This document shows positions 1-34,635 of a stretch of 34,635 bases of DNA, piece after piece; position 1 is the first letter of the stretch; each line of letters begins with the position of its first letter. Source of the stretch: a virus (taxonomy: Duplodnaviria; Caudoviricetes). The notes below the pieces were generated by a model. That model was not told where the DNA came from. It worked only from the letters and a program-made list of their open reading frames with translations, and did not search any database. Made by a program: the position numbers and the translations under genes. Location of the stretch: the IMG/VR virus record IMGVR_UViG_3300006065_000009, positions 1 through 34,635 of that record; one strand, written 5' to 3'.

Positions 1-1
1 G

Positions 2-619
2 TCCAGAGACACTTTCCAGGACTACTTAGAGAGTAAGGGACTCTCCCCCGAGGAGAAAGTTTATTATATGAACATATATGATAAAGAAAATGCCCCTAAA
101 AGGGGTGATACTACTCAGGCAAGAGAAAACCTAGTTCAAAGCATTCCGTCAGCACCTCCAGTAAACCCCATAAGGGAGTCCTGGATGAGTAAGATTGACC
201 AAGAAATGGCTGCGAAATATCAGGCACAAAAAGAAGCTGTAGACGAGTTCTTCAGCAGAGATGAGAATAAAAACCTTGACCCAGTAGAACAGCAGGCAAT
301 AAGGACCTTGGCAGAAGCACTCGATGTAAAGCATGGGTATAGCCCACGTGAAGCATTGGAGGCCGCACGCAAAAGAGTACTTAGTGCAGACGAGATACGA
401 GAGCAAGGTTATATAGACGGAGTTAGAGACTCCTTTGTAGGAGGCATTAGTAGAGGCGTAAGTGGGGCTAGTGGGAGCAATAAAGGTTCGGCCTTTACCC
501 TTCCAAAGAAACACCAGGCCTTTGTAGATGCTGAAATACAAAGAAAAGGTCTAACAGGAAAGGCGGCAGAAGACTATAAACGGTCATATGCCTTAAAATT
601 AGCTCGTGAAAGCGAGTAG
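2..619 (+). CDS. Putative capsid scaffolding protein (5'-truncated by the window)
   Basis: Frame is open from base 2 (SRDTFQDYLESKG...) into the 68..619 ORF; charged, helical, directly upstream of decoration and capsid genes. Confidence 0.6.
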   Translation, partial: SRDTFQDYLESKGLSPEEKVYYMNIYDKENAPKRGDTTQARENLVQSIPSAPPVNPIRESWMSKIDQEMAAKYQAQKEAVDEFFSRDENKNLDPVEQQAIRTLAEALDVKHGYSPREALEAARKRVLSADEIREQGYIDGVRDSFVGGISRGVSGASGSNKGSAFTLPKKHQAFVDAEIQRKGLTGKAAEDYKRSYALKLARESE

Positions 620-640
620 TAAATTTAGATTGTAACAACA

Positions 641-1174
641 ATGAAAATCATAAAGTATGGAGACGGTGCGTCTTCCAGGCCACATGAGTCATTTGTTATC
701 AAGAACGGTGAAACCATATTTATTGGTGGAACTGTTAAGTTGGTAGCAGGCGCAGTGGAACCCGCCGACGCAGTAACAGACCCAATTTATGGCATCTGTG
801 TTGGATTTACAGGCAAGGATAATACTCCTTATGAGAACCTGTTACCTGGTCAAAAAGGTGCAGATACTTATACAAAGGGAGTTTCCTTAGCAGTAGGCTC
901 TGACAACGAAACAGCAGCCATGATTAGGGCTAAGGTAGTACCTTTAATGCCAAACGACATCGTAAGAGGTGTTGCAGACGCAAACTTAGGAACTACAACT
1001 GGTTCTGACAAGATTGGTTACTACATAAACATCAATACAGCAAACGAGAGTCAATTCAAAGAGAACACCGCTAGTGCAAGTAAGGAGCAATTCTTAATTG
1101 TAGGTATTCCAGGAAGAGACAACCCAAGAGCAATTGATGCAAAGTTAGTCGAAGGTCAAATCTTCGGACAGTAA
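641..1174 (+). CDS. Putative capsid decoration/cement protein
   Basis: 177 aa, Gly/Ala/Val-rich beta-type (ETIFIGGTVKLVAG...IYGICVG), between scaffold and major capsid. Confidence 0.6.
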   Translation: MKIIKYGDGASSRPHESFVIKNGETIFIGGTVKLVAGAVEPADAVTDPIYGICVGFTGKDNTPYENLLPGQKGADTYTKGVSLAVGSDNETAAMIRAKVVPLMPNDIVRGVADANLGTTTGSDKIGYYININTANESQFKENTASASKEQFLIVGIPGRDNPRAIDAKLVEGQIFGQ

Positions 1175-1206
1175 AAACAAATTTTTAATTTTGATTGGTA
1201 GATAAA

Positions 1207-2208
1207 ATGGCAACAATGAACACAGCATTATATCCAGAGCTAACAGCTCCTGGGATAGAAATGTGGATGGAAGAGGAAGCCAAATTGTATTCTCCAATGT
1301 TTCCTAAGGTATTCTCAATAGAGACTACCTCAAGACTCTATGAAGACGACTCCTCAATAGCAGGAATTGACTTCCCAGAGGAAATTGCAGAGGGCGCAGC
1401 TTCACCAGAAGATGAGTTCTTAGTAGGATATATGTGGAGATACGAGCCAAAGATTTTCTCAAAGAAAGTATCAATAACCAGACTTATGGAATTGACAGAC
1501 CTCTATGGGAAGATTGCAAAGGCCGAGAGTAGGTCCAGAGAGCTTTCAAGAAAAGCAGCTCAAGGACGAGATGTACAAGCATTTTCTATATTTAGATTAG
1601 CTTTCAGTGCAACAAAGCTCTATGGCGATGGTAAACCCCTCATTTCAGTAGCCCACCCAAGAAAAGACGGTGGAGCAGTACAGAGAAATACTTTCTTAGA
1701 CGGAGTACAGAGACCTCTCACATACGATAACCTCAAACTACTTGAGGACGTACTAATAGAAGTCTACTCTAATAAGGGTATTCCTATAGACGTTGGATTA
1801 AACGCAAAACTCATGTTAATGGTAACACCATATAATCGTGAGACGGCTTTACAGATAGCAGAAGCAGATGGTATTCCCGAGACAGATGACCATCGTGTCA
1901 ACTACTTCAAGGGAAGAAATGTAGACGTATTTGTAAACCCTTACTTATCATGGAGATTTGCCTATAAGATGGGAGAGACAACATCAACTAATAGAGAAAC
2001 ATGGGATAAGAGGTTCTTCCTCCTTGACCCTTACTACTCAAAGCAGTTATTGAAGTTCAAACAGCTTCAAGACTTTGATGTAAAAGCATGGCAGGACGAA
2101 GACACAAGAACATGGTATGCAAATGTATACGATGTATTCTCAGTTGGAATCTCAGGCTGGTACGGAATAGCAGGTTCTCTTGGAGACGGCACAACACACT
2201 CTATTTAA
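1207..2208 (+). CDS. Major capsid protein (HK97 fold, Mu gpT-like)
   Basis: ATG at 1207; motifs LYPELTAPGI, KVFSIETTSRLYE, EGAA, YGDGKPLISVAHP resemble gpT-like major head proteins; followed by a terminator. Confidence 0.85.
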   Translation: MATMNTALYPELTAPGIEMWMEEEAKLYSPMFPKVFSIETTSRLYEDDSSIAGIDFPEEIAEGAASPEDEFLVGYMWRYEPKIFSKKVSITRLMELTDLYGKIAKAESRSRELSRKAAQGRDVQAFSIFRLAFSATKLYGDGKPLISVAHPRKDGGAVQRNTFLDGVQRPLTYDNLKLLEDVLIEVYSNKGIPIDVGLNAKLMLMVTPYNRETALQIAEADGIPETDDHRVNYFKGRNVDVFVNPYLSWRFAYKMGETTSTNRETWDKRFFLLDPYYSKQLLKFKQLQDFDVKAWQDEDTRTWYANVYDVFSVGISGWYGIAGSLGDGTTHSI

Positions 2209-2224
2209 GAGTTCGTGGCACCAT

Positions 2225-2256
2225 GGCAGGGGGTGCTTATACCCTGCCCCTTTTAG
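2225..2256 (+). terminator. Intrinsic terminator after the capsid gene
   Basis: GGCAGGG(GG)T-gcttat-ACCCTGCC stem followed by CCTTTT; a second hairpin GCTGGG...CCCAGC lies at about 2265-2286. Confidence 0.55.
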
Positions 2257-2531
2257 TTAAGTTGGCTGGGTAGGTTAACCCCAGCTAGTCGAGATAATTA
2301 ATGAAACTGGGGGGCTATCAGTAGCAATAGGACCAATAGGTCCTGCTGGTGCAGACTTCCCAACAGGCGCAACCGCAGGAGACTTTTTAGGTTGGAATGC
2401 AACCTTATCAGCTCCACAGTGGAAAGCACTTCCTGAATAGTGTAGACTATTAACACAGCCCTTAGGGGTTGTGATTAACAGTTTACGTATACGAATATGT
2501 CAATATAGTATATAAATTAAGCTCTTCTTAA

Positions 2532-4589
2532 ATGGAGAAAGTAAATACCCCAACTATCTGTGTTAACATGATAGTTAAGAATGAACAAGCCATGCTTGCT
2601 CGTTGTCTGGACTCGGTTAAGGGTGCAGATTTCATAGTAATATCCGATACAGGTTCCCAAGATAGCACGGTAGAGATAGCAAAACGCTATACTAAACACG
2701 TCTATACCGAGTATAAATGGGAGGACTCCTTTGCTAAGGCACGTAATTTTGCCCTGTCGAAGGTGCCCAAAGAGGCCGACTGGGTATTACAGATTGATGC
2801 AGATGAAGTACTTAACGAAGGAATAGAAGCCCTTAGAGGGCTTCTGAAGGGCGTTGGGAAAGAGTATTCAATGGTTAGGATTAAGTTAATTGACGAAAAG
2901 AGTGGTAGTAGTCATATGTTTCAGAGGGTGTTTAGAAACGACCCTGCAATATCATGGCATGGTGTTGCACACAACTACTTAGTAGACACCAAAAAGAGAA
3001 AGCAGTACGACGCAACCGAGTTGATTTCTATTAACTATGGTTATTCCCCTGCCCACAAGCTAGACCCAGACAGAACATTTAGAATACTCAGTAAGGCTAT
3101 AAAGGATAATCCTCAGTTGATAAGAGAAAGGTATTATTTAGCTAGAGAGTACTTTTATAGAAATAGATGGGAGGAAACTATTAAAGAACTAGACGAATAT
3201 ATTAAGGGAAGTAGTTTTGTATCGGAAAGAAACGGCGCCTGGTTAATGAGGGCAAAGTGCCTTTCTAAGATGGGCAAGTTCCCTGAGGCGTGTGACAGTG
3301 CTTGGCAGGCGATTAAGTACAATGCTAATTTTAAAGAGGCCTTGGAGTTTATAGCTAGCCACATAGACCCAGTTAACAAGGAGAGGTGGGCTAGTTTTGC
3401 ACAGTTAGCAGACAACAGGGGGGTGTTGTTTGTCAGGGAAAACAATAAAACCCGGGATTATTTTGTAGGTGGAGATAATTCATTTCAGCCAACACTCAAT
3501 GTAAAAGACGGACTACCCATGGACCTTAATAAGGACGGGTTGTTTTACATAGAGAATTTGCTACAGAGGAAAGACAATATAGATGTTTTAGAGTGGGGTA
3601 TAGGGTTTAGTACAAAGCACTTTACACAACTACTAGACAGGGCAGGGGTGGGATTTACTTGGACTGGAATAGAACACAACGAGGCCTGGTATAAAAAGGT
3701 TAAAGATTGGGGGTTAAAAAATACTAAGTTAATACTGGCTGATAAAGAGAGTAGAGAGTACTTAGAACCAGCCGGAAAGTATGACATTATTTATGTAGAC
3801 GGGAGAAACAGGGCTATCTGCTTGCAGAACGCCAAGTCTATGCTAAAAGAGGGTGGTGTGGTACTTTTGCACGACGCACAGAGAGAAAGGTATAGGGCTG
3901 GCATGGCGGGATATTTTGGTAGGTATATTGGAAGTGAGTACCCACTTTTGTGGCAGGGAACATTGGAGCCAATAGAGAGTATTCCACAGGTTATACACCA
4001 GGTGTGGATAGGCCCTGAACCAGCTCCAACCAACTGGATAAACACTTGGAAAGAAAAGAACCCTAGCTTTGAACATAGGTTGTGGACAGAAAAGGAGATA
4101 GACAAATTAAAACTAGATAACAGGGAGCTTTATGAGAAGTACTACAGCATGGGAGAGTTTGCGTCTTGTAGCGATATTGTAAGAGCCCAGATATTAAGGG
4201 ACTTTGGAGGTATTTATATAGACGCAGACATGGAGTGTATTACCACTATAGAGAATACCCCTTTCATGGTATGGGATTTTGTCACAATTTTTGCAGTGGA
4301 CTTAGATACTCGCTTGAACAGTATTCCCCTAGGGGCCGTAAAAGGACACCCAATACTTAAAAAATGTGTAGGGGAGCAGGGAAAAATAGAAGAGCTAGAA
4401 CCAGGCTACGAGAAGGTAGGCCCAGGTTTATTAACAAAACTAGTTAAAGACAATGACAACATTTTACCTGCTTATAGTTTTGCCCCGGTGTTTCATACGG
4501 GGTATAAAAACAAACCTACAGGGCTCTGTTATGCAAGACATTCGTGGTATTCTACTCCTCGCCCGAAGAAAAAACTAAGAAGCAGTTGA
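2532..4589 (+). CDS. Multidomain protein: GT2 glycosyltransferase + TPR + SAM methyltransferase + GT32-like (DXD) glycosyltransferase
   Basis: N-terminal ICVNMIVKNE...DTGSQD...IDADE (GT2); YYLAREY/TPR helices; VLEWGIG...YDIIYVDG...GGVVLLHD (class I MTase); IPQVIHQVWIG...SDIVR...GGIYIDAD (OCH1/GT32-like). Confidence 0.85.
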   Translation: MEKVNTPTICVNMIVKNEQAMLARCLDSVKGADFIVISDTGSQDSTVEIAKRYTKHVYTEYKWEDSFAKARNFALSKVPKEADWVLQIDADEVLNEGIEALRGLLKGVGKEYSMVRIKLIDEKSGSSHMFQRVFRNDPAISWHGVAHNYLVDTKKRKQYDATELISINYGYSPAHKLDPDRTFRILSKAIKDNPQLIRERYYLAREYFYRNRWEETIKELDEYIKGSSFVSERNGAWLMRAKCLSKMGKFPEACDSAWQAIKYNANFKEALEFIASHIDPVNKERWASFAQLADNRGVLFVRENNKTRDYFVGGDNSFQPTLNVKDGLPMDLNKDGLFYIENLLQRKDNIDVLEWGIGFSTKHFTQLLDRAGVGFTWTGIEHNEAWYKKVKDWGLKNTKLILADKESREYLEPAGKYDIIYVDGRNRAICLQNAKSMLKEGGVVLLHDAQRERYRAGMAGYFGRYIGSEYPLLWQGTLEPIESIPQVIHQVWIGPEPAPTNWINTWKEKNPSFEHRLWTEKEIDKLKLDNRELYEKYYSMGEFASCSDIVRAQILRDFGGIYIDADMECITTIENTPFMVWDFVTIFAVDLDTRLNSIPLGAVKGHPILKKCVGEQGKIEELEPGYEKVGPGLLTKLVKDNDNILPAYSFAPVFHTGYKNKPTGLCYARHSWYSTPRPKKKLRSS

Positions 4590-4616
4590 CAACTATAAGC
4601 TATTAAATATAGACTG
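4587..4616 (+). promoter_or_regulatory. Sigma70-type promoter
   Basis: TTGACA-18 nt-TAGACT upstream of the ORF at 4646. Confidence 0.45.
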
Positions 4617-4645
4617 TAATTAGAATAAATTTGTTCTTCTAATTG

Positions 4646-4876
4646 ATGAGGAAAGTTATCAATGTTTTTGGTGGTGATGTCACTGCAACTACTGTCTCAA
4701 ACCCAATAGATATACTTGGTGCGCGTGGAGTAACCCTGGTTTGTAAGAGGGCTGAGCATGCTTCTGGAAGCTCTACTTTCACTGCAGAGGGGGGTGTTTG
4801 TACTAATTTTGCTAGCTATAAGAAATGGATAGACAGTGCTTCCAAGAGGACGATACTAAATAAGTTTAGTTGCTAG
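4646..4876 (+). CDS. Hypothetical small virion-region protein
   Basis: ORF behind a promoter, closely packed with the next gene. Confidence 0.5.
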   Translation: MRKVINVFGGDVTATTVSNPIDILGARGVTLVCKRAEHASGSSTFTAEGGVCTNFASYKKWIDSASKRTILNKFSC

Positions 4877-4879
4877 AAC

Positions 4880-5584
4880 ATGTTAAAAGCGTCTAACAAT
4901 GCTAGGGCCCTTCTTTCTGCAAATATAACAGCCTTAGACACGACAGTCGTTTTAGACGATGCAAGTAAGTTCCCTAGTGAGGGAAACTTTATGATTACCG
5001 TGTTTGATTCAAAGAAGAACTCTCCTATACAAGACCCAGGAATGGAAATTATGCTAGTCACTGATGTTGACGGAAACGAATTCACTGTTACAAGGGGACA
5101 GGAGGGAACTACGGCTAGTGCACATAAGGGTGGACACTATGTTGCTCAATTACTTACAACGAGGTACATAGAAGAATTACAGGAGTATGTTATTGAAAAC
5201 GCCATTCAGGGGCCCCAGGGACCTACTGGACCCCAGGGACCTATGGGAGCAGGAAGTGCCATTAGGTCGTACACATGGTCTTTAAGTGAGCCTGCAATAG
5301 GTGGAATACCCGGACCACAGTTGAAAGAGGCACATACAGCGATTAGATTATCGAGTTATGTTACCAATGGAACCTCAGTTACATTTAATATTGAAGAGAG
5401 AAGTACAATAGGAGGTACAGGAACAGACCTCCTCTCTAGCGACCAAGTGGCAACGGTAAGTGGGGCGAGTACTACCTCCTTTGCAAACAGTTCGTTGGCC
5501 GCAGACAGTTGGTTGTGGTTAGACATTTCTGCGGTAAGTGGAACCCCGGGGAATGTTGTAATAACACTAAGTTGTGAAATATAA
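4880..5584 (+). CDS. Putative tail fibre/virion appendage protein with short collagen-like linker
   Basis: N-terminal domain with EIMLVT...FTVTRGQEGTTA typical of phage appendage proteins; GPQGPTGPQGPMG; beta-rich C-terminal domain. Confidence 0.65.
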   Translation: MLKASNNARALLSANITALDTTVVLDDASKFPSEGNFMITVFDSKKNSPIQDPGMEIMLVTDVDGNEFTVTRGQEGTTASAHKGGHYVAQLLTTRYIEELQEYVIENAIQGPQGPTGPQGPMGAGSAIRSYTWSLSEPAIGGIPGPQLKEAHTAIRLSSYVTNGTSVTFNIEERSTIGGTGTDLLSSDQVATVSGASTTSFANSSLAADSWLWLDISAVSGTPGNVVITLSCEI

Positions 5585-5589
5585 AAACC

Positions 5590-6558
5590 ATGTTGAGTAC
5601 TGGGTGGAGAAATCCCTCGATGGTAAACAATGTAGACTCTGTAGGAAGCTCCTGTTGGAATGATATTAATAATGTTAAGGTAGCTAATTCAAATGGTGCC
5701 ATGGTGCTAACAGGGGTTAACACTGCATGGAGTAATATTTTTACAATGACGGTAAACGCAACGGCCGTTAACATAACTAACTGGATAGGTTCTTCTATAA
5801 ACACAAGTCCAGTCATGCCAAGTACAATAGGAGGTCGACCAGTAAGAACAGCCTTAAACACTACTTTTGGTACTAAGACGGCACTAACTGGTGCGTATAT
5901 AGGAAATGCGAAACTAACTAGTAATACCGTTGCGACGAATGGATTCCGAGCTTCGACCAATCTTTTGAAAGTAGATAAAATTCCACTTAGATTTGACGGC
6001 GGTGCAACTACTACCGTGAGGAACACTTTTAATGGTTGTTCAAATTTGGTTAATGCCCCCGTCATACCAGAGGGGGTTACTGATATGGTTAATACTTTTT
6101 CTAGTTGTACAAACCTAGTAAATGCCCCCGTCATACCAAATAGTGTTACTAATATGGCTTTTACTTTTTCTGATTGTACAAGACTAGTAAATGCTCCTGT
6201 CATACCAAACAGTGTTACTAATATGGTTTTTACTTTTTTTGGTTGTACAAACCTAGTAGATGCTCCTGTCATATCAAATAGTGTTACTAATATGTCTAAT
6301 ACTTTTTCTAGTTGTACAAACCTAGTTAATGCCCCCGTCATACCAGAGGGGGTTACTGATATGACTAGTACTTTTAGGAGTTGTACAAACCTTACAGGGA
6401 ATATTACTATCCTTAGTCCTGAAGTAGGGGCCCTGCAAAACACTTTTAATAATACTACCGCAGCTAAGACGGTTCGTGTTCCTGCGGGAAGTAATACTTA
6501 CACCAGGGCAGTTGCAAACTGGGATGGTAAAAATGGTGTTACAGTAGTAGGTATATAA
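5590..6558 (+). CDS. BspA-type leucine-rich repeat (LRR_5-like) protein with a chimeric N-terminus
   Basis: Five 23-aa repeats TFxxCTNLVNAPVIPxxVTxM; ITNWIG...VMPSTIGGRPV cap typical of BspA-like proteins. Confidence 0.8.
   Translation: MLSTGWRNPSMVNNVDSVGSSCWNDINNVKVANSNGAMVLTGVNTAWSNIFTMTVNATAVNITNWIGSSINTSPVMPSTIGGRPVRTALNTTFGTKTALTGAYIGNAKLTSNTVATNGFRASTNLLKVDKIPLRFDGGATTTVRNTFNGCSNLVNAPVIPEGVTDMVNTFSSCTNLVNAPVIPNSVTNMAFTFSDCTRLVNAPVIPNSVTNMVFTFFGCTNLVDAPVISNSVTNMSNTFSSCTNLVNAPVIPEGVTDMTSTFRSCTNLTGNITILSPEVGALQNTFNNTTAAKTVRVPAGSNTYTRAVANWDGKNGVTVVGI
6025..6393 (+). repeat. 69-bp coding tandem repeat (about 5.3 copies)
   Basis: AATGC(C/T)CC(C/T)GTCATA-type units at 6052, 6121, 6190, 6259, 6328; 6051-6087 is identical to 6327-6363. 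Confidence 0.9.
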
Positions 6559-6577
6559 ATTGTTTAATATCAACAAA

Positions 6578-7573
6578 ATGGGCAAAGAAATAGACATAAT
6601 AATACCAGCATACAAGGCCCAGAAAACGATACTAAGGACGCTAGCTTCCATAGCGACTCAAACAATATTAGAGTCTATTAGTGTAACGATAGTAAATGAC
6701 GCTGACGGAGAGGGTTATTCAAGGTTTGTTAAGCAGTTTAAAGATGTAATGGATATAAAAGAGATTACCCTAGAAACAAACGGAGGTCCTGGGGTGGCAA
6801 GACAAGCGGGTATAGATGCAACAAGGGCTCCCTACTTTACTTGTATAGACGCAGACGATACTTTTGCAAACCCTTTTGCACTAGAAATTCTACTTGCTAA
6901 TATGAAGGCAGAACCGGGATATCATACGGTAATAGGAGCTTTTGCAGAGCAACAACCAGGATTACAGTTTCTAGTTCATCAGGAGGATATGGTTTGGATG
7001 TTTGGGAAGCTGTACACAAGGGCGTTTATAGATAGGTACAATATAAGGTTTAACGACACACGGGCTAACGAGGACAATGGGTTTAATACGATAGTAAGGT
7101 TAGTGTCTTCAGAGACAGAGAAGGTTAAGTTTATACAGGATATTGTTTATTACTGGCACTATAAAGAGGATTCTATTACTAGGATAAACAATGCACAGTA
7201 TTCTTACGACCAGAGTTTTGTTGGATATACAGAGAATATGATATATGCAATTAAAAAGGCCAAAGAGGTTAAACCATTTAATAGCTATATAGACATGTGG
7301 GCTGTGCAAGTCATGGCACAGTTATATATTTATTACTATCAAACAGTTAAAAGAGACAAGCGATTTGTTAAACAGAATTACAATTCTTGTGTAAAGTATT
7401 ACAGGGAGATTTTTTATCATTATGATAGTACAATGAAAAAAGAGGACTTTGAGGCTATCTTTGGGGAGACACTGTCAGGACAGGCCCCTAACATGAAAGA
7501 CGTAGTACCAGACAAGTCCATATATGAATTTATTAAAACTTTAAAAGAGGATTCTAAGAAATGGGCGCAGTAA
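6578..7573 (+). CDS. Family 2 glycosyltransferase
   Basis: IDIIIPAYKA...IVNDAD...NGGPGVARQAG...CIDADD...ANED; ATG at 6578. Confidence 0.9.
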   Translation: MGKEIDIIIPAYKAQKTILRTLASIATQTILESISVTIVNDADGEGYSRFVKQFKDVMDIKEITLETNGGPGVARQAGIDATRAPYFTCIDADDTFANPFALEILLANMKAEPGYHTVIGAFAEQQPGLQFLVHQEDMVWMFGKLYTRAFIDRYNIRFNDTRANEDNGFNTIVRLVSSETEKVKFIQDIVYYWHYKEDSITRINNAQYSYDQSFVGYTENMIYAIKKAKEVKPFNSYIDMWAVQVMAQLYIYYYQTVKRDKRFVKQNYNSCVKYYREIFYHYDSTMKKEDFEAIFGETLSGQAPNMKDVVPDKSIYEFIKTLKEDSKKWAQ

Positions 7574-7956
7574 CATTTGGAACAGTCAAATTAGTAAAGG
7601 GTGGAGTAGTGAGTGGGGACAACAAAGCCGCTGGGACCCTTACTAGCTCGTTTACAGACTATACTTTTGGTGGACCTACTGACCTATGGGGACTATCCCT
7701 TGACCCTGCAGATGCAAACGCTTCTAATTTTGGAGTTGCAGTTTCTTTAGAAGGGAGTGGTTGGGTGGAGAATTATACGGCTAATTTAATAGTAGCCACA
7801 GGTTTTGAAAACTCAGTTTCAAGTACAGTAAGGGGTGTTGTTGTAAAGGTAAGAGCAAAAGTAGATGGTGATGGACTGTCTTATATAGACAGTATTCAAA
7901 TGAATGTTTATACAGAGAATGTAAACGTAGTGAGAATGGTAATATCTAATGCTTAA
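7561..7956 (+). CDS. Beta-sandwich virion-type domain; probable C-terminal half of a gene whose N-terminus is at 5590
   Basis: VKLVKGGVVSGDNKA...YTFGGPTDLWGL...NASNFGVAVS...YIDSIQMNVY. Confidence 0.6.
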   Translation: MGAVTFGTVKLVKGGVVSGDNKAAGTLTSSFTDYTFGGPTDLWGLSLDPADANASNFGVAVSLEGSGWVENYTANLIVATGFENSVSSTVRGVVVKVRAKVDGDGLSYIDSIQMNVYTENVNVVRMVISNA

Positions 7957-8132
7957 TTAAAAATAAACTAAAATAGAGGTATTGGTTGGTAACCAGATAA
8001 TAACCAGTGATTCCGGACTAATAGTTTATATCTAATAGCTACACCACTGCAATAAATACCCTCTACCTGCGTTTAAGAAAAGTGTATAATAGGGTATGAT
8101 ATCAGCTTGCTTAATTGTTAAAAACGAAATAA

Positions 8133-8417
8133 ATGGCACAGTATACAGATACAACAGTAAAAGAAACGCAGGGATTTATAGACACCAATATAAATGTGTT
8201 TGAATTTGGCTGTTTACCCTTTAATGATGTGTTTGGATATGGAGAAGTGCCTACAAGGTTTTTAGACGGGAGAGGCATTTTAACAGAGTTTAAAAAGCAG
8301 GAAGCGTCTTTTGATACAGAGTTTGGGGATAACACTGTTGATTATTCTACAAATTTTAGTAAACTGGAGATAGGGGGCAGTACTAATTTTATAAACGAAG
8401 AATCTGATGAGGGATAA
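8133..8417 (+). CDS. Hypothetical protein
   Basis: 94-aa ORF overlapping the next start; TG-TATAAT element at about 8083-8090 upstream. Confidence 0.55.
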   Translation: MAQYTDTTVKETQGFIDTNINVFEFGCLPFNDVFGYGEVPTRFLDGRGILTEFKKQEASFDTEFGDNTVDYSTNFSKLEIGGSTNFINEESDEG

Positions 8418-9933
8418 GAAATTCTTAATGAGGCGTTATGATTTAACTGGGGGAATGGATTCAAGTACAAACCCCTTTTTAATGAGCGATAGTAAGTATG
8501 CCTATCTGCTCAATGTTAACCACGACGAACAGGGTTCTTTTAGCAAGGACGGTGGCTATACTAAGTTTCTAGACGAAATAGGAACGGGGGTTGTTGACGA
8601 TATGGTATTTGACTACATTAATTATAGTGGAACACACCTAACACTAAAAGCTACTGGTGGCAATTTGTATAAAAGGGCCGGTACTATATGGTCTAAGGTT
8701 GGCGATGGCGTTTTTGAGCCGGGAAACAAAATAAGTGCAGTAAACTATCAAAGCAATGTTTACATGGCAGAGAAAGATACTAATGTAATGTATTACAATG
8801 GAACCACCGTACAAAGTATTTCTGGAGACAATGGTGGTGCAAACGTTAGGGGAAACTATTTAACCACCCTAGGCTCGGTTATGTTCCTAGGGCACCTTAC
8901 CCAGGTTTATGGTACTAACCAAGTTGTTTATACGATGCCAGGCACCCATGTTTTTTATAATGTGAACGCAGAGGGGGCCAATACATATGCAACTACCTCT
9001 CAAATATTATCTGTTATAGGAGAGATAACCGGACTTAAGGCGTTCCAAGGAACCCTTCTTATTTTCACGGAAAATAACGTGTGGGTTTGGAACCCAGAAA
9101 TATTAGCAGAACCTAAAATACTTGCAGATACAGGTTGTGTGGCACATGATACAATAAAGGAAGTAGATGGAGTTCTTTATTGGACGGGAAGAGAAGGAGT
9201 GTATAGGTTTACCGGAAACAGTATGCCAACATTGATTTCTCTACCAATTACCAACTGGGCAACAAATTCTATATGGAGGCTTATTAGTGGGACCAACTGG
9301 AGCAAAATGAGTGCGGGAGTATTAGACGGTAAGTATATGCTGTGGATAGGAGACTTAACCTCAACGCTACCCGGAGATACTTCAGTGCTTAAAGATGTGG
9401 TAGTTGTATATGATACATACCGAGACTCGTGGAGCTTCTATGATAACCACCCGGTAAGACAATGGTCTACTATTTTAGACGAGAATGGGAATAAAAAGAT
9501 TATTTTTGCCAACAACTCAAGTGGCCAGACGTATATAAGGGGGTATGAGTACGAACATGACGGAGATGCCGTTGTGTCTGTTATTAGAACTAAGTACTTT
9601 GACTTTGACAATCCTGAGAGTGAAAAAACTCTTAACAACCTCTTTGTTAGCTACAGGCCAGAGAATAAAACAAACAAGTATTTAGATGTTTCCGTAGCAA
9701 AAAACGGTAGTAATAATTATATAACCGTTTTAGACAGCACCAGCAGTACAAGGCTTCCACTGACAGGGGAGACTACATTAGAATACCAGTCTGAGTGGGT
9801 TTCACTGGGAGGGCTTAGGGCAAGAACAGTATCCTACGAATTTAAAAATGCAGACAAAGGGGTTAATGTGACACTACTTGGGTTTTCTCAAGAGTTTATG
9901 TATTTATTACCTAATATAAATTACACAGTGTAA
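8407..9933 (+). CDS. Putative tail nozzle/DNA stabilisation protein (P22 gp10 / T7 gp12-like beta-propeller)
   Basis: 508 aa beta-rich; GEITGLK...LLIFTEN...TGCVAHDTI...VVYD...WS...IRTKYFDF pattern of podoviral stabilisation proteins. Confidence 0.7.
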   Translation: MRDKKFLMRRYDLTGGMDSSTNPFLMSDSKYAYLLNVNHDEQGSFSKDGGYTKFLDEIGTGVVDDMVFDYINYSGTHLTLKATGGNLYKRAGTIWSKVGDGVFEPGNKISAVNYQSNVYMAEKDTNVMYYNGTTVQSISGDNGGANVRGNYLTTLGSVMFLGHLTQVYGTNQVVYTMPGTHVFYNVNAEGANTYATTSQILSVIGEITGLKAFQGTLLIFTENNVWVWNPEILAEPKILADTGCVAHDTIKEVDGVLYWTGREGVYRFTGNSMPTLISLPITNWATNSIWRLISGTNWSKMSAGVLDGKYMLWIGDLTSTLPGDTSVLKDVVVVYDTYRDSWSFYDNHPVRQWSTILDENGNKKIIFANNSSGQTYIRGYEYEHDGDAVVSVIRTKYFDFDNPESEKTLNNLFVSYRPENKTNKYLDVSVAKNGSNNYITVLDSTSSTRLPLTGETTLEYQSEWVSLGGLRARTVSYEFKNADKGVNVTLLGFSQEFMYLLPNINYTV

Positions 9934-10151
9934 TGCAAAGTGGAATATATGACGCAAGGGGGAAATTAATAGCGACTACAATAGGCAAAATAGAGGAGCC
10001 TCAGGTTCCCATAAGCAGTACGCTTACAGAAACTCCAGGTGGAGTTATAACAAACATTATTGGTAATGTTCAGACGCTTGGTAATTACGGGGGTAATATT
10101 ATTATTAGAGATAGTGTTGGAAACATAGCTGTGTTTATAGGAATACCATAA
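9933..10151 (+). CDS. Hypothetical tail-region protein
   Basis: TAATG coupling at both ends. Confidence 0.6.
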   Translation: MQSGIYDARGKLIATTIGKIEEPQVPISSTLTETPGGVITNIIGNVQTLGNYGGNIIIRDSVGNIAVFIGIP

Positions 10152-10591
10152 TGGAGAGGGGAGTTATAAAAACTGCACGACCAAAGAGAAGTACTAATAT
10201 TTCAAGTACTAGATTCTTAACCATTGACTCTACTAAAAACCAACTAAAAGAGTTTTCTTCTGGGGCCGGGGTAACAAGTATAACCAAGCCAGACTTCTAT
10301 GAAGAGGGGAGAACAATAGTAGAAATAGAACACAACCTAGGCTACCAGCCCTTTGTACATGCATGGTTTAGGGTCGTAGGACAAGAAGACTGGAGGAAGA
10401 TGCTGGGGTTTACAGTAGTAGACCTTGGGGATGGCTCTTCTATTTATCTTTCTGGGGCTATTGGTAGGCCGAACAACGATATTCTTCAGCTATGTTTTTG
10501 GACAGAGTTTTTTGGACCAGAAGTAACGCTGGATATAGAATATGGATATACAATTTATTTAGACCCTTATAGAGATGCTTGGAGCACTTAG
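10151..10591 (+). CDS. Putative tail protein
   Basis: IEHNLGYQPF motif common in phage tail/fibre domains. Confidence 0.6.
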   Translation: MERGVIKTARPKRSTNISSTRFLTIDSTKNQLKEFSSGAGVTSITKPDFYEEGRTIVEIEHNLGYQPFVHAWFRVVGQEDWRKMLGFTVVDLGDGSSIYLSGAIGRPNNDILQLCFWTEFFGPEVTLDIEYGYTIYLDPYRDAWST

Positions 10592-11789
10592 TGTTAAAAT
10601 ACCCAGACCCCGTTATGATGCGCTAACTGCGAGTCCGCTTAACATGTCTTTTAGTAGCGATTATAAACTTGACAAAATAGCCAGAGTAATAATTAGAGAG
10701 GGAGAGTCTATTGTTAACGTAGAGCACGGACTTCCATACGTACCCAAGGCCTTTTCCCTCCTTGAATTTAGCCCTGGAAAATATACACACATAGGTGGAC
10801 TTTCCATAAATAGTAGTACGGTTGCACTAGCAGGGGCTTCTACAGGGGCTAAAGAGTCGGCCCTTATAATGATAGACCCTTTGACTGAGGGGTACTTTAA
10901 GAAAGACATGAAAGGTAAACCCTCTGTTTTAATTGGAGATGGCAATCCTGGTGACCACAATTATAAAGTACATAATGGATATGATACGTTTAAGGTTTTT
11001 AAGACAGGAACACTCACCATAAACGCGGGGCTTTTTGACCCGGGTAAAACGACTGGTGGAACACAGATACTAACAGAAACTTTCAATCACGGCCTTGGAT
11101 ATGTTCCCCTTTTTGGGCCTTTTCTTGGTGAGGTTTGGTGGGAATTTTACTTATCTACAACCAGGTCTTTTAAAGAAAGGCACACTTGGTCTGGAAGTTC
11201 TGTTGTATATTACACTGCGGACACCGTTGAGCACTCAAGTAACAACTACGGGTACAGATGTATAAAAACACACACGTCTTCTTCAGTTTCAGAGCCTGGA
11301 ACGGGAGCTTCGTGGGAAACATACTGGGAGATTAATGTTCCCACAAACCCTTGGCAGCCAGGAGTTTCTTATACCGTAGGAGACCCTATACAGGCAGCAA
11401 CTGGAGAACCACACCCTTATAGGTGTATTTTAAGCCACACTTCGAGTTCAAGTAGTGAACCAGGAGTTGGAGGAAGCTGGGGAACCTATTGGGTTAGGTC
11501 TCCGCGGGGATATGGAATAAAAGACATATACTTTAATGAGCTTGAAGATGATAAGTTTTCCGGAATAGGAGGTTTTGAACCTGCAAACTTGGCCATTATT
11601 AGGCTTTACGCAACAACAACCCAAATAGTTTTAGAGTTGGAAAGGCGTTGTGCCCCTGAAGAAATTATTCCAATGTACCCCCCAATAGTTATTTCTGAGT
11701 ATATGCCCTACCATTCGCTAAACGTTACTGTAGACTATACCATTTTTTATAACAGGGTTGATGAGGAGTTTAATTTGTTGACAAGTTAG
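10575..11789 (+). CDS. Putative tail fibre/receptor-binding protein with two CBM5/12-like carbohydrate-binding modules
   Basis: HGLPYVP and HGLGYVP motifs; two W...Y...D.V/I...YRCI..HTS...EPG.G.SW.TYW repeats. Confidence 0.7.
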   Translation: MLGALSVKIPRPRYDALTASPLNMSFSSDYKLDKIARVIIREGESIVNVEHGLPYVPKAFSLLEFSPGKYTHIGGLSINSSTVALAGASTGAKESALIMIDPLTEGYFKKDMKGKPSVLIGDGNPGDHNYKVHNGYDTFKVFKTGTLTINAGLFDPGKTTGGTQILTETFNHGLGYVPLFGPFLGEVWWEFYLSTTRSFKERHTWSGSSVVYYTADTVEHSSNNYGYRCIKTHTSSSVSEPGTGASWETYWEINVPTNPWQPGVSYTVGDPIQAATGEPHPYRCILSHTSSSSSEPGVGGSWGTYWVRSPRGYGIKDIYFNELEDDKFSGIGGFEPANLAIIRLYATTTQIVLELERRCAPEEIIPMYPPIVISEYMPYHSLNVTVDYTIFYNRVDEEFNLLTS

Positions 11790-11806
11790 GCTATGGGATA
11801 TATATT
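11778..11806 (+). promoter_or_regulatory. Sigma70-type promoter
   Basis: TTGACA-17 nt-TATATT upstream of ATG 11834. Confidence 0.55.
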
Positions 11807-11833
11807 ATTTAATATAAGCTGGCTGATAAGACA

Positions 11834-12577
11834 ATGACATTTTTAGAACTAATAAACGATTTTGGTTCCACTATAAATCAAACGGACGGTAGTGGAGATT
11901 TTGTTTCTAGCTTTGTGACTACCACAGAGGCTAAAAGATGGCTTAACCAGTCCTACCAAGAAGTCTACAAATGGTATGCACTTGCTAATAGGGGAAGATT
12001 TTCAACCACGGGTTACGCAGACACCGTAGGTGGAAGGGCAATTTACCTTTTTGGTGGGGATGCAGTAGACCTCCTAGCCCTGGAGTCAGTGGGGATAAGA
12101 TACTCAGAAAGTGACGTTGAGTATAGGAGGGTGGAAAAGAAAAATAAGGCCGATGCCTATGATACGGGTTTTGAAAAATGGGGGAAAACCAAACCAATAT
12201 ACTTTGAGAGGCAGATTAAAAATACGGCAACTGACAAGTATCAGCTGTCAATTGAATTCCCCGAGGCTTGTATACCAGATGAAAGCGTAGAAAAGGGATT
12301 GCAGATTTTATATATAGAAAGACCCCCAAAAATGGTTGAAGACGAGGACGAACCACAAAAACTACCCGACGAACTACACCAGTATATTGTACTAGGGGCT
12401 TCTGTTAAGGGCTTTAGAAAAATGGGAGAGTTTGAAAAAGCAGAGAGTATGACGGGTTGGTTTGACAGGGCAATTACCAGTCTATTAGCACAAGAACAAA
12501 GTCTTTCTTCGGAAAGAACAAAAAGAATTAAAATGCCAAAAAGAGACGTATCTAATTTTTATAGATATGACAGATGA
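11834..12577 (+). CDS. Putative head-tail adaptor (tail tubular protein A-like)
   Basis: MTFLELIN...WLNQSYQEV...P.PD...LQILY...P.LPDELHQYIVLGA pattern of podoviral adaptors. Confidence 0.7.
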   Translation: MTFLELINDFGSTINQTDGSGDFVSSFVTTTEAKRWLNQSYQEVYKWYALANRGRFSTTGYADTVGGRAIYLFGGDAVDLLALESVGIRYSESDVEYRRVEKKNKADAYDTGFEKWGKTKPIYFERQIKNTATDKYQLSIEFPEACIPDESVEKGLQILYIERPPKMVEDEDEPQKLPDELHQYIVLGASVKGFRKMGEFEKAESMTGWFDRAITSLLAQEQSLSSERTKRIKMPKRDVSNFYRYDR

Positions 12578-13341
12578 CATACGTTGTAAAACCTGGAGAT
12601 ACACTTGCGGGAATTCTAAAGAAACTAGGAGTTAGTAGCTATTCAAGTCCTGCAACATGGGCGTTGGTACGAACCAAGTCTGGAAATCCAGGTAAAATAT
12701 ACTCTGGAGAAACACTAGATTTATCTAGGGTTCTGGGTACAAGTGGCAGTTCTACTACGGCAGCAGCAACCCCAGCGCCAGAAACAGAGTCCGAGAGATT
12801 AGCAAGGCTGGCTGCAGAAAAGATACAGCGAAAAGACGCATTTCACAATAGGTTTGGAACCCTTGAACAGAACATGCCATTAGCAGCACTACAACAGTTT
12901 GCAGAACAACAAGTAAACCCAGAGGCGTTTAGAATGGCAAACGAGCAAATGAGAAACATTGATTGGAGAAGAGCTATTTCTGGAAGTGGTGCACAAATGA
13001 GCGGGTATGGTACTATGGAGAGAAGCTCAGCACTAGACCAATTAGAAAGGCAGAGAAAAGAAATGGTAGACCGGTTTGTAAATTCACAAAAGGATTTGTT
13101 TAGTGACTGGTACCGTGCAGAGCTTAATAATTACATGACAAGTGCAGACCCAAGTAATTACCAGTTGAACTTAGGTGGTTTGGGAGGTGAGTTTGCAAAA
13201 CTAGGATGGACAAACAATCCGTCTCAACCACAGAACCAGTATTCTTACAACCCAATCGATATGAGAGATTACTTTAAAAACCGGGGTGTTAGTGGGTACC
13301 AAGCGGCGCCCCTTAACAACCTTTGGGGTACTATAACTTAA
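12574..13341 (+). CDS. LysM-domain protein, putative internal virion/ejection protein
   Basis: N-terminal YVVKPGDTLAGI...NPGKIYSGETL (LysM). Confidence 0.7.
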   Translation: MTYVVKPGDTLAGILKKLGVSSYSSPATWALVRTKSGNPGKIYSGETLDLSRVLGTSGSSTTAAATPAPETESERLARLAAEKIQRKDAFHNRFGTLEQNMPLAALQQFAEQQVNPEAFRMANEQMRNIDWRRAISGSGAQMSGYGTMERSSALDQLERQRKEMVDRFVNSQKDLFSDWYRAELNNYMTSADPSNYQLNLGGLGGEFAKLGWTNNPSQPQNQYSYNPIDMRDYFKNRGVSGYQAAPLNNLWGTIT

Positions 13342-13353
13342 TAAACAATTAAT

Positions 13354-14109
13354 ATGGATATAGAGCAAAACCTAAGAGCATACGAAAGTGATATAGCCCC
13401 AGAGGCGACTATACGTAAGATAATTACAGATGCTTACGGTAGTTTAAAGCCTGAACTAGAAACTATTCACAAGTATGAAACAGAACAAATGCCAACCTTT
13501 TACGATGCCTTTAGTGGGTATGGTATGGGTACGGGTGCAGCTGACATGAGCCCATTGGCTAGGCTACAAAGTGCCAGCGAGGACGTTGCAAGAAAGAGTG
13601 CACTAGCCAGAACGGCAAGGGACGTATTTGGCGTTAACAAGGCGAGTATGGAAGACTTGATAGGGCAATCCTACAGACAGTGGCAGAGTGGTTATCAGGG
13701 TGCACAAAACGCATGGCAAAGACAAATGGCAGAGAAACAATTAGCAGCTCAAAAGGCAGCAACTGCTGCAGCAAATCGAAGGATTAATATCCCTCAGTCT
13801 CCTGGACTTAATATTCAACCTGTTGTTTCGGGTGTTAAAGATTTCTTAGATAGCAAGGTAGGGGGAGATGGAAAAGTATCTCCAAATACTTTTCAGACAG
13901 CAATGAATATGTTTAATAACCAATTAAAGGCCTTGAATATAGCTCCAGTATCAACCCAAGTATTCGCAAATGCTTTCCAAGACTATATTGACCCTACACA
14001 CGGGTGGAATTACATAGGCATGAGTAGGCCAGAAAACTTTCAGGTAACACCTTATTCACGAGACTACCTGCTAAAGCAGACACTGAGTGGTTATGGCAGT
14101 TGGAAATAA
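13354..14109 (+). CDS. Putative internal virion (ejection) protein
   Basis: Ala/Gln-rich helical protein in the position of podoviral ejection genes. Confidence 0.55.
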   Translation: MDIEQNLRAYESDIAPEATIRKIITDAYGSLKPELETIHKYETEQMPTFYDAFSGYGMGTGAADMSPLARLQSASEDVARKSALARTARDVFGVNKASMEDLIGQSYRQWQSGYQGAQNAWQRQMAEKQLAAQKAATAAANRRINIPQSPGLNIQPVVSGVKDFLDSKVGGDGKVSPNTFQTAMNMFNNQLKALNIAPVSTQVFANAFQDYIDPTHGWNYIGMSRPENFQVTPYSRDYLLKQTLSGYGSWK

Positions 14110-14127
14110 CTTTTAAAACAAATTTAA

Positions 14128-14916
14128 ATGGACGACATGAAAAGACTAGAAATACTACAAGGGGCCTTGCAGCCAATGCAGGGTAGTAGTATGGGTATTG
14201 GAGGAATGGGTGGTGGCATGATGGGCGGCATGGGAGGATACAACCCTATGTCTGCATATAATGACTACCTCACTTCTTGGATAACAGCTAACCCAGACAA
14301 CCCACAAATATGGAAGATGGTAATGGAGCAACTTATGCAGTCCCAAAACCCTTACGCTCAATGGCAGATGCAAAACGAAATGGGCAACCAGAATACACAG
14401 AGGATGTTTGACATGATGGAAATGGCCAATATGCTTATCCAGAGTGGAGACCCAATCTTAAAACAAAGGGGTATCGAAATGCAAAGGTCTGTAGCAGGCA
14501 GTATGAGTGGATACGGAGCACAGCCAACAAGTTCGGACCCATTCGCAAGCATGGCAAAAAGTGGGTATTCAAGTCAAATGGAGCAAGCTGCAATATCAGG
14601 AGACTACGAAGAGTATAGTAGGTTAAAAAAATTAAGTGAACTTTCAGATAAGGATTTCATGAGGTATTCCCAGAAGCCAACAGCCGGTGAAAGGTTTCAG
14701 AATGTTAACCAATACGGAGGTATACCGGGGTATGCACTAGCAGGTGCAGGTACAGGAGCCGCAGTGGGTGCAGGGCTTGGAAGTGTAGTCCCAGGGATTG
14801 GAACAGTAATTGGAGGTATCGGAGGTGGGGCAATCGGGGCAGGAGCAGGTACGATAGCGGCACTGTTAAAGATGTTTGAGGATGAAAAAATTAAAATGGG
14901 CAGAGTAGGCTATTAA
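14128..14916 (+). CDS. Putative ejection protein with glycine-zipper membrane segment
   Basis: Met/Gly/Gln-rich; GAGTGAAVGAGLGSVVPGIGTVIGGIGGGAIG. Confidence 0.6.
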   Translation: MDDMKRLEILQGALQPMQGSSMGIGGMGGGMMGGMGGYNPMSAYNDYLTSWITANPDNPQIWKMVMEQLMQSQNPYAQWQMQNEMGNQNTQRMFDMMEMANMLIQSGDPILKQRGIEMQRSVAGSMSGYGAQPTSSDPFASMAKSGYSSQMEQAAISGDYEEYSRLKKLSELSDKDFMRYSQKPTAGERFQNVNQYGGIPGYALAGAGTGAAVGAGLGSVVPGIGTVIGGIGGGAIGAGAGTIAALLKMFEDEKIKMGRVGY

Positions 14917-14918
14917 TA

Positions 14919-17900
14919 ATGGCAAGAAGAACCTCCCGAACTTCAAGGGTATCTTCTACAGGTGACTCAGAATTACTGTTAGAGCTCTTAAAGGAGAAGT
15001 ACGGGAAACAAACACAACCTAAGGCGAGTGCCTTGCAGAGAATTTTCGCACCATTAACGGCTGTGAGTTCTGTTCCTGACGCTATTTACGATGCCATTTA
15101 CGAAAAGGGTAGTATTGCACACGCTCCGGTAGAGTATGGTAAGAACCTTTTACAAGGACTTGGCACTACGTTTTTAGGTAAAGAGCCAGAGGAAATGCAA
15201 AAAGTTTCTGACATCCTAAATAAACAAGGGTATCTCACAGGGCAAGACAAGGCAAGCAAGGTTGTGCGCTCTGGTATTAACTTCGCCGGGGACGTAGCGC
15301 TCAACCCATTAACATATATTGGGTTTGGTCCTATGAAACTAGCGGGTGACGTTGCTAGGAAGTCTCTTACTTCAACGGTGGGAACACATCTTGGAAGGAG
15401 TGGTAAAGAATTAGTAAGTACAGTAGACAAACTAGAACCACTAATAACAGGAAAGACAGTAAACGAAGCAATCCCAATAGTTGAAAATGCACTGGGCCCA
15501 GGTAGCGGAGAATTGTTCTATAACTCTTTAACTGCAGCAGGAGCCAAAATGAGCCAGGCTGGGAGTTTAAAATTTCTTGGCCAAACAGTATCAAGTAGCC
15601 CAAAGGTGGCAGAAGCAGTTAAAATGGGTATAAACCCACTGTATGCAGTCACAAAAGGGGGTGGTGCACTGGCAGAAAAGATAGCACCAGACGCAACCAA
15701 AGCGGTAAAGGCGTCGTTTTATGATATATTTGACCCATTAAAAGCCGCAGGAATGAGTGGTAAAGAACCAGTAGCTCTTGAGGCTATTAAGAGAATGCGA
15801 AAAGAGGGAGCAGTTGGTCATAGGGCAAACGTACTTACTGCAGAGCTAAGAAATCTTACTAAAGACTTTAGTGAGGAAGGCTATGCAAAAACGCCTTACT
15901 TACTAGAGGAGTTAGACAAGGTTGGACTAACGGACCAAGCAGGGAAAACCCTGCAAGAGTCTGAGGTATTAAAACGGCTAGGCGTTGGTAGTCTAAACAA
16001 GGCAGAGAAAACGTTTATTACTAAGTATAGAAATCTTCAGGACCTCATTGCTAAAAACCTAAGGGACGCTGGTGGCCTAGAAAAGAAGATAGCTGGTACA
16101 TACATAATGCACGACGTTAAAGGTCTAAACCCCAGTGCAGTTGGTGGGAATATACAAAAGGACGCCCTCCAAGAGCTTAGTGAACAAATGACACCAGAAC
16201 GGTTTGATATTCTGATGAAGGACAAGAATGTACTTAAAGACCTAGAGAAATTTGGGTATATTAAGAGCGATACAATACAGAAGCACTTAAAGGGTCTTGA
16301 TGTTTTAGCCGGCGGAGAAAAGGGTCTGATGGGTTTTTCTACAGAACCAAACGCACAGAGGAAATTTAAGAGTCTCCTTGAAGGAGAGGCTGGGGGGGTA
16401 GTTTATGAAACCGACATAAACAACATATTAAGGAAACAAACGGAGGGACAGTTAAGGGAATTAAATGACTTAGAATTTAGTAAGGTACTAGAGAACCTAA
16501 CAGACCCTTCTGGTAATAAGTTCTTCGTTGACAAGGCAGGCGCTCAGTATAAAGAGAGTGTTAAACTTCCAGGGACTGCAAAGCATGTGTATACAGACAG
16601 CCAGACTAAAAGAGTATTAGAAAATTACTTTGGAACCTTTGGTTCTAAGAGTGGACTAGACAAAGCGCTTAGTGGTTTTGACAAGGTCATGGGGTTTTGG
16701 AAGGGATTAGTTACTGGTAGGGGACCTGGGTTAATTAGGTACCACACAAGAAACCATATTGATGACAACATTAGGATGATACTAGATGGTGCTGACATGG
16801 TAAAACTACCAGAAGATTATGGTTATGCACAGGAGGTACTATCGCTTAATAAGGATGCTGCAAACATTGGACTTGATAAGGCTATGGAAAAATATGCAGG
16901 CGGTAAGACAGATGAGTATTTAAAGGAGATTGGATATAAGGGAGGAATAAAACAGTTCTGGAACGAAATACTGGATAATGGGACACTGGGGGACGTAGGT
17001 AGGAGTGCAGAAGAGGCGGGCCAGAAGTATATTACAACCGAAATGGGAGGTCTAGACAAGGCTTTGACTCTTGGTGGTAAGACACCAGAGTTTGAGCAGT
17101 TAAGAAGAGTCGCTTATTACATAAACAGGTTAAGAAAAGATAGCCCTGTAGAGGCGGCAGAAGCAGTTAGAAGAACACTCTTTAACTATAACGAGTTAAC
17201 TAAAACAGAAAGAGAAGTATTTAAAAGGGTCATGCCATTCTACTCTTTTGTAAAGAACAACATAGAGTTTCAATTGGATACTATGTTCAATCAGCCTGGT
17301 AGATATTCTAAGTTTATCAACCTACTAGACTCGGTTAAGAATGGTTTTATAGGGCCTGACAAAGAGGAGTGGAAGACTATGCCTGACTGGTTAAGAAAAG
17401 ATAGGTACTCCATGCCAGTTGGGGAAGAGGACGGAAAATTAAAGGTTTTAAGTGGGCTTGGATTATCCTTTGAAGAGCTAGGAGAACTAGACCCGCAGGG
17501 ACTAATAAGCAAGTCTAATCCGTTTCTAAAACTACTACTTGAACAGGCAACAGGACAGAGTACTTTTATGAGGAGGCCTATTGAAGAGCTAAGGGGTGGA
17601 GAGAGATATGAAACACACCCATTAAGGGGTCTCCTTGGGTACACAGAACAGGAAAGAGGTGGAAGAACACAGAAGACTGTAGACCCACAGAAAAGGTACA
17701 TGGCAGAGAACCTACCATTTCTCTCTAGTATAAACACACTACTCTCCCAAATGGGAAGGGTTGGTGGACCGTTAGTAGATAAAGATATTTCAAAGGGTAG
17801 GTCTTTAGAGGGAGCTTTTGAATTAGCTTCTCCTGCAAAGTTTTACGAAATGGACGTAGAGCTTAGTAAGAAAGGAAGAGAGGTAGACGACCTTGACGAA

Positions 17901-17999
17901 TTATACAAACTCCTGTACCGTAAGGGTATATCGGACAGGTTTAGTAAGTATTATATACCCGCCGAAATAAGGGATAGACTGTTAAAAGAATTAAAATAA
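14919..17999 (+). CDS. Large internal virion/DNA ejection protein (LPD38-like C-terminus)
   Basis: 1026 aa helical; EAAEAVRRTLFNYNELT..ER...KRVMPFYSF and NPFLKLLLEQATG motifs of large polyvalent-type virion proteins. Confidence 0.7.
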   Translation: MARRTSRTSRVSSTGDSELLLELLKEKYGKQTQPKASALQRIFAPLTAVSSVPDAIYDAIYEKGSIAHAPVEYGKNLLQGLGTTFLGKEPEEMQKVSDILNKQGYLTGQDKASKVVRSGINFAGDVALNPLTYIGFGPMKLAGDVARKSLTSTVGTHLGRSGKELVSTVDKLEPLITGKTVNEAIPIVENALGPGSGELFYNSLTAAGAKMSQAGSLKFLGQTVSSSPKVAEAVKMGINPLYAVTKGGGALAEKIAPDATKAVKASFYDIFDPLKAAGMSGKEPVALEAIKRMRKEGAVGHRANVLTAELRNLTKDFSEEGYAKTPYLLEELDKVGLTDQAGKTLQESEVLKRLGVGSLNKAEKTFITKYRNLQDLIAKNLRDAGGLEKKIAGTYIMHDVKGLNPSAVGGNIQKDALQELSEQMTPERFDILMKDKNVLKDLEKFGYIKSDTIQKHLKGLDVLAGGEKGLMGFSTEPNAQRKFKSLLEGEAGGVVYETDINNILRKQTEGQLRELNDLEFSKVLENLTDPSGNKFFVDKAGAQYKESVKLPGTAKHVYTDSQTKRVLENYFGTFGSKSGLDKALSGFDKVMGFWKGLVTGRGPGLIRYHTRNHIDDNIRMILDGADMVKLPEDYGYAQEVLSLNKDAANIGLDKAMEKYAGGKTDEYLKEIGYKGGIKQFWNEILDNGTLGDVGRSAEEAGQKYITTEMGGLDKALTLGGKTPEFEQLRRVAYYINRLRKDSPVEAAEAVRRTLFNYNELTKTEREVFKRVMPFYSFVKNNIEFQLDTMFNQPGRYSKFINLLDSVKNGFIGPDKEEWKTMPDWLRKDRYSMPVGEEDGKLKVLSGLGLSFEELGELDPQGLISKSNPFLKLLLEQATGQSTFMRRPIEELRGGERYETHPLRGLLGYTEQERGGRTQKTVDPQKRYMAENLPFLSSINTLLSQMGRVGGPLVDKDISKGRSLEGAFELASPAKFYEMDVELSKKGREVDDLDELYKLLYRKGISDRFSKYYIPAEIRDRLLKELK

Positions 18000-18012
18000 T
18001 TTTACATACAAA

Positions 18013-18369
18013 ATGGAAAACCTAAGACAGATTTTAGAACTACTTAAAAGGGCTATCCCGCAGAGCGGTTATAACCCAAATGAGGGAATGGAATGGAGCT
18101 ATATGGGTGGGGGTACAAACCCCATCTTAGACGCACTTCTAAAAGGAACTTCTTTTGAGAGGCGTGCACAGCCAAACAACCCATTTGAAATATACGGAGT
18201 AGACAGAGGCTACCCATTAGGAAATATGCTAGGTCAAGACGAACTTAATTATCGAGAAATGTCCAAATATAATCCTTATGTAGCGGATAAGTGGAGGAGT
18301 GGAGGCATATCTTTATGGGATGCCCAGCAAATACTTAATAATGGTAACGTAAGGGGATGGATGAAGTAA
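18013..18369 (+). CDS. Hypothetical protein
   Basis: 118-aa ORF in operon. Confidence 0.55.
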   Translation: MENLRQILELLKRAIPQSGYNPNEGMEWSYMGGGTNPILDALLKGTSFERRAQPNNPFEIYGVDRGYPLGNMLGQDELNYREMSKYNPYVADKWRSGGISLWDAQQILNNGNVRGWMK

Positions 18370-18389
18370 GACTCCGAAAGGAGCTTAGT

Positions 18390-18527
18390 ATGGTTGTGAA
18401 AGAAAACGATAGGTTAAGGCTTATGTTGGAACGGGAGAAAAGGAAAAACAGGAGGGATGTTATAGAAGAAACAGACATCTTTATACTAATAGAACTTATA
18501 CTAGAAAGAATTAAAAAGAATAAATAA
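18390..18527 (+). CDS. Small hypothetical protein (45 aa)
   Basis: MVVKENDRLRLML...IKKNK; AAGGAG upstream; fills the gap and ends 1 nt before the next ATG. Confidence 0.5.
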   Translation: MVVKENDRLRLMLEREKRKNRRDVIEETDIFILIELILERIKKNK

Positions 18528-18528
18528 C

Positions 18529-18786
18529 ATGGATATAAATACTGCCAGAAAATTGACTAGCATACAAAAAGACATAAAAGAAATATGTAAAGACCAGGCG
18601 GAAATGAAACAAGAGATTAGGGACTTAAAAGCGGCTTTTATAAACAACGACAAGTTTAAAAATCTTGAGGACAGGGTGGATAACCTAAAGGCTATTGTAG
18701 AAGAGGAAAGAGATTTTCGTAGGAAGATAGTAATAGCAATAGTCCTTGCAGTACTAGGGGCAGGATTGTCTTTAGTTTTAATATGA
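18529..18786 (+). CDS. Coiled-coil protein with C-terminal TM helix (XhlA/holin-like)
   Basis: Coiled coil followed by IVIAIVLAVLGAGLSLVLI, upstream of the endolysin. Confidence 0.55.
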   Translation: MDINTARKLTSIQKDIKEICKDQAEMKQEIRDLKAAFINNDKFKNLEDRVDNLKAIVEEERDFRRKIVIAIVLAVLGAGLSLVLI

Positions 18787-19250
18787 ATAAAATGAGATTA
18801 AACAATGAGTGGTTCAAAAATATGGAGGACAGGTTTACAAAAATAACACTTAATACAATTTTGGTTGTAGTGGTGTTGGGCATTATGTTCCTTTTATACT
18901 GGAGTCTATGGCCCTATGATATAATAGACTATAAAGTAGACTACTTTGAAATGCAAAAGGACGAGTATAGAGTTGGAGAACCGCTTACATATAGAATAGC
19001 TTTCTGTAAAAAGGGGAGTTATACAGGTACAGTAATAAGAACATTAAAAGATGGAGTCATATATATTTATCCAGAAATAACATCTAGAATATCAGAGGGC
19101 TGCATTGACCAGATAAGTACAACCACCATTGTTCCTAATGTTCCTACCGGTACATATGTATTTAGGAATGAGGTTATATATAAAGTCAACCCAATAAGAG
19201 AAATAAGTTATATAATGGAGAGTAAACCATTTAAAATTATTAACGATTAA
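18783..19250 (+). CDS. Membrane-anchored hypothetical protein of the lysis region
   Basis: N-terminal TM helix and a beta-rich domain with two Cys. Confidence 0.6.
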   Translation: MNKMRLNNEWFKNMEDRFTKITLNTILVVVVLGIMFLLYWSLWPYDIIDYKVDYFEMQKDEYRVGEPLTYRIAFCKKGSYTGTVIRTLKDGVIYIYPEITSRISEGCIDQISTTTIVPNVPTGTYVFRNEVIYKVNPIREISYIMESKPFKIIND

Positions 19251-19252
19251 AA

Positions 19253-20173
19253 ATGGCATACTACAGTTCGCTTTTTAAAAAAGACGATGTTAGGATTACA
19301 CAACAATTTCACGCAGGACACAAAGCACTTGACCTCTCCAGGGGGGTGGTAAGACAACCTATCTACTCGGGAGCTAAGCTAGGCAATGGGGTGGTTTCTT
19401 ACACAGCAACCTCGTACGGTACTTACACTAACACTTGGGTGGTTTACATTAAGTACGACAACGGTATGACTTGCAGAATGTTTCATGGACAGGTTAATGA
19501 CGCAGTGGTTAAAAAGGGAGACAGGGTCTCGCCTGGACAACAAGTTTATAGAACAGGAAACACAGGAAACAGTTCCGGAGACCACCTACACTATGTATTA
19601 CTAGACAAGAATGGAGTAGCAATAGACCCAACCCCGTGGGTAATTAACGATAACGTTGAGGACTTCAAAAAAGGAGATGTTGTAATCTTCACCGGGGTTC
19701 AGAACATTAGAAGAGCAAATAAAATTGACCCAGAAAACATCACAGGGAAAACTAGTATCGAACAGATAGGGGTAATTATAGACGGCCCAAGATATACAGA
19801 TGGGTATGAATGGTGGGATATACAGTTTTCAGCTGGAGGCACAGGGTGGGTAGCTAATGTGGGAAAATTTGAAAAGTATACCCCGCCAGTAACTCCAGAA
19901 CCACCTGTTATTGTAGAGCCTCCTCAAGGGTCGGAATACGAAAAAAGGGTACAGGTTGAGAGGGTTAAGTTTTTAGAAGAAACGCTTTTGGACAGGGAGG
20001 GAGAATTAAAAGAGGTTGAGGAAGCCTTGGCCTTTATGACAAAGGACAGGGATTTTTGGAAAGGTGGGCATACTAAAGTTGTGACAGAGTTAAATGAATT
20101 AAAGAAATCAAAAGGGAAGAACTGTTTTAGTCTTCTCGTAGAGAAAGTTATTAATCTTTTAAAGAAGAAGTAA
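19253..20173 (+). CDS. Endolysin: M23 peptidase + SH3-like domain + coiled-coil tail
   Basis: HKALD, MFHG, GNTGNSSGDHLHY (M23 HxH); DGYEWWDIQF...GWVA (SH3b-like). Confidence 0.85.
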   Translation: MAYYSSLFKKDDVRITQQFHAGHKALDLSRGVVRQPIYSGAKLGNGVVSYTATSYGTYTNTWVVYIKYDNGMTCRMFHGQVNDAVVKKGDRVSPGQQVYRTGNTGNSSGDHLHYVLLDKNGVAIDPTPWVINDNVEDFKKGDVVIFTGVQNIRRANKIDPENITGKTSIEQIGVIIDGPRYTDGYEWWDIQFSAGGTGWVANVGKFEKYTPPVTPEPPVIVEPPQGSEYEKRVQVERVKFLEETLLDREGELKEVEEALAFMTKDRDFWKGGHTKVVTELNELKKSKGKNCFSLLVEKVINLLKKK

Positions 20174-20259
20174 TGAGGGAATTAGCACCGTTTTTAATGT
20201 TGTTTCTAGGGGATTTATTTATTTGGTTTGGATTTTATTTATTAGTAAAAAGAAAATGA
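20173..20259 (+). CDS. Small hydrophobic peptide (28 aa)
   Basis: MRELAPFLMLFLGDLFIWFGFYLLVKRK; TAATG-coupled to the endolysin. Confidence 0.45.
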   Translation: MRELAPFLMLFLGDLFIWFGFYLLVKRK

Positions 20260-20339
20260 GTCCATTTTGGTATTTGTTTTTCGCCCTTGGAATGTTAAGT
20301 TTGTTGTTTGTCTTGGCTTTTTATAGGCCAGAGAATTAA
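20256..20339 (+). CDS. Small hydrophobic peptide (27 aa)
   Basis: MSPFWYLFFALGMLSLLFVLAFYRPEN; ATGA overlap with the previous ORF. Confidence 0.45.
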   Translation: MSPFWYLFFALGMLSLLFVLAFYRPEN

Positions 20340-20357
20340 TTTTATTTATTTATTTTT

Positions 20358-20621
20358 ATGGACAAGTCTAATCCCCTATATGTAAAAGACTACCCTGAGT
20401 GGAAGAAAAACCTTTGGGGTGCAGGAAGGGCATTCTTCGCAGGGTTTGTGTCAGTACTTGCAATTCAGTTGATGAGTATGAATGGAGACCACCTCGTTGA
20501 CTTAGGGTGGTGGTTGAATATTGTTTTAACAAGTTCGTTAGTAGGTGGGCTTGTAGGACTAGGCAAGTTTTTGAGGGATATTTTCCCAGAGAACCCAGTA
20601 CTACAGAGATTGCCTATTTAA
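20358..20621 (+). CDS. Putative holin
   Basis: 87 aa, two TM helices, downstream of the endolysin. Confidence 0.6.
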   Translation: MDKSNPLYVKDYPEWKKNLWGAGRAFFAGFVSVLAIQLMSMNGDHLVDLGWWLNIVLTSSLVGGLVGLGKFLRDIFPENPVLQRLPI

Positions 20622-20700
20622 GTTTTAGTTAGAATGTGATAACTTGTAAATAGGCAACATACCAGTTGGCTAGGCTAGATAAATTTAGACAAGCTACTTG

Positions 20701-20835
20701 ATGAAAACCGTTAAAGTACTCTTATTAGTGTTTTTAGGGGTTGCGCTAGCTGGGCTTGTTTCAATGTTTGTTATAGGGAGGGCACTGTCCCTCCTTTTTT
20801 GTTCTTTGTACATGGGCATATTTAACTTGTTTTAG
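20701..20835 (+). CDS. Small membrane protein (44 aa)
   Basis: MKTVKVLLLVFLGVALAGLV...; hydrophobic; ends 8 nt before the next start. Confidence 0.4.
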   Translation: MKTVKVLLLVFLGVALAGLVSMFVIGRALSLLFCSLYMGIFNLF

Positions 20836-20843
20836 CAATACAA

Positions 20844-21800
20844 TTGAACCCAGAACTAGAAAAAGGAATATACACCTCCAGTAGCGAAGATAGCTTTAAG
20901 TCGGTAGACGAAATACAAAAGCAAGAAAGGGTTAGGGTGACTAAACACTTTCAAGCACCAGAGAATAAGAGTATGCAGGAGTGGTTTGATGAGATAGAGA
21001 GTAGGTCAACATTTAGAAATGGCATAGAAGATAGTGAAGAGTATTGTAAGATAGAAATAGAGAGTGATAAGCCAGTGGTCATTGGGTTGAGTGGAGACTG
21101 GCATTTAGACGGAAATATTGACCGTGATATGCTTCGAATGGATTTGGAAATAATGGCAAAGCATCCACTGATAGCGGGGAATTTTTTACTGGGAGATTTG
21201 TTAGACGCAGCAAACTTCAATCCAGCCCAAGACGAGAGTATTCTTAATTTTGAAGAGCAAAGGCAGGCCTTAATATCCATCTTAGACTATATAGGAAAGG
21301 ATAGAATACTGGGCATGTGGAAGGGTAATCATGACCACAAGTGGGAAAGAAAGCATGGTACAAGTAAGTACTCAGGGTTTAGCCAAAGGTATGAGGCACC
21401 AGTATTCTATGGTAATTCGTATATAGACTTAAACATAAATGAGATTAACTACAAGTTAATGGGGAGCCATAGGTTAAGGGGAAGTAGTATATATACCAAC
21501 GCACACCCTGCCTCAAAAGGACATAGAGAGGTGCAAGGTTTAGACATTGTGTTTTGTGGGCACACTCATAAAAGAGGAGCTACGGAACAGGCCGTGAGAG
21601 AGTTTAAGGGGGCTAGAATGACGCACGCTATTGTGAGTGGCACATACCAGAAGGGGAGCGAGTATACTAAAGACAGTGGGTTTGGTACTCAGCATGGAGC
21701 AGAGCTTGGTATGTACTGGTTAATACTTAACCACGATAAAAAACTGGTTAGGGTATGTGGTACCTTGGAAATGTTGGAAACAGTACAGGGCTATCTTTAA
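20844..21800 (+). CDS. Calcineurin-like metallophosphoesterase
   Basis: GDWH, GDLLD, GNHD, SH and GHTH motifs. Confidence 0.9.
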   Translation: MNPELEKGIYTSSSEDSFKSVDEIQKQERVRVTKHFQAPENKSMQEWFDEIESRSTFRNGIEDSEEYCKIEIESDKPVVIGLSGDWHLDGNIDRDMLRMDLEIMAKHPLIAGNFLLGDLLDAANFNPAQDESILNFEEQRQALISILDYIGKDRILGMWKGNHDHKWERKHGTSKYSGFSQRYEAPVFYGNSYIDLNINEINYKLMGSHRLRGSSIYTNAHPASKGHREVQGLDIVFCGHTHKRGATEQAVREFKGARMTHAIVSGTYQKGSEYTKDSGFGTQHGAELGMYWLILNHDKKLVRVCGTLEMLETVQGYL

Positions 21801-21890
21801 AAATTGAATAGGGATTGACAAAGACACACACAAGATATTTTGTAAAACTTACACCTACAGCCTTGTTGTCAACCCTATTGAGTTTTTAAA
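21796..21890 (+). ncRNA. Candidate stalk-closed small RNA with BoxA-like motifs
   Basis: TTTAAAAATTGAATAGGGATTGACAA pairs with TTGTCAACCCTATTGAGTTTTTAAA around a ~44-nt interior; GCTCATTAACAA follows at 21898. Confidence 0.45.
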
Positions 21891-21932
21891 ACTCAAAGCT
21901 CATTAACAAAAATCCAATTACGGAGGTGTAAT

Positions 21933-22103
21933 GTGGAAACAAAGTTTGGTCAATGCCAAGATTGTCTGCAAGAAAGGGAATGTCCTTTATATCTTTGTAT
22001 AGATAAAGAAGGATTCCTTGTCATCTGCTGTATTGTTTACATGATAAACAACAGCTTAACCATTGTAAGACGAATGGATGATATGTTTGACGACCCAGAC
22101 TAG
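21933..22103 (+). CDS. Small Cys-rich protein (56 aa)
   Basis: GTG start with GGAGGT SD; METKFGQCQDC...CCIV. Confidence 0.5.
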   Translation: METKFGQCQDCLQERECPLYLCIDKEGFLVICCIVYMINNSLTIVRRMDDMFDDPD

Positions 22104-22126
22104 GGGTGTATTGTGGCTAAAAATGG

Positions 22127-22378
22127 TTGGAAGTTAACAATTCACGAAAGAGATTTTTTAAATGCAAGATTTGTGGTAGTACCAAGCTTTTAACAATTCA
22201 TCACAAGTTACCTGTCGCGAGAAAGGGCAAAGGCAATGCAGAAAATTGTGTATGCTGGTGCGCTCCATACCATAGAAATTTTCACAGAAGATGGGGCCTC
22301 ACTGCCTCAGACGATTATGGTAACCCAGTAGGAGAGTACAGGTATGTTACAAGCAAGAAAAAACGTCACCGCAAGTAG
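22127..22378 (+). CDS. HNH endonuclease (possibly degenerate)
   Basis: CKICG...TIHHKLP...G...ENC..WCAPYHRNFH; the last Zn Cys is replaced by Tyr. Confidence 0.7.
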   Translation: MEVNNSRKRFFKCKICGSTKLLTIHHKLPVARKGKGNAENCVCWCAPYHRNFHRRWGLTASDDYGNPVGEYRYVTSKKKRHRK

Positions 22379-22474
22379 TTGGTAAGGGGGTATGTCACAC
22401 ATATCTAGAACCAGAAAAATAGTATAGACAGCCCCCTTTCCCACACCCGTAGTAAGCCTGTAGTAATTTAGGTA

Positions 22475-22503
22475 TTGCATTTTAATTTGGGTTTGTGTAT
22501 CCT
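22475..22503 (+). promoter_or_regulatory. Sigma70-type promoter
   Basis: TTGCAT-17 nt-TATCCT. Confidence 0.35.
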
Positions 22504-22577
22504 TAATTATGACTCGAGCATTAAACAAAACTAAAGAATGTTTCTTCGGGGACAATTTAGTAATACAATCATCTACT

Positions 22578-22609
22578 AGCCATCTCGCAAGGGGTGGCTT
22601 TTGGTTTTT
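22578..22609 (+). terminator. Intrinsic terminator
   Basis: AGCCATCTC-GCAA-GGGGTGGCT followed by a T-rich tract. Confidence 0.65.
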
Positions 22610-22625
22610 ACAACTCTAAACCCTT

Positions 22626-22862
22626 ATGACTAAAACATATTTCAGAAAAAAACTAAGGGCGTATGTATATTGGAATACCAAAGAAGATTCCAACGAGACA
22701 GATTTACAGATGACTATAGAGAAGTGGTTAAAGAAGCACCCAGAGGGTTTGGTTTTTTATTTAGACAACCCAGAGTTATGGTTTAACTCTTTTAAAGGTG
22801 CTACACAGGCAAGAAAAGAAGATTTAGCAATAGTAAGGAATGAGAAGTTAACAACTAACTAG
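22626..22862 (+). CDS. Hypothetical protein
   Basis: 78-aa ORF, last gene of the plus arm. Confidence 0.55.
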   Translation: MTKTYFRKKLRAYVYWNTKEDSNETDLQMTIEKWLKKHPEGLVFYLDNPELWFNSFKGATQARKEDLAIVRNEKLTTN

Positions 22863-22913
22863 GACGGTTTTCTTTAGTGAGTTCTACCGTTAATCCAAAG
22901 AACTGGCTACGGA

Positions 22914-22986
22914 GTATGGTGTATTTAATAAAATCGCAGGCACTGTTCCACTAGCAACAACCTGCGACCTGTTAAGTATACCATAC
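22914..22986 (+). ncRNA. Long hairpin / candidate small RNA at the arm convergence
   Basis: GTATGGTGTATTTAATA pairs with TGTTAAGTATACCATAC (3 G-U pairs); inner stem TCGCAGG/CCTGCGA. Confidence 0.45.
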
Positions 22987-23113
22987 GCCCTGCACACTAC
23001 GCTATATCTAATAACACAGGGGAAGATTATAGCCTATGGTGAGAATCTAGTTAGAAAATAAAATCCGCTTTGCTTCATAACAGGGGTATAGGCTAGTTGT
23101 GTATATACTAAGA

Positions 23114-23551
23114 CTAGATGCAGGAGAAAGAGAAGTGGTTGGTGAAGTCAGAAACATCAACCAGAACCATTTTAGAAGCATTGTAATCTCCTCCAGGTAC
23201 AATACCAAGGTGTTTTCTGTTTGCTTTTAAAAACGCTCTAAGAGAAGAAACCGAAGCCCTTGTATACACCCAGTGGCCATCAAAATAATAAACATGCACC
23301 CACTCATTTGCCCTTGTAGTTGCTAGTCCAGAAGGCTTACCATAGCATTTAACTTCAAAACCAACCCTCCCCGTTTTTTTACTCATACGGTCATACTTAA
23401 CTTCAAAGGAATATCCCTCCTGTGTAATCAGGTCGTAGTCCTTGTTATAACCCTTACAGTTTTTAATTGTTGGAAACTCAGACTTTAGGAGAGCTGTTAT
23501 TTTTTCTTGAACTTTTTCTCCCAGGTCTAAGTCTTCCTTGAATGTTTGCAT
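23114..23551 (-). CDS. PD-(D/E)XK nuclease-family phage protein
   Basis: G..E...YDL...FEVKYD...TGRVGFE...GKPSGL. Confidence 0.7.
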   Translation of the reverse strand: MQTFKEDLDLGEKVQEKITALLKSEFPTIKNCKGYNKDYDLITQEGYSFEVKYDRMSKKTGRVGFEVKCYGKPSGLATTRANEWVHVYYFDGHWVYTRASVSSLRAFLKANRKHLGIVPGGDYNASKMVLVDVSDFTNHFSFSCI

Positions 23552-23987
23552 TGTATTTATTAATAATTCTTGATATGCCTGTCTGACCCATGCCGTACAT
23601 TTTAGCCAATTCTTTTTGAGTCTTACCCTTCTTGTAAAGGGCTACTATAATCTTGTCTCGGTATTCTTTTGCTTTAAGAGAGTTATCATACGGAGTACCA
23701 CGGGTTAAAAACCTTACTACATCTTGGTTTATTTTTAGTTCCTTAGATATTTCTTTACTGGAGAAACCATTCTCATACATTTCTAGTATTTTTGAAAGGT
23801 GCTGTTTGTGTCTTTGTAGAGTAGCTTCTTTTCTTTTCTGCCTCATTTTAAGAGACACTTCTCTCCAGTTTGGCATGGTACGCAACCTAAGGTATACAGC
23901 TTCTCCCGTTACATTGTTTTCTTTTCCTATGTCTTTCACACTTTTACCCTCTAGGTACTCTTTAATAAACCTTTCTGTAGCCTCCAT
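23478..23987 (-). CDS. Multi-HTH DNA-binding protein
   Basis: Three HTH-like repeats (GKSVKDIGKE, GFSSKEISKEL, GKTQKELAKMYGMGQTGISRII). Confidence 0.75.
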   Translation of the reverse strand: MEATERFIKEYLEGKSVKDIGKENNVTGEAVYLRLRTMPNWREVSLKMRQKRKEATLQRHKQHLSKILEMYENGFSSKEISKELKINQDVVRFLTRGTPYDNSLKAKEYRDKIIVALYKKGKTQKELAKMYGMGQTGISRIINKYNANIQGRLRPGRKSSRKNNSSPKV

Positions 23988-23992
23988 TATTC

Positions 23993-24154
23993 TTATTCTT
24001 TTAATAGTTTAGATACTTTAGGTAACATTTTAGTAATCTTCTTCATCACCTCTTTTCTTGTAAAATTAGTATTCAGGTAGTAACTCTCTCCGAGGTTCTC
24101 AAGGGTATACCTGTCTTCCCCTATCCTATTTATAATCAAAATTATCTTCTTCAT
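23993..24154 (-). CDS. Small hypothetical protein (53 aa)
   Basis: MKKIILIINRIGEDRY...KVSKLLKE; fills the gap. Confidence 0.55.
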   Translation of the reverse strand: MKKIILIINRIGEDRYTLENLGESYYLNTNFTRKEVMKKITKMLPKVSKLLKE

Positions 24155-24156
24155 AT

Positions 24157-24963
24157 TTACTTTCCTTTCTCTTTAAGGTTAGATAACTTTTCTATTACAT
24201 CATTTAATGCCATTCCCCTTACGAACCATATATATTCATCTGCTGTCTTGCAGTCATAAATAGTTTTTATGTGTTTATATTTAAGTATATCGCCCTTGTA
24301 CTTCATATCTTTAACTTCATTTAATATCTCTTCTGTCCTCTCGGATAGTAGTTGCTTTAATTCCTCTTTAACAATGGCATCTCCATTACCTGCTGAATAA
24401 TAATTAAAAAGGAACTCTCTCAAATCCTTTAATCTTTCCAATACTTTATCACTATCATCATTACTCCCCATCCCATATTTTTCATAATCCCATATAACAT
24501 CATCTAGCCACCTATGAGTTTTATTTGATAGAAGTGCATCATTTAGAGTTGCATATTTTAACACCTCTCTCCACTCCCCTTGCTTCTCTGGTTCAAGAGT
24601 CATATCTCTTACACCCCTAACACCACACCTTGTACAACGATTATTCAAATCAAAGTCGTGTTCACACTTCTCTGGTTGCTTCCCTGGTTTACTTCCCTTT
24701 TGCCAACTGCAATCCTCTGATTGTTCGTGAACTACCTGTTCGTCTGTCTTCTCTGGTTGCTTCTGGGATTGGTCCGAATGGAATAACAATGAATACTCAA
24801 TGTAGGTAATGTTTCTCTTTGGGTCTGTATCATATCCGTGAATTATTACATCTCCTCCGTGTGTGAGTAAATCTTTCTCAATTTCTCGTACCACCTCGTC
24901 CCAACTCGTTGCACAAAAGTTGTCGTGGTCCATTTCAAACACTAACTTTTCTATCTTCTTCAT
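24157..24963 (-). CDS. Mosaic hypothetical protein A (anchor-segmented; small CxH...CxxC module)
   Basis: Shares six short anchors with 26897..27535. Confidence 0.7.
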   Translation of the reverse strand: MKKIEKLVFEMDHDNFCATSWDEVVREIEKDLLTHGGDVIIHGYDTDPKRNITYIEYSLLFHSDQSQKQPEKTDEQVVHEQSEDCSWQKGSKPGKQPEKCEHDFDLNNRCTRCGVRGVRDMTLEPEKQGEWREVLKYATLNDALLSNKTHRWLDDVIWDYEKYGMGSNDDSDKVLERLKDLREFLFNYYSAGNGDAIVKEELKQLLSERTEEILNEVKDMKYKGDILKYKHIKTIYDCKTADEYIWFVRGMALNDVIEKLSNLKEKGK

Positions 24964-24989
24964 GATTGTTTAAACTTAATATTAGTTTG

Positions 24990-25131
24990 TAGTGGGTAAG
25001 GTTGTCATCCTTTCCCCACAGGTTCTAAATTACGCCTAAGGAGTTTCAAGGCTTGCTGTATATTTATCACTCTTGCGAGTCACCCATCAGCAGACTGTTA
25101 CCTGGACAATACTGTCCTACCCCTTACACAC
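24990..25131 (-). ncRNA. Candidate structured RNA (~140 nt)
   Basis: Minus strand: GTGTGTAAGG/CCTTACCCAC outer stem; GGACA-gtat-TGTCC; CAGGT/ACCTG; TGCTG/CAGCA; ACTC-GCAA-GAGT; GCCT/AGGC. Confidence 0.5.
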
Positions 25132-25141
25132 GGGTAAAACA

Positions 25142-25624
25142 CTATTTCCTGTCTATATTTGAACGAACAAAACTGTCCATTTCACTTTTAATCTTGCTCT
25201 GGCTAAACGATATGAGCCTTGCACAGTCGTCATACAAACTCTTTAACCACCTCGCTTGGTGACTGGCTTTCAATTCCTTAGCCTTAATCTCGTCACAACT
25301 GGCTTCGGCCTGTGCCTTTGCCATACCGTCAGTAATCTTAAACTCGTTTTTCTTTAATCTTAAATACTCGTCTCTGACTGCCGACTTATACTCTTCTCCA
25401 AGTACCTCTGCTTTAATATGTGCATAGTCTTTTAAGTCGCTTAGATTGTCCATTATCTTGGTGAGTGTGAAGATGTAATCTACTAAGGCGTCCATTTTCC
25501 ACTCGTTGATTGGAGTGTCTTCAATCTTCTTTTTTATGAGGAAGATTTTAGAAATAACTTCCGTACTCTCGGTTTCCATTTGTTTCTCTTCTATCTCACG
25601 CATTACCTGCTCACTGTCTATCAT
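25142..25624 (-). CDS. Helical protein, possibly UvsY-like recombination mediator
   Basis: Coiled coil with KITDGMAKAQAE; adjacent to HNH and RusA. Confidence 0.4.
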   Translation of the reverse strand: MIDSEQVMREIEEKQMETESTEVISKIFLIKKKIEDTPINEWKMDALVDYIFTLTKIMDNLSDLKDYAHIKAEVLGEEYKSAVRDEYLRLKKNEFKITDGMAKAQAEASCDEIKAKELKASHQARWLKSLYDDCARLISFSQSKIKSEMDSFVRSNIDRK

Positions 25625-25836
25625 TTATTTTTCTTAATTATTTTATATTCCCTTAAATAAAGTCCTAACTCTCTAGCTTCTTTGATATGGGTGTGCACCC
25701 AGTTGTGACACTCTCTACATAAATACACTACGTCTACTCCCCCCTTACTCTTGGTCACTATATGGTGCCTGTCTAAGTGTACATACTCCTCGCTCTTACC
25801 ACACCTTTCGCACCTTTTTTCGTCTAAAAACCCCAT
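25621..25836 (-). CDS. HNH endonuclease
   Basis: CERCG...LDRHHIV.KSKGG...LCRECHNWVH. Confidence 0.85.
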   Translation of the reverse strand: MGFLDEKRCERCGKSEEYVHLDRHHIVTKSKGGVDVVYLCRECHNWVHTHIKEARELGLYLREYKIIKKNK

Positions 25837-26225
25837 TAACCTACTGTGTAAAAACTTATTTCTAAATATTCTTTTTCACTCTCGCACTTGTACCAACTAC
25901 CACCTATTATTCTACTGTCGTCTATTTTCTCGCCCTTATCGTCTACTACCTTGTTGTGTAGTACTGTGTCTATTGCGTATTTAATCATGTTATGTGCGTC
26001 TCTTTTGCGCACTGACCTGTTCTTAAAATGTAGTGGGTAGTGAAAGATTATTTCTACCTCGTACCACTTACTATACTTAATAACCTTTTCTTTAACTGTT
26101 AAAAGAACAAACCCTTCCCACTCTTTATACTCCTCGGTCTTATAGCCACCCCTTTTAGACATTCTTACTGCCTTGTTCTCTGACACTGGTAGTAAGTCTA
26201 TTTTAAACGTTATTGTGTCCTTCAC
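25836..26225 (-). CDS. rusA: RusA-like Holliday junction resolvase
   Basis: PVSEN...Y..W...RDAHNMIK..ID...IDDSRI. Confidence 0.8.
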   Translation of the reverse strand: MKDTITFKIDLLPVSENKAVRMSKRGGYKTEEYKEWEGFVLLTVKEKVIKYSKWYEVEIIFHYPLHFKNRSVRKRDAHNMIKYAIDTVLHNKVVDDKGEKIDDSRIIGGSWYKCESEKEYLEISFYTVG

Positions 26226-26454
26226 TTCCTTCTTGTGCTAAAAACCATTTTATTTCTTTGTTCATATCTCTAAGTATCTTTATTAGTTTTGGCCTGTGCC
26301 TTGGTGGTAGTGGGCTGTGACCATTCTCCCATATGCTAATGACTGGTGCAGACACCCCGAGTACCCTTGCAAATTGTTTTTGACCCATTCCGCAGAGTCC
26401 CCTCGCTACCCTTAGTAGTACCCTGTCGCTGTATAAGTTTGGTTCTATTTTCAT
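26203..26454 (-). CDS. XRE-family HTH regulator
   Basis: LRVAR...MGQKQFARVLGVS...ISIWENG..P. Confidence 0.85.
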   Translation of the reverse strand: MKIEPNLYSDRVLLRVARGLCGMGQKQFARVLGVSAPVISIWENGHSPLPPRHRPKLIKILRDMNKEIKWFLAQEGSEGHNNV

Positions 26455-26466
26455 TTATATATTATA

Positions 26467-26625
26467 CTATTTTAATTTAATTAAACTCTCATAGGCAGTT
26501 TTTCCACACCTCTTACACTTCAAAGGTTGCATTGGTATTCCCATACTCATTGTATTAAATGGTTCTCCCTCCCCAACAAACCTATGTCCAAACACCTTAC
26601 AAATAAGCCTTTTTACTTTATCCAC
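26467..26625 (-). CDS. Small Zn-binding prophage protein (DUF1660-like, 52 aa)
   Basis: GTG start; RLICKVFGHRF...CKRCGK. Confidence 0.6.
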   Translation of the reverse strand: MDKVKRLICKVFGHRFVGEGEPFNTMSMGIPMQPLKCKRCGKTAYESLIKLK

Positions 26626-26897
26626 TATTCTTCCTCCTTTAATAAATTAAGAAACTCCTTTGTAAGCTTGGAAATATCCTCTAATATATAAACCGCCACA
26701 GCCAAATTGTACTTAGCCCGCTCGTGTCTGTCAGCCAAACTCTCGTACAGGGCTTTGTAGTCTCCATTAAAGTCGCCTGGCATACCCTCCCTACCTATTG
26801 CGCTAGGACACCTTACCCCCTCTTCTTCAGTGTAGTATCTACCACATTTCTCCCAGACCACACTTAAAAACTCCTTTATATCCTTATTCCTTTCCAC
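26625..26897 (-). CDS. Hypothetical protein
   Basis: TAGTG-coupled ORF. Confidence 0.6.
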   Translation of the reverse strand: MERNKDIKEFLSVVWEKCGRYYTEEEGVRCPSAIGREGMPGDFNGDYKALYESLADRHERAKYNLAVAVYILEDISKLTKEFLNLLKEEE

Positions 26898-27535
26898 TAT
26901 TTTTGCTTTGACGGTTTAGATAACTCTTCTTCTATATCTTTAATCACCTCTCGAAGTATCGCAAGACAGTGAGAACCATAAGAGTGCTTATCGTTATCCC
27001 TCTTCTTTATTGATTTCTGTATCTCACTAAAAACCTTCTCTGTCCTCTCGGATAGTAGTTGAGATATGAGGTTAGTTACCCTTTTTCTTGTAATATCTTC
27101 AAACTCCCCCCTGTCAATCAACTCCCTATCTCGTCTGCTTCTTTCTTCATTGGCCATTGTTATCTCTCTTACTAACCATTCTACCTCTCTCCACCCCTCT
27201 TGCTTCTCTGGTTTAAACATCTTTTCTACTTCCTCTCTCGTTTTCCACTCTACTTTGTAGTCAGTTCTTCCTGTAAAATCAGGTACTAATGGGTCTACTA
27301 TAACTTTTTCTGGTTCTGTGTTTATATATTCCCTCTCTGGTTGCTTCTCTGATTTACTTCCTGATAATTCTCCTAAAACTCTTACCCTCTTCTCATATTC
27401 TATCCCCTCTGGTTGCTTCTGGGATTGGTTTAATTGGTCTATTATCTCGTTGATTTTTATAGTAATATCAATAATAACTGCCGATACACTTTCACCAACA
27501 ATTTGGTCGCTTTTTAACTTCTCTATCTTCTTCAT
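26897..27535 (-). CDS. Mosaic hypothetical protein B (anchor-segmented)
   Basis: Shares six short anchors with 24157..24963. Confidence 0.7.
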   Translation of the reverse strand: MKKIEKLKSDQIVGESVSAVIIDITIKINEIIDQLNQSQKQPEGIEYEKRVRVLGELSGSKSEKQPEREYINTEPEKVIVDPLVPDFTGRTDYKVEWKTREEVEKMFKPEKQEGWREVEWLVREITMANEERSRRDRELIDRGEFEDITRKRVTNLISQLLSERTEKVFSEIQKSIKKRDNDKHSYGSHCLAILREVIKDIEEELSKPSKQK

Positions 27536-27539
27536 AACT

Positions 27540-27917
27540 TTATTTAGTTAATTTAATTAAATCAGAAAACACTTGTTCTTGTATCTCTGTCATAGCATAA
27601 GTAAAAGCTTCCTCACTATTCCTATCTAAACTAATTCCTGCGTTTCCTAGTGCACGGAATACAAAGTGTAGTAGTTCGTGTGTGATTACCAATATGTCTT
27701 GCAAGTCCCAACTGAACTTGGGTAAATAAATCATATCGGGCATTTCTCCAACACTCTCATAATAACCACCCTGTCCGTCGAAACTCTCATAGGTTATATG
27801 GTACTTCTCTTTGGTATACCCCACAAAATCTTCCCCGTTTCCGATAAATACAGTCAGGTTCGTGTTATAAATTGGCAATTGGTATGTCTTGATATAATTC
27901 TTCTCCTTCTCACCCAT
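27540..27917 (-). CDS. Putative Zn metallopeptidase-like protein
   Basis: ITHELLH (HExxH)...SEEAFTY. Confidence 0.65.
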   Translation of the reverse strand: MGEKEKNYIKTYQLPIYNTNLTVFIGNGEDFVGYTKEKYHITYESFDGQGGYYESVGEMPDMIYLPKFSWDLQDILVITHELLHFVFRALGNAGISLDRNSEEAFTYAMTEIQEQVFSDLIKLTK

Positions 27918-28158
27918 TGTTTTTACTTTGTTTAATGTTAGATAATTCTTGTATTTTCTTTAACTTATCTTTCAGCATCTCATTTTCATCTTCCATTTTC
28001 TTAATCTCTCTCATATACAACCTGTAGAACTCTGTTGCTGGTGTCATCAAAACGGTACTCTTACCTGTCTTATAATTGTCTTCCCAAGCAAGATACATAG
28101 AAAATCTCTCATCTATCTCGTGTAATCTTTTAATAAACTTCTCTCTCTTCTCTTCCAT
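27910..28158 (-). CDS. Hypothetical protein
   Basis: 82-aa ORF in operon. Confidence 0.6.
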   Translation of the reverse strand: MEEKREKFIKRLHEIDERFSMYLAWEDNYKTGKSTVLMTPATEFYRLYMREIKKMEDENEMLKDKLKKIQELSNIKQSKNNG

Positions 28159-28199
28159 TCTCTGTAATGATTAAATTAAACTAACCCTTAATAATTTAA

Positions 28200-28445
28200 C
28201 TAATACCCCCTCTGGTCCCGTTGGGCATAGTATTCTGCTTCGTCTTGTGCTTGTTGTTGTTCTTCATATTCTCCTTTCGCCTGTTCTTCTATTTGTGCTT
28301 CTATTTCATGTGCAAGCTTTTCCTGTTCCCCCTCTATAGAATATCTATCTTCTAAAACCACTTGTAACTCACTAATCAGCCTCTCTATGTCGTCCGTTTT
28401 CCACTCTGCGATTATATTATATTCATCATTTACTATCTTCTTCAT
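28200..28445 (-). CDS. Hypothetical acidic protein
   Basis: 81-aa ORF; starts with the shared ATGAAGAAGATAG. Confidence 0.6.
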   Translation of the reverse strand: MKKIVNDEYNIIAEWKTDDIERLISELQVVLEDRYSIEGEQEKLAHEIEAQIEEQAKGEYEEQQQAQDEAEYYAQRDQRGY

Positions 28446-28485
28446 TGGTTATTCCTTTACTTTTAATTTAGATAACTTACCATTC

Positions 28486-28734
28486 TCAAAGTTTACCAGT
28501 TATCTCAAGGGTTTTCTTTACCCTCTCATATAAATCTATGTGCTTAGAGGGGTGTATCTCTTCCCAACAATCATCACAAACTGCCGGAGTGTCATCACTT
28601 GGCTCTAAACCCCAGAGTTTCTTGCATTCTTCTTTTGCACCACTACTATCCCATTCTTCATCCAATCCATACCATTTTTTGCATTTATCACATTGCCATT
28701 CCTTTTTACCGTTTTCATTAGTTCTTCTGTTCAT
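28486..28734 (-). CDS. Zn-finger hypothetical protein
   Basis: CDKC...CDDC. Confidence 0.65.
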   Translation of the reverse strand: MNRRTNENGKKEWQCDKCKKWYGLDEEWDSSGAKEECKKLWGLEPSDDTPAVCDDCWEEIHPSKHIDLYERVKKTLEITGKL

Positions 28735-28807
28735 CTTCTCTTCTGATTAAATTAAATTAAACTACTTAGCTCTTTAACTATGTCCTCAATCATCTTGTTG
28801 TGCCTAT

Positions 28808-29020
28808 CTATTGTAATTTTCTTAAAGTATCCATCATAATCTTAAATGCTACTTCATAGTTGTTGTTCTTAACGGTATTGTATATTGGATAATAAATCGG
28901 ATAGTATCTATCCCAAGTCCAGTAATTGTAGGGAAAATAGCAATTTTGTGTTGTTGCCAAAATAGTATCTACTACAGAAAATCCCCCTGCTGTACTGTGA
29001 ACATATAAACCTGTTTCCAT
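28808..29020 (-). CDS. Hypothetical Tyr/Pro-rich protein
   Basis: 70-aa ORF with AT-rich leader. Confidence 0.5.
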   Translation of the reverse strand: METGLYVHSTAGGFSVVDTILATTQNCYFPYNYWTWDRYYPIYYPIYNTVKNNNYEVAFKIMMDTLRKLQ

Positions 29021-29054
29021 CTATATAAAAACTAAACTTAAATTAAACTACTTC

Positions 29055-29186
29055 TTAATAACTCAAAATACCTACCGTTAGCCCGCACCTATAACAAGGA
29101 GTTCGGCGGTCTAATGTAATTGTCTGAAAAACAATAGTACGCCAGTTTTAATCACTCACTAACGGTAAGTATTCTCAATTATCAAA
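29055..29186 (-). ncRNA. Stalk-closed RNA unit 4 of the array
   Basis: ATAATTGAGAATACTTACCGTTAGT pairs with GCTAACGGTAGGTATTTTGAGTTAT (25 positions, 4 G-U, 1 mismatch); preceded by TAGCTCTTTGA. Confidence 0.6.
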
Positions 29187-29190
29187 GAGC

Positions 29191-29342
29191 TAATAACCTG
29201 TATGAGATACTCTGGGTAGGGTTTCTACAACTTTTAGGTATGAGACGCAGTCTCGTTGTTACCATTGAAAGTCCTATACAGATACGCTGTAGCTACTAAG
29301 ATGCAATCTATTCGCCACCAAAGTACCTCATACAAACTATTA
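29191..29342 (-). ncRNA. Stalk-closed RNA unit 3 of the array (loosely tRNA-like interior)
   Basis: TAATAGTTTGTATGAGGTACTTTGG pairs with CCAGAGTATCTCATACAGGTTATTA (25 bp, every non-Watson-Crick pair is G-U); preceded by TAGCACTTTAA. Confidence 0.6.
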
Positions 29343-29356
29343 AAGTGCTAACCATA

Positions 29357-29430
29357 CTGGGCAGTGTAGCTCGCAACACTATTCTGCCCCCGAAGTGACT
29401 TTCGCAGTAACTACCACTAGAACTGCCCAG
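29357..29430 (-). ncRNA. Structured RNA unit 2 of the array
   Basis: CTGGGCAGT/ACTGCCCAG 9-bp closing stem with internal hairpins. Confidence 0.45.
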
Positions 29431-29437
29431 AGCCAGT

Positions 29438-29567
29438 GGAGTGTGTGTCTGCTCATACGTGCGACTTCCCTTTGTATGGTAGGGTTATTCACCCCTACGA
29501 GTAGGTCCGGCGCCTTGTGAGCGTCCAACCCACCGCAGGGAGGAACTACCCCCTGTTGGATTACTCC
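29438..29567 (-). ncRNA. Structured RNA unit 1 of the array
   Basis: After TAGCTCTTTAAAATT: GGAGT/ACTCC closing stem; TCCAAC/GTTGGA; CAGGG/CCCTG; GCTCA/TGAGC; GTAGGG/CCCTAC. Confidence 0.5.
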
Positions 29568-29580
29568 GAATTTTAAAGAG

Positions 29581-29697
29581 CTACTCTCTAATCTTTCTAA
29601 ATAATTTCTTGACTATCCAGACCAAGAAAAGTACCGGAACCGCAAGTATTAAAATTCCTAATATTATTCCAAAAATTGAACCTACTAATTCTGCCAT
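29581..29697 (-). CDS. Small membrane protein (38 aa)
   Basis: MAELVGSIFGIILGILILAVPVLFLVWIVKKLFRKIRE. Confidence 0.55.
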   Translation of the reverse strand: MAELVGSIFGIILGILILAVPVLFLVWIVKKLFRKIRE

Positions 29698-29714
29698 TGT
29701 AAGTATAAATAAAA

Positions 29715-30128
29715 TTAACTTCTTTTAACCAAACTGTTAAGAGCACTTAAGAGTGTTTCCTTTTGAGCCCTGTCCATATCTGCCGAGTTTAAAAACACTT
29801 CAGAAAGTAAAGAGTAGGCTACTGAGTAATCCAAAACGGCTTCCTTGTTAATACTTCCATTGTCAGACATACCCTGTGGAGCTTCTTTCTCAAGTAGTTT
29901 GTACCCACGAAGTGTTAATGTAGTAGCCTTGTAGTTTGCCCCGTCCTTCATTTTATTTAAAAGTCCATGCTTAACTGCTCTGTCTACCCTACTGTAAACG
30001 GTTGGTGCAGGCATATCCTCCAATAAGTCTATTAAATCTACTATCTTAGCAGGTTTCTTCTCCCGAGCGGTGATGGTGTCTACTGCTACTAAAACGTCCA
30101 TCATTTTTGCTTTTTCTTCTTTTCTCAT
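29715..30128 (-). CDS. Winged-helix DNA-binding protein
   Basis: Probable start 30128; PAKIVDL...PAPTVYSRVDRAVKHGLL...LTLRG. Confidence 0.65.
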   Translation of the reverse strand: MRKEEKAKMMDVLVAVDTITAREKKPAKIVDLIDLLEDMPAPTVYSRVDRAVKHGLLNKMKDGANYKATTLTLRGYKLLEKEAPQGMSDNGSINKEAVLDYSVAYSLLSEVFLNSADMDRAQKETLLSALNSLVKRS

Positions 30129-30148
30129 TTTATTAAAAATAATATTAA

Positions 30149-30286
30149 CTAACCAAGGTATCCCAAAAGGAAACCTACGAAGAAGGCGTATATACATATT
30201 CCGAAGAATAGTACTTTCACCATTTCGATTAACTCTGTCTTGCTCTTGCCCGCAAGGTAACTTGCCTTCTTGGTACCTTTAGACAT
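30149..30286 (-). CDS. Small membrane protein (45 aa)
   Basis: MSKGTKK...VLFFGICIYAFFVGFLLGYLG. Confidence 0.5.
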   Translation of the reverse strand: MSKGTKKASYLAGKSKTELIEMVKVLFFGICIYAFFVGFLLGYLG

Positions 30287-30314
30287 AGTGTTTTGTAAAT
30301 AAAAATTTAAATAA

Positions 30315-30512
30315 TTAAACCAAACCTAGTATTATTACTAGGATTAGCTGACAAAGAAATATCCAAAACCCTACCTGGAGTGCTACCTTTAAGGTATACA
30401 GCTCCATACTCTCTTTAGCACCTTTCTTATTTCCCATTTGACTGAAGATATAAACCGCTTCTTCAGAATATTTTAATTTGCGGATTTGATTGCTTATACT
30501 TTTCATCCTCAA
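30315..30512 (-). CDS. Small protein with C-terminal TM helix
   Basis: 65-aa ORF. Confidence 0.5.
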   Translation of the reverse strand: MRMKSISNQIRKLKYSEEAVYIFSQMGNKKGAKESMELYTLKVALQVGFWIFLCQLILVIILGLV

Positions 30513-31110
30513 TTGTTTTTAAAATTAAATTCTGGTTATCTCTAACCCACTCAATCATCTCATTATCAAAAACGACCTCCTCTAGTTCCCATGAACCGTC
30601 ATTTTTGAACACTATCACACATAAATCCTGCTTCCAGTCCATGGCGTAAGCATACATACTTAACTGCCACCTTACCTTCTTAATCTTACTACTGTCTTTT
30701 TTGTACTCCTTTCCGTTCCACGCCCCGTATGTCTTCCAATCTACTAGGGCTATTTTAGAAGTACCCTTTTTGCGAACAACCCCGTCATACCTACCTGCAT
30801 AGTTCAGCTCCTCGCACACTACCTCTTGCTCAGTACTCACCAACTCCCACTCTTTCAGAAAGCCATCAACTGCCGAGTATAACCTGCTCTCTAGCATGTC
30901 AACCTGAGGGGCTGTGAGACTCTCTAAGGCATTCATTTTGTCGCTTATGTATTCTGACACCTTATCTCCTAATACAGAGCTAGTCGCAGAGATTAAATTA
31001 CTATCTAACCCCTTGCTATCACACCATTTTGTAAAAGAACTACTATTAAATGGCTTCCTCAAGTCTATTATAGAGGTCACCGACAGATACTTACCCTCGT
31101 ATATCCTCAT
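30463..31110 (-). CDS. PD-(D/E)XK exonuclease
   Basis: YLSVTSII...EQEV...YAGRYD...LVDWKT...QLSMYAYA. Confidence 0.85.
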   Translation of the reverse strand: MRIYEGKYLSVTSIIDLRKPFNSSSFTKWCDSKGLDSNLISATSSVLGDKVSEYISDKMNALESLTAPQVDMLESRLYSAVDGFLKEWELVSTEQEVVCEELNYAGRYDGVVRKKGTSKIALVDWKTYGAWNGKEYKKDSSKIKKVRWQLSMYAYAMDWKQDLCVIVFKNDGSWELEEVVFDNEMIEWVRDNQNLILKTIEDEKYKQSNPQIKIF

Positions 31111-31112
31111 AC

Positions 31113-31556
31113 CTAAAAAGGTAAATCGTCTATATCTTCTTCTAGCATCTCTTTACTCATATCTAAAGCCCCTTGCACTTCTTCGCCCTGTCCTTTAACC
31201 CCAAACACCTTGTCTTCTAATTTCTTAACCCTTTCTTCTAATTCCTTTAAGTCTAACTCCAGTGCCTTTTTACCTGTTGCTGGTGGTTGGTAGTTAAAGT
31301 AAGTCTTACCATTAAACTCGCTTGTTGATACTGTTCCTGTTAAAGGTGTTCCTACTCCCCAATTACCAGAAACGTCAAAGTAGTCAAAGTAGGTCATCTT
31401 ACCCTTAAACTCTGGGTGGTCTACTTCTCTAGGGTCTATGTATAAATCCACCTTGGTGAAAGCGTCTCCCTTTGCAGACCTATATAGCTTCCCGTTCTGG
31501 TCTTCCTTGTTTCTAAATATCTTGTCTATAATGCAGTTTTCTATGGAATATTCCAT
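31113..31556 (-). CDS. Putative single-stranded DNA-binding protein
   Basis: OB-fold-sized beta region and acidic tail EEDIDDLPF; next to the exonuclease. Confidence 0.6.
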   Translation of the reverse strand: MEYSIENCIIDKIFRNKEDQNGKLYRSAKGDAFTKVDLYIDPREVDHPEFKGKMTYFDYFDVSGNWGVGTPLTGTVSTSEFNGKTYFNYQPPATGKKALELDLKELEERVKKLEDKVFGVKGQGEEVQGALDMSKEMLEEDIDDLPF

Positions 31557-31732
31557 TACTTTTGTTTTAATAATTTAATTCTTAGTGTATTATCACCATA
31601 AGCGTCTACACAATCTTCGGAGAGGGGGTGTAATACACCTTCTATTTCTATATACACCTTACAACCTTTTAGGGTAGTGTTCTCATAGGGTTTTAATTCT
31701 TTAAGAAACTTTTTTAATGTTATAGTTTCCAT
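31556..31732 (-). CDS. Small hypothetical protein (58 aa)
   Basis: METITLKKFLKELK...; TAATG-coupled to the SSB-like gene. Confidence 0.55.
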   Translation of the reverse strand: METITLKKFLKELKPYENTTLKGCKVYIEIEGVLHPLSEDCVDAYGDNTLRIKLLKQK

Positions 31733-32087
31733 CTTGTTTACTTTTTAATAATTTAATTTCTTCTCTTTGCTCGAGAATTATCTCTTTAGCCCTTTTTAAT
31801 TTCTCGTCATACTCCTGCGACAACTCTACCCTTAGCTTATCAATAGATTCGTTTCTGGTCTCCTTAATACTATCTGCTTTTTCTCTTATGTCTTCTTTTA
31901 GTTTGTTAAAGTACTCTTCTGTAAGCCTTTGTATCTGCTTGTCTATCTCTTTCGCTTCCATACCCTGCTCAATGTATTTAGATATCGCTACGGTAAGCCC
32001 AACATTAGAAAAAGGTACGCCCTCAATCGGCTCTTTATATGTAGCCTCTACATATATTTGCTCTTTCCCTTCTGGTATTGTATTCAT
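31701..32087 (-). CDS. Hypothetical coiled-coil protein
   Basis: 128-aa ORF. Confidence 0.6.
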   Translation of the reverse strand: MNTIPEGKEQIYVEATYKEPIEGVPFSNVGLTVAISKYIEQGMEAKEIDKQIQRLTEEYFNKLKEDIREKADSIKETRNESIDKLRVELSQEYDEKLKRAKEIILEQREEIKLLKSKQDGNYNIKKVS

Positions 32088-32104
32088 ATTTATTAATTAA
32101 TAAT

Positions 32105-32335
32105 TTAACCCATATCATCTGCACAAACTTCGCAGATATACCCAGTTCCATAACTAACCGACCTCATACTGTCCTTTGGTAATAATTCGCCACACCTAAT
32201 ACACTCTCCCATATCCTCCTCTATAACTGGTTCAAACTGGTCAATATCAATCTCTGTATTCTCCTCATCATCTTCCCATACTCCATTGCCGTTTCTCACT
32301 CCGTTCTCATCAAACCCTTCGGGTATGTTATTCAT
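32105..32335 (-). CDS. Acidic Zn-finger protein
   Basis: CIRC...CEVC. Confidence 0.6.
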   Translation of the reverse strand: MNNIPEGFDENGVRNGNGVWEDDEENTEIDIDQFEPVIEEDMGECIRCGELLPKDSMRSVSYGTGYICEVCADDMG

Positions 32336-32480
32336 GTAAATAAATATAATAATTTAGATTACCCTTAATCACTAAGCAAGGACTGTAAGTAGTGGTACAG
32401 GTCGGCTTCCTGTCTAACCTTGTACCTCGGCTGTTTTCCTTTCTAAACTAACCACTACATACTTGACATCTTTCTGTTTT

Positions 32481-32509
32481 ATGCTAACACTATACAGCCC
32501 AGTTGTCAA
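32481..32509 (-). promoter_or_regulatory. Sigma70-type promoter
   Basis: TTGACA-17 nt-TAGCAT on the minus strand. Confidence 0.55.
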
Positions 32510-32520
32510 TGCCTTATAGT

Positions 32521-32910
32521 TTAGATAACTATAAGGCTATACCCTATTTCTTCAAGCTCTTTCTTAAGGTCTTTGTACTGCTCTGGGGTTGCCTTTTTGC
32601 ACTTTAGCAAGCTCTTGTCGGCGTCCCCATGCTGTCCCACATGCTGATAGGACATAATGTAGCCATTGATTCCCTTTTCTTCTGGGAATAGTGCTACTAC
32701 TTCATCTTTGAAGATTACAAACTTTACTTTTGTTCCCCTCTCTACTTCCTCTATGTCCTTTCCTACTACAAAGTAAACCTCGTCTGCTTGGTTTGTACAC
32801 TCCCCACGCTCTAATGCCTCTTGTACTAATTGCTTTGCTTGGTCTTCATCTGTAGCTTCTACTTCTACGTAGAAAGGTGTAGTATCTACTGAAACGCTAT
32901 ATGTTTTCAT
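32521..32910 (-). CDS. Early protein with DpnD/PcfM-like N-terminus
   Basis: MKTYSVSV...VEVEATDEDQAKQLV; C-terminal VVALFP...IMSYQHVGQH. Confidence 0.6.
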   Translation of the reverse strand: MKTYSVSVDTTPFYVEVEATDEDQAKQLVQEALERGECTNQADEVYFVVGKDIEEVERGTKVKFVIFKDEVVALFPEEKGINGYIMSYQHVGQHGDADKSLLKCKKATPEQYKDLKKELEEIGYSLIVI

Positions 32911-32940
32911 ATAAATAAAATATAATAATTTAGATAATTA

Positions 32941-32969
32941 ACTATAGCATTTTCCCTTCTAGTTGTCAA
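32941..32969 (-). promoter_or_regulatory. Strong sigma70-type promoter
   Basis: TTGACA-17 nt-TATAGT with TGn extension. Confidence 0.75.
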
Positions 32970-33044
32970 GTGGTGTTCTCTTTGTTCTCTTCTAGCTCTT
33001 GTATGGGTGTTCTCTTCTTGCTCTTTAAACTGTTAGACATATCA

Positions 33045-33072
33045 AAACAAAAGGCGGTATGTTACAACCGCC
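33045..33072 (-). terminator. Intrinsic terminator
   Basis: GGCGGT-tgtaacat-ACCGCC followed by TTTTGTTTT on the minus strand. Confidence 0.7.
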
Positions 33073-33082
33073 CTATGTTTTT

Positions 33083-33265
33083 TTAATTTTCCTCTTTCAT
33101 TATTCCGTCTATACTTAATATCTCGCCTATTTCCTCGTTTTTAAACTCTTGCTCTACCTCTCTGTATTCTCCGTTCTCATACTTTTGCTCTGCCTCCTCT
33201 TTACTCTCTGCTTCTACTTCATATTCTGTGAAGCAATCAGTCTTTGTGTAGATACGGTATATCAT
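33083..33265 (-). CDS. DpnD/PcfM-like small protein
   Basis: EYEVEAESKEEAEQKYENGEY. Confidence 0.65.
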   Translation of the reverse strand: MIYRIYTKTDCFTEYEVEAESKEEAEQKYENGEYREVEQEFKNEEIGEILSIDGIMKEEN

Positions 33266-33283
33266 AACATTTAATATAATAAT

Positions 33284-33475
33284 TTAGATGTCTAACTCTT
33301 CTATTCTCTCTTTTAGCTCTTCAAGGGCGTGTACAACCTTCAGTATGTCGTAATAATCGATGTCCTTGAGGTCTGTGTCATCAATATCCCTTAACTTGTC
33401 TCTTAAGATTTTTATGTTGTTTTCATCGGCTTGAAGTAAATCTTTTAGATACTGATTGTATCTGAATGCCTTCAT
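33284..33475 (-). CDS. Hypothetical protein
   Basis: 63-aa ORF flanked by the leader motif. Confidence 0.6.
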   Translation of the reverse strand: MKAFRYNQYLKDLLQADENNIKILRDKLRDIDDTDLKDIDYYDILKVVHALEELKERIEELDI

Positions 33476-33492
33476 AGATATAAAATAATAAT

Positions 33493-33660
33493 TTAGATGA
33501 TATATAACTCTACTATTTCGAGGGCATACCCATTCTGCTTATATACAATGTCTTTTATTTTGTATTCCGCTTCTTGGATGTCGTTAGCCTCGAGCCTTAG
33601 TACTTGACTCTCTCCCTTACCATCGGAGAGCCTATACTTAAAATGAGCATAAAATCTCAT
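33493..33660 (-). CDS. Small hypothetical protein (55 aa)
   Basis: MRFYAHFKYRLSDG...LEANDIQEAE; flanked by the leader motif. Confidence 0.6.
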   Translation of the reverse strand: MRFYAHFKYRLSDGKGESQVLRLEANDIQEAEYKIKDIVYKQNGYALEIVELYII

Positions 33661-33714
33661 AACTTTAAATATTAATAATTTAGATATGTAATATATAAAA
33701 CTTAATATACTACT

Positions 33715-33738
33715 AAAAGGGCGTATCCCTACGCCCTC
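33715..33738 (-). terminator. Intrinsic terminator
   Basis: GGGCGTA-ggga-TACGCCC followed by TTTT on the minus strand. Confidence 0.7.
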
Positions 33739-33750
33739 TCTAGTATGATA

Positions 33751-34146
33751 TTAAATAACCCTGTAATCACTTGCTAGGCTATTCCACGAGCTAGTAAACG
33801 ACTTACCAACCCTTACAGGTTTGGCTATTTCCTTCTTTGTTAGTACTGTATTGTAGAACGTGTAGAGCAAATCAAAACCCATATCCATGCCACAACCACC
33901 GACCTTTACAGGCTCAGGGCTAATTTTGTTGTTGTATATACAGTTTAGTATTCTATTGTGTGAAAGTTTAAACCCGAAACGTCTTGTCATACCCGACTTG
34001 CTAACTTTTAGACTACAATAAACCTCTCTCCTTTTCATATCTCTCAATAGTTCCTTGATATCTTCTGTAAAGTTTTCGAAACTGTAAAATGTCTTATCAC
34101 CTTTTAGCCCTTCATATATTTTCGCTAATTCTTTCTTGTTCTTCAT
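33751..34146 (-). CDS. Conserved phage early hypothetical protein
   Basis: Probable start 34146; VSKSGMTR...VGGCGMDMGF motif. Confidence 0.65.
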   Translation of the reverse strand: MKNKKELAKIYEGLKGDKTFYSFENFTEDIKELLRDMKRREVYCSLKVSKSGMTRRFGFKLSHNRILNCIYNNKISPEPVKVGGCGMDMGFDLLYTFYNTVLTKKEIAKPVRVGKSFTSSWNSLASDYRVI

Positions 34147-34157
34147 AATATTTAATA

Positions 34158-34310
34158 TTAATAATTTAAAATAAACGCCAATATTAAACCCGCTAAAAAT
34201 AACAGAACGCACAACCCTAGTACTTGAAGCAATAGGGCGAACGCAAACGCCCAGAAGGATGTGTCGCTATCCTTTTGTATATCTCTCCACGACTTACTAA
34301 TACTTGCCAT
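34158..34310 (-). CDS. Small membrane protein (50 aa)
   Basis: MASISKSW...FAFALLLQVLGLCVLLFLAGLILAFIL. Confidence 0.5.
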   Translation of the reverse strand: MASISKSWRDIQKDSDTSFWAFAFALLLQVLGLCVLLFLAGLILAFILNY

Positions 34311-34314
34311 TTTA

Positions 34315-34458
34315 TTATCTTAAAATTTTATATCCGTTATCTACCAACAACATCATCAATTCTATAGAGTTCATAGAGCCAAGCCCCTTTATTGTGGCCT
34401 TTTCTCCGTCCTCTCTTACCCTAATGACGTGTTTACCTTTCACGTATATTGTAAACAT
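34315..34458 (-). CDS. Small hypothetical protein (47 aa)
   Basis: MFTIYVKGKHVIRV...; has the leader motif and an upstream promoter. Confidence 0.55.
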   Translation of the reverse strand: MFTIYVKGKHVIRVREDGEKATIKGLGSMNSIELMMLLVDNGYKILR

Positions 34459-34508
34459 AAAAATATATATAATAATTTAGATGAGATTGGTATTTCTACC
34501 TTATGACA

Positions 34509-34537
34509 AGTATATCACAATGTAGGGCTATATACAA
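34509..34537 (-). promoter_or_regulatory. Sigma70-type promoter
   Basis: TTGTAT-17 nt-TATACT with TGn extension. Confidence 0.55.
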
Positions 34538-34635
34538 GTGTATACATCGTAATATCCACAGTTCTAGTAAAAGATTATGGGTCTAATTGCGGGTAATAAA
34601 CCACTCTAAAACAAGGTATCAATATACCATTAAAA

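Follow-up and report, generated by a model that had tools for sequence, protein, structure and literature searches.

Two genes of an uncultured hot-spring phage share several short stretches of DNA, in the same order, with unrelated sequence in between. How are such genes built, and can parts of a coding sequence be exchanged in frame at short shared words? We followed up a preliminary description of these genes in a 34,635-nt stretch of viral DNA (here called the window). Gene A (24963->24157; 268 aa) and gene B (27535->26897; 212 aa) both lie on the minus strand, opposite to the structural genes, and their neighbors are RusA, HNH, regulator, and nuclease genes.

Anchors shared by genes A and B

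The preliminary description held that both genes are built on the same six ordered anchors, and this was borne out. All shared anchors lie in the same reading frame and in the same gene order, and the two genes have 36 12-mers in common, whereas 300 codon shuffles gave 0.28 on average and never more than 7. The genes and their anchors (S, start; E, end) are as follows.

24157..24963, minus strand: gene A, family member; order S-filler-Q-filler-Q-filler-P-filler-L-filler-E
26897..27535, minus strand: gene B, family member; order S-filler-N-Q-filler-Q-filler-P-filler-L-filler-E
24943..24963, minus strand: anchor S, gene A; 20/21 nt with gene B
27515..27535, minus strand: anchor S, gene B; partner of gene A S
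27434..27457, minus strand: anchor N, gene B; end of the first predicted amphipathic helix; in most relatives but not gene A; least DNA-conserved anchor
24751..24773, minus strand: first Q anchor, gene A; 23/23 nt with gene B
27407..27429, minus strand: first Q anchor, gene B; 23/23 nt with gene A
24669..24696, minus strand: second Q anchor, gene A; 26/28 nt with gene B
27334..27361, minus strand: second Q anchor, gene B; 26/28 nt with gene A
24563..24593, minus strand: P anchor, gene A; 29/31 nt with gene B; 11-15-nt core as in Q
27183..27213, minus strand: P anchor, gene B; 29/31 nt with gene A
24332..24354, minus strand: L anchor, gene A; 23/23 nt with gene B
27039..27067, minus strand: L anchor, gene B; 23/23 nt with gene A over 27039-27061
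24141..24188, minus strand: end anchor E, gene A; spans the stop into the next gene's start; 10 nt (24188-24179) shared with gene B; matches a gene boundary of phage G004 at 45/46 nt
26916..26925, minus strand: end anchor E, gene B; 10-nt core

Between the anchors no block common to A and B was found, in agreement with the earlier statement that the intervening segments lack similarity. The anchor encoding KQPE, described as 13 nt, exists but measures 14 nt of exact identity inside the 26/28 match. This second Q anchor is a repeat of the first, and Q and P have an 11-15-nt core in common, so that the anchors shared by A and B fall into five types; a sixth, N, is missing from gene A. The 10-nt end anchor is weak by itself (E about 5-6), and it is also found at the ends of neighboring genes (27945-27931 and 28478-28468). 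The stretch 23900-27800 lay on one contig in three of four public runs of one sample, runs that may be the window's own source; the A-B layout is thus not peculiar to one assembly.

Profile searches indicate that genes A and B are members of an unnamed phage family of >200 proteins. These searches gave 241 relatives at E ≤ 0.01, of which the best 120 were used, and 276 cluster representatives at E ≤ 0.001, of which the best 150 were used. A total of 214 distinct sequences were analyzed; 125 were split into slots, 10 with repeated L anchors were left out, and 115 were tabulated. All came from short-read metagenome assemblies, many on single contigs of 1-3 kb; most 90% clusters had one member, and genomes carried one to five copies. 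In metagenome searches with the anchors, most of 122 loci and part of 14 loci were chance matches, and of the 34 distinct ORFs past the filter, one (L038) was removed as unrelated.

Neither gene matched a Pfam or PHROG family. Searches of 32 members against Pfam and of 104 members against PADLOC and PHROGs yielded only scattered single-member matches and no PHROG family in common, one member used as the query had no match in 50,697 GenBank phages, and no solved-structure homologue was found (best E, 0.013). One anchor pattern had eight matches in species-representative genomes; none of these loci gave a family gene, and a profile search had no match in three of the eight genomes. An organism name was attached to only two members (Ca. 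Dojkabacteria, one 3.6-kb contig of a binned genome), which is weak as host evidence. A full-text literature search, mostly outside subscription journals, gave no description of the anchor family, and the accessible text of 10.1101/2020.10.05.325894 holds nothing on within-gene exchange.

Reassortment of segments among family members

We tabulated the segments of the 115 parsed proteins, as the preliminary description had suggested. Each slot held 55-68 filler families (single-linkage clustering fused at least two), and 112 of the 115 proteins had a distinct combination of segments. Gradual divergence with linked segments was not observed: when one segment was at least 90% identical between two proteins, the identity of its neighbor was bimodal, at ≥80% in 173 and <35% in 396 of 591 comparisons, with 2 at 50-80% and 20 at 35-50%, in counts of pairs that are not independent, since many sequences may stem from few related populations. 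Clean four-combination sets were present at all three inner anchors: at Q (P0010, P0024, P0035, and P0058), at P (P0020, P0011, P0017, and P0030), and at L (P0030, P0098, P0002, and P0022). This comparison indicates that the same segments turn up in different combinations in phages that are otherwise unlike each other. The fillers of genes A and B are as follows.

24772..24942, minus strand: gene A filler aa 8-64; has a relative in P0092, where the next filler is of the same family as gene B filler aa 68-107
24682..24747, minus strand: gene A filler aa 73-94; has a relative in P0003, where the next filler is of the same family as gene B filler aa 45-63
24592..24666, minus strand: gene A filler aa 100-124, with a cysteine; 93% identity over 91 nt to a gene of phage G001, with different neighbors; also in P0048, P0106, and P0157
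24370..24564, minus strand: gene A filler aa 134-198; has a close relative in P0097, where the neighbors are others
24196..24333, minus strand: gene A filler aa 211-256; no relatives among 213 other proteins
27458..27514, minus strand: gene B filler aa 8-26; none related found
27347..27403, minus strand: gene B filler aa 45-63; relatives P0003, P0005, P0006, P0008, P0009, and P0104
27215..27334, minus strand: gene B filler aa 68-107; relatives P0002, P0025, P0045, and P0092
27068..27196, minus strand: gene B filler aa 114-156; none related found
26900..27040, minus strand: gene B filler aa 166-212; single marginal match

Protein block ends fell inside anchor words in 430 of 792 cases, compared to 19%, and away from anchors in 197. 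At the DNA level, 36 of 49 block ends lay within 12 nt of an anchor (32% expected) and 13 lay away, and every block was in frame (33/33). The block ends away from anchors suggest that other breakpoints or plain decay are also at work. The middle segment was missing in 10 and multiple in 21 of the 115 proteins, and six family pairs crossed slots. Reassortment is strong yet not free, as one slot in common predicted the adjoining slot in 10-28% of pairs against a background of 2-4%. The proposal of combinatorial mini-module swapping at in-frame anchors therefore stands with regard to reassortment, frame, and block ends, and falls short with regard to free assortment. A/B hybrids or deletion-circle joints were absent from four contig sets; contigs lose rare variants, and hence this is no evidence either way.

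Could the combinations be assembly chimeras formed at short repeats? The comparison does rest on short-read contigs. However, the exact anchor matches between A and B are at most 23 nt long, the window's layout recurs in three separately assembled runs, and the reassortment persists in proteins found on two or more contigs (28 proteins; neighbor <35% identical in 43 of 49 comparisons). Moreover, junctions are in frame every time, and homologous fillers in different contexts have diverged at silent sites, which mis-joining cannot produce. We regard this explanation as already largely refuted and highly improbable. The evidence for exchange is comparative. We consider it likely that short-homology recombination at 20-30-nt coding anchors reassorts in-frame segments among phages and paralogues, a reading that includes a common scaffold and variable host targets.

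Conservation of the anchors at silent sites and at gene boundaries

Conservation of the anchors at the DNA level had been claimed for A and B, and codon choice across the family agrees. At the Q anchor, which was never used as a query, gene B's codon was kept in 134 of 145 cases (0.45 expected), including the Ser codon TCC in 20 of 20, at 7% usage. Gene B's codon was also kept at the start anchor (94/111), at P (44/45, in genes found via another anchor), and at N (63/95); most genes with the L anchor had been retrieved with the L DNA pattern. By comparison, five core genes had codon identities of 0.37-0.55 with the nearest phage (G003), where 0.39-0.42 was expected. Silent-site identity in the anchors is thus far above that of codon usage and core genes, and conservation is not confined to the amino acid level. 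All 58 anchor matches lay in open frames. Among 26 pairs of homologous fillers, pS was 0.48, pN was 0.11, and dN/dS was 0.15 (pairs selected at ≥55% amino acid identity, which lowers dN); the segments are under purifying selection.

These data bear on whether A and B are ordinary old paralogues, in which loops diverged past recognition while protein motifs were kept. The anchors do match predicted helices and hydrophobic periodicity, but they are identical at silent sites while core genes are saturated, near-identical segments adjoin unrelated ones with intermediates almost absent, and four-combination sets occur. Barring artifacts in these data, such an origin is refuted, and it seems very unlikely to us.

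Of the 48 other genes of the window, five anchor-sharing phages hold 0, 2, 3, 4, and 7, and of their short DNA matches to the window, 15/15, 11/11, 8/9, 25/26, and 19/23 fall inside 23.9-30.5 kb; by this measure, the DNA in common with these phages is nearly all anchors. The carriers have different capsids, and not one of the 48 further genes of the window is common to all of them. The same kind of anchor was found at gene boundaries.

23984..24020, minus strand: gene-boundary anchor; common to G001, G002, G005, and G006
26618..26650, minus strand: gene-boundary anchor at a gene end with a ribosome-binding-like purine run; common to G005
27914..27940, minus strand: gene-boundary anchor; 26-27/27 nt in G001, G002, and G005
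28144..28203, minus strand: intergenic and start anchor; common to G002, G004, and G005
28433..28477, minus strand: gene-boundary anchor; 43/44 nt identical to the boundary between a pair of family genes in G002; 18 nt shared with G006
28730..28756, minus strand: intergenic and start anchor; common to G002 and G005
29029..29071, minus strand: intergenic anchor at the cluster head; common to G001 and G005

An invariant long-stem noncoding element is present at the cluster head in four phages. RNA structure at N, Q, P, and L was considered and rejected, as the mean folding energy equaled that of recoded controls (24-28 genes each).

The anchors might be kept for another DNA or RNA reason, as ribosome-binding or translational-coupling remnants of short-gene fusion or as protein-binding sites, with recombination as a by-product and selection for diversity unneeded. 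In many loci, the end anchor has a run rich in purines and overlaps with the start codon of the following gene. Stand-alone short genes start at P (P0147, P0154, and P0196) or stop before P, and the P-L unit is repeated in some long proteins (P0019, P0051, P0052, and P0063), suggesting that the inner anchors may be old gene boundaries. This explanation leaves the invariance of rare Ser codons in Q and L, inside long open frames, unaccounted for, and the purifying selection on segments, the helix register kept beside anchors, and the lack of an RNA-structure signal at N, Q, P, or L also argue against it. We judge it unlikely, although it is compatible with short-homology recombination as an account of the anchors' origin.

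Which enzymes could carry out the exchange? Of the recombination genes previously placed nearby, RusA and the exonuclease were supported by Pfam.

25836..26225, minus strand: RusA-family Holliday junction resolvase, between A and B; PF05866 over cutoff
30463..31110, minus strand: PD-(D/E)XK exonuclease; PF12705 over cutoff

The SSB-like gene (31113-31556) was not confirmed: 2 of 18 homologues matched an SSB PHROG at an E of 0.014, and it had no solved-structure match except a coiled coil. Searches for annealing proteins of the Erf, Sak, and RecT types detected none in the window record (75% complete), G001, or the complete G003; RecT was found in none of five genomes, Erf was found in G006, and Sak/Rad52 was found in G005. 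Tyrosine recombinase (PF00589), serine recombinase (PF00239), and reverse transcriptase (PF00078) had no match in five genomes, two of them complete, and the anchors are direct repeats, consistent with the earlier suggestion of diversification without a diversity-generating retroelement (DGR) or invertase.

A dedicated site-specific or guided recombinase, still undiscovered, might nonetheless recognize the anchors, in the manner of integron- or shufflon-like cassettes at a sub-gene scale. The rare codons of Q and L hardly vary between phages whose capsids differ, block ends lie in or at anchors, and the cluster-head element is invariant, all of which would fit. Yet the three enzyme families had no match in the five genomes (a host might still encode such an enzyme), no other gene of the window is found in all carriers, and many different gene-boundary words act alike. 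The anchors themselves are several unrelated words in direct orientation, with no palindrome and no folding beyond recoded controls. Such an enzyme seems to us quite unlikely.

A proposed route of exchange and its relation to known systems

In the short-homology reading, crossovers at anchors would occur between coinfecting phages and between paralogues, and swapping would be carried out by general phage recombination (exonuclease plus single-strand annealing protein, with RusA-type resolution) with no site-specific enzyme. The uniformity of the anchors may arise because each exchange copies the anchors and because a drifted anchor leaves the common pool. The core shared by Q and P would allow out-of-register crossovers that add, delete, or move middle segments. 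Given that anchors of this kind also sit at the borders of genes throughout 24-29 kb, a single pool would serve for the movement of entire genes as well as parts of them.

Both structure models are helical (pTM, 0.47 and 0.44), and they differ in the helices that pack together. Hydrophobic helical periodicity surrounds the anchors, which are charged, and segments keep the helix register beside them; the N, P, L, and E anchors are predicted to encode amphipathic helices of a scaffold. The product of any in-frame swap would then still fold while presenting a different set of segments, each of 20-60 residues. A Foldseek search of viral models (best E, 0.71) and ESM Atlas (best feature scores, 0.75 and 0.80) gave no family, and the best VIA-align matches (Z of 8.6, rmsd of 4.5, 119 aligned; Z of 9.2, rmsd of 2.5, 89 aligned) were generic helical bundles. 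The products may be nonstructural proteins that bind variable host targets in take-over or counter-defense, which is the weakest step.

The family works like T-even gp38 and like domain movement (DoMo) without membership in either. In the adhesin gp38, glycine-rich core-forming motifs alternate with hypervariable segments, and chimeras form via exchange in or near the motifs; this receptor-binding protein of the virion is encoded in a single copy, the number and order of its four segments are constant, and each tested deletion was nonviable (PMC3157838). Here too, comparative evidence points to variable segments exchanged at conserved motifs. Unlike gp38, the family genes lie on the nonstructural strand away from a tail-fiber locus, in one to five copies per genome; segments may be absent, doubled, or slot-moved, the scaffold is predicted to be helical, and the pool crosses capsid types. 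No sequence or fold similarity to gp38 was found, and the anchors here are charged and helical.

In DoMo and TRD movement, an in-frame domain is replaced at short flanks (19-49-bp repeats in Type I and 8-117-bp repeats in Type III systems), with moves also between sites of one gene and between loci and no dedicated recombinase; the same article cites 15-bp "recer" repeats and staphylococcal tandem paralogues (PMC3467074). Replacement at short flanking homologies, also between slots, is what our data indicate as well. The DoMo genes described there are cellular restriction-modification specificity genes, whose function is known and which contain one or two large recognition domains, whereas these are phage genes with four or more small slots, and neither Pfam nor PADLOC detected a methyltransferase or restriction domain in the family.

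The PeSL cassettes of T4-type phages are short conserved words among small nonessential genes that serve as exchange points and can loop out circles (PMC2839356), much like the anchors found here at gene boundaries over 24-29 kb. A PeSL sits between genes, consists of promoter and terminator, and moves whole genes, whereas the main anchors of this family lie in coding sequence and shift parts of genes. The window had no clear excess of sigma-70 promoter-like (29 versus 35 expected) or terminator-like (9 versus 5.8) matches, with a consensus that may not be the host's. Lambdoid Ea22 and its relatives are likewise small early proteins with a helical core, mosaic unrelated variable parts, and proposed host-protein contact; unlike the multi-slot family, Ea22 has one common N-terminal half plus alternative C-terminal domains, and neither DNA anchors nor multi-slot reassortment is described in the accessible text (PMC10834534). 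No Pfam match to Ead/Ea22 or DUF551 was found for 32 members at E ≤ 0.05, nor for genes A and B.

DGRs, shufflons, and integrons diversify parts of proteins in a targeted manner, through adenine mutagenesis, inversion, and cassette capture, respectively. Here variation is segment replacement, with no reverse transcriptase or site-specific recombinase found. A DGR template/variable repeat (about 100-150 nt, differing at adenines) was not encountered, the longest A/B shared block being 31-45 nt with unrelated segments between the blocks. Unlike in shufflons, the anchors are direct rather than inverted repeats; unlike the palindromic attC sites of integrons, they lie inside genes rather than between whole-gene cassettes, with no integrase found and no folding signal.

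A more far-reaching version, which we offer tentatively, is a community-wide combinatorial library. Phages with unrelated capsids would keep, by selection for evolvability, common crossover words in a helical display scaffold, and dozens of independently selected mini-modules per slot would give millions of possible host-binding or counter-defense proteins with no dedicated enzyme. This would amount to a recombination-based analogue of DGRs, probably carried in this case by phages of CPR bacteria, and small phage genes might quite generally be assembled in this unrecognized manner.

Most small nonstructural phage genes are orphans, and this family points to one origin for them, the reshuffling, in frame, of pieces 20-60 residues long at common DNA words, as a result of which whole-protein clustering breaks one system into hundreds of singletons. 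The family also bears on the old question of whether phage mosaic boundaries come from preexisting linkers or from illegitimate joins plus selection, which becomes testable at the codon level, with anchors uniform at silent sites and the flanked segments half-saturated. If the scaffold reading is true, the segments would be a natural library of candidate host-binding or counter-defense peptides, and the anchors would be a marker of gene flow between phages sharing almost nothing else.

DNA anchors common to two genes and to a wider family

The preliminary description held that two window genes, A (268 aa) and B (212 aa), share a series of anchors, short near-identical DNA words with variable in-frame segments between them. 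Every one of the shared anchors was confirmed, with order and frame kept. The two genes lie as follows:

24963 to 24157, minus strand, gene A
27535 to 26897, minus strand, gene B

In order, the anchors agree between the genes at 20/21, 23/23, 26/28, 29/31, and 23/23 nt and over a last 10 nt, and the two genes have 36 12-mers in common versus 0.28 in codon shuffles. We labeled the anchors S (start), Q (present twice), P, L, and E (end); N is an extra anchor of gene B, beyond those shared with gene A. Q and P share a core of 11 to 15 nt, E contains a purine-rich stretch and frequently shares bases with the next start codon, and no RNA-structure signal was found at the anchors. Both genes are on the strand opposite to the capsid and structural genes, with RusA, HNH, regulator, and nuclease genes as neighbors. 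The stretch 23900-27800 is present in four public sequencing runs, all of one hot-spring sample, and is unbroken on a single contig in three of them.

Exact copies of a 20-nt piece of the L anchor were found in four other virus records, in every case within a gene that has these anchors but different segments. Pattern scans yielded 33 family open reading frames (ORFs) after a filter and the removal of one unrelated ORF. A profile built from 32 members matched 241 proteins (E ≤ 0.01) and 276 representatives of clusters made at 50% identity; 214 distinct family sequences were analyzed. The number of copies or fragments per virus record ranges from one to five; the window, a linear record that is 75% complete, has two profile matches. 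The sole host hint is the Ca. Dojkabacteria label of two members, both on one 3.6-kb contig. Searches of Pfam, PHROG, PADLOC, and solved structures gave no family for these proteins, and no description of the family was found in full-text searches of the articles available.

Are the anchors conserved as DNA? We compared codons in 29 genes with available DNA, using gene B as the reference and identical residues only. In Q, which never served as a search pattern, 134 of 145 codons were the same as in gene B, with a fraction of 0.45 expected, and serine was encoded by TCC in 20/20 cases, a codon at 7% usage. The codon was likewise that of gene B at 94/111 positions in S, 63/95 in N, and, among genes found through L, 44/45 in P. 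For five core genes set against their counterparts in G003, the nearest phage, codon identity was 0.37 to 0.55 (0.39 to 0.42 expected). These data uphold the earlier claim that the anchors are conserved at the DNA level. Silent-site divergence was greater in the segments than in the adjoining anchors. Among 26 pairs of homologous segments, chosen at ≥55% identity, silent sites differed by 48% and replacement sites by 11% (dN/dS, 0.15); homologous segments are old and under selection as protein.

The phage records compared have few or many of the window's other 48 genes: 0 in G002, 2 in G004, 3 in G006, 4 in G001, 7 in G005, and 21 in G003, which alone among the five records searched has the window capsid. 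Short DNA matches fell within 23.9 to 30.5 kb in 15/15 cases for G002, 11/11 for G004, 8/9 for G006, 25/26 for G001, and 19/23 for G005, at anchors, gene boundaries, and one non-coding element.

Reassortment of segments and its likely mechanism

We were able to split 125 of the 214 proteins into four slots, and 115 were tabulated. Each slot held 55 to 68 segment families (single linkage fused at least two families), with a median length of 25 to 35 residues, and 112 of the 115 proteins had distinct segment combinations. The middle slot was empty in 10 proteins and held two to four pieces in 21. Linkage between neighboring slots is weak but present, because pairs alike in one slot were also alike in the next in 10 to 28% of cases, versus a background of 2 to 4%; the pairs counted, here and below, are not mutually independent. 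Reassortment of the inter-anchor segments stands, but it is not free.

When a segment was ≥90% identical (591 comparisons), its neighbor was ≥80% identical in 173, 50 to 80% in 2, 35 to 50% in 20, and <35% in 396. The neighbor was <35% identical in 43/49 cases for the 28 proteins known from at least two contigs. With two alleles on each side, all four combinations were found across Q, P, and L. The dissimilar neighbors and the four-combination sets bear out the proposal of sub-gene shuffling. Segments of the window's own genes take part: family protein P0092 joins the first-segment family of gene A to the long-middle-segment family of gene B, and P0003 has a middle-segment family of gene A followed by one of gene B. 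Six family pairs occurred in different slots, shorter neighboring genes also carry segments, and some proteins start at P, end short of it, or carry the P-L unit more than once (at a loose L threshold).

Near-identical protein blocks had 792 distinct ends, 430 of them in anchor words (19% expected) and 197 more than 5 residues away. At the DNA level, 36/49 inner block ends lay ≤12 nt from an anchor (32% expected), and 33/33 blocks were in frame; one 128-nt block, 100% identical, spans the P start to the L end. Where DNA matched Q, P, or L, the reading frame stayed open for 80 codons or up to the end of the contig in all 58 cases.

A search of five records, of which two are complete, turned up no tyrosine or serine recombinase and no reverse transcriptase. 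G006 has Erf and G005 has Sak/Rad52; the window, G001, and G003 gave no match to Erf, Sak/Rad52, or RecT. According to PMC8136500, phage recombinases of this kind are tolerant of divergence, and phages with recent transfers are enriched for them. General recombination is the likely mechanism, with short homologies at which segments would be swapped. No A/B joint was found in the run contigs, which are blind to rare events.

Other features of the window and its relatives

In run X4, one of the four, a loose contig end at 24952 carries 20 letters equal to 27932-27951. The two sites have a 9-of-11-nt microhomology in common, and a join would keep the frame. A rare rearrangement, an artefact, or a related phage could each account for this end.

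The non-coding element, whose two 18-nt arms are invariant, is found at four loci:

window 29195-29340, minus strand
L160:1422-1575
L166:17785-17972 (G005)
L171:2415-2545

The arms pair into an ∼18-bp stem around a variable interior of 90 to 150 nt (z of −3.2 for the window copy). Three relatives have a tRNA T-arm-like motif at the end of this interior, and the G005 copy directly follows a tRNA gene; the window copy has no ARAGORN or Rfam match. The stem has no covariation support because its pairs barely vary. The element is possibly a tRNA-derived RNA with constant arms and a swapped interior. Directly downstream is a second long inverted repeat (29055-29185; 27-nt arms, 81%), and the 700 nt at 29020-29715 are without an ORF of 50 aa.

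The anchor-bounded gene cluster of G005 includes, at L166:16345-17600 and flanked by two boundary anchors common with the window, a tRNA gene and a putative RtcB-like RNA ligase of 393 aa. The family gene at L049:3591-3920 has a stop codon within its L anchor and is elsewhere 99% identical to L098:673-1158. An AT-rich word of ∼18 nt, repeated ahead of several small early genes (window 32324-34482), is a candidate promoter or PeSL-like repeat. The structural-gene region includes a BspA-type leucine-rich repeat protein (5590-6558; PF13306), whose 69-nt repeat unit occurs five to six times, and two glycosyltransferase genes (2532-4589 and 6560-7573), the former a fusion of GT2, TPR-like, methyltransferase, and DXD glycosyltransferase domains.

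Related systems, fold, and possible function

The family works in the way that T-even gp38 (PMC3157838) and DoMo and TRD movement (PMC3467074) do, the boundary anchors of the window recall PeSL shuffling (PMC2839356), and the genes are of a type reminiscent of mosaic Ea22 (PMC10834534). It does not belong to gp38, DoMo/TRD, or Ea22, and probably not to PeSL shuffling. Nor does it belong to the DGRs, shufflons, or integrons. Distinctive of the family are its slots, at least four with dozens of alleles apiece; segments that vary in number and move across slots; the presence of several copies in one genome; and a single pool over phages with different capsids. Sub-gene shuffling at DNA anchors in this unnamed phage family is well supported as real.

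Hydrophobic positions have helical spacing around N, after P, on both sides of L, and at E, and also inside variable segments. Structural models of gene B (pLDDT 69, pTM 0.47) and family protein P0050 (pLDDT 74, pTM 0.44) both put helices at those anchor regions, with low confidence for the P0050 middle segment. Their packing is unlike: gene B matches three-helix bundles (N to L), and P0050 has a four-helix unit (P to E); all structural matches are generic. At least two cysteines occur in 35/131 middle segments versus 5 to 10 of 112 to 114 in the other slots, which suggests that the cysteine-bearing middle segments may be small metal-binding knuckles. Our best guess at function, offered tentatively, is that these proteins may form a scaffold of helices that presents the variable segments to host targets.

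Follow-up and report, generated by a model that had tools for sequence, protein, structure and literature searches.

Host RNase III cuts between the genes of phage T7, and the non-coding RNA GOLLD occurs within phage tRNA arrays. A polycistronic phage transcript can also be the precursor of stable RNAs, as the cited section on the species I and II RNAs of T4 describes (PMC2330249), and polycistrons of irregular tRNAs and allo-tRNAs, odd-armed arrays thought not to serve translation, are described in the part of Mukai et al. drawn on here (PMC5389517). In E. coli, boxA is both necessary and sufficient for the rrn complex, which holds the 5' end of the RNA and lets the rest loop out up to the point at which the trailer pairs, and the leader-trailer helices are cleaved by RNase III, according to the cited sections of two reports (PMC10250234, PMC8632103). 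Phages use boxA as well, in the lambdoid nut sites covered by a section of the first of these (PMC10250234), and the BoxA consensus is given as GYTCTTTAANA in the cited passage of a further report (PMC5725501).

Here we describe an array of about 540 nt in a 34.6-kb virus record (Caudoviricetes; IMG/VR record IMGVR_UViG_3300006065_000009; CheckV completeness 75%), the whole of which, 34,635 nt, was analysed and is called the window below. Two of its three BoxA-like words stand, as in rRNA operon leaders, at the base of 20-35-bp helices (stalks) that close an RNA, and the head sequence is shared. Unlike those leaders, the phage stalks enclose 40-230 nt of unrelated RNA rather than rRNA, and they are repeated in tandem and scattered between genes. 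They differ from nut sites and the T7 cleavage sites in enclosing multi-helix interiors instead of simple hairpins, and from phage tRNA clusters in that the window has no tRNA gene and its units are new, individually wrapped and reshuffled. The clade of the window also has arrays of odd-armed tRNA-like sequences, in which it resembles the allo-tRNA polycistrons as presented in the cited part of PMC5389517. However, the tRNA-like module of the window (module T) has neither a conserved anticodon arm nor an encoded CCA, its acceptor-like stem is prolonged into a stalk, and 102-172 nt lie between the acceptor ends; BoxA stalks are not described for allo-tRNA polycistrons in the sections of that paper drawn on here. 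No description of such an arrangement of wrapped RNA modules was found in the literature searched, where supplementary motif tables might hold modules H or P. Our reading, which we hold to be probable, is that the array is a cassette for the rRNA-style expression and excision of new small RNAs, probable protein-binding mimics or decoys.

Genomic context

The plus strand of the window carries capsid-like, tail-like and M23 lysis genes, and the array lies in a minus-strand operon together with an exonuclease, a RusA-like resolvase and many small genes (Table 1). Contigs from two DNA runs bridge the array with zero differing letters; these runs come from one sample, which may be the source of the record itself. 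The public runs listed for this DNA comprise four DNA runs, all of that sample, and no RNA run. Searches with Pfam and PHROGs assigned no family to the 38-aa ORF upstream of the array, recognised no N-like protein among the window proteins, and found no integrase or recombinase family among the 55 window proteins of this 75% complete record. An upstream 160-aa protein had no homologue. An annotated phage collection held nothing similar to the window DNA except three short chance matches, and no match to the exonuclease. Among the plus-strand structural genes there are also two glycosyltransferase genes and a BspA-type leucine-rich-repeat gene (2532-7573), and a 22-bp stalk with no BoxA word occupies the gap where the operons converge (22890-22992, plus strand).

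A Shine-Dalgarno-like word was seen at only 6 of the 56 gene starts in the window, and a TAAATT-like word lies about 20 nt before the start codon of many window genes, for example in 32087-34458 on the minus strand. We presume that the host is a bacterium that lacks Shine-Dalgarno pairing, perhaps one of the Patescibacteria. The neighbours of the M23 peptidase in the Atlas fall into viral, Bacillota and Chloroflexota clusters and indicate no single host. The array transcript likely originates from two promoter-like sites about 2.9 kb upstream, which are consensus matches of a kind whose genome-wide count does not exceed that in shuffles.

Table 1. Positions of the array, its parts and neighbouring features in the window
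Feature	Position	Strand	Remarks
Sigma-70-type promoter-like sites (two)	32969-32941, 32509-32481	-	near-consensus; 11/12 and 10/12 matches
38-aa hydrophobic ORF	29581..29697	-	hydropathy 3.16; just upstream of the array
BoxA-like word 1	29569..29583	-	exact GYTCTTTAANA; heads the array, overlaps the stop codon of the 38-aa gene
Module H (unit 1)	29481..29552	-	long hairpin, core 29492-29548; z -4.37
Module P (unit 2)	29353..29478	-	closed RNA of ~125 nt with pseudoknot; GGGCA loop, tandem G-A
Pseudoknot of P	29464-29460 with loop 29375-29371	-	
BoxA-like word 2	29350-29335	-	one mismatch to GYTCTTTAANA; heads the stalk of module T
Module T (unit 3)	29190..29350	-	25-bp stalk headed by word 2
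Inner 15-bp helix of T	29332-29318 with 29215-29201	-	near-invariant
BoxA-like word 3	29192-29177	-	one mismatch to GYTCTTTAANA; heads the stalk of module S
Module S (unit 4)	29050..29192	-	27-35-bp stalk headed by word 3; z -5.54
Stalk arms of S	29185-29159 with 29081-29055	-	
70-aa ORF	28808..29020	-	start region directly after the 3' arm of S
11-nt complement of word 1	28767..28777	-	duplex -16.9 kcal/mol
Fifth BoxA-like stalk	21792..21890	+	after a metallophosphoesterase-like gene; CA-rich loop

Motifs and folding of the array

An earlier note on this DNA had placed three BoxA-like motifs on the minus strand, and all three are there; a 16-letter pattern fitting two of them has 2 matches, as opposed to 0 in each of 100 shuffles. 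The motif had been said to recur at unit starts. This holds for three of the four units: unit 2 has none, and word 1 heads no local stalk (duplex -17.9 kcal/mol). The 11-nt complement of word 1 that lies beyond module S is possibly its long-range partner or a relic 3' arm. Of the four units, each said to have a closing stem, two are stalk-wrapped, and these stalks, which had been put at about 25 bp, measure 27 and 25 bp; the count of G-U at 9 of 10 non-Watson-Crick stalk positions on the minus strand was reproduced.

The earlier note saw no listed ORF in the 540 nt. Short ORFs of 31-49 aa do overlap the array, but the A-rich skew of coding sequence is missing (A 0.27 versus 0.40 in the downstream genes). 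Folding of 29030-29600 gave z -6.05 on the minus strand versus -2.42 on the plus strand, relative to shuffles. Folded singly, unit 3 has z -3.08 (units 1 and 4 are given in Table 1). Unit 2 on its own (z -0.68) does not exceed its shuffles in stability, so that the case for it depends on homologues.

None of the units matches a known family. Rfam models, including those for riboswitches, ribozymes, Y RNA, 6S RNA, GOLLD and ROOL, had no match in the window at E up to 1, and at E up to 10 there were only sub-gathering matches in the array region and in relatives. ARAGORN found neither a tRNA nor a tmRNA in the window. Rfam also detected no 16S or 23S rRNA inside the wrappers, and mimicry of an rRNA fragment or of 5S rRNA was rejected, the candidate being a mere 11-nt match (E 0.075).

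Four modules and their relatives

Relatives were gathered through exonuclease homologues (70 matches including the window's own; an alignment of 52 yielded 31 metagenome and 9 viral loci) and through an exact unit-3 pattern, which gave 25 viral stretches, 8 of them with a complementary arm. We compared 11 whole relative records, and module counts are given over 19 records. From one relative to another the units vary in what they contain, in their order and in where they lie, the first two of which the earlier note had proposed to check: P stands alone in L038, T occurs alone or after H in G001, G002 and G010, and in L066 the order is H, then other units, then P. Covarying pairs are present in H, P, T and the S stalks. 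These comparisons show the 540-nt stretch to be four separate modules rather than one RNA, and H, P, T and the S stalk to be conserved as structures that recur in other orders and gene contexts. Across the arrays, no partner gene was found to travel with them. A link to small membrane genes was dropped as not general, since the neighbour is hydrophobic in 8 of 19 arrays and short in four of these. Viral pattern scans added no new copies (2 matches in unrelated context in one, 33 in another, of which 1 was real and already known).

Module H ends in a tip with a bulged base, a 4-bp stem and a CAC(A/G)A loop, and this tip recurs in G002, G010 and L038. Over these three and the window, 95% of cells pair and 6 of 10 pairs have changed on both sides, in a structure derived from the same four sequences on which it was scored. 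The covariation score was reached by 0 of 500 shuffles, and slid controls pair at 32-50%. L066 and L042, neither of them used for training, also have copies that a model of H detects (E about 0.002), as have, more weakly, L065 and G001; the model found nothing in 101 cellular genomes, a search run without a positive control. All 4 matches to an H descriptor lie inside arrays; as control loops match too (1, 1, 0 and 6 times), this count alone proves little.

Module P is present in 4 copies among the 19 records (window, L038, L066 and G011), and a model built from three of them finds the fourth at E 3e-8. One strand of its pseudoknot comes after a conserved AAG.GAAG word, and the other is a terminal loop. 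Because MAFFT misaligned these strands, their pairing was tested by script: the cognate combinations form 5, 5, 6 and 6 bp versus 1-2 bp in all 12 non-cognate combinations. The outer stem of the terminal hairpin is paired at 6 of 6 positions in all four copies, and in three a 3-nt bulge is followed by a tandem G-A element that may be kink-turn-like. A second pseudoknot was dropped as in L066 its strand pairs in a nested helix. P adjoins the following stalk in the window and in G011, and in L038 a gene comes next instead. Nothing was found with the P model in 141 cellular genomes (again with no positive control); viral pattern scans gave 8 matches, none of them P-like, and a further one gave a single match, the already known G011 copy.

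An exact-pattern count, which misses divergent copies, puts module T at 9 copies in 8 of 19 records. In those carriers with a recognised exonuclease gene, its identity to that of the window is 34-60%; the capsid genes of the carriers run from 77% identity down to undetected. In the inner helix, 12 of 15 pairs never vary among the 9 copies, two of these being G-U. Out of 26 pairs, 7 show compensatory change, and these all belong to the outer part. This invariance is partly by construction, because an exact pattern taken from the helix was what led to four of the eight T-bearing records; the helix is also present in four copies in G001, G002 and G013 that were found via the exonuclease. One copy has a core of just 46 nt, which suggests that the helix can matter without cargo. 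An exact scan of GTDB with the helix gave 19 matches, in two of which a loose arm-like word lies at a distance of 229 and 333 nt. As none of them continues as a module, they offer no support for T as a piece of a host gene or an attachment site.

The interior of T was compared with tRNA. A 7-bp acceptor-like stem is present in all copies. Of the 8 long copies, 5 have a D-like stem of 3 Watson-Crick pairs (chance 0.07-0.13 each) and 6 a T-like stem of 5 bp, two of which have a loop insert of 63-70 nt; G010 and G011 share one interior. The tRNA model RF00005 scores two other copies below its cutoff and has no match on the unit 3 of the window, and one copy passes a strict test of tRNA features. 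Since D and T stems occur in most long copies and sub-cutoff tRNA scores were obtained, the family may be described as tRNA-derived or tRNA-shaped, not as a tRNA. The hallmarks of tmRNA are absent as well, the acceptor-like stem having U3-A70 in place of G3-U70 and no CCA. The window's own copy, which has no Watson-Crick D stem and only a 4-bp partner for the T stem, has lost most of its tRNA features, so the earlier idea of tRNA mimicry fits the homologues of unit 3 but not that unit itself, which fails the tRNA tests.

BoxA-headed stalks and rRNA leaders

No homologue was found for the interior of module S. The record G014 has the same stalk ends around an unrelated interior of 230 nt, and 36 of 37 nt on the 3' side are identical to the window. 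In 11 S stalks, a set selected for pairing, the bases at positions 16-26 are free to vary but remain paired in 10-11 of the 11, and pairing drops to 4-6 of the stalks at positions 1-4 of the BoxA word. Across 16 chosen stalks there are 72 G-U versus 16 A-C. An IMG/VR scan with the S consensus and one gap range returned 6 matches, none with a stalk, and so gave no sign of a spread beyond this clade.

How closely stalks and BoxA words are associated was assessed from both directions. A scan of non-coding segments made 53 stalk calls, a number that includes both-strand duplicates and misses the G-U-rich unit 4. A BoxA word with at most one mismatch stands at the head of 10 and with at most two mismatches at the head of 20, versus 1.1% and 4.8% of random windows, and 43 have no BoxA word within one mismatch. 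The exact word GYTCTTTAANA occurs 21 times versus 3 for the reversed word, and only 3 of the 21 head a stalk. With a looser BoxA motif, chosen after seeing the data, a strong duplex is found at 13 of 119 sites; random sites and sites of the reversed motif have one in 48 of 1500 and 0 of 57 cases. Real tRNA genes, too, can follow BoxA-like words: this is so at 2 of 5 tRNA loci, the background being 0.035 per 450 nt.

The resemblance to rRNA operons that the earlier note proposed stands, in that a long stalk has a BoxA-like word at its base, like the leader-trailer helices of cellular 16S and 23S rRNA. By eye, 13 of 22 cellular 16S leaders have a BoxA-like word in or just before the best-pairing arm, in a sample of two phyla and one Chloroflexota genome, and one cellular 23S stalk is built in the same way. 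A profile from 18 cellular leaders, whose training sites were chosen by a rule written after seeing both sets, ranks stalk heads of G014 at the top (22.8 and 20.3 bits) and gives unit 4 of the window 13.0 bits. At 13 bits or above, 5 of its 14 matches head stalks, and none of the 3 that the reversed profile gives does so. The best 30 matches of the cellular profile do not include words 1 and 2 of the window, and word 3 has the G found in most cellular leaders compared. The stalk heads resemble cellular 16S and 23S leader arms. The profile also led to the fifth stalk of the window, which has a counterpart in G014. Stalks with other interiors lie near the same metallophosphoesterase-like gene in G002, G010 and G014.

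Possible functions and alternative explanations

The wrapper copies a known signal, and the cargo families have no Rfam match. That the array is a processed cassette we regard as likely; that its products are decoys we advance tentatively. In the proposed sequence of events, the upstream promoters would transcribe the array, and NusB-S10 would load at word 1, which is exact and free. The loaded complex would protect the 540 untranslated nt from Rho, words 2 and 3 would anchor their 5' arms until the 3' arms emerge, and RNase III would cut the two stalks and release the interiors of T and S, with H-P left as a third piece. In the weakest step, the products would titrate host proteins. T could serve as a decoy in the shape of a tRNA, recognised by its invariant helix and not by an anticodon, and P and H could be ligands of fixed shape. 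Helices and loops that stay invariant while the bodies around them vary are in keeping with recognition by host proteins, which favours mimic or decoy RNAs, and decoding by T is excluded by the missing anticodon arm. A stretch of the unit 3 interior (29232-29244) is complementary over 13 nt, without a mismatch, to the start region of the exonuclease gene (31106-31118) and can also pair with the unit's own 5' arm; antisense action on start regions of the phage's own genome was rejected as a general role, this match (1 of 23 units) being unrepeated in the 22 others.

The main rival holds that stalks and BoxA words act only in cis, as sites for antitermination loading and RNase III cleavage between genes in the manner of nut and T7 sites, and that the interiors are filler or local regulators. 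The position of S stalks, which end just before gene starts, agrees with this, as do the almost empty T copy and the fast turnover of interiors, that of S having no homologue. However, P and H have no stalk around them, and both their sequence and their covarying structure are retained from phage to phage; T interiors retain the D stem in 5 of 8 and the T stem in 6 of 8 long copies, and one cut needs no tandem stalks. We consider it unlikely that the cis role is the whole story. A decaying tRNA operon, with pseudo-tRNAs and left-over stable-RNA signals that have no present function, is improbable. True tRNAs in relatives, sub-cutoff matches to the tRNA model in G001, G012 and G005, and D regions of some T copies that read by eye like those of class II tRNAs would suit decay, whereas 12 of 15 core pairs invariant in 9 T copies, at least four of them found without the helix, would not, and the covarying pseudoknot of P is no tRNA relic. 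That P is a self-cleaving ribozyme which aids the release of units is also improbable: its compact fold, covarying pseudoknot and invariant joining bases, and its place directly before a stalk in the window and G011, are set against the lack of any Rfam ribozyme match, the gene rather than stalk that follows it in L038, and a total of only 4 copies.

Two further alternatives concern the array as a unit and the DNA itself. The 540 contiguous nt at z -6.05 and the 11-bp long-range complement could be parts of a single large non-coding RNA comparable to GOLLD or ROOL, but modules occur singly and in other orders (L038, G001, G002, G010, L066) and Rfam gave no match, which makes this hardly credible. 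A role at the DNA level, with the arms as recombination boundaries or as single-strand hairpins for cassette exchange, is highly improbable. Near-identical arms do flank unrelated interiors in the window and G014 (36/37 nt), and G-T wobble also stabilises single-stranded DNA; yet the favoured strand is the transcribed one, the stalk heads match rRNA leader signals, and none of the 55 proteins of this 75% complete record matched a family of integrases or recombinases. How the modules move may still be explained by recombination at the arms.

Should the processed-cassette reading be true, phages would be making stable RNAs of their own by hijacking the pathway of rRNA antitermination and RNase III, without an N-like protein, and the BoxA-headed stalk would be a searchable flag for phage non-coding RNA genes that Rfam and ARAGORN miss, as the finding of the fifth unit illustrates. 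H, P and T constitute three new RNA families with covariation support. The rapid exchange of modules between related phages is as expected of arms-race effectors, of which, to our knowledge, few RNA examples exist. A wider picture, conceivable though doubtful, is that this phage clade uses the rRNA signal as a reusable wrapper around an exchangeable library of small-RNA effectors, including a decoy on a tRNA scaffold and a pseudoknotted, possibly catalytic class, which together would make an RNA-only kit for counter-defence or host takeover.

Further arrays in related records

Other arrays were noted in the relatives. Those at 21629-21701 of G005 (minus strand; L134) and 500-900 of G006 (plus strand; L136) are homologous and BoxA-headed, with a hairpin followed by a closed RNA of 165 nt; the G006 array continues with tRNA-Met, and that of G005 with a CCA-ended tRNA-like RNA that has no normal D or anticodon arm. 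Additional arrays lie in G009 (13100-13480, minus strand), L061 (2720-2885), L065 (2630-2780) and G010 (4570-5130, minus strand). Those of G009, G010 and L061 sit after a gene of 216-231 aa with a hydrophobic start, and a hairpin module with a GGRYAG loop is common to G009, L061 and L065. A non-coding module of about 110 nt, 72-87% alike, is shared by G001 (7250-7520, minus strand), G002 (4700-5130, minus strand) and L048 (2555-2760); it lies downstream of BoxA-like words and has a short look-alike, seen by eye, at 32330-32480 of the window. In the tRNA array of L198, a 167-kb virus record, the frame of a tRNA with D and T arms is kept, and about 100 nt take the place of the anticodon arm.
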